Shown piece by piece: positions 1 to 64,000 of a stretch of DNA of 64,000 nucleotides. The stretch's first letter is position 1, and the number at the start of each line of letters is the position of its first letter. Below the pieces are notes generated by a model that was given only the letters and a program-made list of their open reading frames with translations, was not told where the DNA came from and did not search any database. Position numbers and translations under genes: made by a program. Source of the stretch: Candidatus Eiseniibacteriota bacterium (GTDB lineage: Bacteria > Eisenbacteria > RBG-16-71-46); the NCBI GenBank assembly GCA_963707915.1, contig OY970178.1, forward strand, positions 1,664,001-1,728,000, read 5' to 3'.

Positions 1-240
1 CGGGTCCTGCTTCGTCACCCGCTCGAAGTACTGCCGGTAGCTGTGCAGCCCCAGCGCGCGCAGGCGGCGGGCGAGACGCGAGGCCACCAGCTGCTTCTTC
101 GAGTCGTTGAGCGTGATGCCCGCCTGCTCGAGGATCAGCTTCCGGAAGGCATGGAACTCGGCGTCGTTGATCGCGAAGCCGCCGGGAGGCGCGACCGATC
201 CCCCGGCGTCGGACGCGTCAGAGGTGTCGTGTGCGGTCAT
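1..240 (-). CDS. cheR: chemotaxis methyltransferase CheR, N-terminal part (runs off window)
   Basis: Manual translation from ATG at 240: MTAHDT...INDAEFHAFRKLILEQAGITLNDSKKQLVASRLARRLRALGLHSYRQYF, a typical CheR N-domain; lies downstream of MCP genes. Confidence 0.9.
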   Translation of the reverse strand, partial: MTAHDTSDASDAGGSVAPPGGFAINDAEFHAFRKLILEQAGITLNDSKKQLVASRLARRLRALGLHSYRQYFERVTKQDP

Positions 241-330
241 CCGCGGTCTCCAGGACGGGGAAGCGCCTCCAGGCGACGGGCTGCGGCCGGCCGGGGACGC
301 GCGGTCGTCGGGCCGCGCGCCCCCGCCGGT

Positions 331-1197
331 CTCAGTACTCCTCGAAGCCCTTCTCCCACTCGTTGCCACCCTGCGCCGGCGCCACGGCCTTCGCCACCGG
401 TCCCGCCGCCGCGCGCTTCTCCGGCCGCCCGCCGCCCGCCTTCGCCGCCGTCCGCGCCACCGCCCCCTTGGTCCCCTGCCCGCCCAGCTTGAAGCGCGAC
501 ACCAGCGTCTGCAGTTGCTCCGCCTGGCTCGCCAGCCCCTCCGCCGTCGCGTTCAGCTCCTCGGTCTGCGACGCGTTCGACTGCGTCACCTGGTCCATCT
601 GCGTCACCGCCTTGTTCACCTGGTCGATCCCCGACGACTGCTCCCGGCTCGCCGCCGCGATCTCCGACACGATGTCCGTCACCCGCTTCACCGACGTCAC
701 GATCTCGCTCAGCGTCTGTCCCGACTGGTTCACCAGCTCCGTCCCGCCCTCCACCTTCCGCACCGAGTCCTGGATCAGGTTCTTGATCTCCTTCGCCGAC
801 GTCGCCGAGCGCTGCGCCAGGTTCCGCACCTCGGTCGCCACCACCGCGAACCCCCGCCCCTGCTCCCCCGCCCGCGCCGCTTCCACCGCCGCGTTCAGCG
901 CCAGCAGGTTGGTCTGGAACGCGATCTCGTCGATCGTCCCGATGATGTCCGCGATCTGCTTCGACGACTGGTTGATCGCCGCCATCGCCTCCACCGCCGT
1001 GCTCACCACCCGCCCGCCCTTCTCCGCCACCTCCCGCGACCCGTTCGCCAGCTGGTTCGCCTGCTGCGCGTTGTCCGCGTTCTGCTTCACCGTCGAGGTG
1101 ATCTCCTCCAGGCTCGCCGCCGTCTCCTCCAGGCTCGACGCCTGCTCCTGCGCCCCCGACGAGATCTGCCCCGCCCCCGCGCTCAGCTGCTGCGAGG
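331..1197. repeat. MCP signalling-domain repeat copy 1 (near-identical to 6221-7087; 490-1187 also matches 4482-5179)
   Basis: Direct comparison of the copies shows only a handful of transitions. Confidence 0.95.
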
Positions 1198-1999
1198 AGT
1201 CCCGCACCGCGAGTGCCGACTGCGCCACCTCGCTCATCACCCCGCGGATGGACGTCACCGCCAGGTCGAGGGAGCGCGTCATGCGCCCGAGCTCGTCCGA
1301 CGAACGGTCCTCGATGTGGGCGCTCAGGTCGCCCTTGGCGAGCTCCGCGATGGCCTTCTCGACGCCGGCGATCGGCGTGGTGATGCTCCGCGCCAGCGAG
1401 AGGCCGAACAGCAGGTACAGCACGCCCAGCACGACGGAGGCGATGAGCAACCCGCGCCGGCCCGTGTTGACGACCGCCCGGGTGTCCGCACTCGCCTTGT
1501 CCGCCTCGTGCTTGACCAGCTCTTCCAGGGCCTCGTTGGGCGCACGGTCCTGCCCCTTGACCATCTTGTCCGAGGTCGCCGGGTCCTGCCCGCCGCCCGC
1601 GGCGAACGCCTTCAGCGAGGCGCGGTAGCCCTCGCCCATCGTCCGGTGCGCACCGGCGAACTTCTCGAGCAGCGCAGCGGTGGCGGGGTCGTTTGCGGCC
1701 TTGATCAGGGTCGCCGCGGAGTCCTGGACCGCCTTCTCCTCGGCGAAGAAGGCGTCGCGGTGCTTGGCGTAGGCCTCGGGATCGCTGCCCCGGAGCAGGA
1801 TGTTCTTCCACTCCTGGACCTGCGTCTTCAGGTGCACCTGCATGGCGCGCGTCCCGTCCTGCGTGGTGGTCTCGCTCGCGAACAGGGCGAAGCCGCTCTC
1901 GAACGTCCACAGCATCCATCCGCCCATCAGGACGGTCATGACCAGTCCGACCACCACGAGCAGGCCCAGCCGCTTGCTGATGTCAATCTTCCTCAACAT
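332..1999 (-). CDS. methyl-accepting chemotaxis protein (2 TM, periplasmic helical sensor, HAMP, C-terminal pentapeptide)
   Basis: [33 protein letters not shown] signalling hairpin; sensor motif [12 protein letters not shown]; ends WEKGFEEY. Confidence 0.97.
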
Positions 2000-2008
2000 G
2001 GCACCCTC

Positions 2009-3727
2009 CTAGAACGAGAGGACGAGTTGGAGGTAGCCCCAGTCGAGGTCCTCACCACCGCCCGTGTTGTCGACGAAATCACCGATCCACAGGTGCGACC
2101 AGCCGCCCGCCAGGCCGAGCCGCGGACGCGGGTCCCACTTGAAGCCCAGGTCGAGCTCCGTGCCGAGGTCCACGCCCGCCGTGCCGGCCGCGGAGCGGCG
2201 CAGCGTGTTGCCCGCGTCGTCCGCCCAGGCGTCGCGCGCCTGCATCAGGCGGAAGCGGTGGAGCTCGGCGCTGGCGCCCCACGACTTGCGCGGCTGCACG
2301 CCGATCACCGCGTTCCAGTCCACGACGTTCGCGCAACCCACCACGTCGAGCGTGCCGAGGTAGCCGTGCCCGCCCCAGTACACCGGGTCGTAGCGCTGGC
2401 TCCTGCCGTCCACCGGGTCCCGGTCGCCCGAGGCGCCGATCCACTCCGTCTGCACCCGCGGCTTCCACCCGCCGGGCAGCTCCATCGCGACGCGCACCGC
2501 GCCGAACCACGCGTCGACGTCGTCGCCGGCGCGGTGGCCGCGCTGCAGGGCCCCTTCGCCGCGGACGTCGAGGCGGCCGCTCGCCAGCCGCAGCCGCAAC
2601 CCGCTGGTGGCGTCGCGGAGGCTGCCCTTCCGCCCGGCCTCCGAGGTGACGCCCGAGTCGCCGAACGAGCGCGCGAAGCTGTAGAGCTCGGCCTCGATCG
2701 TCTTGGAGGGCTTCCAGAGGGCGTCGACGCCCGTGAACAGGCGGTCGCTGCCGGTCAGCCGACCCTCGGAGATCCACGCGAACAGCCCGTCCAGCTGCCA
2801 TTGCTTCGGGGTGAGACGCAGACGCGCGCCGTCCCAGGCGCGGCCCGAGTTCCCCCAGTCCGAGCCGGCGACCACGCGGCCGTCGCCGTACTGGAACACC
2901 TGGCGGCCGATGCGCAGCGCGACCGGGCGGCGCCCGATGCTGTCGACGTCGGCGTAGGCCGTGTACAGGTCCACGTTCGCGAAGGTGCCACCGGGCGAGC
3001 CCGTGGCACCCATGACGCGGGCGTCCTGCAGGCCGAAGTAGCCCTTCACGCCGGGGCCGAGCTTGAAGCCTCCGCCGAAGCGGGTCCGCATCAGCGACTG
3101 GTCGCCGCTCTCGAGCAGCTTCTGCGAGGACGCCCGCTTGTACGATCCGGGCATCCGGTAGTCGAGGATGGAGCGCGCCTCGTAGCGGAAGCGCATGCTG
3201 CCTTCCCAGGCGATCGGAGCCATCGCGGTCGCGAGGGAGGCCGCCCCGGCACTCCCCCCCGGCAGGGTCCTCGGCGGCGCGGCGTCCAGTACCACGTTCG
3301 CCGGGGCGGGGCGCGCCTCCGAGGGCGGGGGCGTGACCGCCGCGACCTGCGTGCCGGCGCCGGGCGCCGCGTCCCCCGCGGGAGCGGACGGCGCCGACGC
3401 GGCGACCGGCGCCGCCGGCTCGGACGGGGCTGCGACGACCGTGGACGCGACGGGCTCGGACGGAGCCGTCGCGGCGGCGGCCGACGAGACGGTCTCCGGC
3501 GCGGCCACCGGGGCCGGCGACGCGGGGGCGTTCAGGGTGGTCACCTTCGCGTGGTGCACGCGGTGCATGGGCCGGCGGTGGGTCACCGGCGCGGCCTTCT
3601 TCGGCGTCACCACGGCTGGGACGGGCTTGGGGGGCGGCGGCTTCAGGTCGTACTCACCCGCCGACGCCAGCGACGCTCCCACCAGCAGCGCCACGGCCAC
3701 CACATCGATCGTCCTGAAGGGACGCAT
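2009..3727 (-). CDS. alginate-export (AlgE-like) family outer-membrane beta-barrel with Pro/Ala-rich N-terminal linker
   Basis: Signal peptide; motifs RFRYE, LMRTRFG, LQDAR, RIGRQVFQYGDGRVV..DWGNSGRAWDG, ASGD, DLGTELDL; ends YLQLVLSF (terminal Phe). Confidence 0.85.
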   Translation of the reverse strand: MRPFRTIDVVAVALLVGASLASAGEYDLKPPPPKPVPAVVTPKKAAPVTHRRPMHRVHHAKVTTLNAPASPAPVAAPETVSSAAAATAPSEPVASTVVAAPSEPAAPVAASAPSAPAGDAAPGAGTQVAAVTPPPSEARPAPANVVLDAAPPRTLPGGSAGAASLATAMAPIAWEGSMRFRYEARSILDYRMPGSYKRASSQKLLESGDQSLMRTRFGGGFKLGPGVKGYFGLQDARVMGATGSPGGTFANVDLYTAYADVDSIGRRPVALRIGRQVFQYGDGRVVAGSDWGNSGRAWDGARLRLTPKQWQLDGLFAWISEGRLTGSDRLFTGVDALWKPSKTIEAELYSFARSFGDSGVTSEAGRKGSLRDATSGLRLRLASGRLDVRGEGALQRGHRAGDDVDAWFGAVRVAMELPGGWKPRVQTEWIGASGDRDPVDGRSQRYDPVYWGGHGYLGTLDVVGCANVVDWNAVIGVQPRKSWGASAELHRFRLMQARDAWADDAGNTLRRSAAGTAGVDLGTELDLGFKWDPRPRLGLAGGWSHLWIGDFVDNTGGGEDLDWGYLQLVLSF

Positions 3728-3854
3728 TCCGACACTCCTACGGTTGAGCGCGGAACTCGCCGCGCCGGCCTTCCCGACTCGCCGCCATCGCTCGCGCCCG
3801 CCCGCTCGACCGGGCCCGGCGACCTGCGCGGACGACCCTCCCGGTGCCCGCCGG

Positions 3855-4346
3855 TCACGCGGCGAGGTTCTTCTCCAGCGTCTCTTTCCCCAGCAGTTCC
3901 TCGATGTCCAGCAGCGCGATCAGCCGCTCCGCCGTCTTCGCCATCCCCTTCAGGTAGGTGATGTCCGCGCCGCTGCCCAGGTCGGGCCGCGGCTCGATGT
4001 CGTTGCCCGGGATGTCCAGCACGTCCGAGACCGCGTCCACGACCAGCCCGAACACCTTGGATCCGACCGTCACCACGATCACCACCGTGAACTGGTCGTT
4101 CTCCGTCGCGGGCATCCCGAGCCGCGCCCGCAGGTCCGCCACCGGCACGACCGTCCCGCGCAGGTTCATCACCCCGCGGACGAACGCAGGCGCGTTCGGG
4201 ATCGGCGTCGGAGGCGTGTATCCCTTGATCTCCTGCACCTTCAGGATCTCGATCCCGTACTGCTCCTGCCCCAGCATGAAGGTCAGGTACTGGTGCACGT
4301 CGTCGTCGAACACCCCACCGGTGTTCCGCGACAGTCCCATGTCCAT
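3855..4346 (-). CDS. cheW: chemotaxis adaptor CheW
   Basis: [22 protein letters not shown]...[13 protein letters not shown]...[18 protein letters not shown]. Confidence 0.96.
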   Translation of the reverse strand: MDMGLSRNTGGVFDDDVHQYLTFMLGQEQYGIEILKVQEIKGYTPPTPIPNAPAFVRGVMNLRGTVVPVADLRARLGMPATENDQFTVVIVVTVGSKVFGLVVDAVSDVLDIPGNDIEPRPDLGSGADITYLKGMAKTAERLIALLDIEELLGKETLEKNLAA

Positions 4347-4460
4347 CGTCGTCTCCTTCTCCGCGGCCTGCCGCGAGCTGGAATGTGCCGGGCCCGTCCC
4401 CCGTCGTGGCCGCGGCCACGGGCACGGTGGGCGGGGCGCCTCGCCGACGTCCTTGTTCCG

Positions 4461-6026
4461 CTACGCCTGTGCGTCCAGCCTGAAGCGCGACACCAGCGTC
4501 TGCAGCTGCTCCGCCTGGCTCGCCAGCCCCTCCGCCGTCGCGTTCAGCTCCTCGGTCTGCGACGCATTCGACTGCGTCACCTGGTCCATCTGCGTCACCG
4601 CCTTGTTCACCTGGTCGATCCCCGACGACTGCTCCCGGCTCGCCGCCGCGATCTCCGACACGATGTCCGTCACCCGCTTCACCGACGTCACGATCTCGCT
4701 CAGCGTCTGCCCCGACTGGTTCACCAGCTCCGTCCCGCCCTCCACCTTCCGCACTGAGTCCTGGATCAGGTTCTTGATCTCCTTCGCCGACGTCGCCGAG
4801 CGCTGCGCCAGGTTCCGCACCTCGGTCGCCACCACCGCGAACCCCCGCCCCTGCTCCCCCGCCCGCGCCGCTTCCACCGCCGCGTTCAGCGCCAGCAGGT
4901 TGGTCTGGAACGCGATCTCGTCGATCGTCCCGATGATGTCCGCGATCTGCTTCGACGACTGGTTGATCGCCGCCATCGCCTCCACCGCCGTGCTCACCAC
5001 CCGCCCGCCCTTCTCCGCCACCTCCCGCGACCCGTTCGCCAGCTGGTTCGCCTGCTGCGCGTTGTCCGCGTTCTGCTTCACCGTCGAGGTGATCTCCTCC
5101 AGGCTCGCCGCCGTCTCCTCCAGGCTCGACGCCTGCTCCTGCGCCCCCGACGAGATCTGCCCCGCCCCCGCGCTCAGCTCCCGGGACGCGGTGGCCAGCG
5201 CCAAGGCCGAGCCGCGCACCTCCTGCAGCGAGCCCCTCATCCGGTCGACCGCGCGATCCAGCGCGGCCGCCATGCGGCCCACCTCGTCGCGCGTGTCGAT
5301 CGCCAGGCGCTCGGTGAGGTCGCCTTCGGCCACCTGCTCGAGCACGGCGGTGGCGCGGGCGATCGGGCGGGCCACCTGCTCGGCGATGAGCACCCCGAGC
5401 CCGAGCCCCCCGGCGATCGCCGCCGCGATGAGCACGAGGAGGGCCGCCCGCGTGCGGCGGGCGGCCGCCGCGCTCGACGCCACCCGGCTCTTCATCGCCG
5501 CGCGCAGGTCCGTGTCCAGCTCGGCGAGCGCCTTGCGCATGTCGCCCGCCGCCGAGCGATTGCCCGCCATGATGGTCTTCGCACCCTCGAGATCACCCGC
5601 GGCCGAGCGGCGGCTGATGTTCCGCACGTCCTGGCTCCAGCCGGCGAAGAGCTCCGAGACGCGGGCCACGAGCGGGGTCTGCGTGGTGGTGAGCTTCGCG
5701 CCGCCGAGGACCGCGAGACCGTCGGACGCGATCTGGAGCGCGGCGTCGGCGTCCTGGACGCTCTTCTGCGCGGCCTCCGTGCCGGGGAACAGCATCGCGT
5801 TGCGGAAATGGCGGCCCGCGTCGTTGAGGCCCGCCTTCACGTCCGCCGTCGCCGTGATGAGCGGGAAGTCCCGCTCCTGGATCTGCGCGGATGCGAGCTC
5901 CTGCCCGGCCATCCCGCGGACCGACAGGCCACCGACCAACGCCGTCAACCCTGCCGCCAGCGCGAAGGCGACCAGCAGCTTCGCCCTCATCTGGAGGTTC
6001 TGGAACCACCGCGCGGCCCATCGCAT
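4461..6026 (-). CDS. methyl-accepting chemotaxis protein (4HB-type sensor, no pentapeptide)
   Basis: Start [11 protein letters not shown] (ATG 6026, GGGAG RBS); 2 TM, HAMP, MCP signalling domain; ends FRLDAQA. Confidence 0.95.
4482..5179. repeat. MCP signalling-domain repeat copy 2
   Basis: Near-identical to 490-1187 and 6380-7077. Confidence 0.93.
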
Positions 6027-6220
6027 CTCAGCTCTCCCTCCTGCGCCCGCGCGGATGTGAGGGGCCGCCGGGGCATCCGTTCCGCCGGGCGCGCCCACGG
6101 AGCGCCTCACTGCCGCTCCGCCGGCGGGGCGGCCGCACCGCGCCGTCCCCCGCGCCCACTCCTCGACCGCCGGGCGACCCTCCACGCGGTCGCCCCCGGG
6201 CCGTACTCGTTTCCGCCGCT

Positions 6221-7087
6221 CTCAGTACTCCTCGAAGCCCTTCTCCCACTCGTTGCCGCCCTGCGCCGGCGCCGCGGCCTTCGCCACCGGTCCCGTCGCC
6301 GCGCGCTTCTCCGGCCGCCCGCCGCCCGCCTTCGCCGCCGTCCGCGCCACCGCCCCCTTGGTCCCCTGCCCGCCCAGCTTGAAGCGCGACACCAGCGTCT
6401 GCAGCTGCTCCGCCTGGCTCGCCAGCCCCTCCGCCGTCGCGTTCAGCTCCTCGGTCTGCGACGCGTTCGACTGCGTCACCTGGTCCATCTGCGTCACCGC
6501 CTTGTTCACCTGGTCGATCCCCGACGACTGCTCCCGGCTCGCCGCCGCGATCTCCGACACGATGTCCGTCACCCGCTTCACCGACGTCACGATCTCGCTC
6601 AGCGTCTGTCCCGACTGGTTCACCAGCTCCGTCCCGCCCTCCACCTTCCGCACCGAGTCCTGGATCAGGTTCTTGATCTCCTTCGCCGACGTCGCCGAGC
6701 GCTGCGCCAGGTTCCGCACCTCGGTCGCCACCACCGCGAACCCCCGCCCCTGCTCCCCCGCCCGCGCCGCTTCCACCGCCGCGTTCAGCGCCAGCAGGTT
6801 GGTCTGGAACGCGATCTCGTCGATCGTCCCGATGATGTCCGCGATCTGCTTCGACGACTGGTTGATCGCCGCCATCGCCTCCACCGCCGTGCTCACCACC
6901 CGCCCGCCCTTCTCCGCCACCTCCCGCGACCCGTTCGCCAGCTGGTTCGCCTGCTGCGCGTTGTCCGCGTTCTGCTTCACCGTCGAGGTGATCTCCTCCA
7001 GGCTCGCCGCCGTCTCCTCCAGGCTCGACGCCTGCTCCTGCGCCCCCGACGAGATCTGCCCCGCCCCCGCGCCCAGCTGCTGCGAGG
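6221..7087. repeat. MCP signalling-domain repeat copy 3
   Basis: Near-identical to 331-1197, including the tail and stop codon. Confidence 0.95.
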
Positions 7088-7913
7088 CCGAGGCCACCGC
7101 CTGGCTGGCCTGCGCCACCTGCTGCATGTTCTCCTCGAAGACCTTCATCATGACGTTGAGCTGCTCGCCCATCTGCCCGAGCTCGTCCCTGGACGTCACG
7201 TTCACCCGCACCGTCAGGTCGCCGGTCGCCGCGGTCGTCGCCCGCTCGACCACGTGCATCAGCGGGCCGGTGATGGCGCGCGAGATCATGAAGCCGAGGA
7301 AGATCGACAGCAGCACCGTCACCGCGAGGAACGCGACCAGCATGCCTCGCGTGCGCTGGAAGTTCTGGCTCTGCGCGACGGCTTCCCGCTCCATCGCGGC
7401 GGTCTTGTTGGCGAGGATCTTCTCCAGGTCGTCGTTGGCCGCCTGGGCGTTGGCCTTGTTGGCCGTCACGCTCTCCAGGCCCTTGAGGCTCTCGTTGGCC
7501 AGCGACTGGGCCCACGCCGCGTCGTTCCCGCTCTTCCAGGCGTCGTACGTCTTGCGCGTGTCGGCCATGATCGCCTTGACCTCGTCGCTGACCAGGCACT
7601 TCTCACCCTCGTCCAGGCTCTTCGCGAGCTGGACGGACAGCTCGTCGTACTTCTTCTTCTCGGCCTGCACCTCGGCCGGGTCGGTGGCGAGCAGGCTCTG
7701 CGCGGTCAGGGTGCGCATGCTGTTGAACGCGATCCCGGCCTGCGCGAAGGTGCGCACGCCCTCGAAGTGCATGGTCTTGACCGTGTCGAAGCGCTTGTCC
7801 TCCTTCGACAGCGAAGTGACCGCGACCAGGCCGACCGCCAGGGTCAGCAGGGCGACCGTCAGGAAGCCTCCCACCAGCTTCTGCCCGACCTTCAGGTTGT
7901 TGAACCAGTTCAT
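6222..7913 (-). CDS. methyl-accepting chemotaxis protein (4HB-type sensor, C-terminal pentapeptide)
   Basis: [13 protein letters not shown] start, 2 TM, HAMP, signalling hairpin, ends WEKGFEEY. Confidence 0.97.
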
Positions 7914-7947
7914 CGTCCTATCCTCCCTGGAATCGTCCGGGCCCTCT

Positions 7948-8436
7948 TCAACGGGCGACTGCCATCGGGCCGAGTGCGTCCTCGCCGATGAGCTTGTCGA
8001 TATCGAGCAGCGCGATCAGCTTGTCGTCCGACTTCGCCATCCCGGTCATGAACGAGGTGTCCACGTCCCGGCCCAGCGCGGGCGTGGCCTCGATCGCCGC
8101 GCGCGGGATGTCCAGCACGTCGGAGACCGCGTCCACCACCAGGCCGAACACCCGCGTGCCGACCGTCACCACGATCACCACGGTGAACCGGTTGTACTCG
8201 GCCTCGCTCATCGCGAACTTGGTGCGCAGGTCCACCACCGGCACCACCGTCCCGCGCAGGTTGATCACGCCCTTGATGTAGGCCGGCGCGTTCGGGATCG
8301 GCGTGAAGGCGGTGTACCCCTTGATCTCTTGCACCTTCAGGATCTCGATGCCGTACTCCTCGGCGCCGAGCGTGAAGGTGAGGAACTGGTTGCCGTCCGC
8401 TCCGGTCCCGGAGACGTCCTGCCCGGCTCTCTCCAT
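7948..8436 (-). CDS. cheW: chemotaxis adaptor CheW
   Basis: MERAGQD...[25 protein letters not shown]...[16 protein letters not shown]. Confidence 0.96.
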
Positions 8437-8531
8437 GTCCTTGTCCCTTCGTCTAGAGGCGGCCCACGTGCGGCACGGAGGTCCGGGCACGAGCGCAAGC
8501 GCAGGCCCGGGCCAGCCCTGCCCATCCCGGA

Positions 8532-8558
8532 GTGTCGCCACGGCGGGCACGTCCTTGA
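8532..8558 (-). promoter_or_regulatory. putative sigma-28 promoter of the cheW-mcp operon
   Basis: TCAA-N15-GGCGACAC on the minus strand, same spacing as five other sites in the window but a weaker -10. Confidence 0.5.
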
Positions 8559-8691
8559 GCGGACGGAGCGGCCGTCGTGCAATCCGCACGACGACGCCGG
8601 GTCGGCAGGCGGGGGACGGCACCGGGGAACGCGAATCTCTGGCGTCGCGGGAGCCCCGGGGTCTACCATGGTGTCCAGGAAGGAGGACGCC

Positions 8692-9012
8692 ATGGACATC
8701 GCCGGCTACGACCAGACGCTGGAGCAGCTCCGGTCCCGCATCGCCGCGCTGCCCCCCGAAGCGCGCGCCGCGCTCGAGTCGCTGGCGGACGAGACCGCCG
8801 CGCGCCAGCGGGAGATCGCCGCGACGCACGCCGAGACGCTCGGGCTCGCCCGGGACTACGACGCGGCGGCCGCGCGCTTCCGCGACGCCGCGGCCCGCAT
8901 GGCGGGCTCGACGGCGCACGTGCTGGACAAGATCCAGGACGCTCTCATCGATCTCAACTTCGTCGCCCTGGACCTCGAGTCGCGCAACCGCGAACGGGGC
9001 GGTCCCCGCTAG
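8692..9012 (+). CDS. small helical/coiled-coil hypothetical protein (106 aa)
   Basis: AGGAGG RBS at 8681-8686, ATG at 8692, GC3-rich codons; MDIAGYDQTLEQLRSRIAALPPEARAALESLADET...DLESRNRE. Confidence 0.75.
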   Translation: MDIAGYDQTLEQLRSRIAALPPEARAALESLADETAARQREIAATHAETLGLARDYDAAAARFRDAAARMAGSTAHVLDKIQDALIDLNFVALDLESRNRERGGPR

Positions 9013-9027
9013 GGTCCCCCGCGGGCC

Positions 9028-11073
9028 TCAGCGGGCCGAGGCGGCGAGCTCGGCCCCGGCGCCTGCCGCCGCGCCCGCCCCTTCGGCGGGAGCCTCCGCC
9101 TCGTTCTGGCGCCGGGTGGCGATGCGGTGCAGTTCCACCACGTCCATGATGAGCGCGACCCGGCCGTCGCCCATGATGGTCGCCCCCATGACGGCGTCCA
9201 CCTTGCGGTAGTTCTGCTCCAGGCTCTTGATGACGACCTGGGACTGCCCGAGCACGTCGTCCACCAGCACCCCGAAGCGGCACTCGTCCGACTCCAGCAC
9301 CACGACGATGCCCTGGCACGGATCGGTCACCGCGCCGGAGACGCCCAGCAGACGGTCCAGCCGGAGCAGCGGGACCTGCTCGCCCCGCAACAGGAAGATC
9401 TCGCCGCGTCCGCCCAGCACGGTCTTGACCTCGCCGGGCGCCGGGCGCACCGATTGCGCGATGGCCAGCAGCGGGATGATGAACACCTCCCGGCCCACCT
9501 GGATCGACAGCCCGTCCAGGATGGCCAGCGTCAGCGGGATGCGGATGCGGAACCGGCTGCCCTGTCCCGGGACGCTCGACACGACGATCGCGCCGTTGAG
9601 CGCCTCGACGTTGCGCTTCACCACGTCCATGCCCACGCCGCGTCCCGAGACGTCGGTGACGACGGCCGCCGTGGAGAAGCCGGGGCGGAAGAGCAGCGCG
9701 TGGATGTCGTCGTCGGAGAGCACCGCGTCCGGGCGCACCAGGTCCTGGGCGACGGCCTTCGCCCGGATGCGATCCCGGTCGAGACCCTTGCCGTCGTCCG
9801 CGATCTCGATGACGACGTTGCCGCCCTCGTGGAACGCACGCAGGCGCACGACGCCCTCCTCGGGCTTGCCGCAGCGGGCCCGCTCCTCGGGCGATTCGAT
9901 GCCGTGGTCCACGGAATTGCGGATGAGGTGCGTGAGCGGATCGCCGAGCCGCTCGATCACGCTCTTGTCGAGCTCGGTGTCAGCGCCGGAGATGTCCAGG
10001 CGCACGCGCTTGCCCAGCGACAGGGCCAGGTCGTGCACGGTCCGCGGGAAGCGGTTGAACACCGACCCCACGGGCAGCATGCGGATGGACATCACGCGTT
10101 CCTGCAGGTCCCGCGTGCTGCGCACCACCATGCCCAGGGCCTCCTGGATCTGGATCAGGCCCTCACCGGTCATGCGCGTCGCGACCTGGCTCACCATGGC
10201 CTGGGCGATGACCAGTTCGCCCACCAGGTTGATGAGCCCGTCCACCTTCTCGGTGGGCACACGGATCGACGACGCATCGGCCTGGCGCCGGTTCGCGTGT
10301 TCCCCGGCGGATGCCGGCGCGGCCGGCGACGACGCGGTGGCGGCGGACGCCGCGGCGGTGTCCGGCACGAGCCGGATCGTGAGGTCGCAGGCGTCCTCGA
10401 CGAACATGAAGACGTCGCGGACCACCGCCTCGCTGGCCACGCCCCGCAACCGGTACGTCCACGACAGGTGACAGGCCTCGGGGTCCAGCGCCTCGAGCGC
10501 CGGGAGCCGGGACCGGTCGCAGTTCACCTCGATCACCTCGCCGAGGTCGGCGATCTCCCGCAGCAGGAGGAGCACGTCCTGCCCCTGCCCGAAGAAGCCC
10601 GAGTGCGGCCGGAAGCTCACTTCGCACACGGAGCCGGCGGCCGCCCCCGCCGCGGCGGGAGCCGGGGCCGGCCCGGCCGGCGCCGGCTCGACGGCGAGCC
10701 TGGCCTCCAGCTCGGCCACGGTCTCGTCGATCGGGACGGTCCCGGCCTGTTCGGCCCGGGTCGCCTCGACCAGGGCGCGCAGCAGGTCGGTCGCCTTGAG
10801 GAGCAACGCCGTGAGCGCGGGCTCCACCGCGAGCCGGCCGCCGCGCAGGCGGTCGAGCACGTTCTCGAGCACGTGGGTGAGGCGCGCGATCTCGGTGAAG
10901 CCGAAGCTGCCGCTGCCCCCCTTGATCGAGTGCGCCGCGCGGAAGATGGTGTTCAGCAGCTCGGGATCGGCCCCGCGGGTCTCCAGGTCAAGCAGCCCGG
11001 ACTCCATGGTGGCGAGATGCTCGTAGGCCTCCTCGAAGAAGGTCTCGTGGAAGCGCTTGAGGTCCACCTTCAT
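9028..11073 (-). CDS. cheA: chemotaxis histidine kinase CheA
   Basis: Hpt IFRAAHSIKGGSG, dimerisation SIRV...LINLVGELVI, HATPase HLIRNSVDHGIE and SGRGVGMDVV, C-terminal CheW-like domain. Confidence 0.98.
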   Translation of the reverse strand: MKVDLKRFHETFFEEAYEHLATMESGLLDLETRGADPELLNTIFRAAHSIKGGSGSFGFTEIARLTHVLENVLDRLRGGRLAVEPALTALLLKATDLLRALVEATRAEQAGTVPIDETVAELEARLAVEPAPAGPAPAPAAAGAAAGSVCEVSFRPHSGFFGQGQDVLLLLREIADLGEVIEVNCDRSRLPALEALDPEACHLSWTYRLRGVASEAVVRDVFMFVEDACDLTIRLVPDTAAASAATASSPAAPASAGEHANRRQADASSIRVPTEKVDGLINLVGELVIAQAMVSQVATRMTGEGLIQIQEALGMVVRSTRDLQERVMSIRMLPVGSVFNRFPRTVHDLALSLGKRVRLDISGADTELDKSVIERLGDPLTHLIRNSVDHGIESPEERARCGKPEEGVVRLRAFHEGGNVVIEIADDGKGLDRDRIRAKAVAQDLVRPDAVLSDDDIHALLFRPGFSTAAVVTDVSGRGVGMDVVKRNVEALNGAIVVSSVPGQGSRFRIRIPLTLAILDGLSIQVGREVFIIPLLAIAQSVRPAPGEVKTVLGGRGEIFLLRGEQVPLLRLDRLLGVSGAVTDPCQGIVVVLESDECRFGVLVDDVLGQSQVVIKSLEQNYRKVDAVMGATIMGDGRVALIMDVVELHRIATRRQNEAEAPAEGAGAAAGAGAELAASAR

Positions 11074-11080
11074 GGGGAGC

Positions 11081-11440
11081 CTACCCTCTCTCCGGCGCGG
11101 CGACCGCCGGCCGTTCGCCGCCGATGACCCCCGCGAGCCCGACGACGCGCAGGGTGTCCTCGACCGACGGGGCCATGGCCACCACCTTGAGGCTGCGTCC
11201 GCGCGCTGCGAGCTCCGCGCCCAGCGCGAGCAGCACCTGCAACGCGGCGCCGTCCAGGTACTCGGCGCGGGCGAGGTCGAGCGTCACCGTCCCGGTCCCG
11301 GCGAGCGCGGCCAGCGCCCCCTCCTTGAGCCGGCGCGCCAGCGCCGCGTTGATCGTGCCCTCCAGGCACAGGCGCCGCTGCGCGCCGTCCTCGTCGACCC
11401 GGATCGGCTGCACGGCTCCCTCCCTCGCGCTCGTCACCAT
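11081..11440 (-). CDS. STAS domain protein (alternative GTG start at 11413)
   Basis: LEGTINAA...VTLDLARAEYLDGAALQVLL...LRVVGL; immediately upstream of cheA. Confidence 0.85.
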   Translation of the reverse strand: MVTSAREGAVQPIRVDEDGAQRRLCLEGTINAALARRLKEGALAALAGTGTVTLDLARAEYLDGAALQVLLALGAELAARGRSLKVVAMAPSVEDTLRVVGLAGVIGGERPAVAAPERG

Positions 11441-11452
11441 CGGGGCCCCCTC

Positions 11453-12817
11453 CTAGAACAGCACGTCATCCACGGCCTGGGCGGCGGCGCCCACCGCGGA
11501 GGCCTCGGCGGGGGCGGTCGCCCCGCTCGCCGGGCTCGCGGACGGCGCCTCCCCGACCAGGTCGGTGTCGCCCTTCACCACGCGCAGCCCGAGGCTGAAC
11601 ACCTGGTCGTCGAGGCAGCGGAACACGGTCCGGAGGTCGGCGGGCGCCTCCCCGACCTCCTCGGTCACCACCTCGGGCAGCCCCATCTTGAGGTCGAACC
11701 CGCGCGAGTGGAGACCGGCGCGGATGCGGCCGGCGATCGTGTTGACCAGCTCGTAGAGCACCTCGGAGCTGCCGTCCTCGAAGGTGCTCTCCCGGCGCAG
11801 CACCTGGGAGCCGATCTTCTCCGCCTGGGCGCGGCCGATGAGCATCTCGGTGTGGAGGGTGGCGCCGCTCTCGGCGTCGCGCAGGGTGACCCGCGCGCAC
11901 ACGCCGGTCGGGCACTCGACGCCCTTCTGCTCCTCCTCGCCGTAGGCCAGGACCTCCTTGCCCATCATCACGCCCATGGTCTGCTGGGTGGCCGTGACGA
12001 GCTCCTTGCGCAGGCCCTCGCGCACCAGGTGGCGCAGCTTCTCGAGCGTGTTCTGGTCGCGCAGCACGACCCGGCGGAACTCCTCGAGGAACTGCTCGGG
12101 GACGAACGACTTGCGCACCACGCCCGCGTAGCGCGCGGCCTTGGCGGCCTCCACGTCCGAGTTCGAGAACAGGAAGATCTGCGGCGGGGTCGAGCCGTCC
12201 TGGATGGACATCTTGCGGATGACGTCCGCCAGCACGTCCTCGCCCATGAGCGGGAGCCCCTCCGCCAGGCACACCAGGCTGGGCTTCACCGTCGCCTCGC
12301 GGAAGCGGACGGCCGCCTGCGTGCTCGAGGAGACGTCGGTGACGTCGAACTCCTGGTCGAGGAGCGGCCGCGCGAAGGCCAGGAAGTTGGGGTCGGCGTC
12401 CACCATGAGCAGGGTGTTGAAGGTCCCGCCCTCGCGGCGCTGGCGCCACTGGGTCGAGCGCAGCATGACGCTCTTGAAGCGCGGCAGCGCGTCGACCGGG
12501 TTGATGGGCTTGAGCATGTAGTCGACGACGCCGAGCCCCAGCATGCGCGTCACGTTCTCCTTGGTGCTCGACGCCGAGACGCAGATCACCGGCACGTCGG
12601 CCCGCTGGGGCGACTGGCGGATGGCGCAGAGCGCCTCCAGCCCGCTCAGGATCGGCATCTCGATGTCGAGCACCAGGAAGTCGGGGTCCACCAGCTCGAG
12701 CTGCTGGAGCGCCGACAGGCCGTTGTCCGCCTCCACCACCTCGACGTTGAGGTGGCTGAGGAGGCGCTTGATCACCGCTCGCGAGATGCGGTCGTTGTCG
12801 ACGACGAGGGCCTTCAT
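11453..12817 (-). CDS. REC + degenerate REC + CheX/CheC-like phosphatase domain protein
   Basis: REC1 LVVDND/VLDIEMP/LKP; REC2 lacks the acceptor Asp; C-terminal LYELVNTIAG (ExxN) followed by MGLPEVV. Confidence 0.8.
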   Translation of the reverse strand: MKALVVDNDRISRAVIKRLLSHLNVEVVEADNGLSALQQLELVDPDFLVLDIEMPILSGLEALCAIRQSPQRADVPVICVSASSTKENVTRMLGLGVVDYMLKPINPVDALPRFKSVMLRSTQWRQRREGGTFNTLLMVDADPNFLAFARPLLDQEFDVTDVSSSTQAAVRFREATVKPSLVCLAEGLPLMGEDVLADVIRKMSIQDGSTPPQIFLFSNSDVEAAKAARYAGVVRKSFVPEQFLEEFRRVVLRDQNTLEKLRHLVREGLRKELVTATQQTMGVMMGKEVLAYGEEEQKGVECPTGVCARVTLRDAESGATLHTEMLIGRAQAEKIGSQVLRRESTFEDGSSEVLYELVNTIAGRIRAGLHSRGFDLKMGLPEVVTEEVGEAPADLRTVFRCLDDQVFSLGLRVVKGDTDLVGEAPSASPASGATAPAEASAVGAAAQAVDDVLF

Positions 12818-12820
12818 GGC

Positions 12821-13435
12821 TCAGAACAGCTCGATGCCGCCGGAGTCCAGGGACTGCTGCTGGACCGTCTTGCGCGCCACCGCGAGGAGCTCCGACCGGT
12901 GCGCGTCGAGGCGCCGGAACAGCTCGTCCAGCACCTCGTTGGTCAGCGGCGCCACGGGGTTGTCGGGATGGGGGTGCAGGACCGACATGTCCTTCGAGAA
13001 GCGCTCCAGCGTCGTCAGGCGGCGGCCCACGTGCTGGAGCAGCTGGGTGGCCATGTCCTCGAACTGCAGGCTCTGGACCGTGCTGCCCGTCCTCGAGGTG
13101 ATTTCCATGGCGATCGCCGCAACCTGGCCCATGGGCGCCCCGCCAGGCGTGGACTGGGCCACGTCGATCAGGCGCACCAGATCCGCCAGGCTGCCAGTCA
13201 TCTCGCAGAACGCCGTGGAGAGCTTCTCGGCAGCGTCCGCCAGGATCCCGCGCAGCTGGTCGAGGTCCACCGCCGTCGTGTTGAACTCGCTGTGCAGCGT
13301 GGTGTGCACCTCGTCGCGCAGCAGGTACAGCCGCTCCCGGATCTCGGGCGGCGGAACGGGGATGCCGTCCCACCGGGCGGGACAGGCCACGGCATCGACC
13401 GCGCCCGTGGCGTCACCAACCGGACCATTCGTCAT
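12821..13435 (-). CDS. CheZ-like / MCP-tail-like helical chemotaxis protein
   Basis: VQSLQFEDMATQLLQHV (DxxxQ) and C-terminal VQQQSLDSGGIELF; lies directly downstream of cheY. Confidence 0.6.
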   Translation of the reverse strand: MTNGPVGDATGAVDAVACPARWDGIPVPPPEIRERLYLLRDEVHTTLHSEFNTTAVDLDQLRGILADAAEKLSTAFCEMTGSLADLVRLIDVAQSTPGGAPMGQVAAIAMEITSRTGSTVQSLQFEDMATQLLQHVGRRLTTLERFSKDMSVLHPHPDNPVAPLTNEVLDELFRRLDAHRSELLAVARKTVQQQSLDSGGIELF

Positions 13436-13499
13436 CGTGTCCTCCGTCGAGAAGAAAGGCGACCCGGGGCCCGCAGGGGGTTTGGAGGCTCGTCCCGGC

Positions 13500-13871
13500 C
13501 TAGGACTTCGGTACGACCTTCGCGATCACCTGCAGCAGCATCTCCGGGTTGAAGGGCTTCACCAGCCAGCCGGTCGCGCCGGCGGCCTTTCCCTGCGCCT
13601 TCATGTCGGCCTGGGACTCCGTCGTCAGCATGAGGATCGGGGTGAACTTGTACTCGTCCCGGGCCCGGACCGCCTTGATGAAGGTGAGCCCGTCCATCAC
13701 CGGCATGTTGAGGTCGGTGATGATCAGGTCCAGCGGCGCTCCGGAGAGCTGCTCCAGCCCGTCCTGGCCGTTCTTCCCGACCAGGGGTTCGAAGCCGGCC
13801 TGCTTCAACGTATAGGACACCATCTCCCGCATCGTCGCGGAATCGTCGACCACCAGGGCGCTCTTGCTCAC
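13500..13871 (-). CDS. cheY: chemotaxis response regulator CheY
   Basis: GTG start at 13871; LVVDDSATMR...IITDLNMPVMDG...PILMLTTES...GATGWLVKPF. Confidence 0.95.
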   Translation of the reverse strand: MSKSALVVDDSATMREMVSYTLKQAGFEPLVGKNGQDGLEQLSGAPLDLIITDLNMPVMDGLTFIKAVRARDEYKFTPILMLTTESQADMKAQGKAAGATGWLVKPFNPEMLLQVIAKVVPKS

Positions 13872-13964
13872 GGATCCGCCTCGGGTTGAGGAACACGCGG
13901 CTCGTCCCCGACGGGGGACATCGAAACCCCTGACGAGCGGGGAGCCGCCGGGAGTCTTCGTTGA

Positions 13965-13991
13965 GTATCGGGCCGGGGGTGGATTCCTTGA
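13965..13991 (-). promoter_or_regulatory. sigma-28 promoter of the cheY operon
   Basis: TCAA-N15-CCCGATAC on the minus strand. Confidence 0.75.
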
Positions 13992-14040
13992 GGCCGCCCG
14001 CCGGGCCCCGCGAAGCCCCGCGCCGCCCCCCCGCCGGGCC

Positions 14041-14067
14041 TCAAGACACGCTCCGCCAAACCGATAC
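14041..14067 (+). promoter_or_regulatory. sigma-28 promoter of motAB
   Basis: TCAA-N15-ACCGATAC. Confidence 0.8.
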
Positions 14068-14120
14068 TGGATGCACGGCCGTACGTCTGCCGGCCCGGTC
14101 GAACCCCTGGGAGCGTGCGA

Positions 14121-15004
14121 ATGATCGCCCTGATCGGACTGATCGTGGTCATCGGGTCGGTGATCGGCGGATTCACCATCGCCGGGGGGAAGCTCGTCGC
14201 CCTCTTCCAGCTCTCGGAGCTGGTCACGATCATCGGCACGGCCACCGGGACGGTGCTCATCGCGACCCCCCCCGCGGTCCTCAAGTCGCTCGGGGCCAAG
14301 CTGCCGAAGCTCATCCAGCCCTCCCCGTTCGGCAAGACGCTCTACCTCGACATGCTCAAGATGATGTACGAGATCTTCCAGACCGCGCGCCGCGACGGCC
14401 TGGTGGCCATCGAGGCCCACATCGAGGCCCCGGCGAAGAGCGCGCTCTTCGCCCGCTACCCGCAGGTCCTCCGCCACCACCACGCGATCGTCTACCTGTG
14501 CGACTCGCTGCGGCTGGTGCTGGTCGGCAGCGTGCCGCCGCACGACCTCGAGGCCCTGATGGACGGCGAGATCGACGTCCACCACGAGCAGGAGGCGATG
14601 CCGGTAACGACGATGACACGGGTGGGCGACGCGCTGCCCGGCATCGGCATCGTGGCGGCGGTGCTCGGCATCGTGGTCACGATGGGCGCGATCTCCGGCC
14701 CGGTGGAGCAGATCGGCGAGAAGGTGGCCGCCGCCCTGGTCGGGACGTTCCTCGGCGTGCTCTGCGCCTACGGCTTCGTGAACCCGATCGCCCAGGGGCT
14801 CGAGCACGTCAACACCGCGGAGTCGCGCATCTTCTACGTCGCCAAGGCGTGCGTCGTGGCCTTCGCGAAGGGCTTCTCCCCGATCGTCGCCGTCGAGTTC
14901 GGGCGGCGCGCGATCTTCGCCGAGGTGCGGCCGACCTTCGCCGAGATGGAGAGCCGCCTGCAAGAGCCTCAAGGGACCGGGCAAGGGCGGAGCGGGCGCG
15001 GTGA
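14121..15004 (+). CDS. motA: flagellar stator MotA (3' end frameshifted near 14950; end inferred from GTGA overlap with motB)
   Basis: 4 TM; LFQLSELVTIIG, RRDGLVAIE, DALPGIGIVAAVLGIV, ALVGTFLG, AVEFGRR, RPTFAEME; no in-frame stop. Confidence 0.93.
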
Positions 15005-15858
15005 ACAAGAACCGCGAGGTACCGGTCATCATCATCGTGAAGAAGCGCGGTCACCGCGGCGGGCACCACGGCGGCGCCTGGAAGGTGGCTTTCGCCGACT
15101 TCATGACCGCCATGTTCGCGCTCTTCCTGGTGCTGTGGATCGTGAACCAGAGCACCGACATCCGCTCGGCGGTCGCGGGCTACTTCCAGGACCCGCTCGG
15201 GCGCGCCGACGAGTTCGGCAGCTCGATCATGCCCGGCGAGGGCGCGCAGAGCTCCACCGTGCGCCCGCTCTCGCCGAGCGAGGTGGTGGAGATGCGCCGC
15301 AACCGCCTGGGGGCGCTCGCCCAGCGCCTCGAGGGCCAGCTCGACAAGGTCGCCGACCTCGGCGCCGCCCGGGACAAGATCGAGATCCAGCTGACCAGCG
15401 ACGGGCTGCGCATCCAGCTGCTCGAGGACTCGACCGGCGTGTTCTTCGACACCGGCAGCTCCACTCCCAACCCGCGCGGCGTGCAGATCCTCGCGCTGCT
15501 CGGGCGGGAGCTCGGCGCCCTGCCCAACGCCGTGCGGGTCGAGGGCTACACCGACGCCCGTCCGTACGCGGGCAACAGCGCCTACTCGAACTGGGAGCTC
15601 AGCGCCGACCGGGCCAACGCGGCCCGCCGCGTCCTGGGGCGGAACGGCCTGGCCCCCGACCAGGTGGTGCAGATCCGCGGCCTCGCCGACCACGAGCTGC
15701 GCGACCCGGGCAACCCGTACTCGGCCTGCAACCGGCGGATCACGATCACCATGCTGACGGAGTACGCACGGCCGCCCGAGATGCGCTCGCCCGACGGCCT
15801 GCCGCCCGACTCCATGCCGGGCAGCCACCGCGCGACGGCGCCGGAGACCTCCACGTGA
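15001..15858 (+). CDS. motB: flagellar stator MotB
   Basis: HHGGAWKVAFADFMTAMFALFLVLW; OmpA-like VEGYTD...NWELSADRANAAR...NRRI. Confidence 0.97.
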   Translation: MNKNREVPVIIIVKKRGHRGGHHGGAWKVAFADFMTAMFALFLVLWIVNQSTDIRSAVAGYFQDPLGRADEFGSSIMPGEGAQSSTVRPLSPSEVVEMRRNRLGALAQRLEGQLDKVADLGAARDKIEIQLTSDGLRIQLLEDSTGVFFDTGSSTPNPRGVQILALLGRELGALPNAVRVEGYTDARPYAGNSAYSNWELSADRANAARRVLGRNGLAPDQVVQIRGLADHELRDPGNPYSACNRRITITMLTEYARPPEMRSPDGLPPDSMPGSHRATAPETST

Positions 15859-17045
15859 GCGGCCCGGCGACCGTGCTGCTGGCCTCGGCCGACGACGCGG
15901 TGGTGGGGGGCTTCACCGCCATGCTGGCCCTGGTGCCCGGGGTCCGTCCGCTGGTGACCCCCCACGGGGCGGACGTGCTGCCGCTGGTGCGGGAGCAGCA
16001 GCCCGACCTGGTGATCGTCGACCACGAGCTCATCGGCGAGCGCGCCTTCGACCTGTGCCGCGGCCTGCGTGCCCAGCCGGGCATGGCCGACGCGATGATC
16101 GTGCTGGTGGTGTCCAGCGACAGCACCGAGTTCAAGCGCCAGGGACTGGCCGTCGGGGTGGACGAGTACCTCACCCGACCGGTGGAGCCCGCCGACCTGA
16201 TGGCGAAGGTGCGCTGGATGCAGCGCATCAAGCGGGTGAACGACGAGCTCCGCTCCGACCGCCAGGAGCTCGAGCGGCTGCACGTGGAGCTCCGCCTGGG
16301 CTTCGACCACCTGCTCGAACTGCTCGTGAGCCTCGTGGACATGCGGCTCCCCGGCGCCGCCGCGCGCGGCGAGCGGATCGTGGAGCTGGCCCGGGGACTG
16401 GCGGAACGGTTCGAGGTCCCGCTCTCGATGTGCCGCGACCTCGACATCGCCGCCCGCCTGCACGAGATGGGCCGCGTCCTGGCCGCGGGCGACGGGCGGG
16501 ACGGCGAGCCCGGCCCGCCGCCGGCCCACGACACCCGGTTCGTCCTCGCCACCCGCGCCCTGCTGCAGCGCGTGGACGGCCTGCGCGAGGCCGGCGACCT
16601 GGTGGGCGCGATCTTCGAGAACTGGGACGGCTCCGGCTTCCCCAGCCACCTGCAGCAGGGCCAGATCCCGCTGCGCTCCCGGATCCTGCGCGTGATCATC
16701 GACTTCACGACCGCGCTCGCGGCCGAGGGCGAGGCCTCCGTCGACGAGATCATGGACCGGCTCGACGAGCGCCGGGGCACCTGCTACGACCCCATGGTCA
16801 TCGTCCAGCTGCAGGAGATGCTCGCCAGCGGGCCCCAGCACGAGCTGCGCGACTCGCGCATCCGGCTGGCCATCCCGGACCTCGAGGCGGGGATGGTGCT
16901 GGCCGAGGACCTGTGCACGGACTCGGGCCTCAAGCTGCTCGCGCGGGGCACCCGGCTGTCGTCGTCGGTGCTGGAGACCATCCGGCGGCGGCACCACCTC
17001 GAGCCCCTGCTCGAAGGCGCGACCATCCTGAAGCAGTCCGCCTGA
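15855..17045 (+). CDS. response regulator with degenerate HD-GYP domain
   Basis: GTG overlapping the motB stop; REC (PDLVIVD), coiled coil, AARLHEMG, IFENWDGSGFP, IPLRSRIL, YDP, C-terminal LEAGMVLAEDL. Confidence 0.85.
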   Translation: MSGPATVLLASADDAVVGGFTAMLALVPGVRPLVTPHGADVLPLVREQQPDLVIVDHELIGERAFDLCRGLRAQPGMADAMIVLVVSSDSTEFKRQGLAVGVDEYLTRPVEPADLMAKVRWMQRIKRVNDELRSDRQELERLHVELRLGFDHLLELLVSLVDMRLPGAAARGERIVELARGLAERFEVPLSMCRDLDIAARLHEMGRVLAAGDGRDGEPGPPPAHDTRFVLATRALLQRVDGLREAGDLVGAIFENWDGSGFPSHLQQGQIPLRSRILRVIIDFTTALAAEGEASVDEIMDRLDERRGTCYDPMVIVQLQEMLASGPQHELRDSRIRLAIPDLEAGMVLAEDLCTDSGLKLLARGTRLSSSVLETIRRRHHLEPLLEGATILKQSA

Positions 17046-17179
17046 CCCCTCCGCCACCCCCTGGACCGGCAGCCCGGGCGTGACGCGGGCGCGAGGCGCC
17101 CGCCCCCCGCGACGCGCGCGAACGGCCGGGAGGTGCCACACCCCCCGGCGGCACTCGCGAACCGTCGCTGCGACCGCTC

Positions 17180-18541
17180 TCAGATCATCTGGAGCACGCT
17201 CTGCATCATCTCGTTGGCGACGTTCACGATGCGTGCGGCCGCGGTGTAGGCCTGCTGCTGGCTGATGAGCGCGACCATCTCCTCGTCCACCGAGACGCCG
17301 CTGATGCTGGCGCGCAACGTGTCGGCCTGGTCCACCATCGCCTGGTGCGCGGACGCGTCCTGGGACGCGCTGCTCACGCTGGACCCGACCTGCCCGGAGA
17401 GATCGATGTAGAACTCCCGGAAGCTCCTCCCGCCCAGCGCCGCGACACCGGTCGTGGCCAGGGCCGCGAGCTGCTGCGCGACCGTGCCGTCGCCGGCGGC
17501 CGCGATCCCGCCCGCCGCGATGGCGTCTCCGGAGGCGAGCACTCCGGGAGCCAGCGCGATGCTCTGCGCGGTCACCCCCGCCGGGTCGAAGAAGTCGGTG
17601 TTGGTCGCGCCGTTCAGGGTGTAGCCGGTGCGGTGGATCGCGTTCACGGTCGTGACCAGCGCCCGGGCCAGGGAGTCGAGCTGGGCCTCGATGCCGGGCA
17701 GCGTGGTCGTGGTGAGCTCGCAGAGCGCGGCCAGGCTCCCCGACTTCGGGGCCACCGTGCCGCCCCCGGAGGTGACCAGGCTGTAGCCGCCCCCCGGCAG
17801 CGCGTTCACCGCCAGCGCCTGGGCGTTCGAACCGTCCACGATGATCGTGTCGCCCGCGGCCACCGCGATGGTGCCGTCGCTGCGGTCCATCACGCGCACT
17901 CCGACCAGGCCGGAGAGCTGGTCCACGAGCAGGTCGCGCCGGTCCTGCAGATCGGGGGCCGTCCCGCCCGGGCCGCTGGCGAGGATCTGCCCGTTGAGCT
18001 CGCCGATCTGGCGGGCGAGGTCGTTCACCTGGCCCACCTGGTCGCGGATCTGCGCCAGCGCGCCGTCGGCGATCTCGTGCACCGCGGTGTCGAGCTGCTG
18101 GAGTTGCTGCACGAATCGCCGGCCCGCCTGCTGCACGAGCGAACGGCTGGTGGGGCTGGCCGGGTTGTTCGCCAGGTTGGCGAACGCGCCGAAGAAGCCG
18201 TCGAGCGACGCCGCGAGCCCGTCGGTCGAAGGCTCGTGGATGGCCGCCTCGACCTGGCCCAGGAAGTCCCCCATGGTGGCGGAGTTGCCCAGGAGCCCCG
18301 ATTCGCTGCGATAGCGGGAGTCGAAGAAGGTGTTGCGCACGCGCTCGATGCCGGCCTCGGTCACGCCCCGGCCGATGGGCCCCATCGGCGTGAGCTGCGG
18401 CGCGGCCGCGGTGAGCGTGAGTCGCTGGCGGCTGTAGCCCGCCGTCTGGGCGTTCGCGACGTTGTGCGCGGTCACGCTCATCGCGTTCTGCTGGGCGAAC
18501 ATCGCGGACCGCGCGATGCTCAACAGGCTGGCGAGGGACAT
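17180..18541 (-). CDS. flgK: hook-associated protein FlgK
   Basis: VTAHNVANAQTAGYSRQR; DLQDRRDLLVDQLS; ISGVSVDEEMVALISQQQAYTAAAR. Confidence 0.96.
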   Translation of the reverse strand: MSLASLLSIARSAMFAQQNAMSVTAHNVANAQTAGYSRQRLTLTAAAPQLTPMGPIGRGVTEAGIERVRNTFFDSRYRSESGLLGNSATMGDFLGQVEAAIHEPSTDGLAASLDGFFGAFANLANNPASPTSRSLVQQAGRRFVQQLQQLDTAVHEIADGALAQIRDQVGQVNDLARQIGELNGQILASGPGGTAPDLQDRRDLLVDQLSGLVGVRVMDRSDGTIAVAAGDTIIVDGSNAQALAVNALPGGGYSLVTSGGGTVAPKSGSLAALCELTTTTLPGIEAQLDSLARALVTTVNAIHRTGYTLNGATNTDFFDPAGVTAQSIALAPGVLASGDAIAAGGIAAAGDGTVAQQLAALATTGVAALGGRSFREFYIDLSGQVGSSVSSASQDASAHQAMVDQADTLRASISGVSVDEEMVALISQQQAYTAAARIVNVANEMMQSVLQMI

Positions 18542-18543
18542 GG

Positions 18544-19089
18544 TCAGGCCCTCCGGTTGAGGATGAAGCCCGGGCTCTTCGGGGTGGCCGGGTGCTCGGC
18601 CGCCCGGTAGACCGGCGAGGGCTCCTCCGCGGAGGAGAACAGCGCCTGGAGGAACGCGTTCCCCGCCTCGACGGCGCTGCGCAGCACGGTCCGGTTCACG
18701 GCCGCCTCGCGGGCCGCCTTCTCCGCCTCGCGGCGCAACGCGGCGCGCGCGGCGACGTAGGCGCCCGCGCCATGCGCGCCGGCGGGCGGCTCGAACTCCT
18801 CGAGCGAGGCGCCCGGGTCACCGCCCAGCTCCGCCACGACCGCCACGCGGTGGCGGCGCGATTCGTCCACGGCCAGCAGGAGCCGGCCGACGTCGTCGAC
18901 ACTGGCGTTCACGCGGGTGATGTCGCTGGCGGCCACGGCGGAGCGCTGCTGCACGAGCGCTTCGCCCAGGTCGCGCACGGCGACGATCTCGTGCTCGAGC
19001 GCCGCGGTGAGCCGCTCGAGCGACTGCGTCGCGGTGGTGGCCGCGGGACGCGACGCCTCCAGCACCAGGCTCAACGATTGGGGCTTCAT
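18544..19089 (-). CDS. flgN: flagellar export chaperone FlgN
   Basis: Helical protein between flgJ and flgK; C-terminal PVY...FILNRRA. Confidence 0.7.
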   Translation of the reverse strand: MKPQSLSLVLEASRPAATTATQSLERLTAALEHEIVAVRDLGEALVQQRSAVAASDITRVNASVDDVGRLLLAVDESRRHRVAVVAELGGDPGASLEEFEPPAGAHGAGAYVAARAALRREAEKAAREAAVNRTVLRSAVEAGNAFLQALFSSAEEPSPVYRAAEHPATPKSPGFILNRRA

Positions 19090-19403
19090 GGTCTGACCTC
19101 CGGCGTCGGTGGGGTCTCTTCGGGCGGGAGCCGCCTCGCCATCTGGCGGTACAACGCTTCGCCCATGCCGCTCTTCATCCGCTCCGCGGCCTCGCCGGCC
19201 AGCCGCTCGTCGAGCATGGAGGTGAAGAGCTCCTGGCCCGGTCCCGACTCGATGAGACCGTCCTGCGGCACGCTCGCGCGCATCGCCTTGAAGAGCTGGT
19301 TCAGGAACAGGCCTTCCAGTTCGTGGGCCATCCTGCGGAGTTGGGCGTGCGGGTCCGGACGCGGCGCCGCGGTCATCCCGGCGGGCCCGCTGACGGCACT
19401 CAT
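19086..19403 (-). CDS. flgJ: short rod-binding FlgJ (no muramidase domain)
   Basis: LRRMAHELEGLFLNQLFKAMRASVP...FTSMLDERLA...GMGEALYRQM; ATGA overlap with flgI. Confidence 0.88.
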   Translation of the reverse strand: MSAVSGPAGMTAAPRPDPHAQLRRMAHELEGLFLNQLFKAMRASVPQDGLIESGPGQELFTSMLDERLAGEAAERMKSGMGEALYRQMARRLPPEETPPTPEVRP

Positions 19404-20446
19404 CGGACCACCACCTGCGCCTGGAGCGCGCCGGCGGCCTGCAGCGACTCGAAGATGGCGGCGATCTCCTCCGGCTTCGCCCCGGCCGCGTGGAGCCCGG
19501 CCGCCACGTCCTGCACGGAGGCCAGCGGCTCGACGCGCACGATGCCGGTCGCCGTCCCGCCGGTCGCGGGCGGGCCGCCCACCAGTAGCGTCAGGCCGCC
19601 GTGGCTCACGGAAGCCGGACCCACCGTCGCGCCGCCACCGGCCACGACCGTCCCGTCGCGTCCGCCGATGATGACCAACGCCTGCTCGCGGGTGCTCACC
19701 TGGATGGTGTCCACCGCGGCGAGGAACGCGTTCAGCCCGTCGGTGCGGCCGGCGGCCGGCGTCAGCGCCACCGCCCCCGGGTCCTCGGCCTTCGCGGTGT
19801 TCGCCCCGAAGGCCGCGTTCACGGCATCGGCGATGCGGCTCGCGGTGGCCAGGTCCGGCCGGCGCAACAGCAGTCGCGCCGACATCGCGCTCGCGGGCAG
19901 TTCCACCTCGAGCAGGCCACCCTGCGGGATGCGGCCGGTGTTGCCCTGCCGCGTGCGCAGCGAGCGCGACTCGCCGTCGTCGGCCACCAGCACCGCGCCC
20001 TGCGCGGTCGCCAGCGCCGGCTGCCCGGGGTCGGTCACCAGCGGGGTGATCCACAGCACGCCGCCGCGCAACGAGGTCGCGTCCCCGATCGCGGAGACCT
20101 GGACTTCGAAGCGTCCCCCGGCGCGCAGGTACGGGGAGGCTTCCGCCGTCACCAGCACCGCCGCGACGTCACGCATGCGCAACTGCTCGGCCGGCACCTC
20201 GATCTGGAACCGGCGCAGCAGGTTCACCACCGAGCGCACCGTGGGCGTGCCCGCCGTGGACCTTCCGAAGCTGCGGTCGCCGCTGCCGTCGAGGCCGACC
20301 ACCAGACCGTAGCCCACCAGGCGGCGCGGCACGTCGCCCGCGTGCAGCGTGAGGTCGCCGATCCGGCCGTCGGCGCCGCGCGCGGGCACGGCCACGGCCA
20401 GCGCGAGGAGCAGCGCGCACCGGATGCCGCAGGAGCGCGCGCTCAT
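19400..20446 (-). CDS. flgI: P-ring protein FlgI
   Basis: LVGYGLVVGLDGSGD, VAAVLVTA, SAIGDATSLRGGVL, LQAAGALQA. Confidence 0.95.
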   Translation of the reverse strand: MSARSCGIRCALLLALAVAVPARGADGRIGDLTLHAGDVPRRLVGYGLVVGLDGSGDRSFGRSTAGTPTVRSVVNLLRRFQIEVPAEQLRMRDVAAVLVTAEASPYLRAGGRFEVQVSAIGDATSLRGGVLWITPLVTDPGQPALATAQGAVLVADDGESRSLRTRQGNTGRIPQGGLLEVELPASAMSARLLLRRPDLATASRIADAVNAAFGANTAKAEDPGAVALTPAAGRTDGLNAFLAAVDTIQVSTREQALVIIGGRDGTVVAGGGATVGPASVSHGGLTLLVGGPPATGGTATGIVRVEPLASVQDVAAGLHAAGAKPEEIAAIFESLQAAGALQAQVVVR

Positions 20447-21087
20447 GGCCACAACATCCCGAGGAAGCGGCCGACGATGCCCGTGGTCGGACCGATCTTC
20501 TTCCCCTTGTAGGTGATCTCCGCGTTCGCGACCCGGTTGGAGAGCACGCAGTTGGCCGGCGAGACATCCTGGGAGCGCACCAGGCCGCTGAGCGTGATGT
20601 CCTGCACCCTCCCGTCCACGGTGACCTTCTTGCTGCCCGCGATCCGGATCGTGCCGTCACCCTCGAGCGCGGTGACCTGGACGGTCAGCACGGCGGTGAG
20701 ATCGCCCTGCCGGCCGGTCTCCCCGACGTCGCGGGAGTTGCTCTTCAGGCCCGAGCCGAAGGACTTCGCCGGGCCGATGGCCACGTCGGTGCCGATGCTC
20801 GCGTTCAGGTCGGCGCGGGTGGAGCGGTCGCCGGTGGCGACCTTGGAGACCCGCTCGCTCGCCGCGGTGGCCTCGTCCACCACCACGGTGAGGAGGTCCC
20901 CGACGCGCAGCGGCACGCGGTCGGAGGTCCACGAGAGGCGCCCGGCCGGGCGCTCGGCCCGCGCGGCGGGCGCGGTGCCGCCCGAATCCGCGGCGGATGC
21001 CGCGACGGCCGGGTCCGGGGTCTGCGCCGTGGCAGCCCCCGGGACCGCCAGCGCGGCGAAGAACAGGACGGCAAGCGACGCTCTCAT
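20443..21087 (-). CDS. flgH: L-ring protein FlgH
   Basis: SDR..RVGDLLTVVVDE, GSKKVTV, LSGLVRSQDV, SNRVANAEITY, LWP end. Confidence 0.93.
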   Translation of the reverse strand: MRASLAVLFFAALAVPGAATAQTPDPAVAASAADSGGTAPAARAERPAGRLSWTSDRVPLRVGDLLTVVVDEATAASERVSKVATGDRSTRADLNASIGTDVAIGPAKSFGSGLKSNSRDVGETGRQGDLTAVLTVQVTALEGDGTIRIAGSKKVTVDGRVQDITLSGLVRSQDVSPANCVLSNRVANAEITYKGKKIGPTTGIVGRFLGMLWP

Positions 21088-21756
21088 CGGTCTCCCCCAC
21101 TCGAGATCACGGCGGTGCCCGTCGCGGTGGCGGTTCCGACCAGCCGGTCGGGCCTGCCCTCCACCCGGGCCCTCACCAACTCACCCTGGCGCGCGCGATT
21201 GAGCGCGGTGCCGACCACCGAAACCTGCACCGCGCCGTCGGTCCACAGCAGCCGCACCGGCGCGCCGGCCTCGACGAGCAACGGCGGAGCCACGGCGGGC
21301 CGCGCCAGCGCGTCCCCGGCAGCGAGCGCGCGGCGCACCTCCCATCCCGGTCCCGGGAGGGACGAGGACGGCGGCGCGGGCGGCCCCCAGCACACGCGCG
21401 GCTCCCGCCGCACGTCGGCGGGAACGAGGCGGGTGCCGGCCGCGAGCGGTCGCGCGGCCACGGGCACGGAATCCTCCACGCCGGCCCGCAGCCGGACGGC
21501 GACGGCGTCCGCGCCGGGCGGCTCGAACACCACGACCAGCCAGCCCCCCACGCCCCGGCCCGTGACGCGGAACGGCGGCGCCCCGCCGGGCAGCGTGCCC
21601 GGCAGCCGGCCCCACTCGAGCCGCACCGCGCGCTCCGGCACGCCCCACTCCCGGGCGAGCCAGGCGACCCACGCGGACGGCCGCGGAAGCCTCGAACGCC
21701 GTGGGCGCGGAGCTCACGAGCTGGAGCAGGACGACCAGGCTAGCGAATGAGGTCAT
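21084..21756 (-). CDS. flgA: P-ring assembly chaperone FlgA (frameshift near 21665)
   Basis: Signal peptide in one frame; SAF domain VAARPLAAG...PLLVEAG..V...GTAL...GELVRAR in the other; span is 3n+1. Confidence 0.85.
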
Positions 21757-22529
21757 TGGTGGCGCTCATCATCTCGTCGCTGGCGGTGATCGCCTTGGCG
21801 TTGATCTCGTAGGCGCGCTGCGCCGCGATCATGTCGGTCATCTCCTGCACGATCTCGACGTTGCTGGTCTCGAGCGAGCCCTGGAGCAGCCGGCCGAAGC
21901 CGTCCTCCTGCGGGGACCCGGTCATGGGCTGGCCCGAGGCCGGGGTCTCGGCGTACTGGTTCTCGCCGATGCTGAGCAGGCCGCACGAGTTCACGAAGCG
22001 CGCGAGCTCGATGCGGCCCAGCTCGACCGGGGTCGAGCTGCCGGCCGAGAGCACGCTCACGGTGCCGTCGGGGGCGATGGTGATGGAGCTCGCGTCCTCG
22101 GGCACGGTGATGCTGGGCAGCACCGCGTGGCCGCCGGTCGTCACGAGCGTGCCGGACTCCGAGAGCGTGAAGCTGCCGTCGCGCGTGTACGCGGTGGTGC
22201 CGTCGGGCCGCCGCACCTGGAAGAAGCCGTCGCCCTCGACGGCGACGTCCAGCGGCCGCTGGGTGCTCTCGGGGGCGCCCTGCCCGTGGAGCCGCAGGAT
22301 CGCGCCGATGCGCACGCCCTTGCCGATCTGCACCGGCGCCGACGGTCTCGGCGCCCCGGTCGGTCGCGGCGCGCGGCCCCTGCAGGGTCTCGTAGAGCAC
22401 GTCCTCGAAGCTCACCCGGCTCCGCTTGAAGCCGGTGGTGTTCACGTTGGCGAGGTTGTTGGCGATCACGTCGATCATGCGCTGCTGCGCGGCCATGCCG
22501 CTCGCGGACGTTCGCAGGCTCGAATTCAT
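21740..22529 (-). CDS. flgG: distal rod protein FlgG (frameshift near 22337)
   Basis: [32 protein letters not shown]...YTRDGSF...[21 protein letters not shown]. Confidence 0.95.
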
Positions 22530-22593
22530 CGGTCGTCCTCCCGGCGGGGTCGCGCGGCGCCGGCGGCGCCCTCGCCCAGCCCTGCGGGCCCGG

Positions 22594-23289
22594 TCACTGG
22601 ACCCTGCCCACTGTGTTGGTGACGTTCCCCAGCACGCTGTCCAGCGCCTTCAGCGCTTCGACGTTGCTGCCGTAGGACCGCTGGATGGTCATGAGTTCCA
22701 CCATGGACAGCAGCGGGTCGAGGTTGGCCTCCTCGACCGAGCCCTGGCGCACGGCGACCGTGTTCTCGGGCACGGGGTGCCGCGTGCCGTCCGGCACGTA
22801 GCGTCCGGAGCCTTCCTTGAGGAGCCGGGCCGGCTCGTCCACGGTCTCGACGCGCAGGCGTCCGACGCCCGCGCCGTCCACGACCACCGTGCCGTCGGCC
22901 CGGATCTCGACCTGGGAACCGATCACGCGGATCGGGCCCTCCGCGCCCACCAGCGGGTCGCCGCGCCCGTCCATCAGGCACCCCGACGCGTCCAGCCGCA
23001 GCGAGCCGCCACGGGTCAGGCGCTCACCGCGCGGCGTGTTCACGACGAGGAAGCCCGGCCCCTCGAGGCTGATGTCGAGCGGCCGGCCGGTATCGCGCAG
23101 GCGCCCCTGCTCGAGGTCCAGCTGTTCGACCGGCACGGGGTAGTCGGCGCCCGGGAGCTGCCGGGCCGTCATCCGGCCGGCCTTGAACGCGTCGGTGCTC
23201 GCGTTCGCGACGTTGTGGGTCGCGACCTCCTGGAGCTTCCGGTAGTACGCGAGGGTGCGGGCCGTGCTCACGATGCCCCGCATCGACAT
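22594..23289 (-). CDS. flgF: proximal rod protein FlgF
   Basis: [48 protein letters not shown]. Confidence 0.9.
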
Positions 23290-23342
23290 GGCTCCTCCTG
23301 TTTTCGTTCCCGGCCCGAGGCCCGGGGTTCCACGTCCCCGAC

Positions 23343-23357
23343 GCAAGCCGCATGCCG
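23343..23357 (-). promoter_or_regulatory. sigma-54 promoter of the flgF operon
   Basis: CGGCATGCGGCTTGC (-24 GG, -12 GC). Confidence 0.75.
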
Positions 23358-23383
23358 TGCGGCCCGGGGGCGCAGGCGACCGG

Positions 23384-23932
23384 CTAACTGCTTTCGACCC
23401 AGCGCATCCCGCTCACCGGATCCGCCTCCCGGCGGCGGTTCAGGCCACTCAACCATGCCGGAGCGGAAGGTTCTTCCCGGCGCCGGCGGGACCGCCGGCG
23501 CGTGGCGCGATCGGGACGCAGCAGCGTGCGCACGGCGTCCTGGGCCAGGCGCGTGCGGCGCGCGGCGCGGGCGACGGGACGACCGCCGCGCACCTCGCGG
23601 ACCACGGCCTTGAACGGATCGCGGCGGCGGCCGGCGAGCGCGAGCGCGAAGCAGGCGCCCGCCAGCGCGGCCAGCAAACCCGCCGCGCCCACGGCCGCGG
23701 GCGGGGTCTGCAACTCCGCCGCCAGCGCCGCGACCACCGGGGCCAGCCGGTCCCGGAGCGCGGCGGCCGCGACGACGGCGCCATCCCACAGCGCCGGGAC
23801 GCGCGCGACCATGCCGTCCCACGCCGCGGAGCCGGCGGCGAGCCACGACGCGGGAAGACGGCCCGGCAGGTTCCCGCCCAGCACCATCAACACCACCGTG
23901 ACGAGGACCGCCGTCCAGAGCTTCCTTCTCAT
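23384..23932 (-). CDS. hypothetical membrane protein coupled to fliA
   Basis: ATGA overlap with the fliA stop; hydrophobic segments; C-terminal VARAARRTRLAQDAVRTLL (HTH-like). Confidence 0.6.
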   Translation of the reverse strand: MRRKLWTAVLVTVVLMVLGGNLPGRLPASWLAAGSAAWDGMVARVPALWDGAVVAAAALRDRLAPVVAALAAELQTPPAAVGAAGLLAALAGACFALALAGRRRDPFKAVVREVRGGRPVARAARRTRLAQDAVRTLLRPDRATRRRSRRRREEPSAPAWLSGLNRRREADPVSGMRWVESS

Positions 23933-24693
23933 GGCTCACCTCCGTTGCGCGTGATGGCCTCCCGCAGGCGCGCGAGCGCCCGCGTCCGGATCTGGGAGAC
24001 CCGTGACTCGCTGACGTGCAGGACGTCACCGATCTCCTTCAGGCTCAACTGTTCGTAGTGGTAGAGCGACAGGACCAGCCGGTCCTTGGCGGGGAGCGCG
24101 GCGAAGGCCTCGTGCAGCCCCTCCAGCGCCTCGGCCCGCGCCAGCTCGACTCCCGGGTCCGTCGACTCGGTGTCGGGGATGGTCTCGGAGAGCAGCGCGT
24201 CGCCTTCCTCCCCGGCCCCGCCGGGCGCGTCGAGCGCCAGCAGCACGCGGCCCTCGGCCTGCTCCGCCCAGCGCCAGTAGGTGTCCATGTCCACGCCCAG
24301 TGCCCGGGCCACTTCCGTCGCCGCCGGGGCGCGCCCGAGGCGCTGCGCGAGGTCGTCGCGCACGCGCGACAGCTGGCGTCCGCGGGTGCGCACCGAGCGC
24401 GGCACCCAGTCCTGGGCGCGCATCTCGTCGAGCATCGCACCGCGGATGCGCGGGACCGCGTAGCTGCTGAACGCCAGCCGGCGCTCGAGTTCGAAGCCCT
24501 CGAGGGCCTGCACCAGCCCGAGCGTGCCGGCGCTCACCAGCTCGTCGAGCTCGATCTCGCGCGGCGCCCGCCGGATGATCTCGCGAGCGGCGTGGTGGAC
24601 GAGGCCGATGTATCGATCCAGCAGCTGCGAGCGGGCCTCCGGATCACCGTGGGTCCGGTAGCGCTCCCAGAGGGCGTTGTTCAGGTCGGTCAT
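23929..24693 (-). CDS. fliA: RNA polymerase sigma-28 FliA
   Basis: MTDLNNALW...ELVSAGTLGL...FSSYAVPRIRGAMLDEMRAQDWVPRSVR...LKEIGDVLHVSESRVSQI. Confidence 0.96.
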   Translation of the reverse strand: MTDLNNALWERYRTHGDPEARSQLLDRYIGLVHHAAREIIRRAPREIELDELVSAGTLGLVQALEGFELERRLAFSSYAVPRIRGAMLDEMRAQDWVPRSVRTRGRQLSRVRDDLAQRLGRAPAATEVARALGVDMDTYWRWAEQAEGRVLLALDAPGGAGEEGDALLSETIPDTESTDPGVELARAEALEGLHEAFAALPAKDRLVLSLYHYEQLSLKEIGDVLHVSESRVSQIRTRALARLREAITRNGGEP

Positions 24694-25548
24694 GGCACGC
24701 TCGTCGTGAAGGGGGACCGGGGCGGGGCGGCGCACTCGCCGTCCGCCTCGGACGTCCTGGCTCCGGCCAGGCGGGCGACGGCCTCGTCCACCGCCGGCGG
24801 TGCTGCGGCGAGGAGCGCCCCGGGCCGGCGGATGTCGGCGCGCAGCCCGTCGTCCTCCGGCAGGGCACCCAGGTAGCTCGAGCTCCCGGCCCAGGAAGCG
24901 CGAGGCGGCGAGGCGCAGGCGCTCGAAGGCGGCCAGCCCCTCCTCGTCGCTCCGGGTGCGGTTCACGAGGACGGAGACCGGCAGGGCCGGGAGCTGGAGG
25001 CTCACGATCTTGATCAGCGCGTAGGCGTCGCTCAGCGCCGTCGGCTCCGGCACGGTGACGACCACCAGCCGGGTGGCGTTCATCGAGGCGACCCGCACGA
25101 CGTTGTCGATACCGGGCCCGCCATCCACGACGACCGTCTCGAAGTCCTCGTAGAGGGAGCTCAGCTGGTGGTGGAGCCGCGCCTGGTCCACCCGGCTCAG
25201 GGCGTAGAGCGACTCGGCGCCGGAGTCCGCGGGCAGCAGCCAGAGGCCGGGGCCCACGGCCACCGGGAGCTGCTCCAGGTCGGCCTCGCCGGTCAGCAGG
25301 TCTTCGAGCCGGCCGGCGGGACGCACGCCCAGCAGGATGTGCAGGTTGCCCTGGTTCTGGCAGCCGTCCACCAGCAGCACGCGGCGGCCGTTCCGGGCCA
25401 GCGCGGTGGCGAACAGCGCCGCGAGCACCGACTTCCCCACGCCTCCCTTGCCACTGCCCACGACGATCACCTCCGCGCCGGGCGATCCCGCCCGCGGGCG
25501 GCACGGTGCCTGTTGCGCGAGGCTGCGAAGGGCGGCGGCCTGGTCCAT
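24690..25548 (-). CDS. flhG: MinD-like flagellar number regulator FlhG/FleN (frameshift near 24878)
   Basis: MDQAAALR, SGKGGVGKS, PEPTALSDAYALIK; the shifted frame continues YLGALPEDD to a TGA overlapping the fliA ATG. Confidence 0.92.
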
Positions 25549-26405
25549 CACCGCGCTCCCGTCACGGCGAACTCGCCGCGCGGCGTCCGCGACGCGGAGC
25601 CCGCGCCGGCGACCGGCGCGGCGGACCGCAGGTCGGCGGGCACCTCCTGCCCGTCGGCCGCCCAGCGCACGGGCAGCCCGCAGGAGACGGCGAGGTCGAA
25701 CAGCGAGCTGTCTCCGGGCAGCTCGTCCAGCTTGGTCGGGAGCAGGTGCGTCACGCCCCACTCCCGGTAGTCGTCCACCAGGCGGCGGGCGAGGCGCGTC
25801 TGCAGTCCCGCGGGCAGCGTGAGGTGCACCTCGTGCGCCGCCAGCTCGGCCAGCGCGGCGCGGGTGGCGGCCACGTCGCCGCGGGCGGCGGGCCCGCGAC
25901 CCGCGGTGTCGACCAGCACGACCTCGCACCCCGAGAGCCGCCGCAGCGCGCGCTTCAGCTCGCGCGTCTCGTAGACGACCTCCAGCGGGATGCGCGAGAG
26001 CTCGGCGTAGATGCGCGACTGCTCGACCGCGCCGATGCGGTAGGTGTCGAGGCAGAGCAGGCCGACCGAGTGTCCGCCGAACACCTGGGGATGGTTGGCG
26101 AGCTTGGCGATGGTCGTGGTCTTGCCGGCACCGGTCGGCCCGACCAGCGCGACGACGAGCGGGCCGCGGCCGCCGGCCGCCGGGTCGATGCCCGGAGCGG
26201 CGCCGGCCGTGGTCCGTGCCGGCAGCGGCGCGTGGCGCGGCCGGGGGAGCGAGCCGGCCGAATCGGCGGCCACCAGCTCGAAGCCGATGACCGGGTCGGC
26301 CGAGACCCGGCGCGACGAGACCACGATCGCGTCATCGCCGAACACCGCCTGGGCCTGGGCGAGCAGCGTGGAGAAGTCGGGTCCGCGGAAGGTCTCAGTC
26401 GGCAC
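25548..26405 (-). CDS. flhF: SRP-family GTPase FlhF (short)
   Basis: GPTGAGKTTTIAKLA, DTYRIGAVEQ, DTAGR, TKLDE, GQEVPADL. Confidence 0.95.
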   Translation of the reverse strand: MPTETFRGPDFSTLLAQAQAVFGDDAIVVSSRRVSADPVIGFELVAADSAGSLPRPRHAPLPARTTAGAAPGIDPAAGGRGPLVVALVGPTGAGKTTTIAKLANHPQVFGGHSVGLLCLDTYRIGAVEQSRIYAELSRIPLEVVYETRELKRALRRLSGCEVVLVDTAGRGPAARGDVAATRAALAELAAHEVHLTLPAGLQTRLARRLVDDYREWGVTHLLPTKLDELPGDSSLFDLAVSCGLPVRWAADGQEVPADLRSAAPVAGAGSASRTPRGEFAVTGAR

Positions 26406-28574
26406 GGGTCAGCTCCCATGTGCTGATGTTCTGGATGGGGGTCTGCGCCGGCAGCTCGCCGAGCGAGATCACCGGCAGACGGGGCAGGATGGGCTCCACG
26501 AGCCGGCGGATGCCGACGCGCAGGCCGGGGGGCGTCACGAGCGGCGGCACCTGGCCGTCACGGCGCGACGATTCGACGATGCGGTGGAGCGAGTGCAGGG
26601 CCGCGGTGAGCTCCTCGGGATCGAGGGTGCGCTGCCCTTCGCGGCCCCGCGGACTGAAGAGCTGCATCAGCCCGACCTCGAGCCGCGGGCCGACGGTGAT
26701 CGCCCGGATGGGCGCCTCGCCGCCGCCCAGCATCTGGACGATCACGGTCGACAGGGTGCGCCGGACGTGCTCGGTGAGGACTTCCGGGTCCTTGGTCTGC
26801 TCGGCCGCGTCGGAGAGCGCCTCGAGGATGCTCACCAGGTCGCGGATCGGCAGGCCTTCGCGCAGCAGCCGCTGCAGCACGCGGTGCACGACGCCCAGCG
26901 AGAGCTTGTTGGGGACGACGTCCTCGACCAGCGCCGGGTGGGTCTCCTTGAGCTCGTCGAGCATCTCGCGCGTGTTCTGGCGGCTCAGCAGGTCGGAGGC
27001 GTGCTCGCGGATGGTCTCCATGAGGTGCGTCGAGAGCACGGTCTGCGGCTCGACCACGTTGTACCCGGCGGCCTCGGCCTGGCCGCGCTGATCGGGCGAG
27101 ATCCACACCGCGGGCAGGCCGAAGCTGGGATCGGTCGTGGTCGTGCCCTCGATGGGCGTGGCACTCCCGGTGGTGTCGAGCGCGAGCAGGTGGCGCGGCA
27201 TCAGCGCGCCGCCCGCGACCCGCGCGCCGCGCAGCCGGATGACGTACTCGTTCGAGCGGGAGCTGGATGTTGTCGCGGATCCGCACCGCCGGCACCATCA
27301 TCCCGAGCTCGAAGGCCAGCTGCTTGCGCATGACCCGCACCCGCTGGAGCAGGTCGCCCTGCTGCGTCTCGTCCACCAGCGGCACCAGGGCGTAGCCGAT
27401 CTCGACCTCCAGCGGCTCGACCGCCAGCAGCTCCAGCAGCGGGGGCATGCCGGTGGGGAACTCGGTCTCCGTCGCCGCGCGGCGCCGCCGCCGCGGCCGG
27501 GGCCGACCGGCGGCGCCCGCGCATCGCGTAGGCCACCCCGGCCGACGCCGCCGCGAGCGCGAGGAAGGGGAGCATCGGCAGCCCGGGGACGACGGCGAAC
27601 AGCGCCAGGATCCCCGAGGCCGTCCACAGCGAGCGCGGGCTGGCCGTCAGCTGGTCCATGATCGACGAGGCCACCGGCGTGCCCGCCGACCCGTAGGTCA
27701 CCAGCAGGCCGGCCGCGGTGCTCACGATCAGCGCGGGGATCTGGGTCACGATCCCGTCGCCCACGGTGAGCGCGGTGAAGGTCGAGAGCGATTCCCGGGC
27801 GGTCATGCCGTGCTGGGTCATCCCGATGATGAACCCGCCGACCAGGTTGATGCCGGTGATGACCAGCCCGGCCACCGCGTCGCCCCGCACGAACTTCGCC
27901 GCGCCGTCCATGGAACCGTAGAAGTCGGCGTAGCGGTTGATCTCCTCGCGCCGCCGCCGCGCCTCGGCCTCGTCGATGAAGCCCGCGCCGAGGTCGGCGT
28001 CGATGCTCATCTGGCGGCCGGGCATCGCGTCGAGGGTGAACCGCGCGGCCACCTCGGCGACGCGTCCGGCGCCCTTCGTGATGACCATGAAGTTGATGAC
28101 GACCAGGATCAGGAAGATGACGAGCCCGACCACGTAGTTGCCGCCGATCACGAAGTTGCCGAAGGCGGCGATGACCTCGCCCGCGCGCCCGCTGCTCAGG
28201 ATGAGACGCGTGCTGCTCACGTTGAGGCCGAGCCGCAGCAGCGTGATGAGCAGCAGCAGGCTGGGGAAGATGCTGAACTCGAGCGGGTCGCGCGACGACA
28301 GCGCCACCAGCAGGATGATGATCGAGAGCGCGAAGCTCAGCGCCAGGCAGGCGTCCAGCAGGAACGCCGGCAGCGGCACGACCAGCAGGGCGACGATGCC
28401 GACCACGCCGATCGCGAGGTAGGTCTCGGCCGTCGAGGACAGCAGCCGGCGCCCGAGCGGCACCGCCGCCGCGGTGCCGGCGCCCGAGCCGGGCGTGGAG
28501 CGCCCGGCGGCCGCGGCCCCGACGGGCGTGCCGAGCACCGGGGCGACCGCGTTGGGAAGCGTCACGACGCTCAC
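26395..28574 (-). CDS. flhA: export gate FlhA (frameshifts near 27480 and 27256)
   Basis: RLGLNVSSTRLIL, RFTLDAMPGRQMSIDADL, FYGSMDGAAKFVRGD, then EIGYALVPLVD and RIRDN, then LLREGLPIRDL, spread over three frames. Confidence 0.96.
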
Positions 28575-29678
28575 GAGGCCCTCCGTTCAGGCGCCGCCGC
28601 CCCGCCGCTGCGGGCGACGCGCTGCCGGTACACGAAGGCGAGGATCTCGGCCACGACCGCGTAGAGCGCGGACGGGACCATCTGCCCCACCGTGGCGGTG
28701 GCGAGCAGCGCGCGGGCCACGGCGCGGTTCTCGATCACCGGCACGTTGGCCGCGAAGGCCAGGGCCTTGATCCGCTCCGCCAGCTTGCGCTCGCCCATCG
28801 CCACGACGATCGGGGCCGGGGCCACGTCGATGTCGTACTTCAGGGCGACGGCGACGTGGGTCGGGTTGACGACCACGACGTCGGCGGTCGGCACGTCCTG
28901 GAGCATGCGCTGGCGGGCACGGGAGCGGGCCAGCGCCTTGATGCGCCCCTTGATCATGCGGGTCGCCCTCGGCGTCCTTGTGCTCGCCGACCACGTCCTG
29001 CCGGGTCATGCGCAGGCTCTTCTCGTACTGGAGGACCTGGTACCAGTAGTCGGCCCCGGCGATGACCAGGAACGCGAGCCCCACGGTGAGCGCGAGCTTG
29101 ACCACGAGCGTCCGGGCGACCTGGCCGATCTCGACCGGGCTCGCCCCCGACAGCGAGACCAGCTCGGGCCAGTTCGACCGCACGACCTGGAAGGTGATGA
29201 AGCCGAGCAGCGCGATCTTGACCGACGACTTCAGCAGCGTGACCACCGAGTCGAGGCTCACGATGCGCTTGATGCCGCCCAGCAGGTTCACGTTGGTGAA
29301 CGACGGGGTGATGGGCTTCAGCGAGAGCACGCCGCGCGCCTGGGCGAGGTTCACGCCCACCACGATGCCCGCCAGGCCCAGCCCGAACGGGAGCATGGCG
29401 ACGACCAGGCCCTGCGTCATGTCCCGCAGGATCCGCACCGCGCCCAGCGAGGTGAGCGGGCCGGAGGTGAGCGCGCTCGTGCTCTCGTGGAGCAGGCGGA
29501 CCGCGAACGTGGCGAGCTCCCGCCCGCCGACGCCCGCCAGCAGCACGGTGCCGGCCAGCAGCACCGCGGCCGTGCTGAGGTCCTGGCTGCGCGCGATCCG
29601 CCCCTCCTTCCGCGCGTCTTCGCGCTTCCGGGGGGTCGGGGCTTCGGTGCGGTCCTGTCCGCTCGAACCTTCGGCCAT
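28571..29678 (-). CDS. flhB: export switch FlhB (frameshift near 28958)
   Basis: RTEAPTPRKREDARKEG, KDAEGDP, NPTH autocleavage motif, LYAVVAEILAFVY. Confidence 0.96.
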
Positions 29679-29681
29679 GGC

Positions 29682-30482
29682 TCAGGGTCCTGTCGGGGCG
29701 GCCTGCATCGCCCCCACGAAGGAGGTCACGCTGCCGGGGAGCTGGTGCACCCACCCCTCGATGCTGGTGGCCAGGAAGGGCAGGGCCGCGCCGGCCATGA
29801 CCAGGCCGACCGCGATCGAGACCGGGAACGAGATCATCATCGCGTTGATCTGCGGCACGGCGCGGCTGAGGAGCGCGACCGACATCTCCGCGAGCAGCAG
29901 GGTCACCATGACCGGGGCAGCGGCGCTCACCGCGCAGCGGAACACGGCCTTCGCGGCCAGCACGGCGCCCTGGCCGCCGGCCAGGTCCATGGGCGACCCG
30001 GGCGGCAGGGTCTGGAGGCTGTCCGCCAGCCCGCGCAGCAGCATGAGGTGGCCGCCGATACCCACGTAGATGAGCAGCACGAGGTTGCTCAGGATCAGCC
30101 CCATGCCCGAGACCTGCAGGTCGGGCATCGGCGCGAGCTGGGGCGCGAGCGACAGCCCCATCTGCAGCGAGATGATCTCGCCCGCCAGCGCGACGCCCTG
30201 CACGAGGATGCCCGCGGTGAGCCCGATGACGATCCCCACGACCATCTCGAGCGCGAACGGCAGCGGCAGCGCGAGCAGTTCGTCGGGGATCCGGGTGGCG
30301 GGCACCGACGGCAGCAGCACGACCGAGAGCACGACCGTGATGGCCGCGCGCGCACGGTTCGGCAGGTTCGTCATGGACCAGAGCGGCGCCGTGAACATCA
30401 GCCCGGAGAGCCGCGCCGAGACCAGCGCGAAGGCGGGCCAGCGCCCGGGAGCGAGCACCTCGGTGAGCAGGTCGGGGATCAT
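29682..30482 (-). CDS. fliR: export protein FliR
   Basis: Polytopic; AGEIISLQMGL, GGHLMLL, LSRAVPQIN..ISFP. Confidence 0.94.
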   Translation of the reverse strand: MIPDLLTEVLAPGRWPAFALVSARLSGLMFTAPLWSMTNLPNRARAAITVVLSVVLLPSVPATRIPDELLALPLPFALEMVVGIVIGLTAGILVQGVALAGEIISLQMGLSLAPQLAPMPDLQVSGMGLILSNLVLLIYVGIGGHLMLLRGLADSLQTLPPGSPMDLAGGQGAVLAAKAVFRCAVSAAAPVMVTLLLAEMSVALLSRAVPQINAMMISFPVSIAVGLVMAGAALPFLATSIEGWVHQLPGSVTSFVGAMQAAPTGP

Positions 30483-30748
30483 GAGGCCAGCGTCGGGAAG
30501 CTCTGCAGCACGCCGACCAGGTACTGGACGAGCTGGGAGAGCGACCACGGCAGGAAGATCACGAAGATGGCCGCCATCGCGAGCAGCTTCGGGATGAAGG
30601 TCAGGGTCTGCTCCTGGATCTGCGTCACGGCCTGGATCAGGCTCACCAGGATGCCCACGACCAGCGAGGTGAGGAGCAGCGGGGCCGCCACCAGCAGGGT
30701 CACCCCGAGGGCCTGGCGGATGAGCTCCACGGCGAGGGAGGAGGACAT
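30479..30748 (-). CDS. fliQ: export protein FliQ
   Basis: MSSSLAVELIRQAL...GILVSLIQAVTQIQEQTLTFIPK. Confidence 0.95.
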   Translation of the reverse strand: MSSSLAVELIRQALGVTLLVAAPLLLTSLVVGILVSLIQAVTQIQEQTLTFIPKLLAMAAIFVIFLPWSLSQLVQYLVGVLQSFPTLAS

Positions 30749-30753
30749 GCGGC

Positions 30754-31975
30754 CTACCGGAAGCTCGCGACGAGGTTCTGGACCACCAGCGTCCAGCCGT
30801 CGGCGAGCACGAAGAGGAGCAGCTTGAGCGGGAGCGAGATCATCACCGGCGGCAGCATGAACATGCCGAGGCTCATGAGCACCGAGGCCACGATGATGTC
30901 CACGACGACGAAGGGCAGGAAGATGACGAAGCCCATCTGGAACGACGGTGCGCAGCTCGCTGGTCACGAACGCCGAGACCACGACGAAGATGGGCAACTC
31001 CTCGACCGACTTGGCGTCCGAGGCGTGGCTCAGCTCGGTGAACAGGGTCAGGTCCTGCTCGCGCGTGTTCGCCAGCATGAACTCGCGGAACGGCTTGACG
31101 CCCTGCTCGTAGGCCTGGACCTGGGTCATCTGCCCGCCGAGGTAGGGCTGCAGCGCCTCCCGGTTCGCCTTCTGGAGCACGGGGTTCATGACCACGCCGG
31201 TGAGCAGCACGGTGAGGGCCACGAGCAGCTGGTTCGGCGGAACGGTCTGGGTGCCGAGCGCGGACCGCAGGAAATGCAGCACGATCAGGATGCGCGTGAA
31301 GCTGGTCATGAGCAGGAACATCGCCGGCAGCAGGGTGAGCACGCCGATGAACACGACCAGGCCGACCGCCCCCGACAACTGCAGGGCGTCCTTCCCCTCG
31401 CCCACGCGGATGTCCACGCGGGGGGCCGCCGAGCCGCCGAACATGCCGGCGGCCGCGCCCGCCGCCGGCCCACGCGCCGCGGGCGCCGGGATGGCGGTGG
31501 ACACGGCCGCGCGCTTCACGGCCGGCCGGGCCGTCGGCGCCGGTGCGGCGGCGGCCGCGCGCGGCGGCGTGGTGCGCGATGGCGCCTGGGCGTGCGCCGC
31601 CAGCGGGGCGGCGAGCAGCATCAGCACGAGCGCGGCGCGCCCCAGGAACGGCAGCCGCCACGGCCGGGTGAGCGACGCGGGGAGCCGCTCGGGCCCGGCT
31701 TCCAGCAGCCGGTCGCGCGCGGGCCCTTCGAGCTCGGTCAGCAAGCGGGTCCCGCCCTCGGCCAGGGAGACCACCAGCACGCGGTCGGCGACCTGCACGA
31801 CCGCGAGACCCTGCCGGGGCCCCAGGGGAACGCGCTGGAGGACGCGCAGGGGGACGCCGCGGCCGGACGGGGGAACGCCGCCCTGCATGCGCTGGACCAG
31901 TCGGAGCGCGAGCACGAGCACGCCGATCGTGGCGGCCAGGGCGCCGAGCACCCCGATGAACCCGGTGCCGATCAC
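30754..31975 (-). CDS. fliP: FliO-FliP fusion protein (frameshift near 30945)
   Basis: FliO-like N-terminus (TM + [27 protein letters not shown]) in frame with FliP ([48 protein letters not shown]). Confidence 0.9.
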
Positions 31976-32304
31976 GCGGCGCTCTCGACGCCCTGGTTCG
32001 CCAGCACGCGGGTGATGCGCACGCCGAAGTACTCGCCCACGACCACGACTTCGCCCTGCGCCAGTCGCCGGTCGCTCACGTAGATGTCGACGGGCTCGCC
32101 CACGATGCGGTCGAGCTGGATGACCGATCCGGCACCGAGCTGCAGGACTTCCTGGACCGTCATCTGCGCGCGCCCGATCTCGATCACGATGGGCATCGAG
32201 ACGTCGAGCAGCGCGTCCAGCGTCGCCGCGCCATCGGCGCGGCCCGCCGGAGCGAGGTCCTGCGCGGACGGCTCCGGGGCGTTCTGGGATTCGACTGGGC
32301 TCAT
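31972..32304 (-). CDS. fliN: switch protein FliN
   Basis: LLDVSMPIVIEIGR...GSVIQLDRIVGEPVDI...GEVVVVGEYFGVRIT. Confidence 0.95.
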   Translation of the reverse strand: MSPVESQNAPEPSAQDLAPAGRADGAATLDALLDVSMPIVIEIGRAQMTVQEVLQLGAGSVIQLDRIVGEPVDIYVSDRRLAQGEVVVVGEYFGVRITRVLANQGVESAA

Positions 32305-33323
32305 AGCACTCTCCCCTGCCGGTCGTGTTCCGACCGCTCGGTGACCGAGGTGGTGACGGGTTGCGTGATGCGGACACAGACTCGCCGGCGCTGCTGGCCC
32401 ATGGAGCCCAGGTAGCTGACCCGGCTGTTGACGAGGATCTCGGCGGGCGCGTCGAGCAGCAGGCCGGTGCGGATGACCTGCCCGGCCTGGAGGTCGTTGA
32501 CCTCGCGGGCGCTGAGACGGAACACGGGCAGGCGGGTCTGCACCATCAGCTGGGCGGTCTTGAGGCTGGCCTCGACGAGGGCGCGGGCGCCGCTCACGTC
32601 GACCCCCCCGTTGCGGGACTGGAGCTGCCGGGCGGCCTGCCGGTTCTGCAGGGACTGCTCGATGATGCCCATCGGCAGGCAGATGGTGATGAAGCCGCTG
32701 AAACCGCCGGTGCGCATCTCGAAGGTCATCACCAGGACGGTGTCCTCGCGGCTGGTGATCTGCAGCATGTCGGGGATGGCCTCGAACAGGACCACCTCGG
32801 GGTTCATCTCGAGCTGGCCCTGCCAGGCGTCGCGCAGCAGGCCGACCCCGCGGTCGGCCATGCCCCGCACGACCGTCTGCTCGAGCGGGGTGAGGCTGCG
32901 GCGGATCTCGCACGGCTCGCCCGGACCGCCGAACATCCGGTCCACCAGGTGGTAGGCGACGTCCGTGCTGAAATCGATGACCCCCTGGCTTCCCAGCCGG
33001 TCGCCGATCTTGAACACGTAGGCGGCGCAGGGCGAGGCCAGGGAGAGGATGAACTCCGAGAAGTTGGCCTGCTCGACGCTGCTCAGCACCAGGTCGATCG
33101 GCGTGCGCAGGCGCGAGGTCAGCATCGCCTGCATGGAGAGCGCGAACCGCGTGTGGATCGACTCCAGCGTGGAGCGGCGGTCCTTGTTGACCCGCGGCGG
33201 CCTCATGAAGTTGTAGGCGACGACCTCGGCCTCGGCGACCGGCTCGGCCGTCTCGGACGGGCTGAGCGAGGCCGTGCCGCAGAGGAGGAGGTCGATGTCC
33301 TTCTGGGTGAGCGTCTGCGACAT
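32301..33323 (-). CDS. fliM: switch protein FliM
   Basis: LTQKDIDLLL CheY-binding motif, YNFMRPPRV, VDRMFGGPG, C-terminal SpoA domain. Confidence 0.94.
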   Translation of the reverse strand: MSQTLTQKDIDLLLCGTASLSPSETAEPVAEAEVVAYNFMRPPRVNKDRRSTLESIHTRFALSMQAMLTSRLRTPIDLVLSSVEQANFSEFILSLASPCAAYVFKIGDRLGSQGVIDFSTDVAYHLVDRMFGGPGEPCEIRRSLTPLEQTVVRGMADRGVGLLRDAWQGQLEMNPEVVLFEAIPDMLQITSREDTVLVMTFEMRTGGFSGFITICLPMGIIEQSLQNRQAARQLQSRNGGVDVSGARALVEASLKTAQLMVQTRLPVFRLSAREVNDLQAGQVIRTGLLLDAPAEILVNSRVSYLGSMGQQRRRVCVRITQPVTTSVTERSEHDRQGRVL

Positions 33324-33331
33324 CGTGGCCC

Positions 33332-34141
33332 CTACTGGAGGACGAACTGCGGAAGGTAGACGTGCAGCGGCTTGCCACCGGGCACCAGCGGCTTGATGGC
33401 CACGGCGAGCTGCCGCTTGATGGCGTCGCGCGACCCGGGGGCCGAGAGCATCTCCAGCGTCTGGCTCTCGAGCGTGGTGATCACGGCGTCACGGATCTGG
33501 ATCTCCCTCTCGCGCAGCGCCACGACCGCCTTCTCGTCGTTCAGTTCGAAGGCCACGCTGGCCATGAGGAAGCGGGTGCCGGCGGAGCCGGCGGGGTTCA
33601 CGACGATGTTGTCGATGCTGTAGATGGCCGCCCTCTCGCCCCCGCCCTTCTTCTCCCCGCCCTTCTTGCCTTCGCGCTCCTGCGCCTCGCCGCCGCCTTC
33701 CGCGTTCCCGGCGTTCTCGGCCAGGGCCGGGGCCGCCGGACGGGCGTTCCGCGCCGCGATGACCCGCGGCGCGATCAGCAGGCTCCCGAGCAGCGCGCCG
33801 GCGACGATCGCGACCACGATGGTGCCCGCCAGGATGGCGGCCTCAGGGACCTTGAAGGGCTTGGCGGGGGCCTTCTCCGCGCCCGGCTCCTTGCCCTTCT
33901 TGTCCTTCTTCTCGTCCTTGTCCTTCTTCTCGTCCTTGTCCTTCTTCTCGTCCTTGTCCTTCTTCTTGTCCTTGTCCTTCTTCTTGTCCTTCCGGGCGTC
34001 GTCGTCCTTGCCGGCGGTCCCGCCCTCGTCCGGGTTCGCGTCCTCACCCCTGGCCGGCGCCTTGGCCTCGGCCGGACCCGGGGCGGGTCCCGCGGCCCCG
34101 CCCGCGGCCGTCTTCACGTCCTTCTCAAGCGCATCGCTCAT
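33332..34141 (-). CDS. fliL: FliL with long charged N-terminal extension
   Basis: TM, then IVVNPAGSAGTRFL...IRDAVI...VYLPQFVLQ. Confidence 0.93.
   Translation of the reverse strand: MSDALEKDVKTAAGGAAGPAPGPAEAKAPARGEDANPDEGGTAGKDDDARKDKKKDKDKKKDKDEKKDKDEKKDKDEKKDKKGKEPGAEKAPAKPFKVPEAAILAGTIVVAIVAGALLGSLLIAPRVIAARNARPAAPALAENAGNAEGGGEAQEREGKKGGEKKGGGERAAIYSIDNIVVNPAGSAGTRFLMASVAFELNDEKAVVALREREIQIRDAVITTLESQTLEMLSAPGSRDAIKRQLAVAIKPLVPGGKPLHVYLPQFVLQ
33900..33989. repeat. 18-bp tandem repeat x5 inside fliL encoding D(E/K)KKDK
   Basis: TTGTCCTTCTTCTCGTCC x3 followed by TTGTCCTTCTTCTTGTCC x2. Confidence 0.95.
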
Positions 34142-34214
34142 CGCAATCCTCGCGTCCGGATCCGTCTCGGTGGGGATCGCCGGGAGAAGTCCCGGAAGTC
34201 CGCGCTTGCATTGA

Positions 34215-34229
34215 GCAACGGCCGTACCA
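34215..34229 (-). promoter_or_regulatory. sigma-54 promoter of the fliL operon
   Basis: TGGTACGGCCGTTGC. Confidence 0.85.
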
Positions 34230-34472
34230 ACATGTCCGGCACGAACGACCGCCCGGAACGGCGTGGGGGCCCGGCGGGCGGAATCGTCTATCTCGCGCGT
34301 GGGACGGTGTTTGCGGGGGAGGCGTCGTCGCGGGGGTCGGGGCGGGGCGGAACCGGCGGCCCGGGCGGGGAACGGCGGCCGGGGCCGGGCGGAAAAGTCT
34401 TCCCGGGAAGCGGCGGGCGCTGCCGGAAGGCGCCGCCCCCTCGCGGGGACGGCGCCACCGGTGAGGCCGGGA

Positions 34473-35723
34473 CTAGCCGCGCAGGTTCACCAGTTCGTTC
34501 AGCATCTGGTCGGCGGTGGTGATCACCCGCGCGTTCGCCTGGAAGCCGCGCTGCGCGACGATCATGTTGGTGAACTCCTGCGAGATGTCCACGTTCGAGG
34601 TCTCGAGCGCGCCCGGCGTCAGGGTCGAGCGGCTGGTGCCGCCGGCGAAGCCGACGACGCCCGTGCCCGAGTTCGCGGACTCCTCGTAGATGTTGTCGCC
34701 GGAGCGCAGCAGGCCCCCGGGGTTGTTGAAGGTGGCCAGCGCGATCTGCGCGAGGTTGCGGGTGACGCCGTTGCTGAAGAAGCCGGCGATGACGCCCTTG
34801 TTGTCCACGCTGATGTTGACCAGGTCGCCCGCCTGGTAGCCGTTCTGGCTGTTCACCACGGCGTTCGACGGGTTGGTGAACCCGGACAGGCCGTCGATGT
34901 TGTTGATGCTGCCGGGATTGATGGAGATGGCGAACGGCGCTCCCGAACCCGGGGTGAGCGTCAGCGCCGTCGCGCCGCCGGGGAAGGTGAAGGTGGACAG
35001 GCTGCCGTTGACGCCGAAGGTGGCGGTGCCAGTGCCGGCCGGAGCGATCGTGGCGGTGGCGCAGGTGGCGGCCCACGACCACGTGCCGGGGCCGGTGTTC
35101 GTGAAGGTGATGTCCAGCTGGTGTCCGTTGCCGGTGACGTCGAAGACGTTGATGCCCATGTGGTGGACGTCGCCGATGGCGGCGCTCGCATCGAGATTGC
35201 CGGTCAGCGAGATCATGCTGGTGGCCGACGCGGGGGCCTTGTCGCCGAGGCGGATCTGGACGTCGCCGATGGCGTTCGTCGTGGTGAAGTTGCCGCTCGA
35301 ATCGGCGTTGATGCCCTGCACCACGTACCCCGAGCTGGGCGAGATGAGCCGGCCGTCCGCATCGAGCTGCAGGTTGCCCGCGCGCGAATAGACGCGCCGG
35401 TCCCCGCTGTGGAGCACGAACATGGCGTCGCCCTGGATGGCCAGGTCGAGCGGCTGCCCCGTGGTCTCGAGGCTGCCCTGCGTGAAGAGCTGGTCGATGC
35501 TGCCGACGTTCATGCCGCTGCCGACCTGGATCGGGTTGATGCCGCCGAGGTTGCCGGACGGCCGCGAGGCGCCCTCGATCAGCTGGGCGAAGGCCTCCTT
35601 GAAGGTGACCCGCGAGGCCTTGAAGCCGATCGTGTTGACGTTGGCGATGTTGTTGCCGATCACGTCCATCCGGGTCTGGTGATTGCGCAGGCCCGAGACG
35701 CCGGCGAAGAGTGCGCGCATCAT
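34473..35723 (-). CDS. flgE: hook protein FlgE
   Basis: MMRALFAGVSGL...MDVIGNNIANVNTIGFK; LETSNVDISQEFTNMIVAQRGFQANAR. Confidence 0.97.
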   Translation of the reverse strand: MMRALFAGVSGLRNHQTRMDVIGNNIANVNTIGFKASRVTFKEAFAQLIEGASRPSGNLGGINPIQVGSGMNVGSIDQLFTQGSLETTGQPLDLAIQGDAMFVLHSGDRRVYSRAGNLQLDADGRLISPSSGYVVQGINADSSGNFTTTNAIGDVQIRLGDKAPASATSMISLTGNLDASAAIGDVHHMGINVFDVTGNGHQLDITFTNTGPGTWSWAATCATATIAPAGTGTATFGVNGSLSTFTFPGGATALTLTPGSGAPFAISINPGSINNIDGLSGFTNPSNAVVNSQNGYQAGDLVNISVDNKGVIAGFFSNGVTRNLAQIALATFNNPGGLLRSGDNIYEESANSGTGVVGFAGGTSRSTLTPGALETSNVDISQEFTNMIVAQRGFQANARVITTADQMLNELVNLRG

Positions 35724-35840
35724 AGGTCAAAGTTCTCCTGGTTGAGGTCGAACCACTTCGAATCGGTGACGGGAAGCATCGGGACGATCTCGGTTCTCAC
35801 GGGAATCCCTCCTGCCGCGCGGAGCGCCGTGGGGGCAGCA

Positions 35841-36527
35841 TCAGGGGCCCGCCGCGACCACGGTCGGCACGGACTCCGGTTCGATCTCGGCCAGGTCGTC
35901 CAGTGCGACCTCCATGCCGCCGATGCGCAGCACGATCTGGCCGTTCTTGAAGGTGACGCCGTCCACGATCCCCCGGGTGAAGGTGGCGACCGGGACCGCG
36001 GCGTCCTTGGGCCCGGTGACCGTCAGCTCGTAGCGATAGGTTCCCGCCGGCAGGTCCGCCGGCAGCGTGAGGGTCTGCCGGCCCGCCGGGACCACGCCGA
36101 GCTCGCGGGTGGTCACCTCCCTGCCGGTCGAGTCGAGCAGGCGCAGCTTCGCCTGTCCGCCGCCCGCGCCGATCTCGACGCGGATCTGCGCGGCGCCCGT
36201 CGCCGGGACCTGCAGCTGGTTCCCCTCGCCGATCACGCGCCGCCCGATGAGCGTGGCGCTCAGCGAGGTCTTGCTCAGCAGCGTGGCCTCCCGCAGGCTG
36301 AGTTCCTGCGAGGTGACCGCCTCGTTGAGCTGCGTGAGCTGCTCGACGCTGGTGAACTGCGCCAGCTGGGCCGCCAGCTGCGAGGAGTCCTGCGGGTTCA
36401 TGGGATCCTGGTTCTTCAGCTGCGTGACGAGCAGCGTCATGAACGCGTCCTTGTCGAGGCTCTGCTTCGGGGCCGTGGCGCCCGCCGCGGCGCCGAACAG
36501 CGCGTAGTTCGTGACCGGGTTGATCAT
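35841..36527 (-). CDS. flgD: hook cap FlgD
   Basis: LDKDAFMTLLVTQLKNQDPMNP...AQLAQFTSVEQL. Confidence 0.97.
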   Translation of the reverse strand: MINPVTNYALFGAAAGATAPKQSLDKDAFMTLLVTQLKNQDPMNPQDSSQLAAQLAQFTSVEQLTQLNEAVTSQELSLREATLLSKTSLSATLIGRRVIGEGNQLQVPATGAAQIRVEIGAGGGQAKLRLLDSTGREVTTRELGVVPAGRQTLTLPADLPAGTYRYELTVTGPKDAAVPVATFTRGIVDGVTFKNGQIVLRIGGMEVALDDLAEIEPESVPTVVAAGP

Positions 36528-36534
36528 GTCGTGC

Positions 36535-38223
36535 CTACCTTTCTGTCCGCTGGCGCGACGGGCGCCGGTCCGGACGTTCCTCGGGTGAGGCGGAATGCCG
36601 TTCCTGGCGCGAGGGCGACTGCCGGTCGCGACCCTCGCCGCGTGGCGGGGCGTCGCCCTGGCCCCCGTCCCGCGGGAGGTTGCCGGGCGCGGAGCCTTCG
36701 CTCCGCGCCGTCTGCTGCACGCTCAGGCGCGCGTCGGAGAAGCCGCGATCGAGCAGGGCGCGCTGCAGCCCGTCGAGCCCGCGCGAGAACCGCTCGGCCG
36801 CGACCGGGTCGTCCGCCAGGATGGTGGCGCGCACGTTCGGTCCCCGCACCGCGACCCGCAGCCGTCCCTCGAGACCGTCCTCGCCGCTGAAGTGCAGCGT
36901 GACCTGGTCGCCGAGGCGCGCCGGCGTGTGCGTCTCCGGGGCGGTCGCCGCGGCCCGCGCCGGCCCGGCGGGCGAGGCCACCGAGACCGCCGACGGGCGG
37001 ACTTCCGGCAAGGCCGGCGAGCCCGGGCCCGCGGTCGCGGGGACGGACTCGTCCGGCCGGGCGGCGCGCGCCGCCGCGGAGGCATCCGCCAGCATGGCTC
37101 CGGCGGCCCGCGTACGGCCTTCGCCGTCCCGCGCCGCCGGGTGCGGCCGGTCTCGGCCCGGCTCGCCCACCGCGGGCGCCGGCGCCGGCATCGCCTGCGC
37201 CAGGACCACCGGTGGCGGGGCCGGCCCGCTCCGCGGGACCGGCGCCGGCGCTGCGGCCGGCACCGCGGTCCGCGGCGGCAGGGCGGTCCGCGCCTGGACC
37301 GCTTCGTCCTGTACCGCATCACGGCCCTGCGCCGCGTCACGGCCCGGCGCCACGGCCTCGGGCGCGGGGCGCGGGGCGTTGCGCGCCGCGGAGCGCCCGC
37401 GATCGGGCCCGCCCGGCCCGGGCAACGCTTCGAGCGCCCGGGTCGCGACGACCTGGCGGGACGCCTCCCGTGACTGCCACGGCGCGCTCCAGGAGCGGTC
37501 CTCCGGCGGCGCGCCCTCGAGCGCGGCGCCCTGCGGCGAGCCGGCGGACAGCGCCGTGTCGAGCGCGGTCCGGGCGGCCCGTTCGGTCATGCCGCGCACC
37601 AGCTCGAGCACGCGGATGGTCAGCGGCAGGTCGGCCGCCGGCAGCGGCGCCACGCGCGCGGCCTGCGGCGCCTCCGGGTTCGCCGGGGGCGCCAACGGGG
37701 CGGCCGGCGCGATGTCGGGCACGGGTCGAGCCGGTACGACGGGGGGCTCCCCTTCGAATTCCGCGGCCGCGACGGCGTTCGCCGCGGGTGACGGGAGCGG
37801 CGCCCGGGTCGCAGGCGGAGCCGGCGCGGCGGGAGGCGCGGTCTCCGCGCGATCGATGGCGACGGACCGTTCGGTCGCCGGCGGCAGCGGTGGGCGCACG
37901 GGCCCGGCCAGCGGCGCCGGACGCGGCACGGACGCCAGGGGCACGGGCCACCGGCCCGGCGCCGGCGCGTCCGCCGGCTCACCGGCGAGCGCGGGAACCA
38001 GCTCGGTGGCCGGGAGATCACCGGCGTCACCGGCGACCAGCGGAACCGGCGCCGGAACGGGCGCCACCGGAGGAGCGGCCGGGGGCGGGGACTGGGCTGC
38101 AGCCGCCATCGCCAGCGCCAGGCCGAACTCGGCGGAGTCGGCAGCGCCGATGACCCCGGGCGTCGGGCTCTCGCCTCTCGGCTCGGACGGAACGTCTACG
38201 GAGAGACCGGCGATGGCGTTCAT
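36535..38223 (-). CDS. fliK: hook-length control protein FliK
   Basis: MNAIAGL start overlapping the upstream stop; long Pro/Ala-rich region; C-terminal QVTLHF..GRLRVAVRG..V...LQRALLDRGF; located before flgD. Confidence 0.8.
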   Translation of the reverse strand: MNAIAGLSVDVPSEPRGESPTPGVIGAADSAEFGLALAMAAAAQSPPPAAPPVAPVPAPVPLVAGDAGDLPATELVPALAGEPADAPAPGRWPVPLASVPRPAPLAGPVRPPLPPATERSVAIDRAETAPPAAPAPPATRAPLPSPAANAVAAAEFEGEPPVVPARPVPDIAPAAPLAPPANPEAPQAARVAPLPAADLPLTIRVLELVRGMTERAARTALDTALSAGSPQGAALEGAPPEDRSWSAPWQSREASRQVVATRALEALPGPGGPDRGRSAARNAPRPAPEAVAPGRDAAQGRDAVQDEAVQARTALPPRTAVPAAAPAPVPRSGPAPPPVVLAQAMPAPAPAVGEPGRDRPHPAARDGEGRTRAAGAMLADASAAARAARPDESVPATAGPGSPALPEVRPSAVSVASPAGPARAAATAPETHTPARLGDQVTLHFSGEDGLEGRLRVAVRGPNVRATILADDPVAAERFSRGLDGLQRALLDRGFSDARLSVQQTARSEGSAPGNLPRDGGQGDAPPRGEGRDRQSPSRQERHSASPEERPDRRPSRQRTER

Positions 38224-38777
38224 TTCTTCTTCTCCCGTGGTCCACGATCGATGAGGCGCTGGCTGAGATTCGCGGCCCGTTCGGCCGGCACCTGCGCCAG
38301 CAGCACCGCCGCCGGCCGGGGTCCCAGTTGCGCGAGGATGCCTTCGACGTTGTCGTCGCTCATGCGCGCCAGGATCGGCCCGACCTCGGTCGCCTTCATG
38401 TTGACGAGGATCTTCGCGACGTCGGAGTACGACCGGGCCTCGATGCGGACGGGCCCGACCGCCGCCGCCGTCAGGCGCAGGGGCGCCGCGGCGGGCGCGG
38501 GCGGCTGGAGCGCGGGCGCGGCGACCGTCGCCTCGGCGGCCCCCGCCGCCGGAGGCTGCGCGGGCGCGGGCGCCGCGGGCGGCGGCGTGGCCGGACGGCT
38601 CGAGTCCGCCACGGCATGCGCGGCGGGCGCCGCGGACGCCGTGGCGGTGTCGCCGGGTGCGGCCTCGGCATGCGCCGGCGCCGGGGCGGGCCGCACGGGA
38701 GTCATCAGGACCGGGACGAGCGTGGCGGCGAGCAGGGCGGCGACGAACGCCGCGGCGCCGATGATCGCGAGCTTCAC
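38220..38777 (-). CDS. MotE/YlxF-like (MgtE-N-like) flagellar protein
   Basis: N-terminal TM; VAKILVNMKATEVGPILARM...ILAQLGPRPAAVLLAQVPAERAA; follows fliJ. Confidence 0.75.
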   Translation of the reverse strand: MKLAIIGAAAFVAALLAATLVPVLMTPVRPAPAPAHAEAAPGDTATASAAPAAHAVADSSRPATPPPAAPAPAQPPAAGAAEATVAAPALQPPAPAAAPLRLTAAAVGPVRIEARSYSDVAKILVNMKATEVGPILARMSDDNVEGILAQLGPRPAAVLLAQVPAERAANLSQRLIDRGPREKKK

Positions 38778-39226
38778 TGGGCCCCGCCGCTGGCGCTGCG
38801 CCGGTTGCGCGCGACGCCGTCGATCTCGCTCTGCTCGTCACGCGAAGCCTCTTCGGTCCAGGCCGCGTGGCGCTTCTCGCGCAGCCGTTCCACGACCCGG
38901 CGCTCCACCCGCGCCCGGCTGAAGAGCTCGCGTTCCTGGCGCATCTGGTCGATCGCCGCCTGGTGCGAGAGCGCGGCCGAGTCCACCTCGCGCATCGCGG
39001 CCTCGATGGCGAGACGAAGGTTGTTGAGGGCGCCCGCGGTCGCCACGTTGTCGAGCACGCCGGCGATCTGCTCGCCGCAGTTGCCGAGCCGCTCGCTGGC
39101 GTCCTCGAGCGCCTGCCGCTGCGTCTCCTCCTTGCGCATCGCCTGGCCGAGGGCCTGCGCCCGTTCACGCTCCGCCGTGGAGCGGAGCTCGAGCAGGCGT
39201 TCGAGGCGGAAGACGAATCCCTTCAT
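38774..39226 (-). CDS. fliJ: export chaperone FliJ
   Basis: MKGFVFRLERLLELR...ERRVVERLREK...EQSEIDG. Confidence 0.92.
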   Translation of the reverse strand: MKGFVFRLERLLELRSTAERERAQALGQAMRKEETQRQALEDASERLGNCGEQIAGVLDNVATAGALNNLRLAIEAAMREVDSAALSHQAAIDQMRQERELFSRARVERRVVERLREKRHAAWTEEASRDEQSEIDGVARNRRSASGGAQ

Positions 39227-40580
39227 GCGGAGTCTCCCCGGTTCGGGACGGTCGCGAGGCCGGACAGCCGGTGCAGCTGCGCGAACGCCTCGTCCATGTC
39301 CGAGTGGTCGCTGGCGGTCTGCTGGAGAAAGGACCGCGTCTGCGTGCGCAGCGCGATCGCCCGGTCCACCATCGGGTCGGCGCCGGGCTTGTAGGCCCCG
39401 ACCGCGATCAGGTCCTCGTGCGAGTGGTGGGCGGCCTCGAGCTTCAGGAACTCGTTCGCGACCTCGAGGTTCCGGCTGCCGATGACCTGGTCGCGCACGC
39501 GGCTCACGCTCTCCAGGACGTCGATGGCCGGGAAGTGCTTGGCGTTGGCGAGCCGGCGCGACAGCACGATGTGGCCGTCGAGGATGGAGCGCGCCGCGTC
39601 GGCGATCGGCTCGTTGAAGTCGTCGCCCTCGACCAGCACGGTGTAGAGCCCGGTGATGCTGCCCTGCTTGGCCGTGCCGGCGCGCTCGAGCAGCCGGGGC
39701 AGCGCGGCGAAGACCGAGGGCGGGTAGCCCTTCGTGGTCGGCGGCTCGCCCACCGCCAGTCCGATCTCGCGCCAGGCCATGGCCACGCGCGTGACCGAGT
39801 CCATCATCAGCAGCACGTCGCGGCCGGTGTCGCGGAAGTACTCCGCGATGGTGGTGGCGACCAGCGCCCCGGTGGCCCGCACCACCGCCGCCTGGTCGCT
39901 GGTCGCGACCACGACCACCGAGCGGCGCAGCCCCTCGGGGCCGAGGTCGCGCTCGATGAACTCGCGCACTTCGCGTCCGCGCTCTCCGAGGAGCGCGATG
40001 ACGTTGACGTCGGCCGTGGTGTGACGCGCGATCATGCCCATCAGCACGCTCTTGCCGACGCCGCAGCCGGCCATGATGCCGATGCGCTGGCCCTTGCCCA
40101 GCGTGAGGAGCCCGTCGATGGCCCGCACGCCGGTGCCCAGCGGCTCGCTGGATGCGCGCACGCTCGAGCGGGTCGGGCGGGTTCGCGCTCAGCGCGCAGC
40201 GCCGGGTGGGCCCGAGCGGGCCCTTGCCGTCGATCGGGCGGCCGAGACCGTCGAGCACGCGGCCGACCAGGCGGTCGCTGGCGTTCGCGTACAGCGTGCG
40301 GCCGAGCGGGATGACGACCGCGCCCGGGTGGATGCCGTCGGTCTCGTCGAGCGGCATGAGCATGATGCCGCGCTCGTGGAAGCCCGACCACCTGGGCCAG
40401 GATGCCGTGGTGATCGTCGGGCGCGATGCGGCACACCTCGCCCACTCCCACCGGGAGCGGCGAGACCTCGACGACCTGCCCGATCACCCGCGTGACGCGG
40501 GCGCACGCCGTGAAGCGCGGCAGGGCCTCGACGTGGGCCAGCGCGTCCTCGAGCCAGGTGGTCAAGATGCGCTCACTCAT
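39223..40580 (-). CDS. fliI: export ATPase FliI (frameshifts near 40385 and 40150)
   Basis: GQRIGIMAGCGVGKS, GERGREVREF, MDSVTR, GEPPTTKGYPPS, DGHIVLSR. Confidence 0.96.
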
Positions 40581-41235
40581 ACTCGAGCCTCTCGTACAGG
40601 CTGCGCAGCGCGAAGTCAGTGCGGCCGTCCACGACGCGCAGGGGGCTCTCGACCACGAACCCGCCGCGCTCGATGGTCGGGTCGCCGAGCCACCGCACCG
40701 CGGTGCCCTTGCCGTCCTCCGCGGGCGCCGTCGGCCCGCCCTGCAGCACGGAGAGGTCGTCGGGGTGGAGCCGGACCTCGAGCTGGGGCTCCAGCGGCAC
40801 CAGCTCGAGCGCCCGTTCCACGAGCTCGCGCAGCAGCTCCGGGTCGGCCTTCACCTCGTGCTGGACGAGCTTGCGGGCGACGGCGAGCGCGAGGCCGTGC
40901 AGGTCGCGCGCCCGGTCGCGCACGAACGCGCTCTGCGCGGTGTGCAGGTACTCGCCCACGCGCCCGAGCGTCTCGAGCGCCACGCGCACGCGCTGCTCCG
41001 AGCGGCCGGCGCCGTCGCGCAACCCCTCGGCGTAGCCACGGTCGTAGGCCTCGTCGGCTTCGGTCCGGTGCGCCGCGCCGCCGGCGTCGGCCGGCGACCG
41101 GCCGTCCAGCTCCGGCAGCTCGAGTGCCCCGTCCTCCCGCCCGCCGAACGACGCGGCGATGACGGCCCACGGGCCGGCACCGCTCCCGAGCTCGGGCAGC
41201 ACGAGGGCCGACGGGGGCTCAGGCGATGATCTCAT
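40573..41235 (-). CDS. fliH: export protein FliH
   Basis: AYDRGYAEGLRDG (GxxxG), VRLHPDD, DPTIERGGFVVE...VDG. Confidence 0.9.
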   Translation of the reverse strand: MRSSPEPPSALVLPELGSGAGPWAVIAASFGGREDGALELPELDGRSPADAGGAAHRTEADEAYDRGYAEGLRDGAGRSEQRVRVALETLGRVGEYLHTAQSAFVRDRARDLHGLALAVARKLVQHEVKADPELLRELVERALELVPLEPQLEVRLHPDDLSVLQGGPTAPAEDGKGTAVRWLGDPTIERGGFVVESPLRVVDGRTDFALRSLYERLEYE

Positions 41236-42257
41236 CGTTGACCCCGTTCTTGCGGATCATGATCTCGCCGGACTGCTCGAGCGCGCGCACGACCTCGATG
41301 ATGTGGGTGTGGGCGGACTCGACGTCCCGGACACGCACCGGGCCCATGACCTCGATCTCCTCCTCCAGCGCGCCCGCCGCGCGTTCGGACATGTTCGTCG
41401 TGATGTGCTGCTTGAGGTCGTCGCTGGCCGCCTTGAGGGCGAGCGCCAGCTCCTTGGTGTCCACGTCGCGCAGGACCCGCTGGATGCCGCGCCCGTCGAT
41501 GAGCAGCAGGTCCTCGAAGACGAACATCAGGCGCCTGGATCTGGCCGGCGATGTCGGAGCTGCGCTGGCCGATGGCCTCCAGCAGCTGCTTCTCCAGCGA
41601 TCCCGGGGCGAAGTTCAGCAGCTTGGCGACCGCCTCCGGCCCGCCGCTCAGCGTCATCTCCTCGGTCAGCGTGAGGTCGGTCTTGCTGCTCAGCCCGGTC
41701 TCGACCAGCGCCAGCATCTCGGGCGAGATCTTGTCCATCCGCGCGACGCGGTAGAGCACGTCGCCGGCCAGATCGAGGTCCATGGCCTCGACCACCTTGG
41801 AGGCCTGGCGGACGTCGAGATGGGCGAGGATGAGCGCGATGGTCTGCGGGTGCTCGCCGCGCAGGATCCCGGCCAGCACCTCGGGCGCGGCCTTGCGCAG
41901 GCGCTTGAGCCCGGAGTCCACCATCTGCTCCTGGATCCGGTCGAGCACGGTCCGGGCGCGCGAGGCGCCCAGCGCCGTCTCGAGGATCTGCTGGGCGTAC
42001 TCGACGCCGCCCCGCGCCACCGACTCCACCGCCTTCGAGACGTGCTGGAACTCCTCCAGCACGGCCGTCACGACATCGCTGCCGACCGAGGGCATCGCGG
42101 CGATCTCGCGCGTGACCATCTCGACCTCGCCCGCGGAGAGCGTCTTGAGGACCCGCGCCGCGCTCTCGCTGCCCAGGGCCATGCAGAGCACGGCGCCCTT
42201 CTGGGCACCGGTCAGGGCCTCGTTGGCCTTCGAGCGGAGGTTGACCGGCTTGGCCAT
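41219..42257 (-). CDS. fliG: rotor protein FliG (frameshift near 41535)
   Basis: LTGAQKGAVL, GGVEYA, EHPQTIALILAHL, MFVFEDL, NMSERA, GPVRVRDVE. Confidence 0.96.
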
Positions 42258-43729
42258 CAGTTCTCCGACAGCCAGGCGCGCAGCACCTGGGCCATGGTCT
42301 CGGGCCGCTCAGCGGTCTCGGCCTGGAGGCGGTTGCGCAGCTGCGCCGCCGGCGAGTTGGCGGCCGGCGCGGGCAGCAACGGGCCCTCGAAGCCGGCGAC
42401 CACTTCGGTCACCGCCGGGGCGGCGCCCCGGGGAGCGCCCATCATGCGCACGGCCTGCAGCGCGATGATGGCCAGGATGACGATGGCGACGAGGTTCACG
42501 GCCGGACGCCCGTAACGCTCGACCATCTGCATCGGCTCGACCTTGGGCTTGTCCTGCGAGGAGGTGCCGCCCGGCGGGAGCGGGAGCGTCGCCTGCTCGA
42601 ACGGCACGGCCATGACGGTGACGCGGTCGCCGCGCGTGCTGTCGGCACCGACCGCGTCCCGGACCATCCCCTCGATGCTCTCGAGGCGCACGGTCGGCGT
42701 GGCGCGCAGGGCCTTCTCGTCCACCAGCACCGCGATCGTGAGGCGCGTCACGGTGCCGACCGCACCCTCGCGCTTCTCGGTGCGGCGGGAGTTCTGGTAG
42801 GCGTTGCTGACGACGGTCTGCGTGCCCGCGGCGTCGGCCCCGGCCCCGGTCTCGCTGCGCTGCTCGGTCTGGAGCACCTGCCCGTCCGGGTCGAAGGTCT
42901 CCACGGTCTCGTCCACCTGGTCGAAGCTGAGCTGGGCGGCGACCTGGGCGCGCGTCCGGCCCGCGCCGAGGACCGTGCCGAGCAGGCCCTCGATCTTCTC
43001 GGTGAGGCGTCCCTCGGTGGTCCGCTGGTACTCGAGCTGGCGCGACGTCAGCCCCGCGATCGAGCCGGCGGCGGACGGCACCGAGAGCACGCGCCCGGCG
43101 TCGTCCATCACGGCGACGTTGTCGCTCGAGAGCTGCTCGACGCTGTTGCTGACGATGTAGGTGATCCCCTGCACGGCGTCGGGCGAGAGCACCGCGCCGG
43201 CCTTGAGCTTGAGCACCACCGAGGCGCCCGCGGGCCGCTCGAGCCGCCGCAACGGGCTGCTGGTGGACATCACCAGGTGCACCTGCGCGCGCTCGATGCC
43301 CTGCAGGCCGCCGATGGTGCGCGCCAGCTCGCCCTCGAGGGCCCGCTGGAAGGTCACCCGCTGGGTGAAGTCGGTCATGCCCCACGACGGCTTGTCGAAG
43401 AGCTCGAGGCCCGGGCGGCCGTTCTGGGGCAGCCCGTCCTTGGCGAGCGTGACGCGCGCGCGCGCCGCGTCCGCGACCGGCACCAGCACTTCCGTGCCCC
43501 CGGCCTCCAGCCGGTACGGGATACCGCCCTTGCCCAGGCGTTCCACCATGGTCCCGGCCTCGTTGAGCTCGAGGTCGCGGTAGAGGGTCATGTAGGTCGG
43601 AGCCGAGATCCAGCGGCTCGCGTACCACACGCCGGCGACCAGCACGACGGCCGCGCCGAGCGCGAGGAAGCGCCGGTTGCCGCGGAGACCGCCGGCCGGG
43701 CGTGACGGGGTGGAGGACTTGTCGCTCAT
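42257..43729 (-). CDS. fliF: MS-ring protein FliF
   Basis: GLELFDKPSWGMTDF, FQRALEGELARTI, AQVHLV, ASVVLKL, RGDRVTV, AQVLRAWL. Confidence 0.97.
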   Translation of the reverse strand: MSDKSSTPSRPAGGLRGNRRFLALGAAVVLVAGVWYASRWISAPTYMTLYRDLELNEAGTMVERLGKGGIPYRLEAGGTEVLVPVADAARARVTLAKDGLPQNGRPGLELFDKPSWGMTDFTQRVTFQRALEGELARTIGGLQGIERAQVHLVMSTSSPLRRLERPAGASVVLKLKAGAVLSPDAVQGITYIVSNSVEQLSSDNVAVMDDAGRVLSVPSAAGSIAGLTSRQLEYQRTTEGRLTEKIEGLLGTVLGAGRTRAQVAAQLSFDQVDETVETFDPDGQVLQTEQRSETGAGADAAGTQTVVSNAYQNSRRTEKREGAVGTVTRLTIAVLVDEKALRATPTVRLESIEGMVRDAVGADSTRGDRVTVMAVPFEQATLPLPPGGTSSQDKPKVEPMQMVERYGRPAVNLVAIVILAIIALQAVRMMGAPRGAAPAVTEVVAGFEGPLLPAPAANSPAAQLRNRLQAETAERPETMAQVLRAWLSEN

Positions 43730-43745
43730 CGGGGCCGTCCGTGGC

Positions 43746-44045
43746 TCATGACATGTTCATCACCGAGCGGTACGCCTCGGTGAGCTTGTTGCGGATCTCG
43801 ACCAGCAGCTCGAGGGAGATGGACGCCTCCTCGCTCGCTGCCATGACCTGGTGCAGCTCGACCGGCTCGCCGCGCAGGAACGCCCCGATCAGGTCCTGGG
43901 CCTCGCCCTGCAGCGAAGACGCGTCGTTGATCGCGCGCTTGAAGACGTCGCCGAAGGACGGCCCGCTCTCCTCGGTGGAGACGGCCTGGCGCGCCTTCTC
44001 GATCGCACTGCCGATAACCGACGAACGGGCTCCGATGGGGTCCAC
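43746..44045 (-). CDS. fliE: FliE
   Basis: SFGDVF...ELHQVMAASEEASISLELLVEIRNKLTEAYRSVMNM. Confidence 0.95.
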   Translation of the reverse strand: MDPIGARSSVIGSAIEKARQAVSTEESGPSFGDVFKRAINDASSLQGEAQDLIGAFLRGEPVELHQVMAASEEASISLELLVEIRNKLTEAYRSVMNMS

Positions 44046-44048
44046 GGC

Positions 44049-44309
44049 TCAGCCCTTCACGTCGACGCGCTGGCCGAGCGGGCCGGGCGCCGCGCCGGGG
44101 CGCGCGGTGCGCGGCCCGTAGGTGAGCGGACCGAGCGCGCTCTGCTGGGCGAAGAACTCGCGCTCCTCGGCCGTCAGCAGGTCGAGGAACGAGGACTCCT
44201 GCGCCACCGGGGCGGGCGCGCCCGTCCGCGGCGCCGGCACCGCCGGGCGGACCGGCAGGTGCACCGGCCCGATGCGATCGAAGGGGGAAGCGGGACCCTG
44301 GACGTTCAT
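44049..44309 (-). CDS. hypothetical protein between flgC and fliE
   Basis: Fills the gap exactly; FLDLLTAEEREFFAQQSALGPLTYG...LGQRVDVKG. Confidence 0.75.
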   Translation of the reverse strand: MNVQGPASPFDRIGPVHLPVRPAVPAPRTGAPAPVAQESSFLDLLTAEEREFFAQQSALGPLTYGPRTARPGAAPGPLGQRVDVKG

Positions 44310-44322
44310 GTCGGCCTCGTCG

Positions 44323-44742
44323 TCAGATGTCGATGGCGCGCCGCAGCATGCTCTTCGCGGCCTGGAATACGCTGACGTTCGCTTCGTGCACGCGGCGGGC
44401 CAGCATCAGGTCCACCATCTCCGCGTTCACGTCCACGTTGGGATACTCGACGAAGCCGTCGGCGTTGGCGTCGGGGTGTCCCGGGTCGTAGACCAGGCGG
44501 CCCGGCGTCGGATCGGTGACCGTCGCAGCCTCCGCGCCGTCGGGGCCCGCGCCGGCGACCGCGACCTGCCGGCGGTAGGCGCCGCCCTCGGGGACGCGCG
44601 TGGTCTCGGCGTTCGCGATGTTCGTGGCGATGGTCTCCAGGAAGCGCTGCTGGATCCCCATCCCGCGCGCACTCGTCTCCAGCGGTCCGAACAGGTGGCG
44701 GACGGGCCGCGGCCAGAGCGGGAAGGAAGGGATGCTAGCCAC
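44323..44742 (-). CDS. flgC: rod protein FlgC
   Basis: IATNIANAETTR...YRRQ...YDPGHPDANADGFVEYPNVD...EM. Confidence 0.96.
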   Translation of the reverse strand: MASIPSFPLWPRPVRHLFGPLETSARGMGIQQRFLETIATNIANAETTRVPEGGAYRRQVAVAGAGPDGAEAATVTDPTPGRLVYDPGHPDANADGFVEYPNVDVNAEMVDLMLARRVHEANVSVFQAAKSMLRRAIDI

Positions 44743-45028
44743 GGAGTGCCGACCGGAGTTGCTGGTAGGCGGCCTTGAGCAGCTTCGCGTCGGCCTCGTA
44801 GCGCAACTGCGTGTCGGCCAGCGCGGTCATGTCGTTCTCGAGGTCCGCTTCGCTGACCCGATCCTTCCCGCTCTGCGCGGCGAGCGCGTCGGGGAAGTCC
44901 ACGCTCGAGCTGGCCTGGAGCGCCCCGGCCACGCGCTGCGCGATCGCGCGGTGCGTCGCGCTCGTCTCCTCGAGTCCGCCGCGCAGCATGCTGGTGAGGG
45001 TCGAAGGACCAAACAGGGCTTTGAGCAT
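44735..45028 (-). CDS. flgB: divergent short rod protein FlgB
   Basis: First gene of the operon, before flgC; DLENDMTALADTQLRYEA; GAGGAGG RBS. Confidence 0.75.
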   Translation of the reverse strand: MLKALFGPSTLTSMLRGGLEETSATHRAIAQRVAGALQASSSVDFPDALAAQSGKDRVSEADLENDMTALADTQLRYEADAKLLKAAYQQLRSALRG

Positions 45029-45067
45029 CGTTCCTCCTCTTCGATGGGAGCAGCGAGCCGGGAATGA

Positions 45068-45082
45068 GCAACCTGTGTGCCG
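45068..45082 (-). promoter_or_regulatory. sigma-54 promoter of the flgB operon
   Basis: CGGCACACAGGTTGC. Confidence 0.85.
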
Positions 45083-45214
45083 CGACTGCCGGGGGGCGGA
45101 CTGCCGGGCGTCGCGAAGGGGGCGAACCGGAGGACCCGGAGGGAGTTGCACCCGGCGCGGCGGCCGCGACGGAGGTCCCGCGGAAGCGGCGCGGCGCGGC
45201 CGCGCGGGGCCGTT

Positions 45215-45229
45215 CGGCAGAAACTGCCG
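45215..45229. promoter_or_regulatory. putative enhancer palindrome for the sigma-54 activator
   Basis: CGGCAG-AAA-CTGCCG about 140 bp upstream of the flgB -24 box; related sites at 23464, 34390 and 49587. Confidence 0.55.
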
Positions 45230-45321
45230 CAGGGGCCCGGATGGGCTTTCCGGTCGTCGCGACCGGCGTCAGCCCGGCGCGGCGCGGGGTCCCGTGCGCC
45301 GCGTTCCCGCCCCGACCTGGG

Positions 45322-46688
45322 CTACTCCTCCACCGCCCTGGCGCCGGGCCGGAGCTTGTTGCGCAGCGTGCGCTCGCTGATGCCGAGCAGTTCGGCCGCG
45401 CGCGTGCGGTGGCCGCCGGTCGCCGCGAGCGCGCGCTCGATGGCGATCTGCTCGAGCTCCTTCAGGTTGATCGGCGCCGCCGCGGCGTCCCGCGCCGGCG
45501 CGGGGGCCTCGGGTCGGAACCGACCCCCGGGACCTCCCTCAAGGCCGCGGGCAGGAGCTGGCCGCTGCGGCACAGGATGACCGCGCGCTCGATGACGTTG
45601 GCGAGCTCGCGGATGTTCCCCGGCCAGGACCGTCGCTGCAGCAGCTCAAGACTCTCGGGCGGGACCTCCGGCGGCCTGACCCCGAGCGCGGCCGCGGCGT
45701 TGCGGACGAAGTGCTCGGTGAGCAGCGGGACGTCCTCGAGCCGCTCGCGCAGCGGCGGCGTGCGGATGGGCATCACGCTGAGGCGGTAGTAGAGATCCCG
45801 GCGGAAGCGGTTCGCCCGGATCTCCGCGAGCAGGTCCCGGTTGGTGGTGGCCACGATGCGAACGTCCACCTTCAGGAGCTGATGCCCGCCGACGCGCTCG
45901 ATCTCCTGCTCCTGGATCGCGCGGAGCAGTTTCGGCTGCAGGTCCAGCCGCATCTCCGAGATCTCGTCCAGCAGCAACGTGCCCCGGTGGGCGCGCTCGA
46001 AGGCGCCGTGGGCGCGCGTGTTCGCACCGGTGAAGGCGCCGCGCTCGTGGCCGAACAGGGCGCTCTCCACCAGGCCCTCCGGCAGGGCCGCGCAGTTGAC
46101 GGTCACGAACGGCTGGTCGCGGCGCGGGCTCTGGTCGTGCAGGGCGCGGGCGAACAACTCCTTGCCGGTGCCCGACTCCCCTTCGAGCAGGACGGTGGCC
46201 CGGGTCGGCGCCACGGCGGCAATCGTTTCCATGACCGCCCGCAGGGCCTCGCTCTCCCCCACGATGGTCCGGGGGCCCCGCAGGGAGCTCAACTCGCGCC
46301 GGAACTCGTCGTTCTCCCGGCGTAAGCGGTTGACCTCGAGCGCGTTGGTCACCGCGATGCGCAGCGTCTCCTGGCGCAGGGGCTTGGTCAGGTAGTCCAC
46401 GGCGCCGTGCCGCATCGAAAGCACGGCATGCTCGATGCTTGAGTAGCCGGTCATGATGATGACCGGGACCTCGCTCCCCTGCTGGCGGAGAGCCTCCAGG
46501 AGGTCGAGACCCGTGGCATCGGGCATCCGGTAGTCGGAGAGGATGAGGTCGGCGGGCTGCTGGGCGAGCAGCTTCAATCCCTCGTTCACGCTGCTCGCCA
46601 GGACGGCCTGGTGGCCGAATTCGGCCAGCGAGTGCTCGAGGGTGACGCCGACGGAGGGCTCGTCGTCGATGCAAAGGATCGTGGACAT
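45322..46688 (-). CDS. sigma-54-dependent response regulator (NtrC family, FlbD/FleR-like; frameshift near 45520)
   Basis: REC (ILSDYRMP), GESGTGKE, GAFTGA, LLLDEI, WPGNIREL; Fis HTH GHRTRAAELLGISERTLRNKL in the shifted frame. Confidence 0.93.
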
Positions 46689-46711
46689 GGTCCTCTCGGG
46701 TCTGGACGGGC

Positions 46712-46738
46712 TCAATCCGCACCGAATCTAACCGATAC
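46712..46738 (+). promoter_or_regulatory. sigma-28 promoter of flgL
   Basis: TCAA-N15-ACCGATAC. Confidence 0.8.
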
Positions 46739-46776
46739 TGGAAGCACTGTCACTATCTTCATCTCCAGGGGAACCC

Positions 46777-47643
46777 ATGCGAATCTCGACCCGGATGCTC
46801 CAGGAAAGCGCGCTCCGCTCCATCCGCGGGAACCAGGAGACGCTCGCCCGCCTGCAGGAACAGGCCGCGACCGGCCGCCGCATCCGCACGGTCTCGGACG
46901 ACCCGAGCGCCGCCACGAAGATCATGCGCTCGGAGGCCGAGGCCCGCGACTTCGACCAGCTCCGGCTCAACGGCGTCGAGGCCTCGACCCGCATGGGCAC
47001 CGAGGACGTGGTGCTGACCAGCGCCCGCAACCTGCTCAAGCAGGCGGCCGGCCTGGCCGTCGGCGTGGCCGGCCGGGACGCGGCGGATCCCCAGCGGCAG
47101 GCGATGGCCGCGGCCATCGGGCAGCTGCGCGAGGAGCTGGTGGCGTACGGGAACACCCGCGTCGGCAACGAGTACATCTTCGGCGGCGCATCCACCGCCA
47201 CCCCGCCGTTCCAGGCGGACGGCACCTACGTCGGCGACGACGTCGTGCGCCAGATCGAGATCGACCGCGGCGTCTTCATGCCGACGAACCACAGCGGGGA
47301 CGACGTCTTCTCGAGCGCCCTGCAGGGGCTCGCCGACCTCGAGCAGGAGCTGCGGACCGGGGACCAGGCGTCCATCAACGCGGCCATGAACGATCTCGCG
47401 TCGGCCGGGGACCAGTTGGTGCTGGCCCAGTCCGAGACCGGCACCCGCCTCCAGCAGGTCGCGGCCACGACCACCAGCCTGGCCGAGCGCACGGCGAACC
47501 TGCTCGACCAGCGCGACACGCTGCGCGACGTGGATCCGGCGGAGGCCTCGGTCAAGGTCATCATGGCCCAGACCGCACTCGAACGCGCCTACGCGGCGAT
47601 CGGCAAGGTCATGTCCACGAACCTGCTGGACTACCTGCGCTGA
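46777..47643 (+). CDS. flgL: hook-associated protein FlgL
   Basis: MRIST, ATGRRI..VSDDP, GNEYIFGG..T.TPPF, DVDPAE, NLLDYLR. Confidence 0.94.
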   Translation: MRISTRMLQESALRSIRGNQETLARLQEQAATGRRIRTVSDDPSAATKIMRSEAEARDFDQLRLNGVEASTRMGTEDVVLTSARNLLKQAAGLAVGVAGRDAADPQRQAMAAAIGQLREELVAYGNTRVGNEYIFGGASTATPPFQADGTYVGDDVVRQIEIDRGVFMPTNHSGDDVFSSALQGLADLEQELRTGDQASINAAMNDLASAGDQLVLAQSETGTRLQQVAATTTSLAERTANLLDQRDTLRDVDPAEASVKVIMAQTALERAYAAIGKVMSTNLLDYLR

Positions 47644-47652
47644 TCCGGAAGG

Positions 47653-47673
47653 GCCGCCCGCCGGGGCGGTTTT
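47653..47673 (+). terminator. possible intrinsic terminator after flgL
   Basis: CCGCCC-GCCG-GGGCGG hairpin followed by TTTT. Confidence 0.5.
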
Positions 47674-47746
47674 CCCCACGGCATTGCATCTCGCAACCCC
47701 GCCCCGCGCTTCGGGGTAGCCCGGCGCGGCCCCGGCTCCCGGGGCC

Positions 47747-47773
47747 TCAAGTTCCCGTCCGGCGCACCGAAAC
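47747..47773 (+). promoter_or_regulatory. sigma-28 promoter of flagellin
   Basis: TCAA-N15-ACCGAAAC. Confidence 0.75.
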
Positions 47774-47851
47774 TTCGTGGTGTCGGCACTGGGCCGGCAC
47801 CGGGCAGAAGGCCCGTCGGACTCCTCAGACCCTAGAAAGGGGTATGGGAAC

Positions 47852-48664
47852 ATGGCTATCAATGACATCACCCTCGCCGGCGGAATGCGCGGGAACCTCG
47901 TCAACCTCCAGCTCATCTCGGCGCTGCAGTCGCGCACGACCGAGCGGCTCGCGACGGGCAAGCGCGTCAACACGGCAGTGGACGACCCGGCGGCCTACTT
48001 CGCCGCGGCTGCCCACCGCAGTCGTGCCGGTGACCTCGCCGCCCGCAAGGATGCGATGGGCGAGGCGATCCAGGCCGTCAAGGCCGCGTCCCAGGGCATC
48101 GACGCCATCACCAAGCTGATCGAGCAGGCCAAGGGTCTCACCGCGGCTGCCCGCAGCGCGAGCACGGCGGACGCTGCCACGCTGGCCACCCAGTTCGACG
48201 AGCTCATGACGCAGGTCGACCAGCTCGCGACGGATGCCGGCTACAAGGGCACCAACTTCCTCGACAGCGCCGACCTGGTGGTGGACTTCAACGAGGACGC
48301 CTCTTCGTCCTTGACGATCACCGGTTTCGACGCCAGCTCCAGCGGTCTCGGCATCGACGCCGCGGCGAACAGCTGGGCGGCTTCGACCGACGTCGACGCG
48401 GCGGTGGAAGACCTCGACGCGGCTCTCAGCACCCTGCGCACCAGCGGCAAGACGCTGGCTTCGAGCTCGGGCGTGGTCACGACTCGGCAGGAGTTCACGA
48501 CCAACCTCATCAACACGCTGACGACAGGGGCCGACGCACTGACGGCGGCGGACACGAACGAGGAAGGCGCGAACATGCTGGCCCTGCAGACCCGGCAGCA
48601 GCTCGGCGTCGTCGCGCTGCAGCTGTCGAACCAGGCGCAGCAGAGCATCCTCCGGCTGTTTTAG
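47852..48664 (+). CDS. fliC: flagellin, alphaproteobacterial type (270 aa)
   Basis: DITLAGGMRGNLVNLQ...RLATGKRVNTAVDDP, DAGYKG.N.L, V.FNED, ADTNEEGANMLALQTRQQL...QSILRLF. Confidence 0.95.
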   Translation: MAINDITLAGGMRGNLVNLQLISALQSRTTERLATGKRVNTAVDDPAAYFAAAAHRSRAGDLAARKDAMGEAIQAVKAASQGIDAITKLIEQAKGLTAAARSASTADAATLATQFDELMTQVDQLATDAGYKGTNFLDSADLVVDFNEDASSSLTITGFDASSSGLGIDAAANSWAASTDVDAAVEDLDAALSTLRTSGKTLASSSGVVTTRQEFTTNLINTLTTGADALTAADTNEEGANMLALQTRQQLGVVALQLSNQAQQSILRLF

Positions 48665-48689
48665 TCCGGATGAGATGAAGGTCCGGGAC

Positions 48690-48717
48690 GGGGCGGCGGG
48701 TGAAGACCCGCCGCCCC
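48690..48717 (+). terminator. 12-bp hairpin after flagellin (no U-tract)
   Basis: GGGGCGGCGGGT-GAAG-ACCCGCCGCCCC. Confidence 0.55.
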
Positions 48718-48805
48718 CATCGGGCGCCCGCAGCGAATGAACCGTGGGGACCGGGGCTCGTTCTCCGTCCGCCCGTCCCGCCACCAGCAACCCTGAAGGA
48801 CTTCC

Positions 48806-49195
48806 ATGGCTCTCCGACTCACCCTCAGGCCCCACGAGCGTGTCATCGTCGGCGGCGCCGTCATCCGCAACAGCGAGTCGCGTTGCGAGCTGCTGATCGA
48901 GAACGAAGTCCCCGTGCTCCGGGAGCCCGACATCCTGAGTCCGAACGCCGTCCGCACGCCTTGCGAGCGGATCTACCTGGCGCTCCAGCTCATGTACGTG
49001 GACCAGGAGCGCTCGGCCCAGCACCAGGTGACCTACGAGGAACTGGTCTCCGAGGTGCTGCAGGCCGCCCCCAGCCTGGCCCCCTCGCTGCAGGCGATCG
49101 AGGAACAGGTCGGCGCGGGCCGCATCTACCAGGCGCTCAAGGGCGCCCACGGGCTGCTTCACCTCGAGCGCGAGCTGGTGCCCGATGTTCAATAG
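48806..49195 (+). CDS. flbT: flagellin translational regulator FlbT
   Basis: MALRLTLRPHERVIVGGAVIRN...VLREPDIL...TPCERIYLALQLMY...YQALK..L...E. Confidence 0.93.
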   Translation: MALRLTLRPHERVIVGGAVIRNSESRCELLIENEVPVLREPDILSPNAVRTPCERIYLALQLMYVDQERSAQHQVTYEELVSEVLQAAPSLAPSLQAIEEQVGAGRIYQALKGAHGLLHLERELVPDVQ

Positions 49196-49562
49196 CGCCC
49201 GGCAGGCGTACGAACAGGGCACCAAGACCGCCAGCTCGAGCCGCCAGCTGGAGGCTGCCGCCCTGTTCAAGTGCGCCCGCATGCTGGAGTCCTGCCAGCG
49301 GGACTGGAACGCGCCCAGCCGGGATGAGGCGCTGGACGCGGCCTTGCGTCACAACCTGCGTCTCTGGACGCTGTTCCAGGCTGAACTGGTCCAGCCGGAG
49401 CGGGTGATCCCGGCGGACATCCGGATCAACCTGTTGAGACTCAGCAGGTTCGTGGACAAGCGCACCTTCGAGCTGATGGCCGACCCCAACCCGCAGAAGC
49501 TGCAGGCGTTGATCGACATCAACCGCAACATCGGGTCCGGGCTCTCCGCCCCGGTCCCCTGA
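49185..49562 (+). CDS. flaF: flagellin regulator/chaperone FlaF
   Basis: AY...SSRQLEAAAL.KCA..L...AL..NLRLWTLFQ.EL...IRINLLRLSRFV...LIDINRNI.SGL. Confidence 0.92.
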   Translation: MFNSARQAYEQGTKTASSSRQLEAAALFKCARMLESCQRDWNAPSRDEALDAALRHNLRLWTLFQAELVQPERVIPADIRINLLRLSRFVDKRTFELMADPNPQKLQALIDINRNIGSGLSAPVP

Positions 49563-49608
49563 CCGACGCGTTTCCGGCAGGGAAGCCGGCAACTATTGCC
49601 GACCCTTC

Positions 49609-49635
49609 TAAAGTCGCTCAAGAGGGGACCGATAA
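49609..49635 (+). promoter_or_regulatory. sigma-28 promoter of flgM
   Basis: TAAA-N15-ACCGATAA, near-consensus. Confidence 0.88.
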
Positions 49636-49731
49636 TCCGGGTAAGGCCGAAGCGGCCGGACCACCTGCAGGGTACCCCGCCCTGCCTGGCGGACTTCCGG
49701 CCCGGCACCCCGGTCTGCAAGCGAGAAGGCC

Positions 49732-50070
49732 ATGACCATCCAACCGACGAAGCCTGGCTCGACGCCCCAACCGGGCGCCAACCGGCTCGACAGGAACGCA
49801 GCGCTCTCGCCCGTGCGCCCCGCGGACACCCCGGCTCCCGAGGGGACCGGCTCGACGCCAGACAAGATCCAGATCTCCGAAGCTGCGCGTGGACTCCAGG
49901 AACAACTGCAGAACCGGCTCGAACTCGTCGCCCAGCTTCCTCCCGGGCGTCTCCGCGAAGTGCTCGAGCGACTCAACAGCGGGTTCTACGACCGGCCGGA
50001 AGTCCGCAGGGCCGTGGTCGAGTCCATCGCAGAGGAACTGGGCCCGCCGAAGGCCCCCGGCATTCGCTGA
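49732..50070 (+). CDS. flgM: anti-sigma-28 factor FlgM (divergent)
   Basis: Low-complexity N-terminus, DKIQISEAAR, RLREVLERLNSGFY; sigma-28 promoter upstream. Confidence 0.75.
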   Translation: MTIQPTKPGSTPQPGANRLDRNAALSPVRPADTPAPEGTGSTPDKIQISEAARGLQEQLQNRLELVAQLPPGRLREVLERLNSGFYDRPEVRRAVVESIAEELGPPKAPGIR

Positions 50071-50189
50071 GCCGGACCGTCGCGGGCGAGCGCCAGGGAT
50101 GGCGCGGGCCTCCGGGGAACACGGGATGAAGCAGGCGGCCGCGCCCGCCCCCGGCAGGGGCGGACGCGGCCGCTTCGTCCGGGGAAGCC

Positions 50190-51899
50190 CTATCCGGCCG
50201 GAGCCTCCAGCACCTCGCGGACCTTCCGCGTCAGCTCCGCCATCGTGAACGGCTTGTGCAGGAACGCGGCGGTCGCGCCCTGCAGCCCGTCTTCGCTCGA
50301 GACGTCCCCCGGATCGCCCGAGATGCGCAGGATCCGCAGCCCCGGGAAGAGCCGGCGCGCCAGGTCGATGAGCGCGCGGCCACCCAGCCTCGGCATGACG
50401 AGGTCCGTCATCAGCAGGTCGGGCGCCGGATCCGGCGCGCCCTGGAGCAGCTCCAGTGCCGCCTGCCCGTCCGCCACCTCCAGCACGCGGTAGCCCTGCT
50501 CGCGCAGGACGAAGGCCTCCAGCTCGCGGACCGCCGGTTCGTCCTCGACGAGCAGCACGGTCTCGGTGCCGCGGGGCAGGCCGTCGCCGGAGGCCGTGCG
50601 GGTCTCGGCCAGCTTCACATCCCCGATGGCCGGCAGGCAGACCCGGAAGGTCGTCCTCGCTCCGGGCACGGCCTCGACGACCAGGTCTCCACCGAGTCGC
50701 TCCACGATGCCGCGCACCTGGTCGATGCCGATCCCGGTGCGCCCGCCGGGGGGCATCCCCGGCGCCGCGGACTCGAGCCCGATGGCTCCCGGCGCCTGGG
50801 CCGCGCCGGCGCCCGTGCCGGTCACGACCATCAGCGCGTAGCGGCTGGCGGGAGACGCCGGCGACCACCGCCCGGCCGTGGCCGAGGGCGAGGACCAGCG
50901 GGTGGTCTCGACGTCGATGCGGCCCGCGCCCCCGATCGTGTCACGGGCATCCGTGATCAGGTTCACGATCACCTGCTCGAGCAGTCCCGCGTCGGCCTCG
51001 AGCCGATCGAGGTCGGGCGCGAGGCGGGTCGTGAGCCGGATGCGCCCGCCGATGACCCGGCCGAGCATCCTGACCATCTCCGAGACGGTCTCGTTCAGGT
51101 CCAGCACCCGGGGCTGCGCGGCGCGGCGGTGGCTGCAGGCCTGCAACTGGCGCGTGAACCCGGCGGCCCGGTCCACCGCATCCAGCATCTCGCGAACGTG
51201 CCCGTGGAGGGGGCTCTCGGCCGGGAGCTTGCGCATGACCAGCTCCCCGTGCCCGAGGATGGTCGTCAGTTGGTTGTTGAAGTCGTGGGCGACCTCGCCC
51301 GCCATCCGGCCGACCTCCATCATCCGGCGGGACCGGCGGAGGCGCTCCTCCTCGGCCGTCGCCGATCGGACGACCTCCGCGCCGGGGGGCGACGATATCG
51401 TGGGCCGCCCGCGGGAGGACTTCCTCCCCTGGAGCATCCGTTCGTAGGAGAGCGCGAGGTTGTCGGCCAGCTGGTGCACCAGCCACTCCTGCGCGCTGCT
51501 CAACGGGACCGCCCCGCCTCCCCCGACGCACAGGCAGCCGTGGGCGCGATGGGGGGTCGCGATCGGGACGACGAGCCGGAGACGGGACCCCGGCGGCATC
51601 CCGAAGACCTCGACGTGCGCATCCAGCTCGCAAAGCCGGGGCGCGCGGCCCTCGGCGAGGTCGTGGAGGAGTTCCGCGACGACCGGATGCGCCGCGCCCT
51701 TCCATGCCTTCCGGGCCGCGCTCCCGGACACGCAGGCCTCGAGGAACGAGGTGCCGTCCGGGCCATGCAACCCCGCCCACGCGTGGTCCACGCCCGCCGT
51801 GCGGCGCGCCGCTTCGCAGAGCCTGCGCAGGAGCCGGAGCACGTCGCCGCCCCGCCGTGCGGGCGGTGAGGCCGTGGGTACCGTCGCGTTCTGGGGCAT
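50190..51899 (-). CDS. hybrid sensor kinase (GAF-like, HisKA, degenerate HATPase, REC)
   Basis: Start MPQNAT; AGEVAHDFNNQL, VLDLNE, GTETVLLVEDE, LLMTDLVMP, FLHKPF. Confidence 0.85.
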   Translation of the reverse strand: MPQNATVPTASPPARRGGDVLRLLRRLCEAARRTAGVDHAWAGLHGPDGTSFLEACVSGSAARKAWKGAAHPVVAELLHDLAEGRAPRLCELDAHVEVFGMPPGSRLRLVVPIATPHRAHGCLCVGGGGAVPLSSAQEWLVHQLADNLALSYERMLQGRKSSRGRPTISSPPGAEVVRSATAEEERLRRSRRMMEVGRMAGEVAHDFNNQLTTILGHGELVMRKLPAESPLHGHVREMLDAVDRAAGFTRQLQACSHRRAAQPRVLDLNETVSEMVRMLGRVIGGRIRLTTRLAPDLDRLEADAGLLEQVIVNLITDARDTIGGAGRIDVETTRWSSPSATAGRWSPASPASRYALMVVTGTGAGAAQAPGAIGLESAAPGMPPGGRTGIGIDQVRGIVERLGGDLVVEAVPGARTTFRVCLPAIGDVKLAETRTASGDGLPRGTETVLLVEDEPAVRELEAFVLREQGYRVLEVADGQAALELLQGAPDPAPDLLMTDLVMPRLGGRALIDLARRLFPGLRILRISGDPGDVSSEDGLQGATAAFLHKPFTMAELTRKVREVLEAPAG

Positions 51900-52114
51900 G
51901 AGGTCGGAGGCCGAGCCGCCCGGAGTCTGCAGGGAGTCCCACGGTTGAGGCCGCCGGGACGGGCCCGCACGGCCAGCGATCGCGCCGATCGTAGATCGAC
52001 CACCCCGGCGCATCAAGCGGGGCGCGCGGCGGCCACGGGCGCGAGGGCGTTCGCGACCGGCCGCACCGTGCCCCGGATCGGTCACGGCCGCTCCCGGGCC
52101 CCGTGACCGGCGGA

Positions 52115-54507
52115 TCAGCCCGCGTCCACCCCGATGGGCAGCACGAACCGCACCGCCGTCCCGACCCCGGGCTCCGACTCGACCCAGATGCTGCCCCCGT
52201 GACGCTCGACGATCTCCCTGGAGATCGCCAGGCCCAGCCCGCTGCCGCCGGCCGCCCTCTCGTCCCACGGTCCCAGCTGCCGGAACTTCTGGAAGAGCCG
52301 GGGCAGGTCCTCCTGCGCGATGCCGCACCCGGTGTCCGTCACCGTCGCCGTGAACCGGCCGTCGCGCGCGCCGGTGGCGACCCGCACGTGGCCGCGGTCG
52401 CTGAACTTGATGGCGTTGCCGACCAGGTTGGTCAGCACCTGCGTGACCTGGTCCCGGTCGCACTCGACCCGCGGGAGCGTGCCCTCCAGCGCGAGCACGA
52501 GCTCGAGCGCCCTTCTGCGCCGCCAGCGGGCTCATGGCCGCCGCGACCTCGCGGACGACGTCGTTGACGTCGTGCGGCCGCAGGTCGAACGCGACGCTGC
52601 CGGCCTCGAGCCGCTGGAACGCCAGCACGTTGTGGATCAGCCGCGCCAGGCGGTCGATGTTCCTGCGGGCGACGTCGAGGAAGTCCTGCGCGTCGGCGGT
52701 AAGCATCCCGGCCGTCTCCTCGCGGACGATCTCGATGCTCTCCTTGATGGCGGTGAGCGGCGTGCGCAGCTCGTGCGAGACGGTGGAGATGAACTGGGAC
52801 TTGATCTCCAGCGTCTCCTTCATCTCGCGCTCCGCCCGGCGCAACTCGGTGATGTCGCTCGCCAGGGCGGCGACGCCGATCGGCCTGCCGTCCTCGCCGG
52901 TGAGCGGCGTGCTGTGCCACTCGCACAGGATCGTCCGGCCGTCCTTCGTGACGTTCTCGAGGATGCTCCGCGCGCCCCCGCCGAGGGCCGGCAGCCCGGC
53001 GGGGTCGCTCGCGGGGAGCGGCCAGCCCCCGTCCGGCGCGATGAAGCTGCCGTGCCGCCCGATCGCCTCGGCGGCCGGGTAGCCGAACACCCGTTCCGCC
53101 GCGGGGTTCCAGCGGGCGACGCGGGAATCGGTGTCCCACTCGATCACGGCCAGCGGCGTCTGCTGGATCAGCAGGTTCAGCCGCTGCTCGGACTGGCGCA
53201 GCACCTCGTCGGCGTGCTTGCGCTCGACGACGCGCCACACCGAGTCCATCAGCAGCACCAGCTGGCGCACGTCGGAGGTGTCGTAGTCCGAGTCCTTGTT
53301 GGCGACCCCGATGACGGCCACGATGCGGTCGCCGTCGAGCACGGGCACCGTCATGAGACGGCGGATCGGGACCTGGCCGTCCGGCACGCCCGGCTTCATC
53401 GGATGCGGCGCGCGATCGTCGTTCACGACGATCGGCCGCCGCCGCCTCACGGCCTCCCCCCACAGGCCGGTCGCCTGCAGCGGATGCACGGACCGGGGCA
53501 TCGTCGCGGAGCTCTCGCGCGCACCGCCCATCGACCAGGCGCCGAGCCGGAGCTCGCCGCGCTCCGGGTCGTGCTCGTAGATGGCGCCGACCGTGCTGCC
53601 GGTGAGCGTGATGGCCTCGTCCAGCGCGTAGTCGAGCAGCGCCTGGACGTCGTGCGCGCGGTACTGGGCGATCCGGACCATGCTCTCGAGCCGCAGCTCG
53701 TTCAGCCGGATCCGCTCCTCGGCCTGTTTGCGGTCCGTCACGTCGAACACGGTCGAGCGGCTCATCACGTAGCGGCCGTCGGCATCGCTGACCAGGGTCG
53801 CGCTCATCAGCACGGGCAGGACGCTCCCGTCCTTGCGGACCATCTCGAACTCGAGATTCTGCGCCCAGCCGCTCTGCCTTGAAGCGCGGGAAGCTCTCCT
53901 CGAAGACCTGCAGGCTGCCGGGGGCGAGCAGGTCCGGGAAGCGCAGCTTCCCGACGACCTCGTCCCGCGAGTAGCCCAGCCACGAGAGCTCGGTGTCGTT
54001 GATGCGGAGGAAGACGCCGTCCGCGTCCAGCGAGTGGTAGCCGCAGGGCGCGTTGTTGTAGAGGTCCATGATCTCCGCGGCGCTCTCCCACAGCGCCGTC
54101 TCGATCTGCTCCCGCTCCGTGACGTCCCGCGCCGCGGCGTAGAACAACCCGCCGGAGGGCACCGCGCGCCACTCGAGCCAGCGGTAGGCGCCGTCGCGGC
54201 AGCGGAAACGGTTGACGAAGTTGACCACTTCCTGCTCCGCGGTCAGCCGGGTGACGGCCCAGGCCGTGTGGTCCGCGTCTTCCGGGTGGATGAAGTCGAG
54301 GAGCCGCCCGGCCAGGAGATCCTCACGGGGGATCCCCAGCGTCGTCTCCCAGGCCGGGTTCAGGCGCCGGAAGCGGCCTTCCGCGTCCGCGATGCACAGC
54401 AGGTCCGAGCCCAGGTCGAAGAAGCGGTCCAGCTCCTCGGTCCGCGGCCCCGCCGCGCCCGCCTCCTCCAGGGGCGCGCCCGCCTGCCCGTCGCCACCGG
54501 TTCGCAC
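52115..54507 (-). CDS. PAS-PAS-GAF-PAS sensor histidine kinase (frameshifts near 53870 and 52508; start approximate)
   Basis: PAS (NPAWE, YNNAPCGYHSLD, WNPAAE), GAF (GVANKDSDY), SHELRTPL, NLVGNAIKF, DTGCGI, GSGLGL. Confidence 0.9.
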
Positions 54508-54515
54508 GGCGTTCG

Positions 54516-54893
54516 TCAGCTCGCCTTCTTCTGCTTCAGCAGGTAGCCGATCGTGCGGAGCAGGGCCTTGGACTCGAACGGCTTCTCCAGGTACGCGTCG
54601 ACCCCCTCGTCGAGCACCTTCTTCTTGTACTCGGCGTCCTGCATCCCGGTCAGCACGACCACCGGCGTGAACTGGGTCTTCGGGGAGAGCCGGAGGTTCT
54701 GCAGCGCGTTCAGTCCGCCGCCGGCGGGGAGCATGAGATCCAGGATGATCAGGTCCGGCGCCTCCTTGCGCGCGAGCTGCAGGCCGGTGTAGCCGTCCGG
54801 CGCGCAGACCGCCTCGTAGTCGTGATCCATGAGCCGCTTGCGCACGACCTTGGCGATGTCCGGCTCGTCCTCGATGATCAGGATCTTGCTCAT
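54516..54893 (-). CDS. single-domain response regulator
   Basis: MSKILIIEDE...PDLIILDLMLPAGGG...PVVVLT...YLEKPF; AGGAGG RBS. Confidence 0.93.
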   Translation of the reverse strand: MSKILIIEDEPDIAKVVRKRLMDHDYEAVCAPDGYTGLQLARKEAPDLIILDLMLPAGGGLNALQNLRLSPKTQFTPVVVLTGMQDAEYKKKVLDEGVDAYLEKPFESKALLRTIGYLLKQKKAS

Positions 54894-55073
54894 CCCTGGC
54901 CTCCTGCTCGGATGGGGTGCGGAAGCACCCGGATGCCGCCCGCGGTCCGCGGGTGGCCACATCGTGGCGGATCGACTCGGGCGCCGCGGCGACGGCGCCA
55001 TCCCGCCCGCCGGGAGCGTCCGCGGCGGAGGGGTCCGGCTGTGACTGCGACGCGCGCCCGCACGGAAGGCCTC

Positions 55074-57522
55074 CTACTCGAAGATGGAGAAGAAGAGGTC
55101 CACGTCCACCGTGCCGGAGAAGCCGTACAGCCCCGCCGCCGGGATGACGATCAGCGCGGGATCCTCCTCGACCAGGTACAGGTCGCCGTGGAGGAGACGG
55201 TATCCGGACTTCTCGAGGACCTCGTGCGGGAAGGTCTCGACCTGCTCGTTCCCGCCCGCGGCGCGCCGGTGCACGCGCACCCCGGTGAGCCGGAGCCGCT
55301 CGCCCGCGAGGCCGAGGGTCAGCCCGAAGCGCTGGATCGTGCCGCCGCTGACCTGCAGGCGGATCCGGTGCCAGAGGCACCCGCGGTTGTTGAGCCGGTA
55401 GGTCTCGACGCGCGCCTCCTCGGCGCGGAAGCCCAGGCCCGAGTCGTGGTAGAAGACGAGGTGGCGCGGCGGCGCGGCCGAGTCGAGCGCCTCCGGCCTC
55501 ACCGAGCGCAGGAAGATCCCCGCCACGGCCTCGCCCATCGTGCGGCTGATGCCGTGGGCGAAGCCGAACGGCCAGTAGACCTGCCGGGGCAGGAGGCTCG
55601 CCAGCTGGTGCGCCGACAGGTGGCTCCGCTCCCACTCGTGCAGGTCCGGCACCTCCGTCATGCCGTGCGCCACCGCCGAGCCGAAGTTCTCGTCGTGCAG
55701 CCAGCCGCCGAAGAGATCGAGCTCGATCTCCAGCGGCCGGGCGACCGATCGCACGCAGATGGCCTGGTAGAGGTCGCGCAGGGAACGTGTCCCGCCGACG
55801 TCGTGGGTCGCGCGGTGCCGGGCCCACTCGCGCGCCCAGAGCAGGATCCCGCGCTGGACCTCGGCGATCTGGCGGCGCTGCTCGTCGGGGACGCGGAACT
55901 CGTCGAGGACCGGCCCGCCCCGCTCGTCGTGGCCGAGGGTCGTGCCGCAATCGGCCATCAGGCTCTGTTCGAGGATCTCCGGGGACCGGATGTAGGTGTG
56001 CGCCACCGCGACGGGTTGCCCGTTCGAGGCCAGCCAGCCCTCGACGATCGCGCCGCTCGCCTGGGCGACGTGCGCCCGGTCGCCGGTCACGAGGTAGAGC
56101 CCGTGGGTGCGGAGGTCGAGGCCCTCGCGGTCGAGGATCCGCTGCAGCGCCCCCTGGATGGTGCCGTGGTAGCCGAGGTCCACGACCGCGACGCGGCGCG
56201 GCCCGCCGGGGCCCAGCACGGCAGCGACGTGGGCGAGCAGGTTGCGACGGGCGGCGGCGCTGGCCCGGACGACCTTGCCGCGTGCCGCCGGGTCGCGTGC
56301 GATGCTGCGCACCAGCGTCACCGTCTGCTCCGGCGTGAGACTCGCCCCGGCGTCCACCCAGCGGCAGGTCGGCGGGGTCGAGCCCGAGTTGGTCCAGGAG
56401 CTCCGAGCACCGCTGGGCCGAGGGACGCGAGACGAAGCGCTCGAGCTCCGCCTCGCTGCCCTCGAAGATCGCCGCCTTGAGCACGACGAATCGCGAGACG
56501 AAGAGCTCGGAGGTCCGCAGGCCCGGCGCCTGCACGTCCAGGACCTGCTTGAGGAGCCGGCCCTCGCGCATCAGGCACAGGGCGTCCGTGAGTCCCAGCT
56601 CGCCGCAGCGCTCCGCGACCCAGTCGCAGAAGCCCGAGATCACCGGCCCGGCCACCCCGGCGCCCCAGCGCTCGTATTCGCTCCCGGCCTTGAACATGAC
56701 GCGCCCGCGCAGGGCGGTCAGCCCCGCGTCGTCGCCGGGCAGGTACGGGGAGCGCTGGCTGAGGTCCGCGGGCAGTTCGGTCCCCACCATGTCCTCGTAG
56801 GCCTCGGGGAAACGCGGGAGCCAGAAGCGCGCGAGCCCGAGGCTCTCGGGACCGTCGAGGTCCGCCTGGCGGCTGTCACCGACGTGCAGGATGCGGGCGG
56901 CGGGCACGCCGCTCTGCCCCAGCAGCACCTGGTGCAGCCCCCCCGGCTTGGAGCGGCCGTGCTCGCACGAGACGATGACGTGGTCCACGTCCACGCCGGT
57001 GAGCGCGCGGATCTGCCCGCTCCGCAGGTAGGTGTCCGAGACCAGCGCGGTCCGCAGGCCCCGCTCCCGGGCGCGGGCGAGCAGGTCGCGCATCGCGGGC
57101 TCGACCACCACGTGCCGCTGCTCGAGCGCGAACTCGAGCGCGGCCACCTCGGCGGGGCTCACGCCGTCGAGGAAGCCGCGCGGGAACTCCGCGTAGATGT
57201 CCGCCAGCGCGACCTCCCCGGCGGGCGTGCGGCGCCGCGCGCGTTCCTCCGCGCGGACGCGCTCGCGCACGAAGCTCTCGCGGCTCGAGGAGTCGAAGAG
57301 GCCGCCGGCCGCGCGCACCTCGTCGGCCAGCAGCAGGAAGAGGTCCGCCGGCTGCGGCACGCGGCGCCACACCAGCGTGTCGAAGACGTCGAGGCTCAGC
57401 AGGTCGAAGTCGCCCGAGTCCACCAGGTCGTACAGCTCGCGCAGCCGCGCGTCCATGCGCGGCGCGGGCGGGCGCGGCGCATCGACGGCCAGTGACGTGC
57501 GTTCGGTGGCGCTCAGGGCCAT
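55074..57522 (-). CDS. HAD phosphatase + PRT-like protein, putative ribofuranosyltransferase (frameshift near 56358)
   Basis: SLDVFDTLVWR, VSDTY, SK, HVGDS..AD; LMREG; VVDLGYHGTIQ; HDENFGS. Confidence 0.8.
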
Positions 57523-57800
57523 GGAGGTGCCTCCTCTGCCGATCCGGGCGGAATGCGTCCGCTGTCCCGCGGCGCAAGGGGTTCGCCGCCACCCGGGTGA
57601 GAGCAGGATTCGGTCCAAGCCGCCGCCGGCGTCACGCGCCCGCCGGCGCGGCCGCACCGCCGGCGGTGGCGGGCGCGTATCGGACGCTCCTGCAACCACC
57701 TGGACTCGCGCTCGCCCGGCCCCGTGCGCTGCGGCACGCGAGCCCGTCCGCGGCCGGCCGGAAGCGCTTGCCGTCGAGCGGCAGCATTCGCCGACCGCGG

Positions 57801-59207
57801 TCAGGCGGCGGTGACGATCCCGGTTCCGGCCGCCTCGTCCGTCCCGGCCGCGAGTCTTCGCGCCGTCTCCGGGTCGGTGCAGCGCATGCGGAGCAGGGCG
57901 GCCCGGTAAGAGGCGGCGGCCTGGACGTCGCCCGCCGCGATGGCGGAATCCCAGAGCCCCCGCAGCGCCCAGTGCGGCGGGGCACCGTGCCGCAGCGCGG
58001 CCTCGAGCGCCTCGCGCGCCCCGGCGAGATCCCGGGCGCGCAGGCGACGGAAGCCATCGACCAGTTCGGCCTCCCATCCGGCCCAGTGCGTCCCGGCCGG
58101 CAGTTCCCCGTCGGGCTCGTCCAGGGCGAGACGCGCCCGGAGCTCCGGCGTGGGCGCCAGCGCGACGGCCGCCTGCAGGTGCTCCCGCGCGGCGGCGTCC
58201 AGGCCGAGGCGGTCGCTCAGCACCCACGCCCAGCGGCGCACGTCGCCTTCGTCGGGCCACGCCTTCGGTCGTCCGAGGCAGCGCTGCACGTCGGCGTGCC
58301 GGCCCGCGGCCGCCGCGCGCTGGCACTCGGCCACGATGGCCCAGCGCTCGCGCTCCTCGGGCGAGGCGAACCGCACGCAGCGCGCGACGTCCCCGTGCTG
58401 GTCCCGGTGGCGCTGGATGCGCAGGCCGTCGCAGAAGTAGTAGTCGTCCTCGTCGGTGAGGAGCTGGTCCGCCCACCGCCGGTGGAACAGCGTCCAGTTC
58501 TCGGTCTCGTGACGCATGCGGCCCGGGGTCTGGCTCTCCAGGTGGATCAGCGAGCTCTTCGGCTGGTACACGACCAGGCCGCCGCGGCGGCGCACCGCCA
58601 GGCACAGGTCGACGTCCTCGTAGCCGGTCTGGAACTTCTCGCAGAATCCGCCGCACTCCTTGAACCAGCGTGTTCGGATCATCAGGCAGGCGCCGGTCAC
58701 GGCCTGCAGCTCCCGCCGGCGGTTGACCCGCGGGTCGTCGGCGCGCAGCAGGCGGTTCGGGTGGTACAGGTTGCGGGTCCCGCGCTCGAAGAGGATGCCC
58801 GCGTGCTGGACCAGGCCGCCCTCGTAGAGGAGCTTCGAGCCGACGACGGCGACCTCCGGGTGCGTCTGCAGCTCGTCCACCAGGCCGTCGAGCCAGCCCG
58901 GCAGGGGGATGGTGTCGTTGTTGAGGAACAGGATGTACTTCCCCGCGGCCGCGGCGGCGCCCTGGTTGCAGGCACGCCCGAAGCCGCGATTGGCGGTGTT
59001 CCGGATGACCTGGACCGGTCCCGCGCGCTGCGCGAGGCGCTGGGGCGTCGCGTCGCTCGACGCGTCGTCCACCACGATCAGCTCGAACGGCACCCGGGCC
59101 CCGACCCGGGCGATGCCGTCGAGGCACTGCAGCGTCAGCTCGCACTTGTTGAATACCGGGATGACGATGGAGACGAGCGGCGACTGGCGGCGAGGTTGCG
59201 GTTTCAT
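57801..59207 (-). CDS. GT2 glycosyltransferase with helical (TPR-like) C-terminus
   Basis: VSIVIPVFN, VVDDASSD, NRGFGRACNQGA, FLNND, AVTGACL, YEDVDLCL, HLES. Confidence 0.93.
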   Translation of the reverse strand: MKPQPRRQSPLVSIVIPVFNKCELTLQCLDGIARVGARVPFELIVVDDASSDATPQRLAQRAGPVQVIRNTANRGFGRACNQGAAAAAGKYILFLNNDTIPLPGWLDGLVDELQTHPEVAVVGSKLLYEGGLVQHAGILFERGTRNLYHPNRLLRADDPRVNRRRELQAVTGACLMIRTRWFKECGGFCEKFQTGYEDVDLCLAVRRRGGLVVYQPKSSLIHLESQTPGRMRHETENWTLFHRRWADQLLTDEDDYYFCDGLRIQRHRDQHGDVARCVRFASPEERERWAIVAECQRAAAAGRHADVQRCLGRPKAWPDEGDVRRWAWVLSDRLGLDAAAREHLQAAVALAPTPELRARLALDEPDGELPAGTHWAGWEAELVDGFRRLRARDLAGAREALEAALRHGAPPHWALRGLWDSAIAAGDVQAAASYRAALLRMRCTDPETARRLAAGTDEAAGTGIVTAA

Positions 59208-59221
59208 GGCCGGGCTCTCCG

Positions 59222-62026
59222 CTACGCGGCCGCGCGCCCGGCGGCGAAGCCGGGCGGACGGGAGTGGGAGACGGGACTCACTTCGTCCGTCACGGGGCTG
59301 ACTTCGGGTTCCGACGAGGGCGGTTCCGCGCCGCCTGCGGAGTCCGCCACGGCGGGCATCCACTGCGAGTCGTAGACGATCTTCTCGGGCGCGTGCACGA
59401 CGACGATCCAGTTGCTCAGCTCCGCCTCGTGGCGGCCCCGCCCGTGCCAGCGGTGGAATCCGAGGTCCGTTCCGGCGGATCCGAGCCACGCCATGACGGC
59501 CGGAGCGAGCGGGTGCTCGGCCGGAACGGTCAGGCGGTCGTACCGTCCGCAGGCCAGCAGGACGGCGCCCCGCGGGCCCAGGAACGGAGCCAGCCCGTGC
59601 AGCAGCGCGGGGACCTCGGCCGCCGGCACGTCGTCGGTGAGGACCAGCGCGACGCTGGCGCCGGGATGGATCTCCGCGCGGATGCCGCGCAGCGTCGCCG
59701 CGTCGCCCAGCCCGCCGCGGACCTCCGCGCGCGAGGACTCCGCGTCCCCGGCCACCGCGGCCGGGCCGGCCCCCGCGGGGCCCGCCAGGATGAGGCGGCG
59801 CAGCGCGCACGGCACCGCCGTGTCGGGGCGCTGCGGCGTGCGCTTCACCAGCGAGACGATCTCGGGCGCCGCCGGCCCGCAGAAGACGACCTGGTCGGGC
59901 GTCAGCCCGCCCAGCAGCGCGCCGAGCGCGGCCAGTTCGTCCCCGGTCAGCGCGGTATCGGCGTTCCCCGGAGCGCCGTAGGCGCCGAGCCGCCCCATGC
60001 CCACGGGATCGTCCCAGCGCTCGCGCAGCACCGACACCAGTCGCGGGTACACCTGCGCCATGACCCCCTGGGGCCAGTAGCACCCCGGCCCCTTGAACAG
60101 GGCCTGGATGCCATCGCGGCGCAGCCGGGTGCGGGTCTGCTCGTCGCACGCCAGGGCGCTGTTGATGCTGCCGAAGTAGTTCTCGTCGTGGTAGAGGAGC
60201 GCCAGCCGGTCGGCCTCGAGCTTGGTCGGGAGGTCCATCCAGCGGAACAGGATGGCCGGCGAGAAGCCGTCGATGTCGGCGACCAGTTCGCGCGACCAGC
60301 CCCGCTCGGCGGCCCGCGCGTGGAGCGGGAGCCAGAGGTCCTGGAAGGCGAGCACGCCATCGCGCAGGCGGCCCTTCGCCACCCGCTGCGCGGGCGTGTT
60401 GGGGTCGACCTCCAGCACCGGGCGGACCCGGCCGGAGCCGTCCCGCTCGTAGCCGCAGGTGCTCCCCACGCACGCGGTGGTGCACACCTCGACCAGGATG
60501 GCGTTGCGGTTCCACTCCGGCTCGAAGTAGGCGTGCGCCTCCTGGCCCTCGAGCGCCAGGCGGCCCGCGCGCTTCGTGCAGGCCAGGTAGCAGCCCACCG
60601 TCCGGACCTCGCGCCCGCCCTGCCGCAGGATGCGCGCGATGTTGCGCTGGATGCTGCCGCTCCAGCCCAGGTCCAGCACGCCGACGGCCGGGTCGTCCCC
60701 GGCCAGCGGGGCCAGGTACTCGAACGCCAGCTCCCGGCTCTCGCGGTGACGTGACTCGATGAGCTCGCGGATGCGCGGCAGCCGGAAGATCGCGCCGAGG
60801 AACTGCAGGGCTGCGTCGGTCGAGGGCAGCGGGGTGCGCCGCCGGGCCTCGTCCATGAACTCGGCCCCCTCCGTGCCGAGGCCGAGGATCTCGAGGATGC
60901 CCTGCGGGGAGAGCTGCGCGGCGCCCTCGAGCAGCCCGGTCGCACCCGGCAGGTCCACCGCGGGCAGGGCGGCCCGGGCCGTGGCCATGCGGGAGGCGTA
61001 GCAGGTCTCGACCTGCAGCGGGATCCCGCGCGCCGCGGCCGACCGCGCCACCAGCTCGCCGAGCAGCTCGCCTTCGCGCATCAGGGCCAGCACGCGCCGC
61101 ACCCCCGCCCGGGCGTAGGTCTCGACGCACCAGTCGGCGAAGCGCGACAGCACCGGGCCGAGCACGAACGCCCCGTCGCGGAACGGGTCGTGGTCGCCGT
61201 CGGCCTGGCGCGCGGCGAGCAGGCGCAGCGGCTCGAGCGAACCGGCGCGCGGCCGCACGGGGCCCGACAGCTTCCGCTCCCCGCTCAGCGCCGCGCCCAG
61301 CGCGGGCGTGCTGCGGCGGTAGTGGAGCGCGTCCAGGCCGAGCCGGCGCGCCTGGTGCACGTCGACTTCCAGGTTGTCCCCGACATGGAGCACCTCGCCC
61401 GGGCACGCCTCGAAGCGCTGGAGCAGCTCGTGGTAGAGCGTCCCCTGGTGCCACTTGGCCTTGCCCAGCTCGCAGGAGACCAGCACGTCGTCGAACAGCG
61501 CGGCCGGCACGCCCTGCTCGCCGAGCATCTGCAGCAGCTCGGCGGCGGAGAAGTAGGTGTCCGAGACGATGGCCGTGCGGCAGCCGAGCGCGCGCACGTG
61601 CTCGGCCAGCGACACCATGGCCGGGTTCACGAAGGAGAGTCCGCGCTCGATGGAGAACTCGACGGCCCGCGCTGCGGCCGGATCGGTGACGACGTCGCCC
61701 AGCCCGGCATAGATCTCGTCCAGCGTGACCTCGGGCACCCGGCCCGCGGCGAGGCGCGCGCCGCGCACCCGCTCGTCCGCGGCGATGCGCGCCGACCGGT
61801 ACTCCGGCGGGGTGAACGCGGCCCGCAGGAGTCCCCGCTCGGCGAGCTGGCGCCCGGTCTCGATGAACAGGTCCGATGGTTCCGCACACAGGCGGAACAG
61901 CAGCGTGTCGAAGAAGTCGAACGAGACGAGCCGGGGCAGGACCGCTCCCGGCGCCAGGCGGTCCGCGAGCGGCCGGAGGCACTCGTCCCGCATCCAGTCT
62001 GCTCCCGTGCGCTCAACGTTCGGCAT
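59222..62026 (-). CDS. HAD phosphatase + PRT-like protein with C-terminal extension, putative ribofuranosyltransferase
   Basis: SFDFFDTLLFR, VSDTY, AK, HVGDNLEVD; LMREG; VLDLGWSGSIQ; HDENYFGS. Confidence 0.82.
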   Translation of the reverse strand: MPNVERTGADWMRDECLRPLADRLAPGAVLPRLVSFDFFDTLLFRLCAEPSDLFIETGRQLAERGLLRAAFTPPEYRSARIAADERVRGARLAAGRVPEVTLDEIYAGLGDVVTDPAAARAVEFSIERGLSFVNPAMVSLAEHVRALGCRTAIVSDTYFSAAELLQMLGEQGVPAALFDDVLVSCELGKAKWHQGTLYHELLQRFEACPGEVLHVGDNLEVDVHQARRLGLDALHYRRSTPALGAALSGERKLSGPVRPRAGSLEPLRLLAARQADGDHDPFRDGAFVLGPVLSRFADWCVETYARAGVRRVLALMREGELLGELVARSAAARGIPLQVETCYASRMATARAALPAVDLPGATGLLEGAAQLSPQGILEILGLGTEGAEFMDEARRRTPLPSTDAALQFLGAIFRLPRIRELIESRHRESRELAFEYLAPLAGDDPAVGVLDLGWSGSIQRNIARILRQGGREVRTVGCYLACTKRAGRLALEGQEAHAYFEPEWNRNAILVEVCTTACVGSTCGYERDGSGRVRPVLEVDPNTPAQRVAKGRLRDGVLAFQDLWLPLHARAAERGWSRELVADIDGFSPAILFRWMDLPTKLEADRLALLYHDENYFGSINSALACDEQTRTRLRRDGIQALFKGPGCYWPQGVMAQVYPRLVSVLRERWDDPVGMGRLGAYGAPGNADTALTGDELAALGALLGGLTPDQVVFCGPAAPEIVSLVKRTPQRPDTAVPCALRRLILAGPAGAGPAAVAGDAESSRAEVRGGLGDAATLRGIRAEIHPGASVALVLTDDVPAAEVPALLHGLAPFLGPRGAVLLACGRYDRLTVPAEHPLAPAVMAWLGSAGTDLGFHRWHGRGRHEAELSNWIVVVHAPEKIVYDSQWMPAVADSAGGAEPPSSEPEVSPVTDEVSPVSHSRPPGFAAGRAAA

Positions 62027-63749
62027 GGCCTGCCCCCTCGCTCCCGGAAGCCACGCGCGGGCCCGATGGCCCCGGTCCGCGGCGCGCGGCGATGACGTAC
62101 TGCAGGCCCACGTAGCCGTAGTGCGGCGCCGTGAACAGCGTGATCTCGACCTCCTGGAAACCGGCCGCGCGCAGCTCGTCGAGCAGGTCCCAGCCGAAGT
62201 CGTGGAGACGTTCCGCGGCGGGCCCGGGCTGCGGACCCGCCTTCCCGGCGCACGCGTCCGCGCCGCCGGCGTCGCCGCGCGAGAGCGTTTCGGTCCGTTC
62301 GAAGAAGAACGGGACGGTGAGCGCGAACCAGGCGCCCGGGCGCAGGCAGCGCGCGAACTCCCGCAGGGCGCGCCGGTAGTCGGGCACGCGCTCGAGGAGA
62401 TCGAGGGTGAGGATCGCGTCGAAGGCCCCGTCGGGGAACGTCAGCTGCGTGACGTCCTCGTTGCGGATCCCGCCGGGCGCGCGCCGCCCGAGCGGTACGC
62501 CCGCCCCCTGGTAGGCGGCGGTCACCGCGCGCGGGAAGAAGGTCCGGACCCGGTCGAACACCGGGCCGGGGTCGGTGCAGAAGACCACCGAGCCGGAGCC
62601 GAGCCCCGGCAACTGGGTGAGCAGGTGGACGCTCGAGCGATGCCGGGCGTTCAGGCCGCACCGGCAGACCTGGCGCTCGCGCCACACCGGCAGCCGCCGG
62701 CCGGCCGCGGCCGGTTCGGCGAAGCGGTAGTCGGTGGTGAACCGGCCCGGCTGGCCGCAGACCACGCAGAAGCCGGGCAACTGGAACTCCTTGCCCTCCG
62801 GCGGGGCCAGCGGTTCCTGCTCGCGCAGCCGGGTCGAGAGCCGCTGCGCGAACAGCCGGTCGAAGGCCGGCTTGCTCTCGACCGAGAAGACCTCGAGCAG
62901 GTGCGGTCCCCAGAGGTATCCCGCGGCGACCGCCGGGGTCTTCCGGTCCTCGTGCAGCTCGCGCAGGGCCATGCAGACCAGCTGGGTGCGGTTGCGCTCC
63001 ATCCGCTCGATCAGCGGGTTGCCGGCGAGCGGTCGGAGCAGCTCGGCGATCGCCGGGGCCCAGGCCGCGTCGCGCGAGTAGACGATCCCGAGACCGAAGA
63101 TCGCCGGGATCACCTCGAAGCAGAGCTCCGGGTGTCCCGCCATGAAGTCCTCGATCGCCGTCTTGACCCCGTTGCGCGGCCCGCCGGCCGCGACGGCGAT
63201 GCCGAACCCCGCCCCGTCGCCCCAGCCGCCCGGGACGAGCCCCGGCTGGTCGAAGCCCACTCCGCCATCATGGGAGTACGGCTGCCGCGCGTGCTCCGGG
63301 ATGCGGTCCGGGGCGTAGTACAGGTCGCGCCGGCCCCACGGCCACTCCACGTCGTGCTCGAAGACCAGCAGTGGCCGGCCCTCGCTCCGCTGGCGCGCGG
63401 CGATGAGCTCGAGCTCCTCGCGCACGGTGTGGTAGTTGTGATCGCCGTCGATGATGTGGGCGTCGATCCCGGCCAGCGTGCCCAGCGCCTCCAGGCTCGC
63501 CTGCTCGAGGAACCGGAAGTGCGGATCGTCGCGGTGCCGCGCGAAGAACTCCAGGGCGTGCGGCTGCGGGGCCGGGTCGATGGTGATGAGCTGCCCGCCG
63601 GTACGGCGCGCGTGGTCGCACAGCTCCTGCGTGAACGCCCCGTACTCGGCGCCGATCTCCGCGATGCGCCGCGCCCCGGCCCGGGCGAGCGCCTCGAGCA
63701 GGATCTCGCGGAAGCAGACGAGTGAGTAGAGGAACGGGGAATCCGTCAT
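62013..63749 (-). CDS. tandem SAM-dependent methyltransferase (two MTase domains separated by a Cys cluster)
   Basis: AEIGAEYG, IDGDHNYHTV..EL, FEHDV; CVVCG...CRCG; EDVTQLTFPDGAFD.IL..D.LERVPD...LRPG. Confidence 0.85.
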   Translation of the reverse strand: MTDSPFLYSLVCFREILLEALARAGARRIAEIGAEYGAFTQELCDHARRTGGQLITIDPAPQPHALEFFARHRDDPHFRFLEQASLEALGTLAGIDAHIIDGDHNYHTVREELELIAARQRSEGRPLLVFEHDVEWPWGRRDLYYAPDRIPEHARQPYSHDGGVGFDQPGLVPGGWGDGAGFGIAVAAGGPRNGVKTAIEDFMAGHPELCFEVIPAIFGLGIVYSRDAAWAPAIAELLRPLAGNPLIERMERNRTQLVCMALRELHEDRKTPAVAAGYLWGPHLLEVFSVESKPAFDRLFAQRLSTRLREQEPLAPPEGKEFQLPGFCVVCGQPGRFTTDYRFAEPAAAGRRLPVWRERQVCRCGLNARHRSSVHLLTQLPGLGSGSVVFCTDPGPVFDRVRTFFPRAVTAAYQGAGVPLGRRAPGGIRNEDVTQLTFPDGAFDAILTLDLLERVPDYRRALREFARCLRPGAWFALTVPFFFERTETLSRGDAGGADACAGKAGPQPGPAAERLHDFGWDLLDELRAAGFQEVEITLFTAPHYGYVGLQYVIAARRGPGPSGPRVASGSEGAGHAER

Positions 63750-64000
63750 CGTGCGGGTCTCCCTGGCGATCGCGCGCATGCCCTGCCGCGGCGTGGTCGT
63801 GCCTGCGGCCCGGTGCCCGGAAACGCAACATCCGGGCCATGACGGACCGCAGGACGTGCCGCCCGCCTCGTGCCCGGGCCCGTTCGAATGCGGCAGGTGC
63901 TTCGCTGCGCGGCCGTTCGCACCGTCCGGCCGGGCACCCGGGTGCGCCGGACGCCGGTGGCCGCCCGGGCCAGCGCCCCGGAGGAGCGGGCTCGCCCCGG

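Follow-up and report, generated by a model that had tools for sequence, protein, structure and literature searches.

A flagellin-FlbT-FlaF cassette of proteobacterial type in the FliA-encoding flagellar cluster of an Eisenbacterium

We analyzed a flagellar cluster of an uncultured Eisenbacterium, in which it is likely that an ancestral flagellin-FliD-FliS-FliW set has been replaced by a proteobacterial-type flagellin-FlbT-FlaF cassette, known chiefly from Alphaproteobacteria, with the motor and the sigma-28 control remaining native. Since a native motor and native sigma-28 control would then operate with replaced filament genes, the filament part of the flagellum appears to be exchangeable as a unit.

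Filament genes and the flagellar cluster

The window (i.e., the whole 64,000-nucleotide stretch analyzed) lies in a one-contig genome (3,623,634 bp; 94.84% complete). At 46.7 to 50.1 kb lie the genes for FlgL, a single flagellin, FlbT, FlaF, and an FlgM-like protein of divergent sequence; the flagellar cluster that they adjoin is complete and includes FlhF, FlhG, and FliA. The genes considered here are as follows.

23929..24693, minus strand: fliA (sigma-28; 254 aa from MTDLNN...); TIGR02479, 217.6 bits (cut-off, 189.6)
24694..26405, minus strand: flhG (MinD-type) and flhF (SRP54-type); profile matches
26395..28574, minus strand: flhA, fragmented in the assembly (three FHIPEP pieces in this genome, G000, versus a single unbroken match in the congener G059)
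45462..46715, minus strand: sigma-54-dependent response regulator (FlbD/FlgR/FleR-like), divergent from flgL; profile matches
46777..47643, plus strand: flgL (hook-filament junction protein 3); TIGR02550, 211.3 bits (cut-off, 127.2); Flagellin_N and Flagellin_C
47852..48664, plus strand: flagellin (270 aa), the sole one in the genome; best NCBIfam matches, NF009330 and NF011295
48690..48717, plus strand: G+C-rich inverted repeat 3' of the flagellin stop codon, with no T run; sequence read directly
48806..49195, plus strand: flbT (129 aa); PF07378, 133.6 bits (cut-off, 27; E = 4.9e-39)
49185..49562, plus strand: flaF (125 aa), its start overlapping the end of flbT; PF07309, 102.5 bits (cut-off, 23.6; E = 1.7e-29); NF009435, 109.4 bits (cut-off, 91)
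49732..50070, plus strand: divergent FlgM-like protein (112 aa); sub-threshold PF04316, synteny, and complex model

FliA exceeded the curated cut-off of the FliA/WhiG sigma-28 family (TIGR02479), and its gene sits after flhF-flhG in the cluster; together with the MinD-type FlhG and SRP54-type FlhF (23.9 to 26.4 kb), this confirms the presence of all three proteins, as given in a preliminary description of the DNA. The 3' end of flhG runs on into the fliA frame, which is probably an assembly indel. A synteny comparison indicated that the sigma-54-dependent response regulator keeps its position in relatives. The cluster also holds conserved ORFs of no assigned function (e.g., an 85-aa ORF at 44049-44306).

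The flagellin ORF spans positions 47777-48664, and the true ATG is at 47852 (MAINDITLAG...). The protein contains the DITL and ADTNEEGANMLALQTRQQL strings, and a genome-wide Flagellin_N search returned two matches (i.e., flgL and the flagellin). The ORF reading and the family profiles thus agree with the preliminary description of a single flagellin that bears this signature and is followed by flbT and flaF. The flagellin is 66 to 77% identical to those of its relatives among the FlbT-type Eisenbacteria (set A) and 23 to 29% identical to those of the FliD-type Eisenbacteria (type B). The inverted repeat behind it is a possible attenuator or terminator. FlbT scored below the NCBIfam equivalog cut-offs (NF009432/NF001995; 124.5 versus 153 for NF009432, and 100 versus 125) and is therefore a member of the Pfam family rather than a curated equivalog. 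FlaF passed both curated cut-offs (PF07309 and NF009435), and its gene adjoins flbT and the flagellin region.

A profile search of the whole genome yielded no match to FliD_C, FliD_N, FliS, or FliW at an E value of ≤1, extending to the genome the absence of fliD, fliS, and fliW that had been reported for the cluster. The reported absence of csrA did not extend so far; CsrA is encoded outside the window (C1:1186222-1186380). A cap and a chaperone may instead reside in unrecognized proteins (a FlaY-type factor or a very divergent FliD, with FlaF for FliS), a possibility that we take seriously but do not favor; the filament would then not be cap independent, and the reading is compatible with replacement of the filament genes. 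Caulobacter, for which our control profile searches gave neither FliD_C nor FliS above the cut-off, is reported to use FlaY as a cap (FliD) analogue (PMC13277936; bioRxiv 10.1101/2024.09.25.614892), and FlaF is presented as a secretion chaperone and FliS analogue in PMC7591256 and a table of PMC13277936. The FliS proteins of type-B Eisenbacteria matched Pfam weakly (E = 1e-3 to 1e-11), so divergent forms could be missed, and the cluster ORFs of no assigned function offer further room for such a protein. Against this reading, the genome has no match to DUF1217 and none above the cut-off to Flagellin_IN, and no cap candidate was identified among the FliD_N, FliD_C, Flagellin_IN, and DUF1217 searches; a 426-aa ORF beside flaF in one relative proved to be part of a HAD-like enzyme. 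No FlaY was named in the one alphaproteobacterial-like locus that we scanned with NCBIfam.

Distribution and phylogeny of the two filament types

Profile searches of 201 Eisenbacteria genomes detected FlbT in 31, FlaF in 37, FliD_C in 30, FliS in 30, and FliW in 45. FlbT and FliD never occurred together, nor did FlaF and FliD (0/201 genomes each), and FliW was present in 29 of the 30 FliD genomes versus 2 of the 31 FlbT genomes (G090 and G140). The FlbT-type filament is common to five families, which represent more than a single order, and is not peculiar to a single genome; the distribution of the two types does not track the family or order codes (family f3 shares an order with f1 and is of type B). 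The gene order flgL-flagellin (one or two genes)-flbT-flaF-flgM-like, beside fliF-fliE-flgC-flgB and a sigma-54 regulator, was seen again in some 20 independent contigs. In type-B Eisenbacteria, the gene for FliW adjoins flgL, flagellin, fliS, and fliD and thus takes the slot of flbT-flaF in set A. The spacing of flhA, flhF/G, and fliA is the same as in a FliD-type genome (G026).

This repeated gene order, shared by contigs from independent assemblies, argues against a chimera. Although the flagellar genes of the assembly contain many frameshift-like breaks, a chimeric joint or a contaminating contig is extremely improbable, as the G+C content stays uniform through the joint and, in the congener G059, a single 56-kb contig carries both flbT and an unbroken flhA, with the same 20-kb separation that they have in the window. 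FliA did not exceed the cut-off in any of 23 FlbT-bearing proteobacterial genomes, which indicates that the hybrid is real and upholds the earlier view that co-occurrence of FlbT/FlaF with FliA is unusual. In a Pseudomonadota sample, 20 of 21 FlbT genomes (their class being inferred) were without FliD_C.

In the flagellin tree, set A joined flagellins from Thiobacillaceae MAGs and large proteobacterial flagellins (support, 99); this group was nested in a clade (support, 99) with small FlbT-type flagellins, and the flagellins of FliD-type Eisenbacteria formed a separate clade (support, 100). The FlbT tree was congruent, with set A nested in the proteobacterial FlbT-type diversity. For both proteins, set A formed one shallow clade among deep proteobacterial clades. 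AU tests, whose groups were named after the trees had been seen, rejected the union of all Eisenbacterial flagellins (p = 6e-47) and the grouping of the proteobacterial FlbT-type flagellins without set A (p = 0.0016).

The core was represented in the trees by FlhA only. All Eisenbacteria fell on one side of a branch in the FlhA tree (94/91, which is moderate and not decisive), and set A lay outside the proteobacterial FlbT-type clade (100/100). The placement seen for the filament genes was rejected for FlhA (127 lnL; p-AU = 4e-38), while a position of set A as sister to the whole alphaproteobacterial/proteobacterial FlbT-type clade stood (p-AU = 0.149); in a 56-row FlhA set, the tree constrained to that position was 9.3 lnL above a quick free tree. 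The set-A stem is long (0.84 to 0.91 changes per column). The flagellin and FlbT trees, as anticipated in the preliminary description, conflict with the FlhA placement and support different histories for the filament genes and the export-gate gene. The replacement that had been proposed there is sustained by the nested flagellin and FlbT and by the rejection of this nesting for FlhA; the sister position of FlhA, which was not rejected, leaves it short of full confirmation.

FlbT is only about 30% identical to named Rhodobacterales homologs, and any event must therefore be old. This age, the spread of the module over five families, and the retained FlhA sister position would suit an ancient vertical inheritance without module transfer, in which the FlbT/FlaF set is equally old in Eisenbacteria and Alphaproteobacteria or both filament types were present in the phylum ancestor. 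We regard such a history as unlikely, given the shallowness of the set-A flagellin and FlbT clades, the two AU rejections (p = 0.0016 for flagellin and 4e-38 for nested FlhA), and the fact that FliA and FlhF/FlhG are shared with the FliD-type Eisenbacteria, with FliA found in none of the 23 FlbT-bearing proteobacterial genomes. Transfer of the entire set-A flagellar cluster from an FlbT-type donor is much less probable again: FlhA groups set A with type-B Eisenbacteria, stays out of the subclade holding the nearest flagellin and FlbT relatives, and is accompanied by flhF, flhG, and fliA in the type-B order, and the 23 FlbT-bearing proteobacterial genomes lack FliA. The long FlhA stem and the discord between filament type and family or order are the points in favor of such a transfer.

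Under the preferred reading, that of filament gene replacement, the ancestral set, which other families of the phylum retain, would have comprised flagellin, the FliD cap, the FliS chaperone, and FliW. A flagellin-FlbT-FlaF cassette, complete in itself, would have taken its place, having arrived by horizontal transfer from a proteobacterial, mainly alphaproteobacterial, FlbT-type pool, and the basal body, the export gate, and the FlhF/FlhG/FliA control would have been kept. Among the large-flagellin relatives bearing an organism name, 12 of 15 are alphaproteobacterial, and FlbT representatives at 43 to 53% identity were found with their taxa unassigned; the direct donor need not have been an alphaproteobacterium.

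Putative control of flagellin synthesis

We scanned the window for a sigma-28 motif (TAAA-N16-CCGATAA; up to 2 mismatches), using 100 shuffles as a control. Five matches were obtained versus 0.32 expected, and none of the shuffles reached five. The promoter and leader elements are as follows.

46712..46738, plus strand: sigma-28-like promoter upstream of flgL (TCAA-N16-CCGATAC; 2 mismatches)
47747..47774, plus strand: flagellin promoter, sigma-28-type variant (TCAAGTT ... CCGAAACT; 3 mismatches)
47776..47851, plus strand: flagellin 5' leader, from alignment and folding of relatives' leaders
47782-47798, plus strand: leader hairpin GTCGGC/GCCGGC, from leader comparison
47804-47809, plus strand: motif of the leader hairpin with a CAGAA loop (CAGAA in a hairpin loop in 16/17 leaders)
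47830-47842, plus strand: leader element CCCTAGAAAGGGG, pairing part of the ribosome-binding site (this hairpin folds in 17/17 leaders)
49609..49635, plus strand: perfect sigma-28 promoter preceding the FlgM-like gene (TAAAGTC-N13-CCGATAA; 0 mismatches)

The -10 half of the flagellin promoter deviates from the consensus; CT[CA]AAGT and CCGA at sigma-28 spacing are kept in 21/21 aligned upstream regions of relatives, and the sigma-28-type promoter described earlier therefore stands as a variant. The claim of an FlgM-like protein held in part. A small ORF in the flagellar cluster, its N-terminal half rich in Pro/Ala/Gly as fits the disordered N terminus of FlgM, follows the perfect sigma-28 site, and among the 15 checked loci that hold the gene, 7 have a similar site some 96 to 100 nt before the orthologue; the score of the ORF falls short of the Pfam FlgM gathering score (PF04316; 11.4 bits versus 25). 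Eight of 10 syntenic orthologues gave sub-threshold PF04316 matches (E = 2.4e-4 to 0.39), and none reached 25 bits. When FliA was modeled in complex with the FlgM-like protein, the score was 0.88 (best control, 0.00); 116 of the 157 solved complexes attained this mark, as did 2 of the 215 mismatched pairs. Since FliA/FlgM is a textbook pair, the model may pass by likeness, and likeness is what the pass shows. The runs agreed in at least 91% of contacts, with a partner pLDDT of at least 64, and the modeled interface places the FlgM-like C terminus (residues 68-107) on FliA residues 185-251 (sigma region 4).

Two hairpins with AGAA loops are conserved in the flagellin leaders, and one of the two overlies the ribosome-binding site. 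RNAalifold found only one compensatory pair in the leader alignment. Both motifs are missing in FlbT-less relatives (L141 and L142; G008 and G042; two loci of one family). These hairpins are a possible FlbT operator.

The promoters, the modeled FliA/FlgM-like complex, and the leader hairpins lead us to infer a transcriptional and translational double checkpoint. The FlgM-like protein would hold FliA until it is exported by the hook-basal body, and the freed FliA would transcribe flgL, flagellin, and flgM from the sigma-28-type promoters. By analogy with Caulobacter, FlaF may serve as the flagellin export chaperone instead of FliS. FlbT, probably with unexported flagellin, would repress flagellin translation via the two leader hairpins, and secretion, by draining flagellin, would lift this repression.

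Comparison with known flagellar systems

The module most closely recalls the FlbT/FlaF/FljJ system of Caulobacter crescentus. In both, the genes for FlbT and FlaF adjoin flagellin genes, the flagellin belongs to the same broad clade, FliD_C and FliS are missing above the cut-offs, and control is expected to act via the flagellin 5' leader. However, the Eisenbacterial module sits in a cluster with FliA, an FlgM-like protein, and FlhF/FlhG in a nonproteobacterial phylum, its FlhA is not of the Caulobacter-type clade, and its FlbT is below the NCBIfam equivalog cut-off. The flagellin promoters are sigma-54-type in Caulobacter and sigma-28-type here. FljJ is a dedicated regulatory paralogue, whereas the Eisenbacterium, with its single flagellin, has no such paralogue.

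The FliW-CsrA-flagellin switch of Bacillus subtilis and Campylobacter jejuni likewise couples flagellin translation to export through ribosome-binding-site hairpins, as is proposed for the Eisenbacterium, and type-B FliW fills the flbT-flaF slot beside flgL, flagellin, fliS, and fliD. The regulators differ (CsrA/FliW versus FlbT), as do the loops (GGA versus AGAA), and the Eisenbacterium has CsrA elsewhere in the genome and no FliW. With the FliA-FlgM system of Salmonella and Escherichia coli, which operates with FliC-FliD-FliS-FliT, it shares the FliA sigma factor, sigma-28-type late promoters, and a candidate exported anti-sigma factor under a sigma-28 promoter; it differs in having no FliD or FliS, an FlgM-like protein below the family cut-off, and an added putative translational regulator. 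Rhodobacter sphaeroides Fla1 is reported to be a flagellar system gained by horizontal transfer (PMC7277832), and both cases suggest that flagellar genes cross distant lineages. In the Fla1 case described there, the whole system was gained, whereas the Eisenbacterial evidence points to the filament module alone.

The filament locus and its promoters

Five + strand genes lie at 46.7 to 50.1 kb of the window (i.e., flgL, the flagellin gene, flbT, flaF, and a 112-aa ORF), preceded by a divergent regulatory gene.

45462 to 46715, divergent, upstream of flgL: sigma-54 response regulator (profile match)
46777 to 47643, + strand: flgL (profile match)
47776 to 47851, + strand: flagellin leader with three hairpins
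ORF from 47777, + strand: flagellin; the ATG common to all relatives is at 47852 (alignment with relatives)
48806 to 49195, + strand: flbT (PF07378, 133.6 bits versus a cutoff of 27)
49185 to 49562, + strand: flaF (PF07309, 102.5 versus 23.6; NF009435, 109.4 versus 91)
49732 to 50070, + strand: FlgM-like ORF, 112 aa (sub-threshold FlgM match)

The flagellin contains the signature strings quoted in the preliminary description. Its top NCBIfam models are NF009330 (E = 7.6e-53) and NF011295 (E = 2.4e-48), which describe flagellins of 750 to 890 aa and match the window flagellin at the termini only. The minus strand carries a flagellar cluster whose first stretch reads flgB-flgC-fliE-fliF-fliG-fliH-fliI-fliJ-fliK-flgD-flgE-fliL-fliM-fliN-fliO-P-Q-R-flhB-flhA-flhF-flhG-fliA, and rod and ring genes, flgN, flgK, motAB, and che genes lie beyond fliA (fliN and motA were identified by direct reading of the sequence). 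FliA matches TIGR02479 (217.6 bits versus a cutoff of 189.6). Between fliE and flgC, an 85-aa minus-strand ORF with no family match (44049 to 44306) is kept at the same place in related loci (46 to 80% identity). Downstream, at 54516 to 63779 on the minus strand, are a response regulator gene, genes for two tandem HAD-like proteins of about 900 aa (55074 to ~57700, frameshifted, and 59222 to 62026), and a double methyltransferase gene (62013 to 63779). A HAD-like homologue also lies directly 3' of flaF in a related locus (L031), and the HAD-like proteins and the methyltransferase may be flagellin-modifying enzymes.

Five sigma-28-type sites were observed in the window versus 0.32 expected, including a perfect site upstream of the FlgM-like gene and a site with two mismatches upstream of flgL. 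Of the 15 checked loci that have an FlgM-like orthologue, 7 carry a similar site about 96 to 100 nt 5' of that gene. Upstream of the flagellin gene, CT[CA]AAGT and CCGA occur at sigma-28 spacing in all 21 aligned regions, and the -10 element departs from the consensus in its 3' part. The FlgM-like protein scores below the Pfam FlgM cutoff; sub-threshold FlgM matches were also obtained for 8 of its 10 syntenic orthologues and for a paralogue linked to csrA. The predicted complex of FliA with the FlgM-like protein scored 0.88 (runs, 0.88, 0.88, and 0.89; best control, 0.00; 116 of 157 solved complexes attained this mark, as did 2 of 215 mismatched pairs), a value that shows likeness to the textbook pair rather than binding. 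The runs share at least 91% of contacts (partner pLDDT of at least 64), and the modeled interface places the C-terminal helices of the FlgM-like protein on sigma region 4. Such a protein would hold FliA until exported.

Genome-wide absences and assembly quality

The host genome is a single contig of 3,623,634 bp with a rated completeness of 94.84%. Searching all of it in six frames with family profiles returned only two Flagellin_N matches (i.e., flgL and the single flagellin) and no match at E ≤ 1 to FliD_C, FliD_N, FliS, or FliW. A lack of FliD, FliS, and FliW matches, first described for the cluster, holds genome-wide. The lack of csrA is confined to the cluster: the sole CsrA gene of the genome lies 0.5 Mb from the window. 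It is followed by the paralogue of the FlgM-like ORF (both genes together, G000:C1:1185861-1186380; positions 1140 to 1659, minus strand, of locus L003), which carries the same C-terminal G-F-Y-D-R...E-E-L motif, in a genome without FliW.

Caulobacter FlaY is termed a FliD analogue in a table of PMC13277936 and in the limitations passage of bioRxiv 10.1101/2024.09.25.614892. A search of the host genome for a FlaY-type cap analogue with DUF1217 and Flagellin_IN gave nothing above cutoff, and an NCBIfam scan of one 20-kb alphaproteobacterial-like locus named no FlaY. A 426-aa ORF (55074 to 56354) was rejected as a cap candidate, being the C-terminal part of the frameshifted HAD-like protein. The filament may be cap-independent, as proposed in the preliminary description, or may have a FlaY-type analogue as its cap.

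Within 23929 to 42254 and 50190 to 53843 of the window, frame changes break up or join at least seven genes: flhA is in three pieces, flhB, fliP, fliG, and fliI are split, and flhG runs into fliA. The genes broken in the assembly include the following.

26395 to 28574, minus strand: flhA
28571 to 29675, minus strand: flhB
30754 to 31400, minus strand: fliP
39223 to 40577, minus strand: fliI
41219 to 42254, minus strand: fliG

Since flhA is intact in a congener of the host (G059), these breaks are probably assembly indel errors rather than pseudogenes, and they should not hide a gene because the family search reads through stops. About 20 independent contigs show the same order, flgL, one or two flagellin genes, flbT, flaF, and the flgM-like gene, which rules out a chimeric assembly joint as the source of the combination.

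Two mutually exclusive filament types

Profile searches of 201 Eisenbacterial genomes separated those with FlbT/FlaF (type A) from those with FliD/FliS/FliW (type B).

Occurrence of flagellar families among the 201 Eisenbacterial genomes
FHIPEP (over cutoff): 66
FlbT: 31
FlaF: 37
FliD_C: 30
FliS: 30
FliW: 45

The two types are mutually exclusive: neither FlbT nor FlaF occurs together with FliD in any of the 201 genomes. FliD and FliS co-occur in 29 genomes. Of the 30 genomes with FliD, 29 also have FliW, versus just 2 of the 31 with FlbT (G090 and G140). A single genome (G122) has FlbT plus FliS, the latter on a 1.8-kb contig. Type A comprises families f1, f4, f8, f14, and f16, and type B comprises families f3, f5, f6, f10, f12, and f13 and has FliW, flgL, flagellin, FliS, and FliD within a few kilobases (e.g., 10450 to 15384 of contig 89 in G110). 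Close relatives of the window FlbT are titled Candidatus Eisenbacteria bacterium (95% identity to the FlbT of locus L030); some related contigs carry the submitter labels Gemmatimonadota or Myxococcales.

TIGR02479 was rejected as a marker of flagellar FliA, as it matches 199 of the 201 genomes, including nonflagellated ones. This FliA/WhiG-family sigma factor is present in Eisenbacteria that mostly have no flagellar export gate, and flagellated type A genomes mostly have one extra copy. Family f2 has FliW in eight of nine genomes and an FHIPEP match in none of the nine. One genome of type A family f1 (G152; contamination rated 4%) carries FlhA, FliD, and FliS of beta/gamma-proteobacterial type (C70:13372-15339 and C94:11712-13192), and its FlhA falls within the beta/gamma clade of the FlhA tree, reflecting either contamination or acquisition of a whole system. 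The second FHIPEP gene L099 (G021:C12:53172-55436) and similar second copies in f10 genomes share a long branch with a second copy from a proteobacterium and may be part of a nonflagellar type III system.

Among 121 sampled Pseudomonadota genomes, FlbT was found in 21 and FliD_C in 79; the two co-occur in one genome (G217), whose FlbT is interrupted by a stop codon. The combination of FlbT/FlaF with FliA, described as a hybrid at the outset, is not the proteobacterial norm, since FliA/WhiG exceeded the cutoff in none of 23 FlbT-bearing proteobacterial genomes; the best sigma matches there (104 to 111 bits) lie in frames of 660 to 730 aa (i.e., the size of a primary sigma factor). The exception is a genome titled Thiobacillaceae (G204), in which a true FliA adjoins an FlhA of beta/gamma type. 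Its cassette (L051, 4990 to 8820) contains flbT plus two genes each for flagellin and FlaF, with identities to the window of 53 to 54% for the flagellins and 43% for FlbT, and a genome profile search found no FliD_C or FliS match. Flagellin 2 of this genome has a canonical sigma-28 promoter and CCTTAGAAAAGGAG 5' of its start, and flagellin 1 has a sigma-54-like element, TGGCAT-N5-TTGCT. Provided that the contig is correctly binned, this genome is another candidate for such a filament-module swap.

Gene histories and a putative exchangeable cassette

In the flagellin tree (56 rows, 270 columns, FlgL outgroup, quick method), type A flagellins join those of the Thiobacillaceae genome and the terminal regions of large flagellins found in FlbT-bearing proteobacteria (support, 99), and this group is nested in a clade with small FlbT-type flagellins (99). 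Type B flagellins form a separate clade (100). In AU tests, for which the groups were chosen after the trees had been seen, constraining all Eisenbacterial flagellins together was worse by 91 lnL units (p-AU = 6e-47), and constraining the FlbT-type flagellins of proteobacteria to a group that excludes type A was worse by 41 (P = 0.0016). The FlbT tree (careful method) agrees: type A is a single clade (98/88) next to the Thiobacillaceae sequence (89/64) and close to FlbTs encoded beside large flagellins, with named Rhodobacterales in other deep clades. Pseudomonadota is the commonest taxon among the nearest FlbT representatives in a protein atlas. Among the 120 longer flagellin relatives listed, 15 carry an organism label, of which 12 are alphaproteobacterial (8 Azospirillum or Azospirillaceae), 2 are titled Pseudomonadota bacterium, and 1 is titled Deltaproteobacteria bacterium.

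FlhA occupies a conflicting position. In the careful tree (38 rows, 685 columns), types A and B fall together on the same side of a branch with an ultrafast bootstrap of 94 and an SH-aLRT of 91 (93% of 200 bootstrap trees), and FlhAs of the proteobacterial FlbT type are a clade by themselves (100/100). Forcing type A FlhA together with the FlhAs of the genomes with the nearest FlbTs (two of which have FlbT beside large flagellins) was worse by 127 lnL units (P = 4e-38), whereas placing type A as sister to the entire proteobacterial FlbT-type clade was just 5.3 worse (P = 0.149). This careful tree supersedes a quick tree of 56 rows with long branches, for which a sister-type tree scored 9.3 lnL units higher than the free search. 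The incongruence between the filament genes and FlhA is strong, and a flagellar core native to Eisenbacteria is moderately supported by the FlhA tree and by the flhA-flhF/G-fliA spacing common to type B. Replacement of an ancestral filament module, as proposed in the preliminary description, is probable.

The leader of the window flagellin gene has three hairpins: hairpin 1 (GTCGGC/GCCGGC), hairpin 2 with CAGAA in the loop (as in 16 of the 17 leaders folded), and hairpin 3 (CCCU-AGAA-AGGG), which pairs part of the ribosome-binding site (17 of 17). The RNAalifold consensus contains only one compensatory pair. Three flagellated relatives (G008, G038, and G042) have lost FlbT and kept FlaF. In two loci from these genomes (L141, G008:C107:40000-45297; L142, G042:C100:8000-15000), the order is flgL-flagellin-flaF-flgM-like, with flaF directly after the flagellin gene; both leaders, the two examined, keep the promoter and hairpin 1, and both AGAA motifs are gone. 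FlbT-less relatives that keep FlaF represent natural experiments, and the short conserved leader makes FlbT recognition of flagellin mRNA, a long-open question, directly testable.

FlaF is described as a flagellin secretion chaperone in PMC7591256 and is termed a FliS analogue in the table of PMC13277936; it would stand in here for FliS as the flagellin export chaperone. By analogy with Caulobacter FlbT-FljJ, as presented in PMC7591256, FlbT together with unexported flagellin would repress translation at the AGAA hairpins. In a host with a single flagellin, the role of co-repressor would have to fall to the structural subunit.

The distal filament, its chaperone, and the translational checkpoint appear to form a single exchangeable unit that evolves and moves separately from the motor, since FlbT and FliD co-occur in 0 of 201 Eisenbacteria and 1 of 121 proteobacteria. 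A possible, though rather doubtful, extension is that flagellin-FlbT-FlaF and its cis-acting leader with twin AGAA hairpins constitute a portable, self-sufficient cassette that has replaced FliC-FliD-FliS-FliW repeatedly and in lineages unrelated to each other (among them Eisenbacteria and the Thiobacillaceae genome with FliA and beta/gamma-type FlhA). Such a cassette would plug into any host hierarchy, with the structural flagellin as FlbT co-repressor in single-flagellin hosts and a filament that polymerizes without a FliD-type cap.

FlbT/FlaF control and filaments without FliD are regarded as a specialty of Alphaproteobacteria; here, the FlbT module sits in a flagellum of another phylum, one of the sigma-28/FlgM type with FlhF/FlhG. 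In a full-text literature search, no paper reported FlbT/FlaF from Eisenbacteria or alongside FliA. PMC13277936 lists FlaF-FlbT only as a co-present pair, and its Table S1, with FlbT, FlaF, and FlaY columns over 248 genomes, includes no Eisenbacteria. The proteins themselves are known; what is new is the host lineage, the regulatory context, and the evidence that the filament module is exchanged as a whole.
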